Shown piece by piece: positions 1 to 64,000 of a stretch of DNA of 64,000 nt. The stretch lies in the IMG/VR virus record IMGVR_UViG_3300024294_000597; one strand, 5' to 3'. This DNA comes from a virus. Numbering within the stretch: position 1 is the stretch's first letter; every line of letters starts with the position of its first letter. The position numbers were made by a program, and so were the translations under genes. Under the pieces are notes generated by a model that was not told the DNA's origin, ran no database searches, and saw only the letters and a program-made list of their open reading frames with translations.

Positions 1-307
1 ATCCTTCGAAACTAGAACCTAGCATAAGAATAAATCCTGCTACAGTTCCAATCATACCCAATGCTAACATACTTTCTGAGATAAACCATCCAATGCCTAA
101 TCCGGCTTCAATGGACTCACCTTTATTATGTTGAATAGTTAGCTTACCTATATATAGGCTTGCAAAAAAATATAATCCTATAATACCGAAACTAATTTTT
201 GTAATATCTTTTTCGTATAACTCATGGAATATTCCAAAGTAATGAGCGATACCCATTACAGTCAGTGATATACAAAAGAATAACCACCACCTAAGTGTCT
301 TTGACAT
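1..307 (-). CDS. MotA/TolQ/ExbB proton-channel family membrane protein (3' end runs off the window; not in the ORF track)
   Basis: Manual translation from ATG at 307: MSKTLRWWLFFCISL...WFISESMLALGMIGTVAGFILMLGSSFEG. Several TM segments and a LGxxGTVxG motif. Confidence 0.7.
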   Translation of the reverse strand, partial: MSKTLRWWLFFCISLTVMGIAHYFGIFHELYEKDITKISFGIIGLYFFASLYIGKLTIQHNKGESIEAGLGIGWFISESMLALGMIGTVAGFILMLGSSFEG

Positions 308-319
308 GTCTTATTTTTC

Positions 320-559
320 CTATAATTTATCAACATGCTCCTGAACGCATTGAATGGCATCACCAATCGTGTGGATTAGGTTTGCGTATTCATCTTCAAT
401 CGCAATACCATAGAATTCTTCCACTTCAAATACAATTTCAACTGTATCGATACTATCAGCACCTAAGTCTTTTTTGAGATTTGTTTCATCATTCAAGTCA
501 GTAACTTGTTTTTTCAATTTACGTGCAACTATTTCATACACTTTGTCTTTTACTACCAT
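320..559 (-). CDS. acpP: Acyl carrier protein
   Basis: 79 aa, acidic, with the LGADSIDTVEIV phosphopantetheine Ser motif and EEFYGIAI helix pattern. Confidence 0.92.
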   Translation of the reverse strand: MVVKDKVYEIVARKLKKQVTDLNDETNLKKDLGADSIDTVEIVFEVEEFYGIAIEDEYANLIHTIGDAIQCVQEHVDKL

Positions 560-581
560 TATTCCCTGTAAGTCCTCTTAG

Positions 582-914
582 TTATACTGAAAAGCTACTA
601 CCACACCCACATGTAGTACTCGCTCCTGGGTTATCGATTACAAATCTATCACCTTGTAGACTTGAAATGTAATCTACTTTTGCATCTGCTAGATACATAA
701 TGCTCATACTATCTACTACTAACTTTACGCCATTAGTCTCGTAAATACTATCATCATCTTTAAGTTCTTTTTCAAAACCAAAACCATAACTGAAACCATG
801 ACACCCACCGCCTTCAACAAACACTCTTAGTGCAGTATCAACCGATTCTCCCTGTTCAGTAATAATTTCTTCAACACGTTCTGCCGCTTTTTCTGTAAAA
901 ATCATACTCGCCAT
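582..914 (-). CDS. erpA: A-type Fe-S carrier, ErpA/HesB family
   Basis: LRVFVEGGGCHGFSYGF, LVVDSMS and C-terminal CGCGSSF. Confidence 0.9.
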   Translation of the reverse strand: MASMIFTEKAAERVEEIITEQGESVDTALRVFVEGGGCHGFSYGFGFEKELKDDDSIYETNGVKLVVDSMSIMYLADAKVDYISSLQGDRFVIDNPGASTTCGCGSSFSV

Positions 915-1630
915 ACCTTTATATCTCTGGACTGTTTGCTATACATAGAGTATTTCAAATCATCGTCCGTTGATTTAATTGAATAATCAACAGGGCCACC
1001 TGTCAAATATTCTTTATTATTCTTACTTTGGTACCACTTAAGACTTTCATCTGGATAGCCAATACCTAAACTGTAAGTTAAGTTATTATCTTCTGGTTTG
1101 ATGCCTAACACTTCTCCCCATACTTCTTGACTATGCTTAGGTTCTTCTATGTAACCAAAGTTTTTTCCATAACCTGTAACATATCCCATTTGGTTTGCAC
1201 TAAATGCCACTATGCCACTGGCTATACCAATCGATGTAAATGCATTATCCCATCTGCTTGATGCATTTGGGTCTCTTACACTTCCATCTTTTTCGTTATT
1301 ACGAATTTCTTCTTCATTCATTTTTCTATTAAAAACAAATAAACAATTTGCACCCATTTGAGGATTTCTTCCTACCCAATCTTTTACGCCTGGAATCATA
1401 GTGAAGCCCCATGAATGATCCTTGCATAGATAGTCTATCTTTTCTCTATCAGTAACAACATACAAATCAAAGAAACTTTCATCTTGCTTCGAAGGTGCCG
1501 TAGTTGCTAGATAGACCCAATGGTCTATGTGGTCTTCATTAACTTTTTTAGAAAGGTCCCAGTTTCGTTGACACCTACGTGCTTGATTAATTGCATTTCT
1601 TTCTGCAATCATTTTTTCTTCGTTGGTCAT
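902..1630 (-). CDS. Nitroreductase-family flavoprotein (likely start ATG 1630, overlapping the upstream stop)
   Basis: RRCQRNWD, APSKQ, IGIASGIVAFSANQMGYVTG and SLGIGYP nitroreductase-fold motifs. Confidence 0.7.
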   Translation of the reverse strand: MTNEEKMIAERNAINQARRCQRNWDLSKKVNEDHIDHWVYLATTAPSKQDESFFDLYVVTDREKIDYLCKDHSWGFTMIPGVKDWVGRNPQMGANCLFVFNRKMNEEEIRNNEKDGSVRDPNASSRWDNAFTSIGIASGIVAFSANQMGYVTGYGKNFGYIEEPKHSQEVWGEVLGIKPEDNNLTYSLGIGYPDESLKWYQSKNNKEYLTGGPVDYSIKSTDDDLKYSMYSKQSRDIKVWRV

Positions 1631-1956
1631 ACTGTAAAACTCTCCCCACAACCACATCGTGCTTTTTCATTTGGATTGCTTACAAGTTCAAAATGCGAAC
1701 TCATACTTTTCTCATCAGTAACATAATCCAATGTTGCTTCATCGATAGTGTGAAAATATTTATGCTCTACTAGTATATCAAAATCGCTATACTTTATAGC
1801 AAAGTCATCAGTTATATTAAAATTGTCATCTAATTGCACTTCATACATAAAGCCAGTACATCCTGCAGTTTTGATATGCAATCTTACATGTTTCTCTGGG
1901 TTTTGTGACAGCCAAGTTCTAATTCGTTGAGTGGCGTTATCTGTTAAATACAACAT
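1627..1956 (-). CDS. iscA: A-type Fe-S carrier, IscA/SufA family
   Basis: TAGCTGFMY and NPNEKARCGCGESF. Confidence 0.85.
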   Translation of the reverse strand: MLYLTDNATQRIRTWLSQNPEKHVRLHIKTAGCTGFMYEVQLDDNFNITDDFAIKYSDFDILVEHKYFHTIDEATLDYVTDEKSMSSHFELVSNPNEKARCGCGESFTV

Positions 1957-2476
1957 ATGTTATCCCCTCCTCAATGTTTTCTTTTTTAGACTTTGCGTCT
2001 TGATGAATTTGTGATATTTCATAAAATCTATTTAGTAATCCACTTGCTGTCCTGTAGTTTTGATAAACATCGATACTTTGTTCTATTTGGTCTTTGATAA
2101 ATTGTGTCTGTTCTTTTAGTTCATCAATGAAGCTATTTATTTCGTCAATAGTAACCTGTTCTTCTAACTGCAACTTCAACTGATTAATAAACATCATATC
2201 ATCAGGTCTTGCACCGTCTCTGAAATCATTTTCATGGCCCATTAGTTCAAGAATATACCTCGCACGTTGTATTGGATCTGCAAGAGTTTCAAAGGCTCTA
2301 TTTGCAAATGATAATCTATCTTGACCTATGAATGATGCATCTTTTCTGAGTATCGTAATTATTTTTTTATAGTGTGTAGTAAGACTACGCACACTTATAC
2401 CCTGCTTCTCATCGATGCCAAAGAACTTAAAGTAGTTCTTTTCTTCAAGACCATATATTCGTTTTATTCCAGACAT
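1937..2476 (-). CDS. hscB: HscB-like co-chaperone with a degenerate J-domain (no HPD)
   Basis: NYFKFFG, ANRAFETLADPIQRARYILELMG and an acidic helical C-terminus; adjacent to iscA. Confidence 0.7.
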   Translation of the reverse strand: MSGIKRIYGLEEKNYFKFFGIDEKQGISVRSLTTHYKKIITILRKDASFIGQDRLSFANRAFETLADPIQRARYILELMGHENDFRDGARPDDMMFINQLKLQLEEQVTIDEINSFIDELKEQTQFIKDQIEQSIDVYQNYRTASGLLNRFYEISQIHQDAKSKKENIEEGITYVVFNR

Positions 2477-2519
2477 TTTTTATACCTATATTCTATAATA
2501 TATCATTTGAGACACAAAG

Positions 2520-2987
2520 TCAAGTCGAAAAATCAATATTTTTTAACTTTTCAGTAAGTTCATGGTATGGTCGTAATCTTGGATCTGTCTTGTCGTTTTG
2601 ATTAAATTGTAGACCATATCTCCAGCCTTCCTCTACTCGGCTAGAAACCCATCTATTGTGTCGCATTGATGATAAATCTATTTCGGTCTCACCCTCTGGG
2701 ATGTCAAATTTTTCACTGGTAGTAATTTCCATAGTAAAATCTTTATCAGTCCATTTTTGCAGTAGTTGTAATACAACTTCCGCCTCCGCTTCTGTGACGG
2801 CTCTATTCATACGAAAATCATATACGTGAAAATCATCAAGCATATGATACACTACTGCGGTACCGTCTTCTCTTGGTTCAAAGATATTGGCAATAGCTTT
2901 ATCCAGAACAGTAATCACGCCTTTAATATCGTGTTTATTCCATTCTTCTTTCATTGATAATCTAATGTGATGTTTGAACTGTGCCAT
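2520..2987 (-). CDS. Protein with a C-terminal RyR-repeat domain
   Basis: HNRWVSSRVEEGWRYG...KTDPRLRPYHELTE matches the RyR pattern HxxW-x6-GWxYG...KxHPxLxPYxxL. Confidence 0.7.
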   Translation of the reverse strand: MAQFKHHIRLSMKEEWNKHDIKGVITVLDKAIANIFEPREDGTAVVYHMLDDFHVYDFRMNRAVTEAEAEVVLQLLQKWTDKDFTMEITTSEKFDIPEGETEIDLSSMRHNRWVSSRVEEGWRYGLQFNQNDKTDPRLRPYHELTEKLKNIDFST

Positions 2988-3002
2988 ATCTAAATTCCAA
3001 TA

Positions 3003-3329
3003 TTAATATTCTTTCGGGCCTTTTGCCTCTTGTTTTTCTATAGCTGTATCTCTTGTATCTGATGCTTTCACCATTGTTGTTCCACTACGTACTTCAACTT
3101 GCTCAAACTTACTTGAACTTGAATTAACATATAAACCGAACCATGCCGCTCCAGCGCCTACAATTACTGATACCAATCCCGCTTGTTGTGTATTCGGGTC
3201 TGGTAGAGCCATAAACCATTGCGTCACATCATATAACAAATAAATGTACATACTAATAAACGCTCTTGGAAAAAGTCTCCATCTGCTAAAATATTCTGGT
3301 GCATTCCACCATATACTATTTCTATTCAT
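3003..3329 (-). CDS. Small two-TM membrane protein, possible holin
   Basis: Two hydrophobic segments and a charged C-tail; preceded by TAAATA at 3367-3372. Confidence 0.45.
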   Translation of the reverse strand: MNRNSIWWNAPEYFSRWRLFPRAFISMYIYLLYDVTQWFMALPDPNTQQAGLVSVIVGAGAAWFGLYVNSSSSKFEQVEVRSGTTMVKASDTRDTAIEKQEAKGPKEY

Positions 3330-3433
3330 TTCTTTATCCTCGCCTTTGATTATCTCTTATCATATGTATTTATCATTTGGAAATGGTGAGGTTGCGTGAA
3401 TAGAGGGATTAATCTCATTAAATTATGCAGTGA

Positions 3434-4048
3434 TTATGGTCTGACAAACCAATCTATTCGGGTGATATCAAGACCGGCAGTCGGCCTAGGTTCAGTATTA
3501 AGATATTTACAAAAATTAAGATAAGACTCATCTAAGTTATTAGGGTCACGCATTTTACCCCAATTCCAAAAATCATTGATATGCAACTTATAATGATTAT
3601 AACCTTTGATTTCTAATAACCATTGTTTATATTCTTTTCGATTGGGAGCATCTATTACTCTATGTGGATTATTTTGATTTGAACGATGATGCAGATGTTC
3701 TAAGTCTGGTATAATAACTATTGGCTTGGTAGTTGATGCATCTGCATCAAGCACCTGATGAGGAACTTGCGATTTAACGGCTATATCATAATTATTAAGT
3801 ATAGCATCTTGTGTGGATTTAGAGATAGGTCTAGGGCTTTTTTTATTTAATACTAAATTTAAATCTTTATCTACATGCAAAGGCCCATCTAATTGCCGTG
3901 CGATACCAGTATCATTAATAGAAAAGGCTGTTGGTACTTGATAAAAGTTTCTATGTAGATTTATAAAATGACAAACTACACTCCCATAAGACCCAGGCCA
4001 AAAGACAACTGGATAAATCATTACGGAGTATCCGCTACTGAGCCCCAA
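3434..4048 (-). CDS. Hypothetical protein, possibly a divergent P-loop/sulfotransferase-like fold
   Basis: N-terminal VVFWPGSYGS loop; fills the gap on the coding strand. Confidence 0.4.
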   Translation of the reverse strand: MGLSSGYSVMIYPVVFWPGSYGSVVCHFINLHRNFYQVPTAFSINDTGIARQLDGPLHVDKDLNLVLNKKSPRPISKSTQDAILNNYDIAVKSQVPHQVLDADASTTKPIVIIPDLEHLHHRSNQNNPHRVIDAPNRKEYKQWLLEIKGYNHYKLHINDFWNWGKMRDPNNLDESYLNFCKYLNTEPRPTAGLDITRIDWFVRP

Positions 4049-4812
4049 TCATCTGGCACATCGATGTTAATCCAACTACTGCCGTTATATCCTTCAAATC
4101 TACTAGTAGTTGAATTGAATCTAACCATACCTGATGTTGCTGAACCTGGTCTTTGTGCAGTTGTTCCTACTGGAAATTGTAAAGCGCCTGTAGCCGACGA
4201 ACCAACTGTGCCTGATGTATAAACATCATTCCAAGTTTTAGTACTTGAACCTAAATCATAAGTTGCATCTGCATCTGGAACAATGTTTGAAACAATTTCT
4301 GCCGATAGTGCCACTGTATCTGTGTCTGCATTACCGAATGTAAGATTACCAGTTATAGTTGCATTACCTGAAACTGTTAGATTGTCTGTTATAGAAACAT
4401 TACCAGAAAAATTAGCAGTATTTGTATTAGTATTTAAAGACCATACATCACCAGTATACCCATCATATTGTAATGGTGTTTCTGCGATAGAACCCCAATC
4501 ACTAGCAAGTCCGCCTACTACTTCGTGCGGTTTCCAACTTGAAGATGAAGAATCATATCTAAGTACATATCCATCTGCTAATCCGGTTAAGTCAACATCT
4601 TCTAATTCACCTATGTAGTCATGTGAGACTAACCATGATGATGAACTTCTATACTTAACTGTTTGTGTGTTTGTGTCAAACCAAATATCATTGTCTGCTA
4701 CTGCATAGCCTGATGTATTTGGGTCACTGGTTCCTTGATAAAGGGTTACTCCAGTTTTTCCTATTTTAAAGTAAGGTACGCTGGTACCTTTTGCGTTTAA
4801 TGTTACTGCCAT
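4021..4812 (-). CDS. Virion structural / fibre-associated protein
   Basis: IVPDADATYDLGS, PVGTTAQRP...GMVRFNSTTSRFEGY and LEDVD..DGYVLRYD repeats typical of phage fibres. Confidence 0.7.
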   Translation of the reverse strand: MAVTLNAKGTSVPYFKIGKTGVTLYQGTSDPNTSGYAVADNDIWFDTNTQTVKYRSSSSWLVSHDYIGELEDVDLTGLADGYVLRYDSSSSSWKPHEVVGGLASDWGSIAETPLQYDGYTGDVWSLNTNTNTANFSGNVSITDNLTVSGNATITGNLTFGNADTDTVALSAEIVSNIVPDADATYDLGSSTKTWNDVYTSGTVGSSATGALQFPVGTTAQRPGSATSGMVRFNSTTSRFEGYNGSSWINIDVPDDWGSVADTP

Positions 4813-4908
4813 ATCTTCCTCAACGTTCTGTTTTTTTAAAGTCAGTGATTTCTCACTGTCGTTAAGTTATAGTATTACTTATCTATTTATCATAATTGTC
4901 AGAAAGGC

Positions 4909-4940
4909 AAAAAAAAGAGGGGACCCTTTCGGACCCCCTC
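4909..4940 (-). terminator. Rho-independent terminator after the 1594-aa gene
   Basis: Minus strand GAGGGGGTCC-GAAA-GGGTCCCCTC followed by T8. Confidence 0.85.
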
Positions 4941-4967
4941 CCTTATATAGTATATAACAAGTCTAAC

Positions 4968-7900
4968 TTAGATTTGCTTGTACTCTGCTGTTACAATAAC
5001 ATTACCAGTTGATGGTGAAGCACTTGATCCACCGTTACCGATAGATGCTGTTAGTGTTGCGCCACCTGAGGTTGCTGTTTCGTAACCTAGTTCCATAACA
5101 TAGATTCCACCTTCTGATAGATCCACGTCATTAACGCCTACTAGTGTATTTGTACCATCTGAGACAGTTAGTTCATCTGCGCCTACGAAAGCAGTTGTAA
5201 CTTTTACAGTTATTTTGTTAACGTAGTAAGATTTACCAGATACATTAGCGATTGCGCCTACAGTGAATGATGAAGAACCATTCGCCGCAAATGCTACACG
5301 CTTAACTCTGTCGTCTGAACCAGCAGTTGATGAATCAACGTATGATTTAGTAACAAAAGTCTCAGCCGCGCCACCTGACATGTCATAGCCGCTTGGAGCA
5401 ACTACAAGACCGTCACCTTTTGGTGCTAGTGTAATATTAACATCTGTTGATGAACCAACACCTGCTAATTGTACTGAGCCTGTACCGTTTGTCATTGTAA
5501 AGTTATCAGCCGCTGATGATGTCTCTACGAATGTAGCGATAGCTGTATCATCTGCACCTTTAACTTGTACATTACCGTCTGCTGAACCACCGTTACCACC
5601 TTTGATGATAACTGCGCCAGAGGCACCAGAAGCCGAACCGTTACCACCTTTGATAACTAAGTCACCTGCCGCACCTGATGATGAATCACCACCTGATACT
5701 GTTAGGTCTGTATCTGCTTCACCCTGAATTAGAGCTTCACCTGATTGACCTACGATGAATACATCACCACCGTTCTGACCTTGTAGATACATATCTACAG
5801 CGCCTGAACCTGATGCATTTTTGGCTGTTAGTGTTAACTTGCCAGAAGCGTTAGTTAAGTCTAGGAATTCTGCTGTTCCTGATGAGGCGTTTGCCGCATC
5901 TACAACTTTAACACCTGATGAGTTACGTACTTGCTGAATGTATTCCATTGCAAGTGCTGAACCGTCTGATGTCATTACTTTGTTGTCTGAACCTGCAGAA
6001 GTGATACCTGTACCACCATTTGCGATTGGTAAAGTTCCGTCAACGTCTGCTGTTAAATCAACTTTAGCGTAACCTAGAGCACCTGAGCCATTGACTTTAA
6101 GTACTGTTGAGTTTGCGCCTAGAGCCATTTCAGTCACGCCGCCTGAGCCGTCCATAGTCATTAATGATGATGCCGCATAACCTGATGTATCAGTGTGCGT
6201 ACCACCCATTGACAATGGAAGTGCCTCTGCTAGTGTGATTTCGTTAACAGTTAGGTCGTTGATAGTTAAGTCAGCTTTAGCTGAACCTACATTCATTTCG
6301 AATGCATCTGATGTTTCATTCCATAGGATTGAAGCATTATCAGAAGTACCACGATTGACTTCTACGCCACCGTTTTCGCTTGGAGCACCAGTTTCATTTG
6401 AGTTTAGAACAATAGTGTTGTCTTCGATGTTTACTGTTTCTGATAGAGTAGTAGTTACTGAACCTGAAACTGTTAAGTCACCGTTTACAACCGCATTGCC
6501 TGTTACACTCAATGAAGCTAGAGTTGAAGCACCAGCGTCAAGTGTATTTGTACCTAAGTCAAGGTTAACACCGAATGTAGCATCTGTATCGTCTAATGTC
6601 AATACTGTTGCTGATGTTCCTGTGTCATCGATACCTGTTGAAGCAAAGTTTGAAACAGTACCACCGTCGATTGCGTCACCAGAGATTTGGTCGTTAGCAA
6701 CTGTTAGAGTACCTGAAGATACATCTAATGTCTTGCCTGCACCAACTGTGATATCGTAACCACCGATTGTGTTTCCTGTAGTACCAGCTAATGAAGCCGC
6801 TGAAATTGTACCACCATGTACTTTATCACCATTGATTGCATCAGCATCTAATGTTAGAGTCTGACCGCTCATGTCAACATCCGTACCTGAGATATCACCG
6901 CCAGTAATAGTAGCGTTACCTGAGTTTAGGGCTGTTGCTGTAACTGTTGCCAACGAAGCTGTTCCGCCTGTTAGTGTTACATTGTTTGAAGATAAAGTTG
7001 AGAAAGTACCAGCCGCCGAAGTAGCCGCACCGATAACAACACCGTCAATAGCACCACCGTCAAAGTCTACAACTGATGAAGTCAAGTTTGCACCTGAAAT
7101 CGCACCACCTGTGATTTGAGCGTTGGCTGTAGTTACTGTTGAACCGGTTACTGCCGCTGGAGTAGTTCCACCGATAATAGTTCCGTCAATAGCACCGCCA
7201 TTTACGTCAACTGAGTCAGATTTCATAGTTGTGAATGTTGCGGCCGCTGATGCGTTAGCACCAATAATTGCTCCGTCAACTGCACCACCATTGATGTCTG
7301 CTGAGTCTGTTGTCATTGTTGAGAACGTAGCCGCCGCTGATGTACCAGCGCCGATTGTTGTTCCGTCTATTGCACCACCGTCGATATCTACTGTACCAGA
7401 AGACATTGTATTGATTGTGATAGCATTAATTGTACCACCTTCAATTTTGTCACCTGAGATTTGGTCATTTGCTAGAACCAGAGTACCAGCTGATAAATCT
7501 GCTGTATCTGATGCGCCTAGTGTTACACCACCAGTTAGAACACCGTCTTTAATTGATGCACCGTCGATTGTAATACCGTTACCTACTGTGTTTTCAGCTA
7601 AAGTATCCGCTTTTACTGTACCTGTGAAAGTTGCATCTGAACCTGTCACTGCATTATCAAATGTAATGCCTGCGCCGTTTGATAGTTCTGCGATGTTATC
7701 AACTGAGATTGAGTCCATTGCTTGTGAACCAATTTTTAGGTCTGCTAGTGCAGTGCCTACTTTGAATTCCCAAACGTCATCTGTCTCATTCCACTGTAGA
7801 GTTGCATTGTCGGCTGTACCTCTGTCAATCTCAATACCAGCTGTACCGGCTGTTACGCCTGCCGCTGTTTCACCGTTGTTTAGAACGATTGAGTTGTCAG

Positions 7901-9752
7901 TGATTTCAGTGTTAGTTGTGTTAATTGATGTTAGAGTACCGTTAACTGTTAAGTCACCAGTTACTGTTACATCACCACCGAATGAAGCATCACCGTTAGC
8001 ATCTAGTGTTAGTGCTGTTGATGTTGCATTATCATCGATACCTGTTGATGCGAAGTCGGAAATAGTTCCGCCATCGATTTTGTCACCTGAGATAGCATCG
8101 TTATCGAATGTCAGTGTTTGACCTGTCATATCGATTGATGTACCTGATACAGAACCACCTGTGATAGCCGCGCCTGCAGTTGTCATAGTTGAGAATGTAC
8201 CTGCCGCTGATGTAGATGCACCAATGATTGTTGCGTCTACTGTACCACCGTTAATGTCTGCGGTTGTCAATGTTGCGTCTGCGAATGTTGAAGTACCAGT
8301 TGCTGTTACGCCAGCATCTTTTAGTGATACGCCATCAATAGTAACACCATTACCTACAGTTTTTTCACTGATTGTGTCAACGTTTAGAGTATCAGTTGTT
8401 GTTGAACCTGCACCTGAGATGCCTGCACCAGCAACGTTAATACCTTGTGTTGTAACGATTAGTGAGTTGAAAGTAATGTCGCCACCGTTAGTGTACGCTT
8501 CGATTTCATCAACTTTTAGAGTTCCAGTTACGTTAGCATCTGCAAAAGTGGCATTCGCCGCCGTTGTAGCACCAATAACTGTTGCGTCAATGTTACCACC
8601 GTTAACGTCAACTGAGTCAGATGTCATTGTTGAGAATGTACCTGCCGCTGATGTTGTTGCACCGATGATTACGTTGTCCATTGCTGAACCTGCCGCACCG
8701 TCTACGTCTAGTGTTCCGTCAACGTCTAGTGTTTTACCAGCACCAACAGTTACATCAAACTGAGAGATAGTTACGCCTGTGCCACCTTGTAGGTTTGCAG
8801 AGTCGATTGTACCACCAGAAATAACGTCACCTGATAATTGGTCGTTTGCTAGAGTTAATGTACCACCTGATAGGTCTACAGTACCACCAGTAATTGCTAC
8901 TGAGTTAGCATCTTGTACAGACATTGAACCTAGGCCCAAGTTTGAACGTGCTGTAGCTTTACCTGATGTTTGTGATGCATCTACACCTAAGCCACCGTTG
9001 GCTAAGCCTAGAGCACCTGACACTGCATCTGATGATGTTAGGTCAACTGCGCCATATGCCACACCGCCTGAACCATCTGATAATAGTGATTGACCAGTTG
9101 TTGTAGTACCTTTGATTGTTAGTTCATCTGAACCATTAACCATGATGTAAGTACCATCAACGTTTACGTTTAGTGTATTACCTGCTTTTGATAAGGCGTC
9201 ACCAGCTGTGATTTGGCCTGTACCTGTAAATTTAGTGAATACGATGTTTGATGAACCAACTGTAATTGGACCATCAGAAGTCATAACGTAACCTTGGTCT
9301 GAGTTTACTGTACCTTCTTCAACAAAGAAGAATGCACCAACGAATTCGCCAGCCGCGTCCATGTCTGATGCTCTTGTTAGACCACTAGATGCATATTCGT
9401 AGATACCGTTTTCGCTTTGTGTTGTTTGATCCTTTAGAAGGACTCTGTCACCAGCATTTAAGTTTACACCGTCAAGTGTACTTGCTGGAGTAGAAATGTT
9501 TACGACACCAGTTGAAGCAACACGCACTGAGTCTTTTACATCAAGACCTTGTGCTACTGAATCAACATAGCTTTTGTTTGCCGCATGGTTGTCCGCTGTA
9601 GGTGTTGCTACGTTCATGTTGCCAAGTGTAGTACCGTCAGTTGTTACTTTGAACAGGGAATTACCTGAATCATATACAACACGACCGCCCGACTTACCGA
9701 ACTGAACATCAGCACCAATACCACGGATACCAAAGTTTTTAATGTCAGCCAT
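4968..9752 (-). CDS. Large Gly/Thr/Ser/Asp-rich virion protein (fibre or spike-like)
   Basis: GLDVKDSVRVA and GDRVLLKDQ N-terminal fibre module; repeated DINGGAIDGTxIGA units; two DNxIVLN..GxExxRGT..WNE modules; SD AAGGAG. Confidence 0.75.
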   Translation of the reverse strand: MADIKNFGIRGIGADVQFGKSGGRVVYDSGNSLFKVTTDGTTLGNMNVATPTADNHAANKSYVDSVAQGLDVKDSVRVASTGVVNISTPASTLDGVNLNAGDRVLLKDQTTQSENGIYEYASSGLTRASDMDAAGEFVGAFFFVEEGTVNSDQGYVMTSDGPITVGSSNIVFTKFTGTGQITAGDALSKAGNTLNVNVDGTYIMVNGSDELTIKGTTTTGQSLLSDGSGGVAYGAVDLTSSDAVSGALGLANGGLGVDASQTSGKATARSNLGLGSMSVQDANSVAITGGTVDLSGGTLTLANDQLSGDVISGGTIDSANLQGGTGVTISQFDVTVGAGKTLDVDGTLDVDGAAGSAMDNVIIGATTSAAGTFSTMTSDSVDVNGGNIDATVIGATTAANATFADANVTGTLKVDEIEAYTNGGDITFNSLIVTTQGINVAGAGISGAGSTTTDTLNVDTISEKTVGNGVTIDGVSLKDAGVTATGTSTFADATLTTADINGGTVDATIIGASTSAAGTFSTMTTAGAAITGGSVSGTSIDMTGQTLTFDNDAISGDKIDGGTISDFASTGIDDNATSTALTLDANGDASFGGDVTVTGDLTVNGTLTSINTTNTEITDNSIVLNNGETAAGVTAGTAGIEIDRGTADNATLQWNETDDVWEFKVGTALADLKIGSQAMDSISVDNIAELSNGAGITFDNAVTGSDATFTGTVKADTLAENTVGNGITIDGASIKDGVLTGGVTLGASDTADLSAGTLVLANDQISGDKIEGGTINAITINTMSSGTVDIDGGAIDGTTIGAGTSAAATFSTMTTDSADINGGAVDGAIIGANASAAATFTTMKSDSVDVNGGAIDGTIIGGTTPAAVTGSTVTTANAQITGGAISGANLTSSVVDFDGGAIDGVVIGAATSAAGTFSTLSSNNVTLTGGTASLATVTATALNSGNATITGGDISGTDVDMSGQTLTLDADAINGDKVHGGTISAASLAGTTGNTIGGYDITVGAGKTLDVSSGTLTVANDQISGDAIDGGTVSNFASTGIDDTGTSATVLTLDDTDATFGVNLDLGTNTLDAGASTLASLSVTGNAVVNGDLTVSGSVTTTLSETVNIEDNTIVLNSNETGAPSENGGVEVNRGTSDNASILWNETSDAFEMNVGSAKADLTINDLTVNEITLAEALPLSMGGTHTDTSGYAASSLMTMDGSGGVTEMALGANSTVLKVNGSGALGYAKVDLTADVDGTLPIANGGTGITSAGSDNKVMTSDGSALAMEYIQQVRNSSGVKVVDAANASSGTAEFLDLTNASGKLTLTAKNASGSGAVDMYLQGQNGGDVFIVGQSGEALIQGEADTDLTVSGGDSSSGAAGDLVIKGGNGSASGASGAVIIKGGNGGSADGNVQVKGADDTAIATFVETSSAADNFTMTNGTGSVQLAGVGSSTDVNITLAPKGDGLVVAPSGYDMSGGAAETFVTKSYVDSSTAGSDDRVKRVAFAANGSSSFTVGAIANVSGKSYYVNKITVKVTTAFVGADELTVSDGTNTLVGVNDVDLSEGGIYVMELGYETATSGGATLTASIGNGGSSASPSTGNVIVTAEYKQI

Positions 9753-9966
9753 AATTTGTTTCTCCTTAGAATAATAGCTTATTAAGGTTAAGACATATAA
9801 TATTGAATATACAATACGCCTATCTATATTTTCTCAATTTTATTTGAAATGTAATTACCGGAAGAAACCTCAGTAATGATAAGAGATTAAGAACATCAGG
9901 CGAAAGCCCGGTAAAACTCTTACTGATAGTATTTAGCTGTTAGATTAGTTATGTTTTATACGTAGT

Positions 9967-12012
9967 TTATACGTATGTTACTGTGACTTTGACTTCGCCA
10001 GCGTTTGCATTTAGATGTTTCAGTGAACATTTAATTTCTAATTCGGTTGCACCTTCATAATGAAAATCTGGAGTTGTAGTATATGAACCCCCACCTTCAA
10101 TATCGTTTTGGTCCTCTGTCATAAATCTGCTAGGGTCCGCAGTAGTGCCTATTTCCAATGATGGTATTTGATTTGTTGGACCACCTGCATACCCACTTAA
10201 AGGAGTAATAACTTCAACTAGAACACTTACAACCCTAGAGTTATCTGATATACGACCTAGAGTTACAACTTCTGTAGTACCAAATGAACTACTTGGCATT
10301 GTATATGTGTGTGATAGAGAATTTGCATCTGTAGAAGCACTATCTTGGGTAGCAACAATATTCCATTGTGAACCATCCCATACGTGCATTGCCCATTCAC
10401 CTTGTCCAGTGTCAAGAATATAGACGCTATCACCTGGTAATTTAACTGGAATAGCATCACGGGCCGCTATATTAGAAACAACTGTAGTTCCTGCTTTACG
10501 AACACCTTGTTCAACGTTTAGGCCAACAGCATAAGAACCAGTATGCCCACTCAAAATACCGAAATCAGTAGTTGATGAACCCACAGTATCTTGTATTATT
10601 ATTTCACCGCCGTCATTTCTTTCTAATTGTAGAACAAATACGTTTGAACTACCTGCGTAAGATGTACCTAATGATGCACAAGAATTCATGCCTGCAAAGT
10701 TATTATTGTTTGCATCTGGTGATGTATTGGCAATAGTAATAGCACTACCTTGTGCGTGACTTATTACTAAGTTTCCTGAATTTACTGATGCTGTAATATC
10801 AGTAATACCTGCCGCATTAATATCTGCGGCCATATCGTCTGCAATAGCAACTGCCATACCATATGCGGCTTGTCCTGCCGCTGTCGTACTAAAGTTTACT
10901 ACTGAACCATTTATTGCGGCCGAGAACGGTGCAAATCCGCCGATAAGACCGTATGCTGAACCATATGTGTTGATATCTGATGTTATTTCATTTGGTGCTG
11001 GGCTTGCCGATGCTGTTACTTTATGTATTGAAGTTTTTGTATTAATATCTTGTACAGCATTTTGTACACTTACAACCCCTAAACTACTTGTTATGAATAC
11101 AACATCTTCACCGTTAATAGACATAGTGTCGCCTGCTGTTGCTTGTCCGTTAATTACAGTACCACGTGTTGTACTGGGAACTGCATCTACAAGTTTTAAG
11201 AAAATAGCAACACCGGTATCTGATAAAGTTAAATCTCCTGAACCATCAACTGCTGGATAAACAAAATCACCTTTAGTTCCAGGCAACCCTGGTACAAAAT
11301 CAATAACACCATTGGCAGGCCTTAAAAGAAATCTGTTTGGTCCTGGTCCCGGGTGAGTTACAGTTCCGCATAATCTTTCAATATTACTAGGAGACGCTAA
11401 TTCAAAATCTCCAGTTGTCCCATTAAGACAAATAACATCGCCTTCTTCAAATCCATTATTAGGTTGTTCAAGTACATAGTTCATTTGTGGGTTTAGATAT
11501 TTGAAACGTGAATTAACATTTGCGTAGAAGTCACTTGAAACAATACCAGTTGGTAGTGGATCCAACATAGGATCACCTTCTTCATTAATTTGAAATACTA
11601 CTGCACCACCTGGTACGTTAAATATGCCTGTACCTGATGCACTTCTGAATGTGTTATATCTTAATCTGTCTTCTACTTGACATGTTATCGTGAATGCTGT
11701 TTTTTGTGAAATACTTACAATTTGTAACGCACGACCATCAGTCGCACCTGCGATAAAATCACCTACTACAATATCATAACCGTTAAACGCCCTTGGTGTT
11801 CTAGTTAAATGAGAACCATGCTGTACTGTTGTTACAGTCATATTTATTTCCCATCTATATGATTTGGCGTTACCGCCACCTGACCACCATGGGTCTCCTT
11901 TGCCATCATCATACTCCCAATTAGCTAGTGGAGTTGCTGATAAGACATTGCAGGGAAGAACTTTTGCTGGGACGTTTAGGTCGATTGCACTAGTCTTATA
12001 ATTAATCGCCAT
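9967..12012 (-). CDS. Virion structural protein
   Basis: 681 aa in the structural block; C-terminal beta-sandwich resembles that of the 4968-9752 protein. Confidence 0.6.
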   Translation of the reverse strand: MAINYKTSAIDLNVPAKVLPCNVLSATPLANWEYDDGKGDPWWSGGGNAKSYRWEINMTVTTVQHGSHLTRTPRAFNGYDIVVGDFIAGATDGRALQIVSISQKTAFTITCQVEDRLRYNTFRSASGTGIFNVPGGAVVFQINEEGDPMLDPLPTGIVSSDFYANVNSRFKYLNPQMNYVLEQPNNGFEEGDVICLNGTTGDFELASPSNIERLCGTVTHPGPGPNRFLLRPANGVIDFVPGLPGTKGDFVYPAVDGSGDLTLSDTGVAIFLKLVDAVPSTTRGTVINGQATAGDTMSINGEDVVFITSSLGVVSVQNAVQDINTKTSIHKVTASASPAPNEITSDINTYGSAYGLIGGFAPFSAAINGSVVNFSTTAAGQAAYGMAVAIADDMAADINAAGITDITASVNSGNLVISHAQGSAITIANTSPDANNNNFAGMNSCASLGTSYAGSSNVFVLQLERNDGGEIIIQDTVGSSTTDFGILSGHTGSYAVGLNVEQGVRKAGTTVVSNIAARDAIPVKLPGDSVYILDTGQGEWAMHVWDGSQWNIVATQDSASTDANSLSHTYTMPSSSFGTTEVVTLGRISDNSRVVSVLVEVITPLSGYAGGPTNQIPSLEIGTTADPSRFMTEDQNDIEGGGSYTTTPDFHYEGATELEIKCSLKHLNANAGEVKVTVTYV

Positions 12013-12029
12013 TCAAATTATTCCTATTC

Positions 12030-15000
12030 TTACATCATTGTAAACATGACCCATGCATGGGTATCAGTACCAAATGAACGAGATGCGCCGGTGTCTGCTT
12101 CTCTAAGTTTCAATGTAACTGTTGATGACCCTAGTGAACCAAATGCTGTTGGAGAACCGGCTGAACCGCCACCCGCTACTTTACGAGTTGATATATCTTT
12201 GTTCAGTGGCATTATAACGTATTCATTTGAGCCTCTTGCATAGCCATATATTAATATATTAGCTGGCGGATAACTATGCCCTGAGAAAGTAATCTCAACG
12301 TCACCGCCTGTAGTTGATAAAATTGTTGCACTTACACCACTTGAAGTGTTTGATATAGAACTCAAACTACCGTTAGTTGCATAATTTAATTTAAATTTCT
12401 CAGTAGAAGTTCCACCTCCACCTCCACCACCAGATGCCGGAGCCGCTGGAGCATATGAATTGTTACTACTGTTCCACGTTAATACATCGCCATTATTTGG
12501 TGTATCTGTGGCAACATCTGATAATTCTGTAATTGATTCGCTTGTTAAGTCAGTTGTGCTACCTGATGTAGCAACAAATTTTGTTCCGTCCCATGCTAAG
12601 TAATCGCCTGTGCTAACACCTGATATGTTTACATCTTGGAAGTCGCCAACAGAAGAACTTGATAAGTCTGGTGTACCGCCTGTTTCATTGACTGGTGCCC
12701 ATTCTGAGCCTGACCATTTTAATATTTGTCCCGTACTCGGAGCGTTAGCTGATACGTTTTGTAAATCGCCGATATTTGCATTCAATGAGAACACATCAGA
12801 ATTTAACTGTAAACCAGTTCCTGCTGTGTATGTGTCACCTAGTAGATTTCCGGTATCTGTTAAGTCATCGATATCTGTAGGTATAGTTGGCTTATTCTTT
12901 ATGTTTGTCCAATCCATTACGTCTTGGCTGTTGAACATCAAGTTTGCGCCAGTAGTATTAAGTGTGTTATTACCAATGTATAATGAGTTATCACTTAAGA
13001 ACAAGTGTCTAATCTTTTTAGATGCACTACCAATATCATATGTTTCAGTTGTATCTGGTAAGATATGAAAATCAAACTGACCCATATATGATTCAACATC
13101 TGAGTCACCGTATGATGAACCACCGCCACCTGTTACAGTTGAGAATGTAAAGTTACCCGAACCATCAGTTGTAAGAACTTGGCCACTAGTACCAGAAGGC
13201 ATAGTCAAATCGCTCAATGTACTTGGTATCAAACTATTTGAGTCTGCTAACTGATTAATGTCTGTAATCGCTGTAGGCTTGCCTGTCAAGTCACTATAAG
13301 CACCGCTAAATGCATCTGTGATGCCATAGCCTGCTAAGGTCGATGGTGTACTTGTTACATTGCTCCATGCTATAGATGATGCATTGCCTAATAAATTACT
13401 ATTATCAGTTAGGTCACCCAAATCTACTGGAATGCTTGGTTTGTTTGATAAAGATACATAGTTACCATCGAATGTAGTAAATCCTGTATCATTAGTCAAA
13501 TCACTTACTTTAGATGGTATTGTTGGTTTACCAATCAAATCTGAATATATACCACTAAACGTACTAAAGTTAGTTAAGTTTGGAGGAGTATATGTGAACA
13601 CACCTGACGCTGAACTATATGTAAGTGAACCATTACCACTTGCATTTTGTTGAGAAACAGAAACTGCCGTTCTTGCATCTGCATCTGAATATGTTGAACC
13701 ACCACCTGTAGAAGCGATAGTTAATATACCACCTGCTCCTGGTGTGATAGTAATGTTTGCACCTGGCAATAGTTGTGAACCTAGTCTTTGGTCTACTCTT
13801 GAATCTGTATAATAAAGATTATTCGTACCTTCAGTAATTATATCACTGTTAGTTGCTTGAATTCTTGAATCTACACGTGAATCTTTATAGTAAAGATTAG
13901 TCGAACCTTCTGCTAATGCATCTGTGCTTGTCAGTACTAAATCATCGTCTGGTTCAAATCTATTTGCTGATGCGTTCCATTTTAGAACTTGTCCGTCAGT
14001 TAAGCCTGCTGTACTCACATCAAGTAAGTCATTTATACCTGCATTTAATGTAAACTCGCCGCTTACACTATTGTATTGTAAACCGACGCCTGCACTTAAA
14101 TCTGTTAAGGCTATTCCTGCACCACCAGTTGAAGTTGAGTCAGGCGATGCCGCCCATTGCGACCCATCCCATTTTAGAACTTCACCAGTTGCTGGAGTAC
14201 TTGAACTTACGTTTGTCAGGTCACTTAATGATAAATCTAAATTCTGAATTGTAGCACCATTGAAGTCTACTGTACCTGAGAATGATGATGAACCATTTGA
14301 TGAAATATTACCACCGAAACCTGCTGAACCACTCGTATTATCAAGTAGAACATTACCGTTAGTATCGTATAGTTTACCTTCGAATGCATTTGCTGTAACT
14401 GTAGTTGTTGTAGTAATACGATTAAATGTTACATCGTCTGTAGTAGCAAGTGATTGGTCAGAAACAACTGCCTGAGAATATTCATACTGATTGTTAAGGT
14501 TGTTCCATACTAGAGTATCACCGTTTGATGGATTATTCAGTCTATCAACATTTGATAAATGCTGTATGCTAGGATAAGAGTTTACCCACGCTGTACCGCT
14601 CCATTGCAATGATTGATATTGCTGTGTGTTTGCAATCGTTGTGTCCGATGCACCAGCGATTGAACCAGATAGATTTACTGTCTGATTTTCCCATTCACCT
14701 GATGTATTATTATATACTAAGAACTGACCATCTGTTGTGCCTGTTACTGTAACGTCATCTAAGTCATCTATAGTTTGCACAGAAGACCCACCAAGTGATG
14801 ATAGGTCTACAGTATTACCATTTGCTATAGTTAAGATATTGGTTGAAGTATCGAATGATAGAGTTTGGTTGTCTGTGTCTGTAAACATACCAGAAAAATC
14901 TACTGTATTACTTCCTGAGATACTTAATTGTGTTCCAGCTAAAGATAGTGACTGAGCGCCTGCGCCCGATAAACTTGATAAATCAACCCCATTGCCTCCA

Positions 15001-16646
15001 GATATCGATAAGGTCGTACCTGAAAATAGAAGTGTTTGGTTTGAAGGAATTGTTGGTTGATTTGATAGAGAATTATAATCTCCGTCGAATACACTACCTG
15101 GCATCCAGTGTCCCATTGACTGCGACCAAACTAATGCTTGACCGTTAGTTGGGATATGTCCTGGTGTCGTTGTATCTACGTCTGCCAATCCATTAAGGTC
15201 GGCCGCGCCAGCGCCACCACCTGCTAATGATGATAAGTCTACGTAGTTACCATTTGCTATGGTTAATCTGTTATTATTAGTGTCGAAAGATAATGTTTGA
15301 TTATCTGTATCGGTGAACATACCTGAGAAATCTACAGTGTTGCCACCTGATATCGAAAGTTGTGTTCCAGCTAATGTTAAATTCTGTGTCGTGCCTGCTA
15401 ATAGGCTAGTTGTATCTGTTAAGTCTGATACATCTGCTGGTATTGTAGGCTTATTAGTTAGGCTATTATAGTCAGTACTGATAAGTGAACCAATGTCAAC
15501 TGTGTTACCAGAAGAAATTGCTATCTGTGTGCCGTTTAAAGAAAGTGTTTGTGGAGTAGAGTTGCCTCCTCCTCCTGCACCTGTTGGATCAGCGGCTACC
15601 CACTGACTGCCGTTGTAAGTTAGTACTTGTCCTGTTGTACCTGATACAGTAAGTGTATCAGCCGCGACCGCAGTACCTTGGAATGTTTCAGCGTAAATAT
15701 CATTATATTTGTATGTTGAAGAACCAATATCAAAAGTATTTGTTACTGTCGGTACAGTTGATTGGTCTAATCTTACAAATGGGTCATCATCATTGTATGT
15801 TGGTAATTGAACTGTATTACCGCCTGATATAGTAAGGGCCGTTCCCAATAAAGTAAGGCTTTGTGGAACACCAGCGTTACCGCCACCGCCACCGCCTGTA
15901 GGTTGTGAAGCAACCCAAGTAGAACCGTTCCATGTTAGTACATCACCTTGAGCAGTACCTACTAATGCTAGATTTTCTGCTAATACGGCAGTACCTTGGA
16001 ATGTCTCTGCATAAATGTCATTAAATCTTCTGGATGAAGAACCTAAATCAAATGTATTGTCTACAGTTGGTACGCTATGAGCATCTACTCTTAAGTATTT
16101 TGCGTCACTTTCTGTTTTTGAATAAACATTAAGATTTGTTCTTGCTTGATTTTTGTCGGTTAAATCAGATAAATTGTTTGCAATCTCTAAACTGCCTGAT
16201 AAACTTGCTGTTAGCGTAATAGTAAGAGTATCGTTTGCTTCTGCTATTGCAAGACCGCTACCTACACTAATACTTTTTGCTTCAAGTACATCACCTGATA
16301 TTGAATTACCTTTAATAATTCCTAGTCCAGTACCAAGATTGGTACCACTAGATAAGCCTGCGGCAGATGCCGCAACATCAAATACTAAGGCTTGTCCGTT
16401 GTCTGTAATTGTTAAATTTGTGCCGGCTACAAGACTTTTTAATTCTAGGGCTGTTCCTGTCGCCTGTCCTAATCCAACTCCAGTACCTATGTTCGATACT
16501 GTTGTTAAACCAGCGCCGCCAGATGCACCCGTATTAGTTGCGTTTACAAACGCATTTTCACTAGCATCATAAACTAATATTTGGCTGTCCGACAAATTGC
16601 CAACTAGTTTAAATGTAGGACTAAATGGTTGTGCGTTAATGCTCAT
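12030..16646 (-). CDS. Large repeat-rich tail-fibre-like protein
   Basis: Recurring LxDLxDV..GQVLxWxGxxW, QTLSLxGTxLSISGGNTVD, FSGxYSDLxxKP, EGxxNLYY and PxxxxTxDxGS modules with poly-Gly linkers. Confidence 0.75.
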   Translation of the reverse strand: MSINAQPFSPTFKLVGNLSDSQILVYDASENAFVNATNTGASGGAGLTTVSNIGTGVGLGQATGTALELKSLVAGTNLTITDNGQALVFDVAASAAGLSSGTNLGTGLGIIKGNSISGDVLEAKSISVGSGLAIAEANDTLTITLTASLSGSLEIANNLSDLTDKNQARTNLNVYSKTESDAKYLRVDAHSVPTVDNTFDLGSSSRRFNDIYAETFQGTAVLAENLALVGTAQGDVLTWNGSTWVASQPTGGGGGGNAGVPQSLTLLGTALTISGGNTVQLPTYNDDDPFVRLDQSTVPTVTNTFDIGSSTYKYNDIYAETFQGTAVAADTLTVSGTTGQVLTYNGSQWVAADPTGAGGGGNSTPQTLSLNGTQIAISSGNTVDIGSLISTDYNSLTNKPTIPADVSDLTDTTSLLAGTTQNLTLAGTQLSISGGNTVDFSGMFTDTDNQTLSFDTNNNRLTIANGNYVDLSSLAGGGAGAADLNGLADVDTTTPGHIPTNGQALVWSQSMGHWMPGSVFDGDYNSLSNQPTIPSNQTLLFSGTTLSISGGNGVDLSSLSGAGAQSLSLAGTQLSISGSNTVDFSGMFTDTDNQTLSFDTSTNILTIANGNTVDLSSLGGSSVQTIDDLDDVTVTGTTDGQFLVYNNTSGEWENQTVNLSGSIAGASDTTIANTQQYQSLQWSGTAWVNSYPSIQHLSNVDRLNNPSNGDTLVWNNLNNQYEYSQAVVSDQSLATTDDVTFNRITTTTTVTANAFEGKLYDTNGNVLLDNTSGSAGFGGNISSNGSSSFSGTVDFNGATIQNLDLSLSDLTNVSSSTPATGEVLKWDGSQWAASPDSTSTGGAGIALTDLSAGVGLQYNSVSGEFTLNAGINDLLDVSTAGLTDGQVLKWNASANRFEPDDDLVLTSTDALAEGSTNLYYKDSRVDSRIQATNSDIITEGTNNLYYTDSRVDQRLGSQLLPGANITITPGAGGILTIASTGGGSTYSDADARTAVSVSQQNASGNGSLTYSSASGVFTYTPPNLTNFSTFSGIYSDLIGKPTIPSKVSDLTNDTGFTTFDGNYVSLSNKPSIPVDLGDLTDNSNLLGNASSIAWSNVTSTPSTLAGYGITDAFSGAYSDLTGKPTAITDINQLADSNSLIPSTLSDLTMPSGTSGQVLTTDGSGNFTFSTVTGGGGSSYGDSDVESYMGQFDFHILPDTTETYDIGSASKKIRHLFLSDNSLYIGNNTLNTTGANLMFNSQDVMDWTNIKNKPTIPTDIDDLTDTGNLLGDTYTAGTGLQLNSDVFSLNANIGDLQNVSANAPSTGQILKWSGSEWAPVNETGGTPDLSSSSVGDFQDVNISGVSTGDYLAWDGTKFVATSGSTTDLTSESITELSDVATDTPNNGDVLTWNSSNNSYAPAAPASGGGGGGGTSTEKFKLNYATNGSLSSISNTSSGVSATILSTTGGDVEITFSGHSYPPANILIYGYARGSNEYVIMPLNKDISTRKVAGGGSAGSPTAFGSLGSSTVTLKLREADTGASRSFGTDTHAWVMFTMM

Positions 16647-16658
16647 ATCTGTGTTCCT

Positions 16659-17030
16659 TTAGTAATTCAAAAAGATTTTCTCTACGTAACCCGCTTGAGT
16701 AAAATCTGATATACCCAAAGAAGTCCTGTCTAAAGATGCTCTTAAATAAACTAAGTTAGCCACGAATGTGAAACCTTCAACTCCTGTGAAGTTTGTGTAA
16801 TCTTTGTAAGGCAATCCACTGAATAGTACGTCAAACCAGTCATCCTCTGTAGGATTAGTGGCTAATGTACCTTGGATTTTAATTCTACCTGAAAAATCTT
16901 GACCGTAAATTGCTACAGTATGTATTCCATCTGTGTAACCGTAATAACTGTCACCAGGAACTGCATTGCCAGTAGTGTTTAGTTCAAGAGTACCTGTCTG
17001 TGGTAAAAGTGTAACTGTTTTACGTGCCAT
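16659..17030 (-). CDS. Hypothetical protein, probably virion-associated
   Basis: First gene of the structural block, after TAAATA at 17088-17093; SD GGAG. Confidence 0.55.
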   Translation of the reverse strand: MARKTVTLLPQTGTLELNTTGNAVPGDSYYGYTDGIHTVAIYGQDFSGRIKIQGTLATNPTEDDWFDVLFSGLPYKDYTNFTGVEGFTFVANLVYLRASLDRTSLGISDFTQAGYVEKIFLNY

Positions 17031-17086
17031 TTATTCTCCAACCTTTTCGTAATTAACTTGTATAGTTCGTTCAATAATAACTATAC

Positions 17087-17794
17087 TTATTTATCTAAAT
17101 CACTTAATAGCACGGATTTTGTTATGGTACTAATGCACTCACTTGCAACAAAAGTTAGCAAATCTGTATCAATTCTCTCACGGCAATAAATTGCGTATAG
17201 TTGATACGGATGATGAATATATCTGCCCTGTTTCTTTTGCATATATACAGGATCAAAACGCATCATATTAGAGTTAAGTCTATAATTTGGATTATGTGCA
17301 TACATTTTGTACAAGTCGTGACCTGTATGGTCAATAAAATCTCTATTAGGCTTGAATACTATCTTATATTGATATTTTTTAAACCATAGCGACCTCTTTA
17401 TTTCTACTCTACGGTCAAAGCTATCTAATACCTCTTTTAGATTTTCAATCATAGGCTCAGCGTAGCTTTTATGCAAATCTACATATCTTTGTTTTGCTTC
17501 TTCATAATCAGACTTATGTTTAAAATACACATGAGTTAATGCACCATTATTGAATTTTACGTTTTTAAACTTTTTTAAGTAGTTATAGCAATTAATTCTA
17601 ACTGATTTTTCTTCATCGTCACGTGGCATATCAAACCACCAATCATTAATAGCTTGTGGATTTTCTTGGAAATGTCTTCGCCAAAATAAGCTGTCTTTAT
17701 CTGGGAATCCAAATAAACGCTTAAATGATATCTTATATGGGTGAGTCCCATAAAATAATTTAGTTACTTTTTCCGTAATCAAAATCAATCTCAC
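17087..17794 (-). CDS. Hypothetical protein
   Basis: Long ORF directly downstream of clpA; start uncertain. Confidence 0.55.
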   Translation of the reverse strand: MRLILITEKVTKLFYGTHPYKISFKRLFGFPDKDSLFWRRHFQENPQAINDWWFDMPRDDEEKSVRINCYNYLKKFKNVKFNNGALTHVYFKHKSDYEEAKQRYVDLHKSYAEPMIENLKEVLDSFDRRVEIKRSLWFKKYQYKIVFKPNRDFIDHTGHDLYKMYAHNPNYRLNSNMMRFDPVYMQKKQGRYIHHPYQLYAIYCRERIDTDLLTFVASECISTITKSVLLSDLDK

Positions 17795-19991
17795 TATTTT
17801 TGATATTAATTGTTACTGCGCCACCATCGACAAGTTTTCCAAATAATATTTCTTTTGATAAAGGTTTCTTAATGTAATCATTGACTACTCGTTGTAAAGG
17901 TCTTGCTCCCATGTCAGGGAGATATCCTTTATCTCTTAACCAAACTCTTGCTTCATCTGATAATTGTATAGATACATTTTTATCTGATAGCATTTCATTG
18001 ATTTCTTTGATTGTTTTATCAACAATCATGTCTATGTGTTCACGTTCCAATGAAACAAATTCAACCATTGCATCTAGTCTATTTCTAAACTCTGGTGAAA
18101 AGAATTTCTTAACTGCTTCATATGAAGCACCTTGATTTGAATTCGTGAACCCTATAGCACTCTTAGATTGTTGTGCCGCTCCTAAGTTACTAGTCATTAT
18201 AAGAATAACATTGCTAAAGTCTGCTGTTTTACCAGTTGAACTAGTCAAACGACCATCGTCCATAACTTGTAATAAGAGGTTCATTACACTTGGATGGGCT
18301 TTCTCAACTTCATCTAATAGAACAACACAGTTAGGTGTTTCATCTACGTCATTGATAAGTTGTCCAGCACCAGCCCCGCCTTCGGCGTGTCCTACATAGC
18401 CCGGAGGGGCACCGATAAGTTTAGATACAGAATGTTGTTCCATGTATTCTGACATATCGTACTTTCTAAGTTTGATATCAAGATTATCTGCTAATTGTCT
18501 ACACAATTCAGTTTTACCTGTTCCTGTTGGACCTACAAACAAGAATGACCCTATAGGTTTATTTCTTGCCCTCATACCTGATTTAGATACGAGTATAGAT
18601 TCAACTAATGAACCAACTGCTTTGTCTTGTCCAAATAGTTTTGTCTTAATACTTTCTTCTAGTTTTTCATAGTTCGCATTTTGTTTTGCGTCTATCATTT
18701 CTAAAGGAATTCTTGTAATTTTTGCTACGGCTTGTTGTATTTCTTCTTTAGAAATTTTACCTTTATGTTTGTGTAGCTTTGCTCTTGCACCTGCTACATC
18801 AATAACATCGATTGCTCTATCAGGGTTAAACTTACCATGCATATAACGTTCTGCTAAATCAACTGATAACTCTATCGCTTCGCTTGTATATTCTACTTCG
18901 TGATATGCTTCATAATATTGCTTCAAGCCTTTTAAAATTAATTTTGTATTCTCTGCACTTGGTTGGTCAATAACAAGTTTCTGAAAACGTCTTTGTAATG
19001 CTCTATCTTTTTCAAAGTTTTCTCTGTATTCTTCACTTGTTGTTGCACCAATACAATGCAATTTACCATTTGCTAATAATGGTTTCAATAAGTTTGCAAT
19101 ATCTATATTAGACCCACCTGCCGAACCTGCACCCATAATCATATGTATTTCATCAATGAATAAGATAACATCTTTCTTCAATGCTAGTTGGTCAAATACT
19201 GCTTTTGCTCTTTCTTCAAATTCACCACGATACTTTGTACCTGCTACTAATGAAGTAACATCTAGTGAGTAAACTGTTTTTTCTTTTAATATCTCAGGAA
19301 CTTGTCCTTCACCAATCATCAATGCAAGACCTTCTGCTATAGCAGTTTTACCTACGCCTGGTTCACCGACTACGATTACATTATTCTTTTTACGTCTTGC
19401 TAATACTTCGGTCATTTCGATTAGTTCATCTTCACGACCAATAACTGGATCAATTAGTCCATCCAATGCTTGTTGATTTAGATTTAAGCAATAATCTTCA
19501 AATCTAACAGGTGCGCCTTGTCCCTGTCCGCCACCAACCATGTCTCTACCTTGCTGAGTACCATAATATTCTTTTCTAAGAATATCAATGGCTTTATCAC
19601 GGGTAACACCTGATTGCTTTAAAATATAATAAGCTGTAGAACCATTCTCACTCAATAGAGAAACAAATATATCTCTTACTTGAAGTTTGGAACGTCCACT
19701 AAAAATTACTTGTGTTACTGCACGATTGAAAACACGGTCTAATGATAGAGTTTTTCTTGGCGTCTTAGTATCTTCGTTCTTCGTAATATCATCACGTTCA
19801 TTGAGAAATTTTTCTAGTTCTTCTAAAATAAATTTTACGTCACATTTCATTTTTGATAACATGTCACTAACGTCTTCTTCTTCCATAATAGAATATAAAA
19901 GATGTTCTAGTGTTACATATTCGTGTGCGAGTGAATTTGCGTGTTGAACAGCACGTTCAATAGAAATGTTTACTCTATCTGCTTTGCTCAT
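17760..19991 (-). CDS. clpA: ATP-dependent Clp protease ATPase subunit ClpA
   Basis: Clp N-domain (EYVTLEHLL), two AAA+ modules (GEPGVGKT, GPTGTGKT, IDEIH, LDEVEKAH), an IGF ClpP-docking loop and no ClpB middle domain. Confidence 0.92.
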   Translation of the reverse strand: MSKADRVNISIERAVQHANSLAHEYVTLEHLLYSIMEEEDVSDMLSKMKCDVKFILEELEKFLNERDDITKNEDTKTPRKTLSLDRVFNRAVTQVIFSGRSKLQVRDIFVSLLSENGSTAYYILKQSGVTRDKAIDILRKEYYGTQQGRDMVGGGQGQGAPVRFEDYCLNLNQQALDGLIDPVIGREDELIEMTEVLARRKKNNVIVVGEPGVGKTAIAEGLALMIGEGQVPEILKEKTVYSLDVTSLVAGTKYRGEFEERAKAVFDQLALKKDVILFIDEIHMIMGAGSAGGSNIDIANLLKPLLANGKLHCIGATTSEEYRENFEKDRALQRRFQKLVIDQPSAENTKLILKGLKQYYEAYHEVEYTSEAIELSVDLAERYMHGKFNPDRAIDVIDVAGARAKLHKHKGKISKEEIQQAVAKITRIPLEMIDAKQNANYEKLEESIKTKLFGQDKAVGSLVESILVSKSGMRARNKPIGSFLFVGPTGTGKTELCRQLADNLDIKLRKYDMSEYMEQHSVSKLIGAPPGYVGHAEGGAGAGQLINDVDETPNCVVLLDEVEKAHPSVMNLLLQVMDDGRLTSSTGKTADFSNVILIMTSNLGAAQQSKSAIGFTNSNQGASYEAVKKFFSPEFRNRLDAMVEFVSLEREHIDMIVDKTIKEINEMLSDKNVSIQLSDEARVWLRDKGYLPDMGARPLQRVVNDYIKKPLSKEILFGKLVDGGAVTINIKNSEIDFDYGKSN

Positions 19992-20370
19992 TTTCTTCCT
20001 TGAATTTTATTTTTAGTGACAAGTCACCTAATATTTTCTTTACAACAATAGTGTCATTCATTCTAGTTTCGTAAGGAACTAAAACTTCAAAAGGAACATC
20101 CTGACACATAAATGTCTGTGTTGTTCCTAATATAATAGATAAGTCTTGCTTTGAAATAGGGACTGTTATGCTGAGTGTCCTTACGACACCATTTTTGGGT
20201 TTTTTATCTTTTAACTGTATATAAGCAAGTCTTACCTTATCGAATGTTTCTCTATCGCCGTCGCCTGTATCTGGGTGATGTTTTTTCATAAGTCGTTTGT
20301 ACGACATTCTTATATCATCACTCGTAGAATATTTATCGATTTTTAAAACTGCGTATGGATCTGCTATCAT
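19975..20370 (-). CDS. J-domain (DnaJ-like) protein
   Basis: DPYAVL...YKRLMKKHHPD with HPD intact. Confidence 0.85.
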   Translation of the reverse strand: MIADPYAVLKIDKYSTSDDIRMSYKRLMKKHHPDTGDGDRETFDKVRLAYIQLKDKKPKNGVVRTLSITVPISKQDLSIILGTTQTFMCQDVPFEVLVPYETRMNDTIVVKKILGDLSLKIKFKEENEQSR

Positions 20371-20825
20371 TTAAGAAATTTACCAAAGAAGTTTTCTTCG
20401 TCTTCGACTTCTATTTCGATTCCTTCTTGTTCATTTAATTCTTGTAATACCCCATCCGCTTCTTCATAATATTCTCTATATGCCACAATCACTGATTGCT
20501 GTTGGTCTAGTAATTCTAGTATATCTGCGATATTATAAGATAATCCTTCATAATCTTCTGCATCTAACCCAAAGATTACGATAGCTTTGCCGTCTTTTTC
20601 TAATTTAGCAAATTCTTCTTCAACATTGTCTCTTGTGAGAACCATGAAATCAACATTACGCATATTCAATGTTTTAGTTTCGGGTAATATTAATTCAGGG
20701 CGTTGGATTGGCTCTGGCGTATAAGTCACTGATTTTGGCGTAGAACTACAACTAGTTAATAGGAACGTAGTTAGGGTTAGCAATATCAGGACATGTAGTG
20801 TTTGCTTTGCTTTTTTTAGTAACAT
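20367..20825 (-). CDS. Lipoprotein, probable o-spanin (Rz1-like)
   Basis: Lipobox FLLTSC, Pro-rich segment after the Cys, overlap with the 3' end of the upstream gene. Confidence 0.65.
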   Translation of the reverse strand: MLLKKAKQTLHVLILLTLTTFLLTSCSSTPKSVTYTPEPIQRPELILPETKTLNMRNVDFMVLTRDNVEEEFAKLEKDGKAIVIFGLDAEDYEGLSYNIADILELLDQQQSVIVAYREYYEEADGVLQELNEQEGIEIEVEDEENFFGKFLK

Positions 20826-21228
20826 TTATTTCTTCCTCGGTTAGTGGTGACCCACTTACTATCTCTAAACATCTTAACACATCTTTAGTACCTTTGTCAA
20901 CTATTTTATCAATTAATCTTGGTTTTTGTTCAGCTAAGTAAGGCAAATCGTGTTCTTTGAGTTTATCTTCTAAACCTGATACACGACTTTCTGCGGCTTC
21001 GAATTCGGAAGAAACTTGAGTAAATTTCTCTTGCACTTTTTGTAAGTCTGCTAATGTTTGTGCTAATGCGGCTTGTGTTTCTTGTTGTGCCATTTCGGCT
21101 TTAGCGGCATTTTCTGCATATATACGTATTTGGTTTTGAGTATATTCGTAATATTTAAATAAAGCAAAACCAGCCGCGGCTAAAAAGCCTGCGATGATTA
21201 GATATTTTTTTATTTTAACTAAAAACAT
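20752..21228 (-). CDS. Probable i-spanin (Rz-like)
   Basis: N-terminal TM followed by a long coiled coil and two C-terminal Cys. Confidence 0.65.
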   Translation of the reverse strand: MFLVKIKKYLIIAGFLAAAGFALFKYYEYTQNQIRIYAENAAKAEMAQQETQAALAQTLADLQKVQEKFTQVSSEFEAAESRVSGLEDKLKEHDLPYLAEQKPRLIDKIVDKGTKDVLRCLEIVSGSPLTEEEINVTKKSKANTTCPDIANPNYVPIN

Positions 21229-21444
21229 TTATTTGTACCTAAAAGTTATGCGACCCTTTGAAACATCATAAGGAGTCACTTCGATTTTAACTCTATCATG
21301 TAGAATAACTTTAATATTATTCTTTCTCATTCTTCCAGATAATGTACCATCAACTACGTGACCATTATCTAGTTTGACTTTGAAACATCCGGGAGTGATA
21401 TCTATAACATCACCTTCAAATTCCATTGCGGGTTCTTTAGCCAT
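21229..21444 (-). CDS. infA: Translation initiation factor IF-1
   Basis: FKVKLDNGH...SGRMRKNNIKVILHDRVKIEVTPYDVSKGRITFR. Confidence 0.95.
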   Translation of the reverse strand: MAKEPAMEFEGDVIDITPGCFKVKLDNGHVVDGTLSGRMRKNNIKVILHDRVKIEVTPYDVSKGRITFRYK

Positions 21445-21851
21445 TAATTACTTTTTAAGTATCCCTTAATATCTTTTTCTGTTACTGAAATTGTTTTACC
21501 TTCATAAAACTCTAAAGACCATTCATCTGTTGTGCAAATACGTGATACTTCTTCAAGTAATTGTAAAGTTGTTTTCATAACATTTTCATTTTTCATTTCA
21601 ACAAAACAAAGATAATTGCCTTCTTCGTCTGCATTAGGAGATACTTCTGTATCTAGGATATCAATGATGCCCTTCTCAAGGAAAGTTGCCAAATCTTGTG
21701 CAGGTCTATCATCCTTTACATAAAAAGCTAAAACTATAACATCTTCTTCGTTCCCTGTCTTAGGAACAAATTCTGCTATTGAAACTCTGGGATGTATTAA
21801 TGACGATAAATCATTAAAACCAACACCTTCTTTAATTTGTTCAAATTTCAT
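21444..21851 (-). CDS. Hypothetical protein
   Basis: Tightly packed ORF in the operon. Confidence 0.6.
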   Translation of the reverse strand: MKFEQIKEGVGFNDLSSLIHPRVSIAEFVPKTGNEEDVIVLAFYVKDDRPAQDLATFLEKGIIDILDTEVSPNADEEGNYLCFVEMKNENVMKTTLQLLEEVSRICTTDEWSLEFYEGKTISVTEKDIKGYLKSN

Positions 21852-21853
21852 AA

Positions 21854-22384
21854 TTAAATATCCTGCTGTTGATTGGTTGCATCATCAAGCCCTTGAATTT
21901 CTGCGTTTCCTACAGCTTCTTGGTCTACTTTAATGTTACCAACTGCCATTTCCTCATCTGTGAATTCATCTACAAACTTACGTGGCATTAGAATGTCAAC
22001 TAACCAAACTGTGTCAGATTTTAATTTTGGTTCGCCATTCTTGTTTAAATCTTCTGGTGATTTTGGAGTAATTGGTGTTTTTAGAGTACCCTGTTCGTAC
22101 TTTACTTCACAGCCTAGTTTAGTCAATCTCAAACCTGCTCTTGGATCAGGCATATCATTGTATTGATACATCACTTTAACGTGTAACCAATAACGTGATA
22201 GCTTAGGTCCCATAGCAATTTCGCCCTTTGACCAGTTTTTATAAGCGTACATGCCAACTTCGTCCAATACTTTTTCAAATTCAAGTAGAACGTCTAGCAA
22301 TGTGCCATTTTTATCGACATTTCTTATATTATCAATAATATCTTTTGAGTCTACATCTGACATGCTTTTCTCCATAATCTTCAT
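21854..22384 (-). CDS. Hypothetical protein
   Basis: ORF directly after TAAATA at 22392-22397. Confidence 0.6.
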   Translation of the reverse strand: MKIMEKSMSDVDSKDIIDNIRNVDKNGTLLDVLLEFEKVLDEVGMYAYKNWSKGEIAMGPKLSRYWLHVKVMYQYNDMPDPRAGLRLTKLGCEVKYEQGTLKTPITPKSPEDLNKNGEPKLKSDTVWLVDILMPRKFVDEFTDEEMAVGNIKVDQEAVGNAEIQGLDDATNQQQDI

Positions 22385-22528
22385 ACATATCTATTTATCT
22401 TTTTTGTTTCATGTTAAATATTTATTTCTATTCTAACAGTATTAGTACATAATTGCAACCTAAAAAAGATAAGTAATATTGAGTGTAATGCTCATTTCTG
22501 AAAATCCCTCTTTAAGGAGGAAAACAAT

Positions 22529-23269
22529 ATGGCACGAAAAAAACGTGTTGAAAAACATAATAACAAAGCAACAAATCGTAATAACGATTACGGTATAATC
22601 CCATTACATAAAAAAACAATTCCAACTATTTTACCCAGAAACGTATCACAAGAAGACTATCTATATCAGTTAGCTAATCCAGACAACAATATTGTATTTG
22701 CGATTGGTCCAGCTGGTACAGGTAAGACACTCCTATGTACGCAAATGGGTATAAAAGCATTCATGGAAAGAGAGGTGAAGAAAATAGTTATAACTCGTCC
22801 CGCTGTGTCGGTGGACGAGCAACACGGGTTCTTGCCCGGTGACTTAAATGAAAAAATGTCACCATGGACGAGACCTATATTTGATATATTTGAGAAGCAT
22901 TTTTCGATGCAACAAATCGAAATGATGCTTGAGGAAAATTTGATTGAGATAGCCCCACTAGCATATATGCGTGGTCGCACATTTGAAAATTCGTGGATCA
23001 TAGCTGATGAAATGCAGAATGCAACGAAATCTCAAATGAAAATGTTATTAACCAGAATAGGTGTTAATACAAAGATGATTGTAACAGGCGACTTAAAACA
23101 GCATGATAGAGGATTTTCAGAAAACGGTCTTTCAGATTTTGTCGAACTTGTACGCAACTACGAAAACGCTAAACTAAAACATATTAGTATTAGTAGGTTC
23201 GAGTTAATGGATGTTGAAAGACATCCTGCGGTTACAGAAGTTTTAAAAATTTACGGAGAAGACGATTAA
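22529..23269 (+). CDS. phoH: PhoH-family ATPase
   Basis: GPAGTGKT, GFLPGD, LAYMRGRTF, DEMQN, TGDLKQHD; SD AAGGAGG. Confidence 0.95.
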   Translation: MARKKRVEKHNNKATNRNNDYGIIPLHKKTIPTILPRNVSQEDYLYQLANPDNNIVFAIGPAGTGKTLLCTQMGIKAFMEREVKKIVITRPAVSVDEQHGFLPGDLNEKMSPWTRPIFDIFEKHFSMQQIEMMLEENLIEIAPLAYMRGRTFENSWIIADEMQNATKSQMKMLLTRIGVNTKMIVTGDLKQHDRGFSENGLSDFVELVRNYENAKLKHISISRFELMDVERHPAVTEVLKIYGEDD

Positions 23270-23270
23270 A

Positions 23271-23300
23271 AGTGATGAGGGAGTTCGCTCCCTCATTATT
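23271..23300. terminator. Strong hairpin between convergent phoH and HAD genes (likely terminator)
   Basis: AGTGATGAGGGAG-TTCG-CTCCCTCATTATT, a 13-bp stem with a UUCG loop. Confidence 0.7.
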
Positions 23301-23880
23301 ACCTATGATTTGGTATAACGATATCTACAATCTCAGACCAAGTATCAACAACCGGAATATCTTGTACATCTGCACCTACGCTGTGTGCATGACTTATAAG
23401 AATTGGTTTCAACCCATACTTGAGACCACAAACTGCATTCTCAGGCTTATCTTCAATCCAATACAGCCCTGTTCCTTCGTAAGGTAAAAGACCTTCGTCT
23501 TTATCAGCACCGGTATCTAAACAAACAAGTTCAGTAAATACCCCTTTTCCAAATACATCATCTAAGTTTTGCTGTCTTAGTGCTTTTGTATTTTCATCTA
23601 AACTTAATGAAGTGACACAGTGAAAAGTGTAACCTGCTTCTACCAGAGCGGCAACACCGCTTCTTGCATCACGCAAGACAGGAAGATTAAGCATCCATGA
23701 ACTATTGTTGAATTCTTTGATTAGTTTTTTAACTTCAACTTTTTTCATAGCAAATACGTCTGCCATGTTATAGACACCTTCATTTTGTGTGTCATATCCT
23801 TTTGATTTCATCCATTGATAAAAAGAAGTTTCCCAATCGAGGAGAACCCCATCACAATCTGTCACTATAATTTTCTGCAT
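23299..23880 (-). CDS. HAD-superfamily hydrolase (5'-nucleotidase-like)
   Basis: DCDGVL motif I and WIEDKPEN motif IV. Confidence 0.8.
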   Translation of the reverse strand: MQKIIVTDCDGVLLDWETSFYQWMKSKGYDTQNEGVYNMADVFAMKKVEVKKLIKEFNNSSWMLNLPVLRDARSGVAALVEAGYTFHCVTSLSLDENTKALRQQNLDDVFGKGVFTELVCLDTGADKDEGLLPYEGTGLYWIEDKPENAVCGLKYGLKPILISHAHSVGADVQDIPVVDTWSEIVDIVIPNHR

Positions 23881-23910
23881 GTTTTTTGATTTCTTTCTGA
23901 TTACTTATAT

Positions 23911-23938
23911 ATAATAGCATGATTCGTAATTTTGTCAA
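23911..23938 (-). promoter_or_regulatory. sigma70-type early promoter with CGAATC spacer element
   Basis: TTGACA-aaattaCGAATCatgc-TATTAT. Confidence 0.8.
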
Positions 23939-23943
23939 GTTTT

Positions 23944-25308
23944 TCACACTTTTTCTTTAGTTACTAATCTCCAAACTTCGGGCAAAGCAGTCTTAATATT
24001 TTTGCCTCTACGTTTGTCCAATAAAATAGAATACTTATAAAAATCTAATATTTCTGTTCTACTTGGTTCTTGTGCTATTAATGACTTTCCTTTACGAACA
24101 GTTTCTTTCAACATACGTATCGTAGTCATGTTCCAATGATTACCTGCTTGATAGTGTTTATCTTTTATATCACCTAACCATTTTTCGATTCTTCTAAACA
24201 AATCTTTATCTCCTTCACCGTTATTTTCATGAGGGAAAAGTTTTGGTTGGAGATATGCAGGATACATTACATTATTAAGATAAATGTTTATACCTTCTCC
24301 TTGATTAATCAACAAGGCTTTTTGTATGTTATCTCCTCTTATTTCTAAGCATAAGTCTAACCACCATTGAAACATTTCAGGAATGTGATTGGCGTTATAC
24401 ACACTCAGCGTTGGTTCCCATTTTACTTGAAAACCTTCATATTTCATTGATAATTCTAGCCAACTTCTGGCTGTTGCGTTTACAGTTTCCCAAGAACTTA
24501 AATGTCTCGTATAGTCATTTACTTCCTCGGTTCCGTCAATGCTCAACGATATTTTTACTTCTTTAAATTGTTTCAACCTATTGATAATTTTATCCTTTGG
24601 TATCCAACTTGCATTTGTAAAAATATGCAAAGCAATATTCTTTGCGTAACCTGTTTCAATAATAAAGTCTACAATACTTCCGAACTTTGGATGTAACATT
24701 GGCTCACCGCCAACGAACTTTATTCTATTAACATGTTCATAATCTTGTTTGTTATAGTCGATTTGTAGTTTCGTGTCTGTACCATACACTCCTCTACCAA
24801 ACCCCATTTCATCATTTAACCATCTATCATCTTCTTCCCACTTTGTACTTAATGAAGAAGAACATATATTACATGCAAGATTACAATAATTTCCTAAATT
24901 CATTTCAATATAAGTTAATTTAGGTGTTTGTATGTAATCTATTACTTCTGCCCAATCACCTTGGCTATCATGTGTTAAACCTGCATCAACTTTTTGTTCA
25001 AGCATTATCTCATTTGCTTGTTGTCGTAATGAATATATTCCTTGTTCTTCTTCTTCGTAACATTTCCAACAACCAGGATCTTTTTTTCCAGATAGTGAAT
25101 TTTTTCTTAATTCATTCCATTTGTCTGAATGAAAGGTTTCATTGAAACTCTTTACTGGTTCCATTGGCCAAGCTACAGGATGATTTTTAGGGTCTTCCAA
25201 ATCGCCTTTTTTATTATTATATCTACAACAGGGATTACTTAATCTACCGTTCCAAAGTGCAACATGATTAAAGAAGTATTTGCAATAAGTTTTAGATGAT
25301 ATAGACAT
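23944..25308 (-). CDS. Radical SAM protein with an N-terminal SPASM/twitch-like Cys cluster
   Basis: CNLACNIC (CxxxCxxC), GGEPMLH, SIDG; N-terminal YC...PCC...CWKC. Confidence 0.85.
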   Translation of the reverse strand: MSISSKTYCKYFFNHVALWNGRLSNPCCRYNNKKGDLEDPKNHPVAWPMEPVKSFNETFHSDKWNELRKNSLSGKKDPGCWKCYEEEEQGIYSLRQQANEIMLEQKVDAGLTHDSQGDWAEVIDYIQTPKLTYIEMNLGNYCNLACNICSSSLSTKWEEDDRWLNDEMGFGRGVYGTDTKLQIDYNKQDYEHVNRIKFVGGEPMLHPKFGSIVDFIIETGYAKNIALHIFTNASWIPKDKIINRLKQFKEVKISLSIDGTEEVNDYTRHLSSWETVNATARSWLELSMKYEGFQVKWEPTLSVYNANHIPEMFQWWLDLCLEIRGDNIQKALLINQGEGINIYLNNVMYPAYLQPKLFPHENNGEGDKDLFRRIEKWLGDIKDKHYQAGNHWNMTTIRMLKETVRKGKSLIAQEPSRTEILDFYKYSILLDKRRGKNIKTALPEVWRLVTKEKV

Positions 25309-25541
25309 TATTTCTTCTTCTTTAAAATTACTCTGAATGCACCTGCGTTTCTATCTAATCTTCTAGTTTCTCTAACATAAGGATCCGCTTCGCACCATTT
25401 TTCAAATTCTTTCGACATTTCACCCTGTCCTACTACAACTACTATTTGTTTATGCCCTTGCATATATGCGTCAACAGTAGAACTACGAAAACGTTTCCAA
25501 CCATCATGTACTCTCAGACCATGTAAATCAATTTTATGCAT
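25308..25541 (-). CDS. Stand-alone Smr-domain protein
   Basis: IDLHGLRV...IVVVVGQG...NAGAFRV. Confidence 0.8.
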   Translation of the reverse strand: MHKIDLHGLRVHDGWKRFRSSTVDAYMQGHKQIVVVVGQGEMSKEFEKWCEADPYVRETRRLDRNAGAFRVILKKKK

Positions 25542-25974
25542 GAATATTCTTATCCCACGTAAACTTGGCAGAAAACATATTTACTCTGCTTGAATCTGGT
25601 GATAAGACAACATATGGCAATCTTTCATTGATGAAAAATATCTTATTAGTTTGTAATTTAAAAGATTTTCCGTCTACTCGTATTTCAACATTACCTTGTG
25701 TTACTAGAAAAAATAGTCCTGTAGGTTCATCATAGTTTAAATTCATCTTTGAGTCACTTTGAAACGGTTCAGGAAATGTATCGGCACTTATATCAGTAAT
25801 TGTAGTTTTTAAGATACTATTAATGGAATCTACAATCAATTTAGCGTCAGAGGTGTCTCCGCTTACAATCATTTTATTGATTTTATTACCAATAGGAGCT
25901 GATATTGTACCTAAAATCTTTGTACTAGGCATGTTGTATTCTGCGTTAAACTTATCTCTTTGTATTTTGCTCAT
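25534..25974 (-). CDS. Hypothetical protein (beta-rich, possibly cupin-like C-terminus)
   Basis: Overlapping start/stop packing. Confidence 0.5.
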   Translation of the reverse strand: MSKIQRDKFNAEYNMPSTKILGTISAPIGNKINKMIVSGDTSDAKLIVDSINSILKTTITDISADTFPEPFQSDSKMNLNYDEPTGLFFLVTQGNVEIRVDGKSFKLQTNKIFFINERLPYVVLSPDSSRVNMFSAKFTWDKNIHA

Positions 25975-26414
25975 CTTATGTTTATTTTTTCATTATAGAA
26001 TTGGTTATATTTTTCTTTATTAAAGTTTATTTGATTAGTCATTAGATATGCTGATAATTCTATTATTTTTTCTTCAATCATATCAGGATGAATACAAATA
26101 TAATTACCTTCCAGTTTATTTAGAAACTTATAGATTTCATCATTAATGTCTTGTGTATTGTATCTCCAGTTTCTCCTGCTCCATATCTTCATTTCCTTGG
26201 GAGATTCTGTATTATACTTACCTTTGATAGTCCCATTGTGTAAACAGTCATATGGCTTGGTTAAACAAATTATATTACTATCACCGGGCTCTAATTCATC
26301 AAATTTAAAGAAACCATTTTTATCCCAATCAAATGACTTATAATCATACGGGAGTAAACTTCCAATGAAGTCTTGAATGCCATCTTCAAAGTCAAATATA
26401 TGTATACTAGCCAT
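25971..26414 (-). CDS. Hypothetical protein
   Basis: Operon packing. Confidence 0.5.
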   Translation of the reverse strand: MASIHIFDFEDGIQDFIGSLLPYDYKSFDWDKNGFFKFDELEPGDSNIICLTKPYDCLHNGTIKGKYNTESPKEMKIWSRRNWRYNTQDINDEIYKFLNKLEGNYICIHPDMIEEKIIELSAYLMTNQINFNKEKYNQFYNEKINIR

Positions 26415-26417
26415 GTG

Positions 26418-26756
26418 TTACTCAGTAGGTTGCTTTTCGCTTTTACCTTTATTAATCAGGCCGCCATCTTTGCATTCCTCGATAAATTTATTATAATGCT
26501 GAGGATATTTAATCATAACATGTTGGACTATTTTATTATAGTCCTTTGTTTCAGCCGAATTCTTTTCTATTTTAGCATCCGTAAGATTTATAATTGTTGT
26601 AGAATGGTCCCAATATCGTTTACGCAATCTTGTAACAAAATAACAATCTTCTATCATTGTCCATTTGCCTTTTTTGCCAAAGTCCTTCATTGATGTATTC
26701 TGACCTTCTGCAGGCCTAAATGTGTGTGCTAAAACTATGTATGCTTTTTTTGCCAT
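26418..26756 (-). CDS. Hypothetical protein
   Basis: Operon packing. Confidence 0.55.
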   Translation of the reverse strand: MAKKAYIVLAHTFRPAEGQNTSMKDFGKKGKWTMIEDCYFVTRLRKRYWDHSTTIINLTDAKIEKNSAETKDYNKIVQHVMIKYPQHYNKFIEECKDGGLINKGKSEKQPTE

Positions 26757-26757
26757 A

Positions 26758-27159
26758 TTATTCTATCGTAATCTTTGCTTTGTTAACTACTAACTTATTA
26801 TTTTCAGTAATATTTATCATTGCCATAAACCAATCTTCTGAGATTATATAACTACTTGTATTTGTGCATTGTTCAATCACTTTTTCTAATATACTTTCTT
26901 TATAACCTGCAGGGTTAGGGTCTCCTATAATCACATAGTTGAATTTCTTGTCAGACACTTCGCTATCCCAATAATTGATTGCACCAGGCAAATCATTAGT
27001 AGTGTTTAGTGCTATTTTTATTCCTTCACCTTCTTCGTATATAGACTTGAATGGGTTAACTGGTTCATTATCTTCGCAAAGTTTAATTACTTCTTTGTAC
27101 AACATCAGTTTGTATTGGGATTGTTTATCCTCTGAAATGATTACTTTTGGTTCATACAT
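26758..27159 (-). CDS. Hypothetical protein
   Basis: Operon packing. Confidence 0.5.
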   Translation of the reverse strand: MYEPKVIISEDKQSQYKLMLYKEVIKLCEDNEPVNPFKSIYEEGEGIKIALNTTNDLPGAINYWDSEVSDKKFNYVIIGDPNPAGYKESILEKVIEQCTNTSSYIISEDWFMAMINITENNKLVVNKAKITIE

Positions 27160-27163
27160 TTTT

Positions 27164-28090
27164 TTACTTTGCTATATACTGTAACTCTAGCAATGTTGCA
27201 CTTAGATTAATTTCAGGGTCAGCAACTAATGAGTGATTAACTAATCCATCACGAATGCACAATAATGCTTTGCCTTTTTTCATATCATCTTGTCCGAACC
27301 AGTCTAAGTTTTCATATAACTTACGATATACGCCTTCATATTCTTCCGCACGTGCTTTTGATACGATAAGTTTACGTGCTTCCGATACTTTTCCTAATTG
27401 AAATAGTGCTACATATTCTAGTATCCAATCGCTTTCACCACTTTCACCTTGACCAGGTTGTTGCAAAGCACCATCAACAATATTTTGTTGAACCATATTG
27501 ATACATTTACGTAAATCAGGATATGCTGACCTAACATAAACATCAAGTATTTCTAAATCTGGATTAATTCCTTCTGTGATAAGAATTTCAGCAACACGGG
27601 CTGTGAATTCATTCGTATCTAGTTTTTCAATATGATAACCTTGACAACGTGAATGAATTGCTGGAATAACTTTGTTTGGATAATTACATGTTAGAATAAA
27701 TCTACATGTGGAAGAATATGTCTCCATCATATTACGTAGAATTGCTTGTGCGTTCTGTGATAGATAATCAGATTCATCTAGTAATACATATTTGAATTCA
27801 CCACCAAAAGGAAGCGAACTAGCAAAACCATTAATCTTAGTACGCATTGTATCTACGTTGTTTTCGCTTGATGCATTGATAAACATTACATCACCATCAT
27901 CAACACCAAGTTCTTTTAACAAAACTTTCGCTAATGTAGTTTTACCTGTACCTGCTGAGCCTGAGAACAGTAGATGCGGAATCGCTCCACTTTCTACCCA
28001 ACTCTGTACTTGATGTTTTTGTTTCTCATCCCTGAAAACATACTGACCTATGTTACTTGGTCGATACTTTTCTACCCACAATTCTTTCAA
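27164..28090 (-). CDS. Clamp loader small subunit (RFC / T4 gp44-like)
   Basis: LWVEKYRP, GSAGTGKT, INAS, LDESD and the SRC motif. Confidence 0.92.
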   Translation of the reverse strand: MKELWVEKYRPSNIGQYVFRDEKQKHQVQSWVESGAIPHLLFSGSAGTGKTTLAKVLLKELGVDDGDVMFINASSENNVDTMRTKINGFASSLPFGGEFKYVLLDESDYLSQNAQAILRNMMETYSSTCRFILTCNYPNKVIPAIHSRCQGYHIEKLDTNEFTARVAEILITEGINPDLEILDVYVRSAYPDLRKCINMVQQNIVDGALQQPGQGESGESDWILEYVALFQLGKVSEARKLIVSKARAEEYEGVYRKLYENLDWFGQDDMKKGKALLCIRDGLVNHSLVADPEINLSATLLELQYIAK

Positions 28091-28241
28091 GTTCTTCTCC
28101 GTTTTCGTTTATAAATTTTCTAGCAATGTCATTGACGGGCTTATCATCTGAAAGCAGTGGCATCCATTCGAATTCTTCCTGCATTTCAGTGTCTTTTGAC
28201 ATTCTTTTGTTTATTATAATTCCTTTTTTGAACTTTGTCAA
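28053..28241 (-). CDS. Hypothetical protein
   Basis: Short ORF on the coding strand. Confidence 0.4.
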   Translation of the reverse strand: MTKFKKGIIINKRMSKDTEMQEEFEWMPLLSDDKPVNDIARKFINENGEELERIVGRKVSTK

Positions 28242-28244
28242 GAC

Positions 28245-28664
28245 TTAATCCTCTTTATCCCATGGCATGGGATTATCACGTTGATTATAGTACTCTTTTT
28301 TCATTTCAAGCATTGCACGATATGGAACACGATGTTCAAAACAGGCCGCATGTGCGGCTGACATTCTTACGAATCTTTGCCCATCCCTATTCTTGGGACC
28401 TACAAACATTTCAATACCTTTGGCTTTTCCCACCCATTCGTTCTGCCAATGTTCTATCATGTCTTCAAACGCTTCTTTATCCCAATAATACGTCATAGCA
28501 AAATTGTCAGAAACTTTTACTGTCATTTTCAAACGTTCTCGGTGTTTGAAATAGTATATCTTAATATCACTTTCGAATGGTTTAATATAATCAAATTGTT
28601 TTGAAAACTTATCCATTCTTTCAAATAGTGCATCTAAGTTTTCAGATTCTTTATTTACACTCAT
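28245..28664 (-). CDS. Hypothetical protein
   Basis: Coding-strand ORF; may have an internal start. Confidence 0.5.
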   Translation of the reverse strand: MSVNKESENLDALFERMDKFSKQFDYIKPFESDIKIYYFKHRERLKMTVKVSDNFAMTYYWDKEAFEDMIEHWQNEWVGKAKGIEMFVGPKNRDGQRFVRMSAAHAACFEHRVPYRAMLEMKKEYYNQRDNPMPWDKED

Positions 28665-28852
28665 ATGTAATTTTCTATCCCACTATCTTGACCTAACCAT
28701 TCTTTAACTTCTTCAATACGATGGTATTTTAATGTTTTAGGTCTTTGTTGTTTTATTGTTTCTAAATGTAGTGTTGCTTCTTCCAATGTTTTAAATTTAG
28801 CAACCACTACTTCATTTTCAACTCTCGGTGTGTAGATGATTTCAAAAGACAT
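28661..28852 (-). CDS. Hypothetical protein
   Basis: ATGA overlap with the downstream gene. Confidence 0.5.
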   Translation of the reverse strand: MSFEIIYTPRVENEVVVAKFKTLEEATLHLETIKQQRPKTLKYHRIEEVKEWLGQDSGIENYI

Positions 28853-28861
28853 TTTATATTC

Positions 28862-29074
28862 CTATTCGTCTATTTTTGCAAATTCTGTTACAGGTTTGCC
28901 ATTCTCATCAAATGTGCGTGTTTTAACCTTAAGATATCCGTTATTGTGAAGCATGTCAACCATACTTCCAGCACCCTGTTCTCTACCTACGTCCTTGCCC
29001 TTCATATATCCCATAACAAATAGTATAAGTCCAAAAAGTACAGCAATATATCCTGGGTTTATTCCAAAATCCAT
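28862..29074 (-). CDS. Small membrane protein
   Basis: N-terminal TM; SD GAGGAG; upstream TTGACA..TATTAT promoter near 29100-29130. Confidence 0.6.
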   Translation of the reverse strand: MDFGINPGYIAVLFGLILFVMGYMKGKDVGREQGAGSMVDMLHNNGYLKVKTRTFDENGKPVTEFAKIDE

Positions 29075-29133
29075 AAGTTTCTCCTCTGAGTTATATACAT
29101 AATAATAACACTAAACACATAAAGTGTCAAGTG

Positions 29134-29562
29134 TTATTTTTTTAGTTTTTCTATTTCTTGTGAATTAGCGGCTATCTTCTCGTCTTGCACTTTGTCTATG
29201 AGCGCCTTCATCTTTAATGCTACTTCCTCATCTGTGTCAACGTGTAGGTCTTTTTTGATAACTTTCTCTAATTTTAGTACTGGTATTCTTTCATTTGGAA
29301 CATATCTCCATGTGTATCCTCTATCAGAATAAACACCAAATACAGTTTGTCTTGCACCAATCTTTACAATCATTGCTAGTTCGCCATCAAGTAGTACTTC
29401 ATCGCCTTCATTAAATGCAGGATCCATTTTGAATTTTAATCCTTTAGCCAATCCTGTAGCAAAGTCTTTAAACCATATGGCAACAACTAAAGATATTAAG
29501 ACACCAATCCATGGTAGTAAGAAATCAGATAATTCCATGCTTAGTGAGTTAAGGTCTGTCAT
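29134..29562 (-). CDS. Minimal MscS-family mechanosensitive-channel domain protein (likely start ATG 29562)
   Basis: TM, then FNEGDEVLLDG...IVKIGARQT...YVPNERI; exact TATAAATA at 29585-29592 upstream. Confidence 0.7.
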   Translation of the reverse strand: MTDLNSLSMELSDFLLPWIGVLISLVVAIWFKDFATGLAKGLKFKMDPAFNEGDEVLLDGELAMIVKIGARQTVFGVYSDRGYTWRYVPNERIPVLKLEKVIKKDLHVDTDEEVALKMKALIDKVQDEKIAANSQEIEKLKK

Positions 29563-29598
29563 TTTGTCTCTCCCATTATAGTCGTATTTATACAATAA

Positions 29599-29717
29599 TT
29601 GACATTGACGGCTATTTGACGGTGTCAATTTTTTGAATGGATTTTATGTCAAATTTATTTTTTTACAATATAATATAATTTACGTAGAAAGCACGTTTCC
29701 TGTGTCAATTTTTTGAA
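29599..29717. promoter_or_regulatory. Divergent control region with a repeated GTGTCAATTTTTTGAA element
   Basis: Identical 16-mer at 29622-29637 and 29702-29717, plus several TTGAC/GTCAA half-sites. Confidence 0.5.
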
Positions 29718-29837
29718 CTTAAATGATAAATATTAACATTGAGTAAAGTTTGTACTTAAAGTATAAATTTACATGGTTAATAACTGAGCATGAATGTATT
29801 AAACACTTCATATCTTGGACTTAGAGGAGACACTTAC

Positions 29838-30428
29838 ATGAGCCTAAAAAAGAAATTTCTTTCTCATAATATTGCCTTGGCAACTATCTTTATTATATTA
29901 ATGGGTGCTATTAGTATTCCTGTGTCTGCGGATGCGGATCCTATCGTTACTAATTCTACTAGTAATAGCACAGTTAAGTCTAATAATGATACCGACACTA
30001 CCGTAAAAAGCCCACCACCTAGTGCGATATCGCCTTCCATTAATGGAAGTAATTCTGATTTATGTACTGTTGGTGTCAGTGGTGCAGTACAAACACAGAT
30101 TTTAGGTGTGTCTACCGGGCAAACTTATAGGGATGCCAATTGTGAAAGGCTCAAACTTTCTAAAACACTATACGACATGGGTATGAAGGTCGCGGCGGTC
30201 TCAGTAATGTGCCAAGACCGAAGAGTGTTTGATGCTATGTCTATGGCAGGTACCCCTTGTCCATATAATGGTAAAATTGGCGAAGAAGCATATGAACTGT
30301 GGAAGAAAAATCCACAAGAAATGCCTAAAAAGGTTTATGTAGATGATGAAAAGAGAATTGCAAAAGAAGGGATGCGTGAAGGGCTTACTATTGCAGGCGT
30401 TCTTGCTTTGCTGGCTTTCGCTCTGTAA
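29838..30428 (+). CDS. Exported Cys-containing protein with signal peptide and C-terminal hydrophobic anchor (likely start ATG 29838)
   Basis: SD GAGGAG; signal ...IPVSA|DAD; KSPPPSAISP; four Cys; C-terminal GLTIAGVLALLAFAL. Confidence 0.7.
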   Translation: MSLKKKFLSHNIALATIFIILMGAISIPVSADADPIVTNSTSNSTVKSNNDTDTTVKSPPPSAISPSINGSNSDLCTVGVSGAVQTQILGVSTGQTYRDANCERLKLSKTLYDMGMKVAAVSVMCQDRRVFDAMSMAGTPCPYNGKIGEEAYELWKKNPQEMPKKVYVDDEKRIAKEGMREGLTIAGVLALLAFAL

Positions 30429-33400
30429 TATAGCATACGCAACCGATACTACTGCACCAGATAATCCAACAACTACTAGTCCAGATACCTTAGATTTAGA
30501 TGATGGTACCATATCCAATCCAACATATGGTTGTCCTGCAGGTACCTCTGCGGCATATGTATATGGAAGCGGAAGTTCTGTAAGGTGGGGAGAGTGTCAA
30601 AATACATTTGCTATTTCTTATGCAATTAACCAAGCACTACAAGGCACAGGCGTAAGTATAGACAAGGTTCACTATCAATGGAAGTATATTCATTGCTTTA
30701 ATGAACCTGGTAAATTTTGTAGTGTTGATATTGAAGACAGAGTAAACCTCTCAACAGGTGAGATTACTGATGATACTTATTGGGACGAATTAGTTGTAGT
30801 TGTAGAAGTTACAGATTCTAGTGGTAACGTAGTTGAAACTAAAACATGGACTATGGATACATGGTATGACTGGACATCAAGCAATAGTCACAGTACTAAT
30901 GAAGTACAAGAAGGTACAACTGTTTGGCAGATACATGAAGACAATATAGAAATTTACAATCATATAGATAAAGTAGGAACAATACGTACACCAAATGCAT
31001 TAGGAGATGTTCGTTTTAGAATTACTGGATACGATAAAGGTAATTGGGATGGTTATTACGGACCTATCGTAAACGATATAAAAACTTGGTTTACTTATAG
31101 AGCAAACCCTTGTAATGATACTGCACTTTATGATCCAAGTTGTCCAGGATATGCTACTGCATATGCGGCATGGGAATATGACCAAAATTGTGCCGCTAAT
31201 GCACTTTATGATCCCGGCTGTCCTGGGTATTCTACTGCATATTTCAATCAACAGTGTAGTGCAGACCCATTATATGATAGTGGTTGTGATGGCTACGCAG
31301 AAGCATATTACAATCAACAATGTAGTGCGGATCCACTTTACGATAGTGGATGTGATGGATATGCCGCGGCTTACTTGACTCAACAATGTAATTTAGACCA
31401 ACATCATAGCAGTGAATGTCCATATTATAATTGGGCTATTACTACTGTCACAGCCGGTTGGGGAGAAAATGCGGCAGGACAAGGTAGTGATTTTATTGAA
31501 ATAGTTAAAGCCTCTAGCACTGATAGGTGGTGGGCATTATGGTATAACGAATCAGAAATAGACGCAGGCGATTGGGTTGCTAAATGTAAGACTTACGATG
31601 ATGGATGTGAAGATGCAGTTATTAGTAGTATTACTTTTAATTATAGTAATGGTCAGCATTATGCATTTCTATACACAAAAGACACAGATGGTAATACCTT
31701 TATCCCTACAAACGGTGACAAATATAGATTTTTAACAAAGACACAGTTAGATACATACTGTGATTCGAGTTCACTTTATAGTCCAATGTGTGATGGATAT
31801 GCGGCCGCATACTTTACACAACAATGCACAGCCAATCCACTTTACAACAGTGAATGCGATGGCTATGCGGCGGCTTACTTAGAACAGCAATGTGGTATAA
31901 GTGCATTACACTCTACGTCATGTTCAGGTTATGCCGCGGCTTACTTGGCTCAGCAATGTAGTTTAAATCCTTTACATGATAGTTCGTGCAGTGGATATGC
32001 AACCGCATATTTCAATCAACAATGTAGTTTAGATGCTTTATACAACAGCGAATGTCCAGGTTATGACACTGCATATTTCAATCAACAATGTAGTTTAGAT
32101 GCAACATACAACAGTGAATGTCCGGGCTATGAAAGTGCTTACTTTACACAACAATGTAATGCAGACCCATTATACAATAGTGAATGTAGTGGATACGATA
32201 CAGCATATTTTACACAGCAATGTACAGCCAATCCACTTTATAACAGTGAATGTAGTGGATACGATACAGCATACTTTAATCAGCAATGTGGATTAAGTGC
32301 ATTATACAACAGCGAATGTGATGGATATGATGAGGCTTACTTGTCTCAACAGTGTGGCATCAACACGTTATATGATAGTAGTTGTGATGGATATGAAGAA
32401 GCATATACACTGGCACAGTGTAATGAGAATCCATTGTATGCTGAAAGTTGCGAAGGTTACGACATATCATATTTCAATCAGCAATGTAGCTTTGACCCAC
32501 AATATGATACACAGTGTCCAGGTTATCAAGCACCTGTAGAAGATACTGTTGACCCAGTTGCTATTGATGATGGAATAAGCACAGGTGATGCAGTTGTTGA
32601 TAGTATTATTGCAACACCAGACTTACCAACTGTAAACTTAATACCTGAACTTCCAGCTATTGAAGTTGAGATTTTACCAGTTACTCCAATAGAACCAGAA
32701 GTAGTAGAGGTTCCGGTTCCAGATGCTGTGGAACAAATTGAAATAGAAATTGAAGCAGAGATAGAACAACTTGAAATGGAATTAGAAGTTCCAGAAGACA
32801 CATCATCAAATGATACAATGGAACTAGAAGTAGAGACAGAAGAAAGTGAGCCAGAGACAATAGAAGATATAGCAGAGGAAAGTACAGAAAATGAGGACAC
32901 TAGTGAGGAGTCTACAGAAAGTAACGAAGAAGAAAGTACAGAAGAAGAAAGTACAGAAGAAGAAAGTACAGAAGAAGAATCAACTGACGAAGAAAATGAA
33001 TCTGAGGAAAATACTGATGAATCTGAGAATGAAGAAAGTGAGGAAGAGTCAGAAGAAGTAGAAGAATCTGAAAGTGAGGAAGAAGCTACAGAAGAAGATG
33101 AAGCGGAAGAAGAGTCTGAAAGTGAAGAATCTGAAACTAAGTCTGATACAAAAACAGAAGCAAAACCTAAGTCTACTAAAAAGCAACCATTAACTAAAGA
33201 ACAAAAAAGAAAAGCAAAAATTAAAAAGATGAAACAAATTATCAAAGATAAACTAAAACAATTAGCAGATGTTATGGGTAAAGCAGTGTCGCTAGAGCAA
33301 CAACAGGCTCTACAGGCACAAATAACTGCACTTATAAATTACGTACCTGGATTCAACGCATATAGCGAATCTTATATACCAGGCAGAGATTTTTATCTAC

Positions 33401-33519
33401 CAGATGATATCTACTTAGATAAAAAGATACCGGAAAATCAGAGAGGATTACGCAATGGTTTAGCAAGTGAAATATTACATGAGAAAATGGTTGATATGCA
33501 ATATGAGGGGATGGAATAA
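30343..33519 (+). CDS. Large exported protein with 22-aa Cys repeats, a Glu-rich linker and a basic/helical C-terminus (possible start GTG 30376)
   Basis: Signal-like KGLLLQAFLLCWLSLCNIAYA; about 17 units of CxxxxLYxSxCxGYxxAYxxQQ. Confidence 0.8.
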   Translation: MMKRELQKKGCVKGLLLQAFLLCWLSLCNIAYATDTTAPDNPTTTSPDTLDLDDGTISNPTYGCPAGTSAAYVYGSGSSVRWGECQNTFAISYAINQALQGTGVSIDKVHYQWKYIHCFNEPGKFCSVDIEDRVNLSTGEITDDTYWDELVVVVEVTDSSGNVVETKTWTMDTWYDWTSSNSHSTNEVQEGTTVWQIHEDNIEIYNHIDKVGTIRTPNALGDVRFRITGYDKGNWDGYYGPIVNDIKTWFTYRANPCNDTALYDPSCPGYATAYAAWEYDQNCAANALYDPGCPGYSTAYFNQQCSADPLYDSGCDGYAEAYYNQQCSADPLYDSGCDGYAAAYLTQQCNLDQHHSSECPYYNWAITTVTAGWGENAAGQGSDFIEIVKASSTDRWWALWYNESEIDAGDWVAKCKTYDDGCEDAVISSITFNYSNGQHYAFLYTKDTDGNTFIPTNGDKYRFLTKTQLDTYCDSSSLYSPMCDGYAAAYFTQQCTANPLYNSECDGYAAAYLEQQCGISALHSTSCSGYAAAYLAQQCSLNPLHDSSCSGYATAYFNQQCSLDALYNSECPGYDTAYFNQQCSLDATYNSECPGYESAYFTQQCNADPLYNSECSGYDTAYFTQQCTANPLYNSECSGYDTAYFNQQCGLSALYNSECDGYDEAYLSQQCGINTLYDSSCDGYEEAYTLAQCNENPLYAESCEGYDISYFNQQCSFDPQYDTQCPGYQAPVEDTVDPVAIDDGISTGDAVVDSIIATPDLPTVNLIPELPAIEVEILPVTPIEPEVVEVPVPDAVEQIEIEIEAEIEQLEMELEVPEDTSSNDTMELEVETEESEPETIEDIAEESTENEDTSEESTESNEEESTEEESTEEESTEEESTDEENESEENTDESENEESEEESEEVEESESEEEATEEDEAEEESESEESETKSDTKTEAKPKSTKKQPLTKEQKRKAKIKKMKQIIKDKLKQLADVMGKAVSLEQQQALQAQITALINYVPGFNAYSESYIPGRDFYLPDDIYLDKKIPENQRGLRNGLASEILHEKMVDMQYEGME
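31111..32526 (+). repeat. 66-bp (22-aa) coding tandem repeats in two blocks (5 + 12 units)
   Basis: For example TGTAGTGCAGACCCA at 31255 and TGTAGTGCGGATCCA at 31321, 66 bp apart. Confidence 0.9.
32926..32979 (+). repeat. 15-bp tandem repeat GAAGAAGAAAGTACA x3.6 (EEEST)
   Basis: Perfect copies at 32926, 32941 and 32956. Confidence 0.9.
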
Positions 33520-33848
33520 TGTTAAATTGTTTAGTATTGGGTTTGGCACTTTCAGCACATGTGGGATTAGAAGGAAAATATAACAATCTTCACCCATATG
33601 CAATGTGTGAAACCGAAAAGACTATTGTAGGAACTTACTATAATAGTTTAGACCGATGGAGTCTTATTGGGGCATATAAATATAGTCTTAATAAAGACCT
33701 GTCATTAGATATTGGCGTTGCCACTGGATATGACTATGATGTTGTACCAATGGCTAGATTAAGATATAAAAACTTATTCGTTATGCCAACTGTTGAAGAT
33801 GAAGAAAGGACTGGTGTCGTGTTTGGCATACAGTTTGAATTAAAATAG
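33519..33848 (+). CDS. Small exported beta-strand protein, possibly an outer-membrane barrel (PagP-like pattern)
   Basis: Signal-like N-terminus; GTYYNS...S.IGAY, GVATGY and amphipathic C-terminal GVVFGIQF. Confidence 0.5.
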   Translation: MLNCLVLGLALSAHVGLEGKYNNLHPYAMCETEKTIVGTYYNSLDRWSLIGAYKYSLNKDLSLDIGVATGYDYDVVPMARLRYKNLFVMPTVEDEERTGVVFGIQFELK

Positions 33849-33857
33849 GAGCAACTT

Positions 33858-34367
33858 ATGAGTGACAAAACAACAGTAGAAGTTGGTGGAGTTAAATTCA
33901 CTGGTGGAAAGTTATTTTTAGTTATAACAATTCTGAGTACACTTGGTGGCGCCGCATGGGGAGGCTTTGAATTTTATAATGACTATAGAAATATGAAAGC
34001 CAAGATAGAACGCTATGTAGCACCAGACTTAAGTGGAATTAGAGCAGAACTACAAGTAGTTAACACAAAACTTGATGAAGCATTAGACTATTCTAAAGAT
34101 ATTAAAAACGGATTACGTGATGATATTGTTAGATTGGAACGTATTGTAGATTCAATAGAAGATGATATTAACAAAGTAGAAGATAATGTACGTGAACAGA
34201 TTGATTTAGCTGACCAGCGTTTTGAAAATAAACGTGACCAGTTACTTACAGACTATGAACAAAAAGCAGATAGTTTACGCACAAGCACTGATTTAAAACT
34301 TAAAGAACTAGAAACTAGATTGAATAAACGTTTGCAAAGGGCGTTAGACAATCCATTAGCAAATTAA
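33858..34367 (+). CDS. Membrane-anchored coiled-coil protein
   Basis: Single TM then heptad repeats, ending ALDNPLAN; SD AGGAG. Confidence 0.7.
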   Translation: MSDKTTVEVGGVKFTGGKLFLVITILSTLGGAAWGGFEFYNDYRNMKAKIERYVAPDLSGIRAELQVVNTKLDEALDYSKDIKNGLRDDIVRLERIVDSIEDDINKVEDNVREQIDLADQRFENKRDQLLTDYEQKADSLRTSTDLKLKELETRLNKRLQRALDNPLAN

Positions 34368-34371
34368 TAAT

Positions 34372-34449
34372 TGGTCGGGGTGGTAGGATTCGAACCTACG
34401 CTCTCCTGGTCCCAAACCAGGCGCTTTAGCCAGACTAAGCTACACCCCG
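34372..34449 (-). tRNA. tRNA-Pro(TGG)
   Basis: Cloverleaf, anticodon arm CCTGG-TTTGGGA-CCAGG, GTTCGAATC, encoded CCA. Confidence 0.95.
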
Positions 34450-34453
34450 ATAA

Positions 34454-34798
34454 TTATGGTAAACAAGGTTTAATAGAATTCTTATAATACAAAACCGTTT
34501 TATCATTTGTTGTTTCTACACGATGGATTACCGATTCTTTTGGTCGTCCAAAACATTTATTCAAACTTTGACCTGGAAAACGATAACGAGTATTCATTTT
34601 TAGAAACTCCCACTGTTTTGCATTTCGAATTCTAATATTCTCATTTCTTTTGCTATCAATACAAAAAGCAACATCTGACAAGTTATCATAATCAGCCATA
34701 CACTTTTTTGCAATAAAGTTTTTAGCATCCGCGCCCGTAGAGATTAGTAAACACGTAATCAATACGGTTGCAAATTGAGCCGATAATTTAGTATCCAT
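34454..34798 (-). CDS. Hypothetical exported protein
   Basis: Signal-like N-terminus and paired Cys. Confidence 0.5.
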   Translation of the reverse strand: MDTKLSAQFATVLITCLLISTGADAKNFIAKKCMADYDNLSDVAFCIDSKRNENIRIRNAKQWEFLKMNTRYRFPGQSLNKCFGRPKESVIHRVETTNDKTVLYYKNSIKPCLP

Positions 34799-34989
34799 TA
34801 TTCAGGCTCCACCCAAGGATAACAAGGAATAATACTTTGCTTACAATAACGAGCATTATCTACCAATAGGAATGGAACTCCTACAATAAAGAACAAAATA
34901 ATAGCAAATGCTTTACCTAGTCCTTTTAGTGTGCAATAATTAGTTTGTTCACTCATGTTCGCCACCTCGGCCTCGACCAAAGCCACCAA
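34798..34989 (-). CDS. Small membrane protein (start probably MSEQTNY)
   Basis: One TM segment. Confidence 0.5.
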   Translation of the reverse strand: MVALVEAEVANMSEQTNYCTLKGLGKAFAIILFFIVGVPFLLVDNARYCKQSIIPCYPWVEPE

Positions 34990-35377
34990 AATATTGTGGC
35001 TTGCGTTTTGCTGTTTCGAATGTTGCTACAGTAATAGCAATGGCACCAAGTAATAGTGTATGTAGCATCATACTGAACACTCCTGCCCACATGCTACCTA
35101 CAATAATAGCAAATACAATACACCACATCCATGCTAATACTTGCATAATCATATGTCGTGTACTAAAATCTGGAATATTACTTAGTGGATTCTTTTCGTG
35201 ATCCATTACTACATTCCAACTGTTAAAAATAAATTCTCTCATTGATATTACCTTTCTAAATATTATCTTTGTAGGATAATGAGCATCCATATCATCACGA
35301 TATTCAATCGCATCATGTACATCATGGAATTCTTGGGATATTTTTTTATCCTTAAACCATGCCGTTACTTTATACAT
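34949..35377 (-). CDS. Membrane protein (possibly internal start MREFIFNSW)
   Basis: Two TM segments in the C-terminal half. Confidence 0.55.
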   Translation of the reverse strand: MYKVTAWFKDKKISQEFHDVHDAIEYRDDMDAHYPTKIIFRKVISMREFIFNSWNVVMDHEKNPLSNIPDFSTRHMIMQVLAWMWCIVFAIIVGSMWAGVFSMMLHTLLLGAIAITVATFETAKRKPQYFGGFGRGRGGEHE

Positions 35378-35394
35378 CTATTATCCTTTCTTCT

Positions 35395-35468
35395 TGGCAT
35401 CGGTGCAGGGAGTCGAACCCCGGCTTACAGTTTTGGAGACTGTCGTGCTACCGTAACACTTCACCGAT
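35395..35468 (-). tRNA. tRNA-Trp(CCA)
   Basis: ATCGGTG/CACCGAT acceptor, ACAGT-CTCCAAA-ACTGT anticodon arm, CCA end. Confidence 0.95.
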
Positions 35469-35474
35469 AAATTT

Positions 35475-35551
35475 TGGTAGACCCCGCCGGACTTGAACCG
35501 ACACTCGACCCGTTATGAGCGGGTGGCTTTAACCAATTAAGCTAGAGGTCT
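35475..35551 (-). tRNA. tRNA with CAT anticodon (Ile2-like or elongator Met)
   Basis: ACCCG-CTCATAA-CGGGT; paired 1-72 so not initiator; C4/C5 acceptor as in Ile2. Confidence 0.9.
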
Positions 35552-35558
35552 ATAATAT

Positions 35559-35636
35559 TGGCCTCCACTAGAGGACTCGAACCTCTGACCTAGTGCTTAG
35601 AAGGCACTTGCTCTAATCCAACTGAGCTAAGTGGAG
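35559..35636 (-). tRNA. tRNA-Arg(TCT)
   Basis: AGTGC-CTTCTAA-GCACT anticodon arm, CCA end. Confidence 0.95.
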
Positions 35637-35644
35637 AAATTAAA

Positions 35645-35719
35645 TGGTACACCCTACGAGAATCGAACTCGTCTTTCCAGGTTGAAAACCTGGCGTCCTA
35701 ACCGATAGACGAAGGGTGC
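35645..35719 (-). tRNA. tRNA-Glu(TTC)
   Basis: CCAGG-TTTTCAA-CCTGG anticodon arm, CCA end. Confidence 0.95.
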
Positions 35720-35727
35720 GTAATGAT

Positions 35728-35814
35728 TGGTGCCTCCTCCCGGACTCGAACCGGGACGCTTTTAAAGGCGAGAGATTTTAAGTCTCTTGTGTCTACCTAT
35801 TCCACCAAGGAGGC
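35728..35814 (-). tRNA. tRNA-Leu(TAA)
   Basis: AGAGA-CTTAAAA-TCTCT, long variable arm, CCA end. Confidence 0.95.
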
Positions 35815-35819
35815 TAAAC

Positions 35820-36113
35820 TTAAACATCTTCCTCCATTGGTTGTTCGGTTGAAATCGTATGCATCTTCATAATGATGAAGTCTATATCATCGGGTGTTAA
35901 TCCCTGTCGAACTGTATTATCTTTTTCTGTAATACCTGGTAGTTCGGTTAGTTCATCATTTACCAATGCACCAATTTCGTAAAGTGGTTTATGGGATTCT
36001 TTAATGACACTTAGTGCATATTTAGAACCAAAGTTAATACGAGTACGCATTATGCGACCAGAATTATCTGATTTAAATGTTAGGTCACTAAATTTTAAAC
36101 GAGATTTAAGCAT
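35820..36113 (-). CDS. Hypothetical protein (likely start ATG 36113)
   Basis: MLKSRLKF... overlaps the stop of the upstream short ORF. Confidence 0.55.
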   Translation of the reverse strand: MLKSRLKFSDLTFKSDNSGRIMRTRINFGSKYALSVIKESHKPLYEIGALVNDELTELPGITEKDNTVRQGLTPDDIDFIIMKMHTISTEQPMEEDV

Positions 36114-36279
36114 TATAATTAGGCGCCATATCACGCTCAAATTGGTTAACGACCATTTTCTTATCTTCAATCATTCGTTCAATGATTGCATAGCCGCTAC
36201 GCTTTTCGTCACTTGCACCTTCTGTGATAAGAATAAGTGCATTCTCTAAACTTTCGATGTCATTCAATAAATCTATCAT
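36106..36279 (-). CDS. Hypothetical 57-aa protein (not in the ORF track)
   Basis: MIDLLNDIESLENALILITEGASDEKR...; ATGA overlap with the upstream gene. Confidence 0.55.
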   Translation of the reverse strand: MIDLLNDIESLENALILITEGASDEKRSGYAIIERMIEDKKMVVNQFERDMAPNYNA

Positions 36280-36554
36280 GAGTAATCCTTCTCAATCCAT
36301 TCTGTTGCATCACCTGTATACATTACACCATAGAACTGTGTATTGATACAATTTGGTCCGGTATATTTCCAACGCACATCCATACACATGCCACTGGCAG
36401 ATCCGGTTTCTTTAACTGCGTAACCAATCTCTACTAAATCTCCAAAGCAGTACTCACGTGCACCACCGGCTTCGATAATATTTGGACACATATTCATGTC
36501 AATCTCTGCCTTAAGATTAGTTTGTTTTGTTTGATTACTTAAGTTAGTATACAT
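36276..36554 (-). CDS. Hypothetical early protein
   Basis: Coding-strand ORF in the early cassette. Confidence 0.5.
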   Translation of the reverse strand: MYTNLSNQTKQTNLKAEIDMNMCPNIIEAGGAREYCFGDLVEIGYAVKETGSASGMCMDVRWKYTGPNCINTQFYGVMYTGDATEWIEKDYS

Positions 36555-36556
36555 GA

Positions 36557-36880
36557 TTATGAGCCTACTGTCAACTCAATAAAATCATTTTCTACATTAT
36601 AATCCAGTTGTTCAACGTAGACACCCCAATACCCACAAGCATCCATAAGATGTTGTGAAGCCTTGAGAACAGAAGGAACGTCCCATTCACCGTTGACTAC
36701 TTTAACTTTGTGACCTGATGCCCACTGCATCATAAAGAAATCATCCGTATTCAAACGATAGTCGGCCATATCGGTTCGCAATTCATATTCGCCATCTGCA
36801 ATACCCATTGCTTTTGTTGTCTCACAATCGAATACCATACGGTTTTCGTTAAGATTTGAATAGATAGATTGATTTGTCAT
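36557..36880 (-). CDS. Hypothetical early protein
   Basis: Directly follows a repeated promoter. Confidence 0.6.
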   Translation of the reverse strand: MTNQSIYSNLNENRMVFDCETTKAMGIADGEYELRTDMADYRLNTDDFFMMQWASGHKVKVVNGEWDVPSVLKASQHLMDACGYWGVYVEQLDYNVENDFIELTVGS

Positions 36881-36943
36881 AGTGATTCTCTTTCTCTTTG
36901 ATTACTTAATTAATATAGCACGATTCGTAATATTGTCAAGTTT
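36878..36943 (-). repeat. 66-bp promoter+UTR repeat, copy 1
   Basis: 63/66 identical to 37185-37250; TTGACA-atattaCGAATCgtgc-TATATT. Confidence 0.9.
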
Positions 36944-37187
36944 AAAATTCAGCAACTTCGTTGGTTACAAGATTACGCATTTCAAGTATTACATATGGAA
37001 CCTTGGTTGACATTGTTACTTTACCAGCCCAATCACATGCGTCTTCCCAATCAACAAAATTCATTGTTTCTACTGTTTCAAGACCTTCGGCAATCCCTGA
37101 CAAATGATATTTCTTCATTTCAACTTTGAACTGCATACCTAAAAAATCTGATTTAAGTGTTTCAAGCATTTGAATTTCATTTTGCAT
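36942..37187 (-). CDS. Hypothetical early protein
   Basis: Lies between the two promoter repeats. Confidence 0.6.
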   Translation of the reverse strand: MQNEIQMLETLKSDFLGMQFKVEMKKYHLSGIAEGLETVETMNFVDWEDACDWAGKVTMSTKVPYVILEMRNLVTNEVAEF

Positions 37188-37250
37188 AATGATTCTCTTT
37201 CTCTCTGATTACTTAATTAATATAGCACGATTCGTGATATTGTCAAGTTT
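37185..37250 (-). repeat. 66-bp promoter+UTR repeat, copy 2
   Basis: TTGACA-atatcaCGAATCgtgc-TATATT. Confidence 0.9.
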
Positions 37251-37411
37251 TATATAGCAAGTATTAATTTCATTTCGTTAACAATATCTTTGTATGTTTG
37301 AATCTTCTTTTCAATCGCATACTTTTTCATTTTTACTGATGAAGTGTTACCAGCAAAAGTAGTTAGATATTTTTCTAACTTTTTGATTTCGTTTTCGTAT
37401 TGTTCTATCAT
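37250..37411 (-). CDS. Hypothetical 53-aa coiled-coil protein (not in the ORF track)
   Basis: MIEQYENEIKKLEKYL...; has its own promoter at 37437-37464. Confidence 0.55.
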   Translation of the reverse strand: MIEQYENEIKKLEKYLTTFAGNTSSVKMKKYAIEKKIQTYKDIVNEMKLILAI

Positions 37412-37436
37412 TTTTCTCTCTCTTGATTATGTATTT

Positions 37437-37464
37437 AATATAACACGATTCGGGGATTTGTCAA
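37437..37464 (-). promoter_or_regulatory. sigma70-type early promoter with CGAATC
   Basis: TTGACA-aatcccCGAATCgtgt-TATATT. Confidence 0.8.
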
Positions 37465-37468
37465 GTTT

Positions 37469-38596
37469 TTAGTCGTCCCTTTCACCATATCCATAATCGA
37501 TAACAACTGGAAATCTTGGAACGCCATCATTAGATAATTCAAAGTATCTGCAAGTAGCCCACGTGGGAGTTTCAGCATTTAGGAGTTCTTTTAATTTCTC
37601 TTGTGAACCTCTAACACCTGAACTGAATTTTGTACCATTTGCAAGTTGAAGATTAAACCTTTTTGCATAACCTGACCAGTTACCATTACCTTCCTCAATA
37701 CTTACTACAGTAAATTCTTCTGTGATAAATTCTTTTCGCTTTAGAAGATTTTTACTTCTCTTACATTCGTAAGCAGTATCCTGTCTAACCATTTGACCTT
37801 CATACCCTGCCTCTGTGTATTCACCATACATTTTATCAATTTCGGCAGTAGTATCTGTTTTAGTAGTTTCAACTAAAACAACCATTAATGGATTAGCAAA
37901 CTTTCCAACATTATCTTCTAACCATTTACTTCTTTCAGTAAATGTCATATCTGGATTGTTTTTATCAAACATATCATAAACATGATACTCAACTAATTCT
38001 GCACTCTCGGCAATTTCTTCTGGTCTACATTTTACTTTTCTAACAAGCGAAACAATCTTTTGAAAGTCTGCTTTAAGATTATGATTGTAAAGTTCACCAT
38101 CTAAAACTACACTAGGATTATTATCAATTATAGTTTGTAGAGTTTTCATAATGTGCGGACAACTATTGATTGGCTTTCCGCTCCTTGAATTCATACCATG
38201 TTTATCAACTAAACATCTAATACCATCTAGTTTCGGTTGTGTGTAACCGCTAGTAACTGGCTTCTTTGTAAAATCATTAGCTAACATAGGTTTGAATAGT
38301 TCGTAACTATCAACATCATCTATGTTTTCAAAATATTCTTTATCTGCTTTTTGGTCCCAACTAGATTTTGCTTCTGAAATGGCTTGGGTCTTGGCAGTTG
38401 TTCCATTTGCTTTGCCAACATTCTTAGCAATAGACATATTCCATTCGCTAGTAACTTTCTGACCATCAATCAACCCGGCAATAGTTCTTGTACCAGCAAC
38501 ATCATCCGAATCAAAACCGTATTCTACAGTCCAAATCCTTAATTTGCCCTTTGTATCTCTTTTATATAAACTCGCCAAACTTGTGATATTTTGCAT
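37469..38596 (-). CDS. ATP-dependent DNA ligase
   Basis: PMLA, QPKLDGIRC (adenylated Lys), LDGELY, EGQMVR, LLKRK, PRFP. Confidence 0.93.
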   Translation of the reverse strand: MQNITSLASLYKRDTKGKLRIWTVEYGFDSDDVAGTRTIAGLIDGQKVTSEWNMSIAKNVGKANGTTAKTQAISEAKSSWDQKADKEYFENIDDVDSYELFKPMLANDFTKKPVTSGYTQPKLDGIRCLVDKHGMNSRSGKPINSCPHIMKTLQTIIDNNPSVVLDGELYNHNLKADFQKIVSLVRKVKCRPEEIAESAELVEYHVYDMFDKNNPDMTFTERSKWLEDNVGKFANPLMVVLVETTKTDTTAEIDKMYGEYTEAGYEGQMVRQDTAYECKRSKNLLKRKEFITEEFTVVSIEEGNGNWSGYAKRFNLQLANGTKFSSGVRGSQEKLKELLNAETPTWATCRYFELSNDGVPRFPVVIDYGYGERDD

Positions 38597-38624
38597 ATTT
38601 TCTCCTGATCCTGATTATGTATAT

Positions 38625-38652
38625 ATAATAACATGGAATGCTATTTTGTCAA
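38625..38652 (-). promoter_or_regulatory. sigma70-type promoter (variant spacer, no GANTC)
   Basis: TTGACA-aaatagcattccatgt-TATTAT. Confidence 0.7.
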
Positions 38653-39033
38653 GTTTTTTTCAGCATTTCGGTATGCTTTTAGCATAACTTCCTGCATATC
38701 AAATGCTTCAATTTCCCAAGGACGCTTTAAGTAAGGAACATCAGAACACTCAAATAGTGGATGTTCTTTTCTTACATCTTGTTTAATATGTACAAATTCG
38801 TGGAATATGCTTGTAAGTAAATCATCTTCACTCAAACCCTTACGTACACGCATTGTATATTCACGGTATTCATCACCGCTTATTACGTCTGCATCAACTT
38901 TGATATTAGGGCGAATTTCAATATCTATTTCTATATTCTTGTGCCGTGGGAGCAAGTAGTCCTTAGCAAACCAAAGTGCCTTAACTACCAATTCTTTCTC
39001 TTTTTTCAGGCCGCCTTTTATAGAATATAGCAT
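38641..39033 (-). CDS. Zincin-like metallopeptidase-domain protein
   Basis: IFHEFVHIKQ (HExxH) and PWEIEA. Confidence 0.75.
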   Translation of the reverse strand: MLYSIKGGLKKEKELVVKALWFAKDYLLPRHKNIEIDIEIRPNIKVDADVISGDEYREYTMRVRKGLSEDDLLTSIFHEFVHIKQDVRKEHPLFECSDVPYLKRPWEIEAFDMQEVMLKAYRNAEKNLTK

Positions 39034-39085
39034 ATTTTTCTCTCATTGATATTTACTAGGATATTCTTGGTATTAAATGCGTAGA

Positions 39086-39691
39086 TTATTGTGCTACGTT
39101 GTCTCCGAATTCAGAGTAATTGTGAAAAACATAGTTCCAAAGTTGACTGATATTTTCAATTTCTGAACCTAACTTTAGAGCATATGTTGAAATCTGATTT
39201 GATACAGAATTATAATCAACATCATCTAACAGACAATCTTCAAGCATTTTTGTAACGCATTCTTTTACTTGAACATAACGCATGTTTTCTAGTTTACGTG
39301 CAACCCATTTCTTACCTGCATAACGTCCTGTCTGCATACGTACTTTTGGGTCACGTGTAATGCAAGTGTATCCTTCTGATTCATAGATTTCAGAAAATAA
39401 CTGATACTCAGATTGTAAATCTTCTTTATCAACATCACCTAATTCTTCATAAGAAACAGTCCATTCATCTTTTTTAGTACTGCTAAGAATTCGTAGGAAA
39501 GTTGTAGTAGAACCTGATTGAGCAGAATCTTTTCCTGAAAGAGCATATGCGGCTTTTGAAAACGCATTTGTAACTGTTACGTTCTGCTTATAATTTTCTT
39601 GTGAAGTTTGCCAAATGTGATACATTTTTCGAGTATCATTTGCAAAAATGCAAAATGTATGGGGAACTTTAATTGTTTCTAACTCTGACAT
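39086..39691 (-). CDS. Hypothetical early protein
   Basis: Own promoter at 39721-39748. Confidence 0.6.
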   Translation of the reverse strand: MSELETIKVPHTFCIFANDTRKMYHIWQTSQENYKQNVTVTNAFSKAAYALSGKDSAQSGSTTTFLRILSSTKKDEWTVSYEELGDVDKEDLQSEYQLFSEIYESEGYTCITRDPKVRMQTGRYAGKKWVARKLENMRYVQVKECVTKMLEDCLLDDVDYNSVSNQISTYALKLGSEIENISQLWNYVFHNYSEFGDNVAQ

Positions 39692-39720
39692 ACTAAGTCC
39701 TTTTTTCTGAGTATGTATAT

Positions 39721-39748
39721 ACTATAACACGATTCGCTAGTTTGTCAA
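39721..39748 (-). promoter_or_regulatory. sigma70-type early promoter with CGAATC
   Basis: TTGACA-aactagCGAATCgtgt-TATAGT. Confidence 0.8.
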
Positions 39749-39750
39749 GT

Positions 39751-40233
39751 TTATGGAGAGTATTCGAAATTTTGAGTATCATCATTAATGCTAATTTGTT
39801 TAGCACCATTACTGATATGAAAATGAGTGGCCATCGGAGTAAGTGGTGATAGTGTTACAACTTTTTCTATTCCTTTTTTCTTAGCAAGTTCTAAAACTTT
39901 TTTTACTATTTCTTTTCCTGCTCCACGTTTACGTGACCATACGGTATAAGCAACTGCAACTTTATTATCTTTTTTTAGATACGCAAGTTCACTCATCATG
40001 TCTAACTCACGTACACTTGTTGGTACGTCAGGAGTGAATGCGACACAAATAATTGCTTCTATGTTTTCCTCATATTGTAGTCCGTAAATTTTGCGTCCAT
40101 TAGTAATTCTCCATCCCAAAGTTAACTCTGGTCTAACTGGATCTTCTGTAACATCGATATCGTCTAGTTCAACTAATTCTGTTCCCTTGACCCATCTAAA
40201 GTAATCATTAATTTTATCTTTAACTATTCTCAA
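39751..40233 (-). CDS. Minimal GNAT-fold protein resembling the malonyl-CoA decarboxylase catalytic domain
   Basis: ICVAFTPDVPTSV, AVAYTVWS, VVTLSP and THFHISNGA parallel the MCD motifs VALT..IP.SI, AVFYSI, TLSP and FHLxNGA. Confidence 0.65.
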   Translation of the reverse strand: MRIVKDKINDYFRWVKGTELVELDDIDVTEDPVRPELTLGWRITNGRKIYGLQYEENIEAIICVAFTPDVPTSVRELDMMSELAYLKKDNKVAVAYTVWSRKRGAGKEIVKKVLELAKKKGIEKVVTLSPLTPMATHFHISNGAKQISINDDTQNFEYSP

Positions 40234-40245
40234 AATACAATCTCT

Positions 40246-41142
40246 TTATTCAAACAGACTGCCAAAGGCATCTGTTTGGTTAGGGTTAATACGCAACTGT
40301 TTTGGATAACCTGTTCTTTCTTTTTTTATTAGTTGCGTCCACTTACTTTTGTCATTTGGTAAGTTATATTTCTTTGCAATATAATCATCACGCATCTTTT
40401 CATCATCTTTACGAGTTTCAGTATCACTCCAAGTTGATCCAGCCGTCATTTCTTTCAGCATTATATTACGCAACATATAAGTTCCTTTGTTTGCCATTAC
40501 ACAAGAAACTATAAATTCATCATCTTCACCACCAAGTATGGGTTTTGTACCTAATGGATGTACATTAAAGTACTCGTCCATCATTAAACGTTCTGGATTG
40601 TTTCGTAGAAAAAACATAGTACCTTTCATGTGGGTAAGTTTTCTATCGAATACAAATTCTGCATTCCAGTCTACATCTTTGTAGTCTTTATCTACTCCAT
40701 TAAATTTGTCATAGAAAGCCCCATCGCCCGGTCTTTGGTCGTTGTGCGGCGAGAATAACGTAACATCACTAAACTTTCCCGGATTGCTACGTAGAGCATC
40801 GACAATGTTGATATGAGTGTGGTCAAAATTAGGATGCATATTAAGGATTGCATCACTATCTGCAAAGATACCCCACTCCTCATTTGTATCATAGAAATAA
40901 TTAAATAGTACATTTCTTGCACTTGCAGGAGGAATAGGATTGTCAAGACGGTCGATATACACAACCCGAGGATCATTCCAATATTCCACTTCATCAAAGT
41001 CCATAGCGAGAATTCGTATCTCAAGTTCTTTGTCATAATCTAACCACCACTCTACTTGCTTATTATGATTAACACTTCTCTTATTTCTTGTCTCTGCATT
41101 ATCACGTGACCCATGATATGCAATGATATGAATTGCTTTCAT
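40246..41142 (-). CDS. Putative GT-A glycosyltransferase-like protein
   Basis: ASARN, IFADSD (DxD) and GGEDDEF motifs. Confidence 0.55.
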   Translation of the reverse strand: MKAIHIIAYHGSRDNAETRNKRSVNHNKQVEWWLDYDKELEIRILAMDFDEVEYWNDPRVVYIDRLDNPIPPASARNVLFNYFYDTNEEWGIFADSDAILNMHPNFDHTHINIVDALRSNPGKFSDVTLFSPHNDQRPGDGAFYDKFNGVDKDYKDVDWNAEFVFDRKLTHMKGTMFFLRNNPERLMMDEYFNVHPLGTKPILGGEDDEFIVSCVMANKGTYMLRNIMLKEMTAGSTWSDTETRKDDEKMRDDYIAKKYNLPNDKSKWTQLIKKERTGYPKQLRINPNQTDAFGSLFE

Positions 41143-42746
41143 TATTTTATACCTATCAACATAAACCTATTGTATCGGTCACAATCTTTGGTTCCAACAA
41201 ATAGTATTTCAGACATTATATACTTTTCTTGCAATTCTGTCAAGTCATTAACAGTGTTTATATGTTCATCAATTTCATGGAAATCATTCGTTTGTATAGC
41301 TACAACTGTGCCTGGTTTGATTTTATTAAACCATTCTTCTGTCATATGTTCTGCACTTGTATTGATAACTAAGTCATGTTTATCATAATCGTAGTCATAT
41401 GCGTCTTCTACTAAGCCTGAGTACGTATTATTGAACTGATTAAGTTTGTTACTAAATTTTATTGCTTCTGGATCCATATCAATATTTGTAATATGATGTA
41501 CAATATTTCTTTTGTGTGTCCAGAATGTCGATATACCCAACCAACCACCTATGAATACTGCATCTTCAAAGCGTCTATTTAACTTAACTAAATTATCAAT
41601 TAACCATGTTTTGCTTTCTACTTGATAATTAGAATGTGCGTCTACGATGTTTACTTCTGGAGCTTCCTTGAATGCTCCCATTAACATACCAAAATATGGA
41701 TCTTGTTCTGTATTAAAGTACTCATACATGAAATGGATACATCTTTCAGGGTTGAATCTATTCTTTATACCACTGTAAAGATATTGTAAAAATATTTGTA
41801 AATGTTCAGACTTATATTTCTTATCCCATATAAGTTTTTCTATAGCATTAAATACGTGGTCTTGGTTGCTATCAATAACAGCCAATCTCATTAATTCTAA
41901 GTCTTCTACATTTGGATGATTTGTCCACTCAGCATATCGTTGAATACCATTTAGCATATATCTACCATCAGGGTATGTCGTATCGAATTCGACTATTGGT
42001 TGTGCCTTCCAATTCTTTCTTTGCTTAAACCAAGTGTTCAACCATTTCCAATTATTAATTCTGTGTAACTTATCACCTTTGCCCACGTTAACAGTACCAT
42101 AATTTTCGCCCATTATGGCCCCTAATAAGATTTCTGCACGAAATCCTACATCCTCTAATGGGGTCTTCCATTCTTTTAATTTGGTTCTTCTATCTTGTGT
42201 TGCAATGCCACTTGCTAGTTTAGTGCTTTCTCTAAATGCACCTTTCCACGCATTAAAGGCTGTTGTATTAAAACGTGTTTCATTAGAAACATGTTCTATT
42301 GGTAAGTAAGGAAATCCACGCCTTGCTACTTCTGATGTAACATCAACACCTGGAAACTCTACATGAGCCCAAGCCTTATCAAAGAATGCTTCACGGGCAA
42401 ATAGCTTAACACCGCCGTAGCCGTATGTCATTCCTGTTGCTGGATTTGTTGCTCTCCAAACATGTGTGCATTGTGCTGAACATGTTTCGGGATATACTTC
42501 ATCTGTTGTGCTTGGTATATATGAAAAGTCGAAATCATCAACAATCCATGCATCGCCATCTACAACAAAGAAATGGTCAGTCTTTGATTGTCTTGCACAT
42601 TCTTTATGAGCATTATAGATACCATCTACGTCTGCTACATTAACCACACGTTGTGGGAAACCTGACCTGTCTTTTATTCTGTCATAGTTTTCTTGTGAAA
42701 AATCGTTCTTATATGTTAGATAGAATATATCCAATAATGGTTGCAT
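41142..42746 (-). CDS. Glycosyltransferase-like / SAM methyltransferase-like fusion
   Basis: N-terminal FFVVDGD and YGYGGVKL; C-terminal FIGGWLG, IDMDP and VINTSAEHM. Confidence 0.65.
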   Translation of the reverse strand: MQPLLDIFYLTYKNDFSQENYDRIKDRSGFPQRVVNVADVDGIYNAHKECARQSKTDHFFVVDGDAWIVDDFDFSYIPSTTDEVYPETCSAQCTHVWRATNPATGMTYGYGGVKLFAREAFFDKAWAHVEFPGVDVTSEVARRGFPYLPIEHVSNETRFNTTAFNAWKGAFRESTKLASGIATQDRRTKLKEWKTPLEDVGFRAEILLGAIMGENYGTVNVGKGDKLHRINNWKWLNTWFKQRKNWKAQPIVEFDTTYPDGRYMLNGIQRYAEWTNHPNVEDLELMRLAVIDSNQDHVFNAIEKLIWDKKYKSEHLQIFLQYLYSGIKNRFNPERCIHFMYEYFNTEQDPYFGMLMGAFKEAPEVNIVDAHSNYQVESKTWLIDNLVKLNRRFEDAVFIGGWLGISTFWTHKRNIVHHITNIDMDPEAIKFSNKLNQFNNTYSGLVEDAYDYDYDKHDLVINTSAEHMTEEWFNKIKPGTVVAIQTNDFHEIDEHINTVNDLTELQEKYIMSEILFVGTKDCDRYNRFMLIGIK

Positions 42747-42749
42747 GAC

Positions 42750-43073
42750 CTAGTTTACATCATCTGGCTTTGTTTCACTAGTTCCTAACATTGCTTCTGG
42801 ATCACCCATCCAAATCTCGGTTTCTTCACCATCTATGTCAACGGTCATTGATTCTGTCCATCTTGCATGTTCCATTAGTACCCACTGTCCGGCTACTACT
42901 GATTCTTGCTCAGGTCCCACTGCATAGACTTGCGCCCAACGTGGTCTAATGCCACGCTCGCCTGCTGACATTTTAGAATCATCTAAAACGATAACTCCGC
43001 CTTTTGTTGTTTTTTCCCCTTTATCCAAGTTCTTCAAAAGAACTCGGTCCCTGATTGGTCTTAAACTCGCCAT
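42750..43073 (-). CDS. groES: Co-chaperonin GroES-like
   Basis: LRPIRDRVL, EKTTKGGVIV mobile loop and VYAVGP. Confidence 0.88.
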   Translation of the reverse strand: MASLRPIRDRVLLKNLDKGEKTTKGGVIVLDDSKMSAGERGIRPRWAQVYAVGPEQESVVAGQWVLMEHARWTESMTVDIDGEETEIWMGDPEAMLGTSETKPDDVN

Positions 43074-43081
43074 GTTTTCCT

Positions 43082-43513
43082 CTATTTCTTTTTAGATGTT
43101 TTTTTTGAAGTCTTCTTAACTTCTGATGCTTTTACAAAATTACCTTCTTCGTCTTCTACCCAATCTTCTTCTGTAACTTCCTCAGCTACTGGATCAGGTT
43201 CAGTAATAGTTTCAGTTTCGACAACTGGCTCTACCCAATCATCTTCTGTTTGCTTTGGTGCATCCTGTTGTGTCCTTGCCGCATCATCTTCATTATCGAT
43301 TTTTATGGATGATTTAACTACCGCACGTGGATTATTTACGTTATAATGTTCACGTGCAATTTCATCGGCAGATTTTATAACTCTACCACCACGACCCAAT
43401 TGGTCGCCTCGGGCATTAGTAGACGTATTGCCTACTGAGATATTCTTTTCCGATTTCGCCATCAGTTTAGCAAGGTCTACATTGATGCCACGCATACTTT
43501 TATATTGTTTCAT
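43082..43513 (-). CDS. Hypothetical protein
   Basis: NARGDQLGRGG segment and an acidic tail. Confidence 0.6.
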   Translation of the reverse strand: MKQYKSMRGINVDLAKLMAKSEKNISVGNTSTNARGDQLGRGGRVIKSADEIAREHYNVNNPRAVVKSSIKIDNEDDAARTQQDAPKQTEDDWVEPVVETETITEPDPVAEEVTEEDWVEDEEGNFVKASEVKKTSKKTSKKK

Positions 43514-43728
43514 TGTATATCCTCGTTTTCATTTATTTCAAAAACTTTTTTTAATAAAGTTTTTATTTGTGTTTCGACATAATTCTTCTTATCATGTCTT
43601 TTTACAAATGGGTTATTTGACTCATACGAATTATGAATTTGATTAGTTGCACATTTTACCAGACGTTCTTCTTTTGACGTTAAACAACGTTTGCTATTAG
43701 GAAATCTAACTATTGTATCATTTGTCAT
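43510..43728 (-). CDS. Hypothetical protein
   Basis: ATGA overlaps. Confidence 0.45.
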   Translation of the reverse strand: MTNDTIVRFPNSKRCLTSKEERLVKCATNQIHNSYESNNPFVKRHDKKNYVETQIKTLLKKVFEINENEDIQ

Positions 43729-44288
43729 TTTAAAAACTCATTTATATCCAACTCGTATTTGATGCTATCAACTTTGTGTATACCTATTAAGTATAGCACA
43801 TAACTGGCAACACTACTTCCTCTGCCGACACCCCATATAATATTGTTCTTTCTCAGTGTATCAACAATATAAACGCATACTTTAAGTACGTCTATTATAC
43901 CGTATTTATCATATAAATATAACTCATTGCACGTTCTGTTCATTTGAGGCAAATCATCAGGACATTTATCTAATACGTAATTCCATATGTCCATATTCTT
44001 GTATTCGTCAGGAATAAACCATTCTTTCTGATTTTCATTATCAAATTCAGCTATTTCCTTAGATAATTTCTGTATGGGTTGAATTAAGTCTTTTTCAACA
44101 TTATTTAATGATAATGCTTTATTGTACTTTTCAATATCATCATGCCACTCCATTTCAGTGACTTTAGATATGTCTTCGCCATTATAAAGCATTTCGTATA
44201 AATCTTGACGATTATATACGATTCTTCCGTACTGGTCTTTAAGACCGTCAATCTTTGATGATTTTAGGTTTCCAGCCATTAATGTCAA
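43725..44288 (-). CDS. DNA polymerase III alpha (DnaE)-like fragment
   Basis: WGVGRGSSVASYVLYLIGIHKVDSIKYELDINEFL is the DnaE GRGS region; the ORF stops before the PDID motif. Confidence 0.8.
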   Translation of the reverse strand: MTLMAGNLKSSKIDGLKDQYGRIVYNRQDLYEMLYNGEDISKVTEMEWHDDIEKYNKALSLNNVEKDLIQPIQKLSKEIAEFDNENQKEWFIPDEYKNMDIWNYVLDKCPDDLPQMNRTCNELYLYDKYGIIDVLKVCVYIVDTLRKNNIIWGVGRGSSVASYVLYLIGIHKVDSIKYELDINEFLK

Positions 44289-44910
44289 CTACTTCTCCGC
44301 CGTCGGGTTTCAATTCTAATTCTCCCATAGTTAATTTATCTATAGTATCTAATATAGTATCAAATTCTGGAGGGTTTGTCAAGTCCGTATTTTCATTTAC
44401 TTCATAATCTTGTGTTTCTACGGTTCCTCTTGACCACCATGGGTAGTTATAATAGTAATTTTCGTGTCCTATCCAGTCTTTTAGTGTTGGTAACGCTGGA
44501 TAATTAATGTCTGCATATGTATATGACATCTTGGGATTAGTGTATGTACTTCCAATAGTCACTGATACGATTTCAATGTCATTCTCGCATATTGCATTTA
44601 GCTTCGCATGTAATGTCATTGCTATGATATCGCTCGTAGGCACAAATGGAAATACTACTACTTTATTCTTTAGATGCATCATATCAATGGTAGATGCCTT
44701 ATGGGTAAAAATAGATTGGTGTAGTATATCTTCAACAAAATACTTCATTTTTAAAAATGCCGCATTTCCTTTAGCTATTTCTGGAGTGTTCCAAGCAAAA
44801 TCTATTTTAATATTAAAAGTATCACTTAGTAAAAATGGGTCTGCCTGCATCATTGTGACACTAAACTTTGCTTCGTATGTTGTGTAACTATTTACATATT
44901 CGTCTGTCAA
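44248..44910 (-). CDS. Hypothetical protein
   Basis: Coding-strand ORF adjacent to the DnaE fragment. Confidence 0.6.
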   Translation of the reverse strand: MTDEYVNSYTTYEAKFSVTMMQADPFLLSDTFNIKIDFAWNTPEIAKGNAAFLKMKYFVEDILHQSIFTHKASTIDMMHLKNKVVVFPFVPTSDIIAMTLHAKLNAICENDIEIVSVTIGSTYTNPKMSYTYADINYPALPTLKDWIGHENYYYNYPWWSRGTVETQDYEVNENTDLTNPPEFDTILDTIDKLTMGELELKPDGGEVVDINGWKPKIIKD

Positions 44911-44911
44911 T

Positions 44912-45304
44912 TTATACCTCTGTTTTATTGGCTATTAGGTTTTGGTCTGTTATTTTACCTTCCATTACAAAGTATGTGCCTTGCTGGTGGTCAGCTTCAT
45001 TAATTGTGTAAAAATCATACATTAAAAACATTTTAGGGAATTCTGCACTTATTTTCAATATATATTTTATCAAATCTAATTTCCCCCCAAATGTCTCAAA
45101 ATGCAATATATCATGTCCTATATCAAATTTCATAATCTTGATGTTAAATAATGGATGCCATTGATTGTACCAATCTTTATCCATGTATTCAACGAATTTA
45201 GTTATTGTAACATCATCACAATCACATGTCAAGCTATGATATACGTTTGTTATCCTTTGTGGTTTCTTCGCCGGTACCGGTAAGTTCTCCGTCGTCTGAT
45301 TCAT
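44912..45304 (-). CDS. Hypothetical protein
   Basis: Coding-strand ORF. Confidence 0.5.
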   Translation of the reverse strand: MNQTTENLPVPAKKPQRITNVYHSLTCDCDDVTITKFVEYMDKDWYNQWHPLFNIKIMKFDIGHDILHFETFGGKLDLIKYILKISAEFPKMFLMYDFYTINEADHQQGTYFVMEGKITDQNLIANKTEV

Positions 45305-45530
45305 TGTCTTCTCCTATAACCATAGAATTTGGAGTTTTTTGATTTATTATCTCAAATCTCATTTTTTCAAAGCGTTCTGAATATTCTAGTTTCAACTCCT
45401 CTAAATGATGTTGTAACTGTTCCAGAACATGTTCTTGTCCCAAGCGATAAGCGATTTCCATCTTAGATTGCAAATCAGTTATCTTCTTATCTAGGTCCTC
45501 TTCGGAAAGACTTTTATAATCTGTGTACAT
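45234..45530 (-). CDS. Hypothetical coiled-coil protein
   Basis: Helical heptads; TAAATA immediately upstream. Confidence 0.55.
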   Translation of the reverse strand: MYTDYKSLSEEDLDKKITDLQSKMEIAYRLGQEHVLEQLQHHLEELKLEYSERFEKMRFEIINQKTPNSMVIGEDNESDDGELTGTGEETTKDNKRIS

Positions 45531-45556
45531 AATATTTACTCTCTATTTACAAGTAT

Positions 45557-46861
45557 TTAGTCAAAATAATTTTGCATTCCGCCTTCTCTGACAGTATCAA
45601 CTGTTAAGCAATGCAGTCCTGCATCCCAAAAGTTTCTATGTCTAAATCGGCAATATACAGGTTCGATATTGTGCTGTTTTAATTTGTCATTTACTTCCTT
45701 CTGATAATTCATTGATAATATTACGTTAGGTGAAACGCTTAACATATTCACTTCAAATATTGATTCTTCTGCTAGGCCTACCCATTTGGATAGCCATGAA
45801 TTTACATATTTAGAAAAATCAGGATTAGCATCACTTTCAGGATGCCACCATCTTCCTGCATTTTGTTTCTTTTGATGTCCCCAACCTTTACCAAAATCAT
45901 CAGTCATTATTGCTGGGTTTTCTATAGTCATTATATCCCATCCAGGAAAAGTTTTAGCAAATATATTTTTATCTACCCATGGCGCACAAATTACTAACCC
46001 CGGTTTAGGTGTGCAAAATGTACCATCGTTGTGTCCGCCAATTGCTACAGTTGGTGTTTTAAATTGTGGATACATATGGCCTAAAATAATATTTAAGTTT
46101 TGCACATCTTCCGTATCTACGATTAATCTATCTCCGCATCTTGTGACAGTAGGTGCCCAAAACTGTTGTGTGTTTGCTCTGTATCTTTCAAACATGTCTC
46201 CTTCGCTTTCTGCTATAACTTTTCTTTTATAACCTTGTGCGTCAAGCCATTCAACAGGAAGTCCATTTTCTTCCATATTTTGTATTGATGGTCGCAACTC
46301 TCCTATCTTGTTTTTTCCAACACTCAATCTTGTATCTAAAACCTTAGGGTCAATCAGCGCCTGTCCGCCTTCTTGTAGTTGTTCTATTTGATTAAATCCG
46401 TTTGTATATAGAAGTTTATCTCCCATCGATATAAAAAAATCTCTAGGCGATAAGCAAGGTTTAGGAATACCATGTCCGCCAAACCGGGCTTTCCTAGTCA
46501 TACCTGAACAATGTTTAGCATGTGCAACCCATTCCATAACTGTTTTAAAGTCTGAAACATTTGCTTCTCCTTCTGCTAAATCTGATAACATTGTCATATT
46601 TGCAGGAGTTCTAATAACATCTATTCCCATATCTTCCATGGTTTTTTGAATGCCATCTAAATCTTCATGGGTCTCGTAAAGTATCTGTTGTACTAAGTCC
46701 CGAGTTTTTGTATCAGGCAAATCTTCAAAAAATTCAGGTTCAAATACATTACCTAATATAACTTGTTTTAATGGATCCCAACCATTATAAGAATTAATTT
46801 TGTTTACTCTATAATTCATCTGGAAAATCTCTGTATAAAAAATGTTGTATTGTTTCAACAT
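45557..46861 (-). CDS. Amidinotransferase (glycine/inosamine amidinotransferase-like, pentein fold); start probably MNYRVNK
   Basis: SYNGWDPLKQVILG, PRD, GHNDG and AGLHCLT catalytic Cys. Confidence 0.82.
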   Translation of the reverse strand: MLKQYNIFYTEIFQMNYRVNKINSYNGWDPLKQVILGNVFEPEFFEDLPDTKTRDLVQQILYETHEDLDGIQKTMEDMGIDVIRTPANMTMLSDLAEGEANVSDFKTVMEWVAHAKHCSGMTRKARFGGHGIPKPCLSPRDFFISMGDKLLYTNGFNQIEQLQEGGQALIDPKVLDTRLSVGKNKIGELRPSIQNMEENGLPVEWLDAQGYKRKVIAESEGDMFERYRANTQQFWAPTVTRCGDRLIVDTEDVQNLNIILGHMYPQFKTPTVAIGGHNDGTFCTPKPGLVICAPWVDKNIFAKTFPGWDIMTIENPAIMTDDFGKGWGHQKKQNAGRWWHPESDANPDFSKYVNSWLSKWVGLAEESIFEVNMLSVSPNVILSMNYQKEVNDKLKQHNIEPVYCRFRHRNFWDAGLHCLTVDTVREGGMQNYFD

Positions 46862-47141
46862 CTACCATGTGATTAAATCCGTGATGTTCATTTTCTATAT
46901 TTTCTTCATTTCGTAGTACACCAGTCATTGCGTTATCAAGCTGTTGCATGTTTTTGAATTCCATATCGATACGAAATTCAGGTAAGTCCATAGAACGAAA
47001 TCCTAATTTCATTCGTGTAAGTCTGTAGCTTTCCATATGCCCTAGTTCTACCATCTTGTCTAAAAATAATTTCATTTTTTTAGCAAAATGATGAGCATCT
47101 ATTTTTGCATTATGGTCAGCATAGATTGTATATACATCCAT
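46809..47141 (-). CDS. Hypothetical ferredoxin-like-fold protein (DUF6614-like)
   Basis: RLTRMKLGFRSMDLPEFRIDMEF pattern, recognised from memory. Confidence 0.5.
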   Translation of the reverse strand: MDVYTIYADHNAKIDAHHFAKKMKLFLDKMVELGHMESYRLTRMKLGFRSMDLPEFRIDMEFKNMQQLDNAMTGVLRNEENIENEHHGFNHMVDVETIQHFLYRDFPDEL

Positions 47142-47566
47142 TAAATTGGTCCTAATATCTCAAAGCCTTTGATTTGTTTTTTATAGGTATGTGCTTCGCC
47201 TAAATACAAATACTTATAGCCTTTATCTTTATATATTGCACATTCATTTCTTAAACTTTTTATACCTAAATGCAATTTAGGAGTTTCGTAATCCCAAGCA
47301 AACTGTAGTGCTTCAACGCTTTCATGGTCTTGTATCATAATACAACTGAATGCAACAAGTTTATCTTCTTCATCGTAGTATCCAATAATATCATTTTGCA
47401 AATAATCATTATCGAACATAGGCATTACACTTTTAAAACCTTTGTATCTACAATACTTTTTATATATTTCGTTAAGTTCAGGTATATTTGGATTTTTTAA
47501 AAATTTACAATTTAGCAAAACAGAATAATTAGTTTGTTCTAAATCTATCCGGGCATAAGTTGTCAT
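47141..47566 (-). CDS. GNAT protein resembling the C-terminal domain of aminoacyl-tRNA-protein transferases (ATE1/Bpt)
   Basis: KLVAFS...FAWDY...LHLGIKSL..E....K.KGYKYLYLG....YK...GFE. Confidence 0.6.
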   Translation of the reverse strand: MTTYARIDLEQTNYSVLLNCKFLKNPNIPELNEIYKKYCRYKGFKSVMPMFDNDYLQNDIIGYYDEEDKLVAFSCIMIQDHESVEALQFAWDYETPKLHLGIKSLRNECAIYKDKGYKYLYLGEAHTYKKQIKGFEILGPI

Positions 47567-47593
47567 ATTGTAACTCCTAGTTACATCTATTTA

Positions 47594-48076
47594 TTATTTC
47601 TGAAATCGCCATCTTACAACATCATCATAGTTTTCTTTTGGCCAATTATCATAATACCCTTGGTTCTTTAAAATTTCACTTGCATTATTTAACTTCGATA
47701 GTCTTTGCACTAATACCAATATGCATTTACCAAAATTCATTGATGCACCATTTAATATTTCTGGATCATTGGGATGGTCTTCTAGTGCTACTATATCCTT
47801 AGACATTGCAATATCATTAAAGTCTGTTACCATGGTTGAAAGTTCTTTTGGAGTCAAATCTTCTGTTGGACAATAAACAACAACAACCTCATATTTGTCA
47901 TCCCAATTATCAACGAGAGAATCAATCAGAGGTGATATAGTATGCTTTCCTACTGAGACATAATTGATTCTCTCTTTGAGCATGGCCTGTTTCGCAAAAG
48001 GACATGGCACTTGCCCAATCTGGTCATTGTGCGTTGACACAAATTCTTCAATCCATTTTTTAATTTCTGAAATCAA
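47594..48076 (-). CDS. Hypothetical protein (DUF1415-like N-terminus)
   Basis: WIEEFV...PCPFAK and HP motif. Confidence 0.5.
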   Translation of the reverse strand: MISEIKKWIEEFVSTHNDQIGQVPCPFAKQAMLKERINYVSVGKHTISPLIDSLVDNWDDKYEVVVVYCPTEDLTPKELSTMVTDFNDIAMSKDIVALEDHPNDPEILNGASMNFGKCILVLVQRLSKLNNASEILKNQGYYDNWPKENYDDVVRWRFQK

Positions 48077-48483
48077 AGGTCGCCCTCTTTGCGATTTTCT
48101 GAATAGTGAACGTCAAACTCACCACCGGGATATCGTGCTTTTAGCTTTTCTACATTCTCTGCTAAAACTTCATTAGGGTCCAAACCCAATGCACGACAAC
48201 TATTAACCCAATACCACATAATATCACCAAGTTCTCGTTTAGCGTGAAAGATAGTCTCGCTATCAAGTGGTTTACCTTGAAATATACATTTTTTAACAAT
48301 CTCTGCAAACTCTCCTCCTTCTGACGCAATACCAATTGCACCTGTCATAAGCAATGCCATATTGACACCTGTTTCTTTATCAAGGTTTTTAAGTGTAGAA
48401 GTTAGTGCATCTGTATTGCCTGACTGTTCGGATGTTACCTCTTGTACAAAATCTTTGTACTTGTTCAAGTCTACTTGTTTCAT
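48073..48483 (-). CDS. mazG: MazG-like nucleotide pyrophosphohydrolase
   Basis: EGGEFAEIVKK, ELGDIMWY and NVEKLKARYP. Confidence 0.88.
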   Translation of the reverse strand: MKQVDLNKYKDFVQEVTSEQSGNTDALTSTLKNLDKETGVNMALLMTGAIGIASEGGEFAEIVKKCIFQGKPLDSETIFHAKRELGDIMWYWVNSCRALGLDPNEVLAENVEKLKARYPGGEFDVHYSENRKEGDL

Positions 48484-48521
48484 TTTAATTCCTTTACTAC
48501 TAGTATAAGATTTATTATATA

Positions 48522-58288: not shown

Positions 58289-58537
58289 TTAAAGACCTTT
58301 GATAACTTCCCTAATTTCTTCTACCGCTGTAGAATCCACGTACTCACTTCGAAATATTGCATACTTCTTAGTTGAGTAATTATATACACCAACTTCTGTG
58401 TATTCCCCATTGTCGTTTTTACTAAAACAACTATATAGACCATTACGGCCTTTGAACGGTTTTAGAAGATTAACTGCCTCTTCCATTGAAACCGACATTT
58501 TACGAGGCTTGCGCCCACGTTGAGTTTTGTTTGCCAC
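58289..58537 (-). CDS. Hypothetical protein with a basic N-terminus
   Basis: SD GAGG; upstream TTGCAA-N17-TATACT. Confidence 0.55.
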   Translation of the reverse strand: MANKTQRGRKPRKMSVSMEEAVNLLKPFKGRNGLYSCFSKNDNGEYTEVGVYNYSTKKYAIFRSEYVDSTAVEEIREVIKGL

Positions 58538-58662
58538 TTCATATATCCTCTTCGTCTGTAGTTAGCAAAGTTGTGTTTGTAGTTTAATCACATTTCGGTG
58601 TTAGTTCCTCATTTGAACTGTTATTAGTATACAACAAAATTCATTAAATTGCAAGAACTATT

Positions 58663-59352
58663 TTAGTTCCAACGATAAAAAATGTGCATGCCAATTCTTC
58701 CTACTAAATCCATTCGATGGTCTTTGCTCCATGCAGGTGCCACATAAGTTGCGTGATAATGTGTTGCGCCCTCAGTGATGCCTCGTAACCCATCATTATG
58801 CATAATGTCCCAAGCAATCATCTGTGCCTTGACCCAATTCTCTGAGCCTAATGGAATATCATCTGACTTGCCATCACAATACCAACTAAACTGACACTTA
58901 TGACGAATAGGAATATATACACGTTCACTATCATCTAAATCAGGATACTGTTTTGTCTTCCAGCTTTCCTTCATTTTAGCTTGATATACTACTCCACATA
59001 TACTATCTGGGTAATGTGCATGTTTTACACGATTAAGAACAACATCAGCAACTGCCGCCATACCAGCCTTGTTATCGATACTTGATTCAAAGAAAATGTT
59101 TTGTGCTAAACAAAACTCATCCTGAAATTCATATGGGTCAATTAGAAAGAATTCAATATCTTTTCTATTTGAGATATCAATAGTTTCTACTATAGTTGTT
59201 TTTACTGTATCAATATCTTTAGTTTTTTCGCCTGAGTCTACATTAAGTGTAGCACTTGCGGCATAGGCGGCAAATCCTACTAATATACCCATCACTGTTA
59301 GGTTCATTAGTGTAACGAACCCACTACCCATTACTTTTAGAAATTTCAACAT
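58663..59352 (-). CDS. SleB/Hydrolase_2-family cell wall hydrolase
   Basis: CLAQNIFFES, VVLNRV, CQFSWYCDG, GATHYHA and IGMHIFY; N-terminal TM. Confidence 0.9.
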   Translation of the reverse strand: MLKFLKVMGSGFVTLMNLTVMGILVGFAAYAASATLNVDSGEKTKDIDTVKTTIVETIDISNRKDIEFFLIDPYEFQDEFCLAQNIFFESSIDNKAGMAAVADVVLNRVKHAHYPDSICGVVYQAKMKESWKTKQYPDLDDSERVYIPIRHKCQFSWYCDGKSDDIPLGSENWVKAQMIAWDIMHNDGLRGITEGATHYHATYVAPAWSKDHRMDLVGRIGMHIFYRWN

Positions 59353-59385
59353 TTATATCTGCCTCGCTTTTCTGATTATGTATAT

Positions 59386-59413
59386 ACTATAACATGATTC
59401 GCTATTTTGTCAA
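59386..59413 (-). promoter_or_regulatory. sigma70-type promoter with CGAATC
   Basis: TTGACA-aaatagCGAATCatgt-TATAGT. Confidence 0.8.
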
Positions 59414-59416
59414 GTT

Positions 59417-59884
59417 TTAAGATACATAAATTTTAAGTACTTCGTACTCAATATCACCTGCGGGACGCATAATTGCTACAATATCACCAACTTTTGAGCC
59501 GATTAGTTCAGCGCCTAGTGGTGATTTGAAGCTAATTATTCCATTATTTGGGTCTGATTCGAACTCTCCGGCAATCGTATATTCGATTGTCTTTTCTGTA
59601 TCACAGTTTTCAATCTTAACTGTTGTACCAAAGGATACTTTTTCTTTCTTTCCTTTGGCCAAAGGCTCCATTACTGTTACCTTTTCAAGCATTTCCTGTA
59701 GTCTATGAACTTCCATGTCTACTCGTTGCATATCTTCCAATGCAACCAAAAGTTCCTCATTTTCTTCAAGACCGCCTTGTAGTCTTGCGGCAGTTATACG
59801 TTCTGTTATTTCTGGTCGTTTATCTTGTGTTTCTAAAATCTTTCTGTATAAATCGTCTCTGCCTTTGGCACTTATTAAATCCAT
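59417..59884 (-). CDS. greA: GreA/GreB-family factor with an altered tip (likely start ATG 59884)
   Basis: RPEITERITAARLQGGLEEN, VSFGTTV, ISFKSPLGAELIG and GD; TAAATA at 59928-59933 just upstream. Confidence 0.85.
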   Translation of the reverse strand: MDLISAKGRDDLYRKILETQDKRPEITERITAARLQGGLEENEELLVALEDMQRVDMEVHRLQEMLEKVTVMEPLAKGKKEKVSFGTTVKIENCDTEKTIEYTIAGEFESDPNNGIISFKSPLGAELIGSKVGDIVAIMRPAGDIEYEVLKIYVS

Positions 59885-59977
59885 ATTATTTTTATTCTCA
59901 CTTAAATTATTATTACTTGAACGCCCATATTTATCAGATTGTTCTACTTTAAAGCCCATAATAGTACTAGTCATTTG

Positions 59978-60268
59978 TTATTCCTCTCCAGTTGTTTTCA
60001 TATCTTTAGTCATTACATCTAACATAGTTTGTAGATGATTTTCTCTACCAAATTGCCTATCTAGCATTGCTCTAAACAACATCGATATAGCAACCATTTC
60101 ATTGCCAACACCATCATCATACGGATTAATGTCATTGTCAACTAGTACTTGAATAGCGGATTGAAGATATTCTATTACAATATCTTCGATATCATCTTGA
60201 TCCATTTCATGTACTAATTTTGTCAAATCTGGTCTATACTTATTAAGTTCTATTACATTATCGGTCAT
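59978..60268 (-). CDS. Hypothetical protein
   Basis: ATGA overlap. Confidence 0.55.
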   Translation of the reverse strand: MTDNVIELNKYRPDLTKLVHEMDQDDIEDIVIEYLQSAIQVLVDNDINPYDDGVGNEMVAISMLFRAMLDRQFGRENHLQTMLDVMTKDMKTTGEE

Positions 60269-60681
60269 GATTTTAACTTGTCCTCTATAACTACGTATGC
60301 TATTACTATTGACTTTTCATCACTGACACTTAAATGAATAGTTTTATCTTTTATTATTTGCTCATTTGCAATCTCATTAGATACCCTAACTTGTGGATGT
60401 TTTAATCCATAGCTTCCAGTCGGAGAGAAGTATGTAATATTACCCCAAGTAAAGTTACCTTTAAATCCAATACCTAATGCTTTAACAAAGGCTTCTTTTA
60501 CTGCCCAACATTTTGCAAGATACTGTGCCTTATTTGCTTGTTGAAAATACTTTTCTTGCTCAGAGGCGCTTAAGATTTTCATAGCGAACTTATCACCATG
60601 CCTGTCTAATGCTTCCTGCATTCTTTTTATTTCAACAATATCTACACCGATACCGTGAATTTTGTTGTGCGTTTTAATCAC
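60265..60681 (-). CDS. acpS: Holo-ACP synthase (AcpS-type phosphopantetheinyl transferase)
   Basis: GIGVDIVEIKR, WAVKEAFVKALGIG and HLSVSDE. Confidence 0.92.
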   Translation of the reverse strand: MIKTHNKIHGIGVDIVEIKRMQEALDRHGDKFAMKILSASEQEKYFQQANKAQYLAKCWAVKEAFVKALGIGFKGNFTWGNITYFSPTGSYGLKHPQVRVSNEIANEQIIKDKTIHLSVSDEKSIVIAYVVIEDKLKS

Positions 60682-60782
60682 TGATTTGCTTTCTTCTTTA
60701 GTTTGAATGCAAGTTTTCTTTTATATTTTTTTGCGGCAGTTTTCGTATTTCTAATTTTGCCTTTTTCTGATAATCTTTTCAT
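60678..60782 (-). CDS. 34-aa highly basic peptide (not in the ORF track)
   Basis: MKRLSEKGKIRNTKTAAKKYKRKLAFKLKKKANQ; ATGA and GTGA overlaps with its neighbours. Confidence 0.55.
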   Translation of the reverse strand: MKRLSEKGKIRNTKTAAKKYKRKLAFKLKKKANQ

Positions 60783-61063
60783 GTTGTCTCCATTTCTAAT
60801 AAATCTTTAAACGTCCAGTTTTGTTTAACGAATGCGCCAAACATACCTGCTTCGGCATATTTTTCTAACAAAGTTCCTTTGACTTCCAATTGGTTGTTTC
60901 TAGTCAGAGTTTGCATAAACTCAGGTGTCATACCATGCTTCGTAGTCATATCATGTATATCGATATTAGGTGCAAACTTTAATGTAACTAATGCCGCTTC
61001 TTCATCTGACATAACTACACAATCATTTTGACCATTAATTGTTACACTCCAAACCTTATTCAT
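60779..61063 (-). CDS. Hypothetical protein
   Basis: Coupled start/stop. Confidence 0.55.
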   Translation of the reverse strand: MNKVWSVTINGQNDCVVMSDEEAALVTLKFAPNIDIHDMTTKHGMTPEFMQTLTRNNQLEVKGTLLEKYAEAGMFGAFVKQNWTFKDLLEMETT

Positions 61064-61497
61064 TATCGGCGCATCCTTGCAATTTCTACAGCTTCTTCCT
61101 TATTGTCTGCAAATACCGGTACCATATTACTCTTATGCATTGTTGCAATACCAAGTAACTTACGTTCACCTGTATATTTCATAGATTCTTTCTTTGCAGT
61201 TGACCCTCCTAGATTATTACTAAGACTAGGATAGTCTGGTGTTTCACGTGTTTGTGGTGGCTCATATGCAGGTGGCCTATAATTCGGATTTACTTTTGGC
61301 TTATAATTACCTTGTCTATAATCTATATATTCATCCATAGTCATTTGCATATTGTGACTACCAATACGTTTCATATTTTTGTTATACGCACGTAAATCAG
61401 TTTCGTATGCTTTCATTTTACCAGCAGTAATCTTACTACGCTTTTTCTTCTTGTAATTAGTTGTGGTCATATACGGACCAACTAAGTGCATTGTCAT
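61063..61497 (-). CDS. Hypothetical phage protein
   Basis: GIATMHKSNMVPVF motif; own TTGACA-N17-TATAGT promoter at 61523-61551. Confidence 0.65.
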   Translation of the reverse strand: MTMHLVGPYMTTTNYKKKKRSKITAGKMKAYETDLRAYNKNMKRIGSHNMQMTMDEYIDYRQGNYKPKVNPNYRPPAYEPPQTRETPDYPSLSNNLGGSTAKKESMKYTGERKLLGIATMHKSNMVPVFADNKEEAVEIARMRR

Positions 61498-61595
61498 AAG
61501 CTAAACTCCTTATTGAAGTAGTACTATAACATTATTTCGTTATTTTGTCAAGTTTTTAATAAATAACAAAAGAGACCATATATGAGGAGAGGTAT

Positions 61596-62078
61596 ATGAT
61601 TGATCCAGTATCTGCCATTGGCATAGCGGCCGCGGCCTATCGTGGCATTAAATCAGCAGTAGAAACAGGCAAAAGTTTACATGACATGGCAGGCACACTA
61701 CAACAGTGGGCGGGCGCAATGTCTGACTTAGACTTTGCACACAGACAAGCAGAAAATCCACCAATGTTCAAAAAGATATTTGGTGCAAGCCAAGTTGAAC
61801 AAAACGCCCTGGAAGTTTGGGGACATAAACAAAAAGCAAAAGAAATGCGTGAAGAATTAAGGTCTCACGTTAGTTTATATTATGGACCATCAGCATGGAA
61901 AGAAATTGTTGGAATAGAAGCACAGATGCGTAATGAACGTAAAGCGGCAGTCTACGCCGCAGAAGAAAGAAAACAAAAAATCTTAGAATGGCTTATCGGT
62001 TTAGCACTTGCAGGTGCAATGACAACAATTATTGTTTTTATTATTTGGCTTGTAGGTAAAGGTCAAGGAAGATGGTAG
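61596..62078 (+). CDS. Hypothetical protein with a C-terminal TM
   Basis: MIDPVSAI...; SD GAGG; TAAATA at 61560-61565. Confidence 0.65.
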   Translation: MIDPVSAIGIAAAAYRGIKSAVETGKSLHDMAGTLQQWAGAMSDLDFAHRQAENPPMFKKIFGASQVEQNALEVWGHKQKAKEMREELRSHVSLYYGPSAWKEIVGIEAQMRNERKAAVYAAEERKQKILEWLIGLALAGAMTTIIVFIIWLVGKGQGRW

Positions 62079-62615
62079 TTACTGTGTAACTCCTAAATTT
62101 CTTAAAGACTTCTGTACACATATACTTTGTATCCTGCAATCCTCTAATGCGTTGTGGGCCGCGAATGCTATATCTTTTCTAGGGTCTCTTGGCATAAGAC
62201 TAAACAAAGTTCTACTATCCCTAATATTATAGAATGCCCAATTATAATGTAATCCTAGTTGTCTATACAAATTTTCTAAAATAGCAATATCAAATACTGG
62301 TCCTTGACACCATATCTTATCAACTCCAACTAAATACTTGTTCAACTTAATTAGGATTTCTTTTACTGAATGTCTATTCTCATCTGATAATGCTTCCTCA
62401 ACGATTTCAGGTGCTTGTCTTGACCACCACTCTATTGTGCCATCTTCAACGTGTCTTCCCATAGCAGTTTGCTCATCGACATTTGCTCTATAGTAAAATT
62501 CATTATAAGGCGGGTCATTTGTAAAAGGGTCAAACTTAATTGCACCTATTGTTAATAATACTGCATCTGGCTTCGTACTTAATGTTTCTAAGTCGATTGT
62601 TGCATGTGTTGGCAT
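62079..62615 (-). CDS. DEDDh 3'-5' exonuclease
   Basis: IDLETL, FDIAILE, RDSRT and HNALED. Confidence 0.85.
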   Translation of the reverse strand: MPTHATIDLETLSTKPDAVLLTIGAIKFDPFTNDPPYNEFYYRANVDEQTAMGRHVEDGTIEWWSRQAPEIVEEALSDENRHSVKEILIKLNKYLVGVDKIWCQGPVFDIAILENLYRQLGLHYNWAFYNIRDSRTLFSLMPRDPRKDIAFAAHNALEDCRIQSICVQKSLRNLGVTQ

Positions 62616-62617
62616 AA

Positions 62618-63343
62618 TTACTCTTTTCTAAGTTTATTGTTTACTTCTATTACAGTCTTCAATATTTCACTTTTTGAGTAGTCATAAAAAGCCTCTGTGT
62701 CTTTAGGAAAACAATGTCCTCCAAAACCAAGTCCACCATCTTCATTAGGTGCCTTCATATGACTAGGTCCTATATTCTCAAATAAGCCTAATATATCTAT
62801 CATCTTATCATGATTATAGGAATTGTCAAGATTATTTTTCATTTCATGAAAAAATGCTACTTTTATTGCTAACCAAGAGTTATGTACATATTTTATCATA
62901 CTTGCTGTTGTTCTATCCACATCAAAAAAGAATACATTTAAATATGAAAATACTCCTCTCCAATAATGACAGCCTTGTGGTGATCCACCTAAGATAAAAT
63001 GCTTTTGTCTATCCCAATCGTCTTTCGCCGTATTTGCTCTCAAAAACTCAGGATTATATGTAACATTATCAGGATACTGTTCCAACATGTCTGGTGGCAC
63101 TGTACACTTTAATAATACTTTCATATCTCCTAGTTCTGATAATACTTGTCTGATTATACTATCATCACATTTGCCATTCACTGTAGGTGTAGGAACACAT
63201 ACGACTGCACCTTTAGCCTTTAGATAATCTTGTATCTTATTATCATTTAGCTTTGGATCAATCCTTACTACTTGTTTTCCATTTTCTTCTAGTGATTTAG
63301 CTACTGTTTCCCCTACAAACCCACAACCTACTACTAATATCAT
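62618..63343 (-). CDS. UDP-glucose/GDP-mannose dehydrogenase-like, lacking the C-terminal domain
   Basis: GCGFVG, CVPTP, NPEFLR and GFGGHCFPKD. Confidence 0.82.
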   Translation of the reverse strand: MILVVGCGFVGETVAKSLEENGKQVVRIDPKLNDNKIQDYLKAKGAVVCVPTPTVNGKCDDSIIRQVLSELGDMKVLLKCTVPPDMLEQYPDNVTYNPEFLRANTAKDDWDRQKHFILGGSPQGCHYWRGVFSYLNVFFFDVDRTTASMIKYVHNSWLAIKVAFFHEMKNNLDNSYNHDKMIDILGLFENIGPSHMKAPNEDGGLGFGGHCFPKDTEAFYDYSKSEILKTVIEVNNKLRKE

Positions 63344-63528
63344 GTATTACTTTCCTGTTTTAATCGCCATATACAATAAACATCACACCAAAGTTTGTAT
63401 AGTCCCCAAACACAGAACCCGGCGAAACTTTGTTGCCACCAAATAGGAGAATAGAAAGCTACTTTAAACTGAACTAACATGAAGTCTGCCATTAGAAAAC
63501 TGGCAATATAATCATACCATCTTATCAA
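63340..63528 (-). CDS. Small membrane protein
   Basis: Trp-rich hydrophobic ORF. Confidence 0.5.
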   Translation of the reverse strand: MIRWYDYIASFLMADFMLVQFKVAFYSPIWWQQSFAGFCVWGLYKLWCDVYCIWRLKQESNT

Positions 63529-63725
63529 TTCTTATCCTTTTCTTCTCTATCTTTAATTTTTTGTTTTAAATCACAAATCTCTTTTGTGTATTTTTCATAA
63601 GCCCACTTTGCACCTTCGTCACCGGTTTCCAAATACATTTTACTAAATATATCTGCATTCTTAGTAAGATTTTCTATAATTTTATTATACTTTATTCTTA
63701 TCGGGGACATCCATGCTTGTGTCAT
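63525..63725 (-). CDS. Hypothetical protein
   Basis: Coding-strand ORF. Confidence 0.5.
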   Translation of the reverse strand: MTQAWMSPIRIKYNKIIENLTKNADIFSKMYLETGDEGAKWAYEKYTKEICDLKQKIKDREEKDKN

Positions 63726-63729
63726 TACG

Positions 63730-64000
63730 TTATTCCTTTATCAATGAGGACCACTTCTTTAGTTTGTTTCTTTTAACTTGTACACGTTCTTCAAGTTCGT
63801 TCCACTCAACTAATCCGTTCTCAGCTAACAGTTCTATCATACATAATACATCGCCTGCTTCTTCGATAATCTTGTTTCGTTGAGTTTGAGCATTTAGTTT
63901 CTTACTTGTTAGTTCATCAGTGTTATCAAACTTTCTCATCATCTTACTGCATACTTGAGTTAATTCACCACATTCTTCCATAGTGATGGTCATAAGTTCT
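63730..64000 (-). CDS. MazG-like protein (5' end probably outside the window)
   Basis: MEECGEL...EEAGDVLCMI; the frame is open to the window edge. Confidence 0.75.
   Translation of the reverse strand, partial: ELMTITMEECGELTQVCSKMMRKFDNTDELTSKKLNAQTQRNKIIEEAGDVLCMIELLAENGLVEWNELEERVQVKRNKLKKWSSLIKE

Follow-up and report, generated by a model that had tools for sequence, protein, structure and literature searches.

A phage-encoded GNAT protein related to the catalytic core of malonyl-CoA decarboxylase and shared with SAR11 bacteria

The open reading frame (ORF) at positions 39751-40233 of a 64,000-nt stretch of viral DNA (IMG/VR record IMGVR_UViG_3300024294_000597; the whole stretch is referred to as the window) is a real, strongly conserved gene, whose 160-aa product has the GNAT fold and is related in sequence to malonyl-CoA decarboxylase (MCD). 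We consider the chances about even that this protein is a stand-alone, minimal MCD-type catalytic core that decarboxylates a malonyl thioester and is encoded by a host-shared auxiliary metabolic gene.

The gene and its kinship with malonyl-CoA decarboxylase

The gene has the following position:

39751..40233, minus strand: minimal MCD-like GNAT, 160 aa, TTG start

It starts 12 nt beyond the stop codon of an upstream gene coding for 298 aa and is preceded by an AGAG-type ribosome-binding stretch. The original prediction had drawn attention to a 160-aa ORF with the motifs VTLSP and HFHISNGA; the ORF is present and the motifs occupy residues 126-130 and 137-144, respectively. The candidate catalytic residues are Ser129 (at the end of strand beta5), His139 (in helix alpha4) and Tyr158 (in the last strand). 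The protein also carries motif A in the form R101-x-x-G104-x-G106 (R101-K-R-G104-A-G106), its strand beta4 (VAVAYTVWS) is devoid of Glu, and His139 occupies the position of the canonical Tyr general acid.

The family alignment, and the profile built from it, comprised 83 representatives of 50%-identity clusters. Residues G104, T127, S129, A135, H139, N142 and G143 were invariant, while Y96, T97, W99, G106, P130, F138, A144, N155, E157 and Y158 were conserved in at least 90% of these sequences. The distance between TLSP and FH was 7 residues in each of 163 viral and bacterial loci, and the motifs N[FYW]xY, YTvWS and DPVR, none of which had served to pick the ORFs, were likewise found in all 163. 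The active-site residues are thus kept in phage and bacterial members alike, at identities down to approximately 30%. Given the invariance or near-invariance of these positions across the 83 representatives, VTLSP and FHISNGA constitute a family signature, and the motifs (with S129, H139, N142 and G143 invariant and their spacing fixed) are not random.

This is a very large family with hardly any annotation. Its relatives form at least 7,996 90%-identity clusters of the protein collection, mostly from marine metagenomes, with 516 representatives of 50%-identity clusters, and they were detected in no fewer than 584 viral contigs and in the genomes of at least 345 bacterial species. Database records name them "hypothetical" or "GNAT", PHROGs holds no family for the 160-aa protein, and a megablast search of the locus against cultured phages gave no match. 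Its neighbours in the ESM Atlas are viral clusters automatically named GNAT, one of which has PF05292 on 65% of its members. The search for fused or extended relatives revealed five proteins of 359-370 aa with an extension of approximately 220 residues after the GNAT core, in which the precomputed Pfam annotation contained no known domain.

When the 83-relative profile was compared with the PDB, it matched exactly five distinct sequences, all of them MCD (4ksf, 4ksa, 4f0x, 4ks9 and 2ygw), with E-values from 1.8e-6 (4ksf) to 3e-4. The alignment consists of two blocks. The first comprises the strands up to TLSP, which falls on TLSP of MCD, and the second places FHxxNGA...NFEY on FHLxNGA of MCD, which lies 70-90 residues further along in that enzyme. 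The 160-aa protein aligns with the MCD catalytic domain only, from human residue 177 on. Counting along the profile alignment, with the human MCD numbering taken from PMC3701320, S129 is equivalent to Ser329, H139 to His423, Y158 to Tyr456 and Y96/T97 to Tyr289/Ser290. The proposal that the two motifs represent the Ser and His motifs of MCD was therefore correct, as was the statement that the helical domain of MCD is absent; the insert between beta5 and beta6 of MCD is missing as well. Y158 belongs to the motif NFEY, which is aligned with NYRY of the human enzyme, and is Tyr in all 163 loci.

The residues in question are of known importance in human MCD, in which the substitutions S329A and H423N lower kcat 110-fold and 7-fold, respectively (PMC3701320). 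According to the same study, MCD and CurA share a pattern, in which Glu is missing from beta4 and the canonical Tyr general acid gives way to His, and the phage protein shows this same pattern. Phe288, a strictly conserved residue of beta4 in human MCD that has been proposed to cradle the leaving CO2 (PMC3701320), is aligned with Ala95; Trp99, located on the same face of beta4, might act as its stand-in.

The MCD signal required the profile, since a phmmer search of the PDB with the single sequence returned only insignificant GNAT matches. Searched alone against Pfam, the protein had MCD as its top family (E 9e-4), with a score of 19.4 bits, i.e. under the gathering threshold of 23.2, and its PF00583 score (18.6 bits) was also under threshold (20.7). 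However, 35 of the 83 relatives matched Pfam MCD on their own (E <= 0.01), the best with an E-value of 6.5e-9.

The AlphaFold model of the protein (pLDDT 95.9) has GNAT topology. As shown by the Foldseek comparison suggested with the original prediction, MCD chains took ranks 1-17 (E 6e-7 to 4e-6), followed by generic GNATs from 2e-5. In VIA-align, MCD structures gave Z 14.1-14.3 with 155-159 of the 160 residues aligned (human MCD: Z 14.3 over 159 residues), and the known GNAT-fold decarboxylases SxtA, GphF and CurA were all among the top 12 (Z 13.1-14.3). Ordinary GNAT acetyltransferases reached Z 13-14, over approximately 125 residues only; as this is within 1 Z unit of MCD, structure alone cannot separate the two groups. 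Two other assignments were rejected, namely a GNAT toxin (TacT, AtaT and KacT were far down the Foldseek list, and there was neither an antitoxin-like neighbour nor any common motif) and an ArsN2 or amino-acid acetyltransferase (NCBIfam matches far under threshold).

Occurrence and genomic context in phages and bacteria

The window is collinear with 342-kb TARA scaffolds and with IMGVR_UViG_3300020469_003050 (hereafter G029), the protein identities being 60-96%; G029 is a genome of 342,607 bp with terminal repeats, rated 100% complete. The window thus belongs to a jumbo-phage lineage of approximately 340 kb, in which a conserved run of genes, GroES - 534/537 aa - 298 aa - GNAT - (143 aa) - DNA ligase, was observed. 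The features of the window around the GNAT gene are:

42750..43073, minus strand: GroES/Cpn10-like gene, first of the run GroES-534-298-GNAT
41142..42746, minus strand: 534-aa gene, overlapping the start of the 298-aa gene
41215..41243, minus strand: perfect sigma70-type consensus TTGACA-17-TATAAT, approximately 70 nt upstream of the 298-aa gene (pattern match)
40246..41142, minus strand: 298-aa gene, directly upstream of the GNAT gene (12-nt gap)
39721..39748, minus strand: promoter-like TTGACA-16-TATAGT with TG, just past the GNAT stop codon (pattern match)
39086..39691, minus strand: 201-aa ORF without a family match, with a promoter-like TTGACA-16-TATAGT of its own

The 298-aa gene adjoins the GNAT gene in the jumbo-phage lineage only. 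Its product is unrelated to the helical domain of MCD, and its glycosyltransferase-like character is a lead rather than a result; the glycosyltransferase-like N-terminus and the weakly methyltransferase-like C-terminus of the 534-aa product are also leads only. Judged by its sequence, the site at 41215-41243 is a possible early promoter for the pair of genes composed of the 298-aa and GNAT genes, and the pattern matches would fit early transcription. The promoter-like site right after the GNAT stop codon suggests that this gene is the last of its unit. The 201-aa ORF that follows is absent from otherwise collinear relatives and hence represents a lineage-specific insertion.

Several other features of the window are worth recording. 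A TTGACA box, a 16-nt spacer, TG and a TATxxT box are common to the intergenic sites 38625-38652, 37437-37464 and 39721-39748 (minus, i.e. coding, strand), which thus form a recurring early-promoter-like motif. Host-like genes, located at 17760-19991, 22529-23269, 23944-25308, 48522-51383, 57114-58262, 59417-59974 and 62618-63343, include those for a ClpA-like ATPase, PhoH, a radical SAM enzyme, a PutA-like proline dehydrogenase (by homology to a relative), an enzyme of the GMP reductase/IMPDH family and a GreA-like factor, as well as a UDP-glucose dehydrogenase-like gene. Six tRNAs are clustered at 34372-35814.

[quoted passage not shown]

320..559, minus strand: phage ACP, 79 aa (PF00550, E 4.5e-10), with a GADSID attachment site
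60265..60681, minus strand: AcpS-type phosphopantetheinyl transferase, 138 aa, GTG start (PF01648, E 1.4e-17; TIGR00516, 88 bits)

The AcpS gene and a 96-aa ORF share 4 nt, and a GreA-like gene then follows. The ACP gene is the last of a run on the minus strand composed of IscA/HesB-like (1627-1956), nitroreductase-like (902-1657) and IscA/HesB-like (582-914) genes and ACP (320-559), which is also kept in the 342-kb relative; this suggests that the phage ACP is linked to Fe-S cluster handling rather than to lipid synthesis. The GNAT, ACP and AcpS genes belong to three different operons separated by 20 and 39 kb (39 kb between ACP and GNAT). In G029 they are found at the same relative distances as in the window, which indicates that the three genes travel together within the jumbo lineage. 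G029 additionally contains, at 82-88.5 kb, a row of genes for an acyl/aryl-CoA-type (AMP-dependent) ligase, a flavin halogenase of the Trp-halogenase family, two proteins without assignment, a fatty-acid desaturase and a FabF-like KAS II; FabD was not found in this genome. This row (region G029:76000-94000, genes at 6104-12548 thereof) looks like a phage-borne acyl-modifying cluster. Its KAS, acyl ligase and desaturase were not found in the 64,000-nt window, so the earlier claim that Fab enzymes are missing holds for the window and fails for the lineage, in which G029 carries the FabF-like KAS along with the ligase, desaturase and halogenase. The phage ACP and AcpS would more naturally serve the acyl cluster of G029 and the IscA/HesB operon than the GNAT protein.

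Relatives of AcpS form 108 protein clusters and are approximately 70 times rarer than those of the GNAT protein. The longest contigs in some of these clusters are of 250-343 kb. AcpS-type transferases are very unusual in phages; in the cultured-phage collection the matches are three doubtful, unannotated records. Viral contigs gave no match to a pattern derived from the AcpS of the window, but this pattern was so strict that the AcpS of G029 was missed too, and the negative outcome was given no weight.

The sole cultured phage with the GNAT gene is Pelagibacter phage Mosig (complete, 141 kb; gene Mosig_00145). No ACP, AcpS or KAS was found in its complete genome, nor in 27 GNAT-carrying IMG/VR contigs of 21-117 kb; the same searches recovered all three in G029, which served as the positive control. 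In the 27 contigs the gene is placed within a T4-like replication module, directly preceded by the family-B polymerase or ThyX gene and followed by gp59, an MT-A70 methylase or a DruA-like gene, and none of the neighbouring genes of the window is present. This context of replication and DNA methylation provides no independent support for a lipid-metabolic role. A role in DNA modification, as might be proposed from the MT-A70, DruA-like and ThyX neighbours, is disfavoured, since bacterial homologues with the same active-site motifs are located in metabolic or housekeeping contexts.

The bacterial genomes, identified using a single strict peptide pattern and counted as species representatives, are mostly of Pelagibacteraceae (SAR11), and further carriers belong to OCS116, Rhodobiaceae and Hyphomicrobiales. 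The bacterial homologues are 48-60% identical to the phage protein, share its motifs and occur on contigs of up to 1.4 Mb. Three chromosomal contexts are recurrent: (i) guaB-guaA-(x)-GNAT-photolyase-x-cupin-panB, (ii) isocitrate lyase (divergent) - ScfR-type short-chain acyl-CoA regulator - GNAT - metallo-beta-lactamase fold - Fe-ADH, and (iii) a cupin/TauE/MFS neighbourhood. Neither acpP nor fab genes were present in any of them, and no neighbour is conserved across the jumbo phages, T4-like phages and bacteria.

Full-length MCD was not detected in 25 GNAT-carrying bacterial genomes. The PF05292 signals in these genomes came from four mini-type ORFs of 190-212 aa, three of them at the GNAT locus; the fourth (190 aa) is located on another contig of one SAR11 single-cell genome (G051:C6:41489-44725), which shows that paralogues exist in hosts. 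A population genomic study of SAR11 lists a gene as "mlycd" under strong purifying selection in offshore genera (PMC12636525).

In a quick and effectively unrooted tree, the sequences of jumbo and T4-like viruses grouped together, apart from three bacterial clades, with one "MAG" sequence (NZHE01000011.1) among the viruses. Contigs of "Rickettsiales" and "Alphaproteobacteria" MAGs, including NZHE01000011.1 and NZHE01000009.1, encode GNAT proteins 69-71% identical to the phage protein; as NZHE01000011.1 groups with the viral sequences, these are probably phage contigs binned into MAGs. The GNAT gene is therefore a host-shared auxiliary metabolic gene, which has also moved between unrelated phage types.

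The idea that GNAT, ACP and AcpS form one functional module was not upheld. The co-occurrence of the three genes, proposed as a check on this idea, was observed in the jumbo lineage, where they occupy separate operons, but the GNAT gene stands alone, without ACP and AcpS, in Mosig, the 27 viral contigs and the bacterial chromosomes. As most of its carriers lack a phage ACP and AcpS, the GNAT protein probably lies outside any fixed module with them.

Proposed reaction and alternative explanations

From the homology, fold, conserved residues, distribution and gene contexts described above, we infer a reaction, a substrate, early expression and a physiological purpose. The RxxGxG loop probably binds the phosphopantetheine-diphosphate part of the malonyl thioester. 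Ser129 and His139 would polarise the thioester carbonyl, with Tyr158 holding His139; the malonyl group would then be decarboxylated without a cofactor and the resulting enolate protonated to yield acetyl (mechanism after PMC3701320). The substrate is most likely malonyl-CoA, which is favoured because the sole relatives by sequence are MCDs, enzymes that depend on CoA, and because a phage ACP is missing from most genomes that carry the gene. The presence of homologues with the same motifs on the chromosomes of SAR11, OCS116 and Rhodobiaceae, their contexts beside the ScfR-type regulator and isocitrate lyase or between guaA and photolyase/panB, and the failure to detect full-length MCD in 25 such genomes argue for a metabolic rather than a phage-specific substrate. 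Early in infection, the phage would use the enzyme to withdraw the committed precursor of fatty-acid synthesis from the host and to replenish the acetyl-CoA pool with it. What speaks against an MCD-type decarboxylase is the replacement of Phe288 by Ala95, the sub-threshold Pfam score and the near-tie with acetyltransferases in structure.

Another possibility, to which we assign a minor share of the probability, is that the protein is an MCD-derived GNAT acyltransferase, for which CoA would be the donor of an acetyl or malonyl group and a sugar, a protein or a DNA base, for example, the acceptor. Its full canonical motif A is nearer to that of acetyltransferases than is the degenerate motif of MCD, generic acetyltransferases are nearly as good by structure score, and loss of the beta5-beta6 insert could open an acceptor site. 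This reading is also favoured by the neighbourhood of the gene, which includes MT-A70 methylase, DruA-like, ThyX and polymerase genes in the T4-like phages and glycosyltransferase-like genes in the window. There is, moreover, a precedent for a mis-assigned decarboxylase in EryM, a GNAT long believed to be one, which is an acyltransferase only (bioRxiv 10.1101/2025.03.07.642089). However, both canonical transferase residues are missing (no Glu on beta4, His in place of Tyr), and the invariant residues are exactly the MCD dyad plus the supporting Tyr. Furthermore, no shared acceptor pathway is evident, given the lack of a neighbour common to jumbo phages, T4-like phages and bacteria, and the identical motifs of host and phage versions point to a common small metabolite. 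Ser, His and Asn-Gly are strictly invariant, and Tyr nearly so, at identities down to approximately 30%; this is typical of an active site and makes it very improbable that the protein is a catalytically silent CoA- or acyl-CoA-binding sensor or sequestering factor, as might be suggested by its small size, the lack of partner domains and the one bacterial context beside an acyl-CoA-responsive regulator.

A different substrate is envisaged if the protein decarboxylates malonyl-ACP, formed on host AcpP or, in jumbo phages, on phage holo-ACP produced by the phage AcpS. The acetyl-ACP thus generated would prime FabH-independent condensation by a FabF-type synthase or serve as an acetyl donor. This is the strongest version of the module put forward in the original prediction. 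The GNAT-like loading domains of PKSs (CurA 2ree, GphF 6mfc and SxtA 7uci) are among the closest folds, and the complete genome of G029 combines ACP, AcpS and GNAT, at the spacing seen in the window, with an acyl ligase, flavin halogenase, desaturase and FabF-like KAS II in the absence of FabD. Acetyl-ACP made by MadA, an unrelated protein, primes FabB/FabF and is the preferred substrate of GlmU in Proteobacteria (PMC8666670). In the window, the GNAT gene comes after two glycosyltransferase-like genes. Against this stands the distribution of the genes, with no phage ACP, AcpS or KAS in Mosig or the 27 viral contigs by searches that detected them in G029, with AcpS relatives far rarer than the GNAT family, and with bacterial homologues that do not adjoin acpP or fab genes; in addition, the profile matches the CoA-using MCD and not the PKS domains. 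We therefore regard the use of malonyl-ACP as rather unlikely, although all of these findings would be compatible with malonyl-ACP of the host as the substrate. Still less probable is its most elaborate form, in which jumbo phages would possess a lipid or polyketide-like pathway of their own, physically dispersed over the genome, whose otherwise missing initiation step is supplied by the GNAT protein. The latter would convert malonyl-ACP to acetyl-ACP on the phage ACP, activated by the phage AcpS, and so prime the FabF-like synthase encoded beside the acyl ligase, flavin halogenase and desaturase; infection would then yield a modified acyl product, which might be halogenated or unsaturated.

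Comparison with known systems

The GNAT-fold decarboxylases CurA (2REE/2REF), GphF (6MFC) and SxtA (7UCI) resemble the phage protein in fold (Z 13.1-14.3), and these GNAT-like domains of PKS loading modules use a dyad of His and Thr/Ser to decarboxylate malonyl-type thioesters (PMC3701320). Proteins of the CurA type are domains of megasynthases beside a carrier domain of their own, with a His-Thr dyad and an Arg (Arg404) linked to S-transfer. In contrast, the phage GNAT is free-standing, has Ser instead of Thr in the dyad, is encoded 39 kb away from the ACP, gives no profile match with these domains and is found mostly in genomes without a phage carrier protein. With the malonyl-ACP decarboxylases MadA and MadB (YiiD), the protein could have a common product, acetyl-ACP, and FabH-independent initiation, should malonyl-ACP prove to be its substrate (PMC8666670). 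However, decarboxylation by the Mad enzymes is carried out by a hot-dog domain rather than by the GNAT domain of MadA, and the catalytic parts are non-homologous. Canonical GNAT N-acetyltransferases (1Y9K, 6AO7 and RimI 2CNM) have the same fold and the same pyrophosphate-binding motif A, but they lack TLSP, FHxxNGA and NFEY, use Glu/Tyr chemistry and align over approximately 125 of the 160 residues, compared with 155-159 for MCD.

SAR11 is the most abundant marine heterotroph, and the GNAT family described here is common to SAR11 and to two unrelated kinds of its phages. If the protein is a malonyl-CoA decarboxylase, it would represent a new class of auxiliary metabolic genes, by which phages shut down the lipid synthesis of the host at the level of its committed precursor. 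In a literature search, no paper tying MCD to phage auxiliary metabolism was found.

The closest comparison is that with MCD itself (MLYCD/MatA, EC 4.1.1.9, PF05292; 4F0X, 2YGW, 4KSA, 4KSF and 4KS9), with which the protein has a common GNAT-fold catalytic core. The shared traits are the Ser-His dyad, the Tyr that holds the His, the Y-S/T motif of beta4, the N-terminal P-V motif and the lack of the canonical Glu base. According to published descriptions, MCD is an oligomer with two domains and 430-490 residues, whereas the phage protein, with its 160 residues, is devoid of the N-terminal helical oligomerisation domain (130-150 aa) and has only 7 residues between TLSP and FH, where MCD contains a helical beta5-beta6 insert of 70-90 residues. 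It further differs from MCD in the replacement of Phe288 by Ala, in a Pfam score under the gathering threshold, and in the canonical RxxGxG loop, which is partly lost in MCD. As both the helical domain and the beta5-beta6 insert are missing, the protein has a new, minimal architecture, and a GNAT core of 160 residues that retains the Ser/His/Tyr machinery would represent the smallest catalytic unit of MCD. Since the canonical CoA loop is still present, it would also constitute an evolutionary intermediate between ordinary acetyltransferases and MCD.
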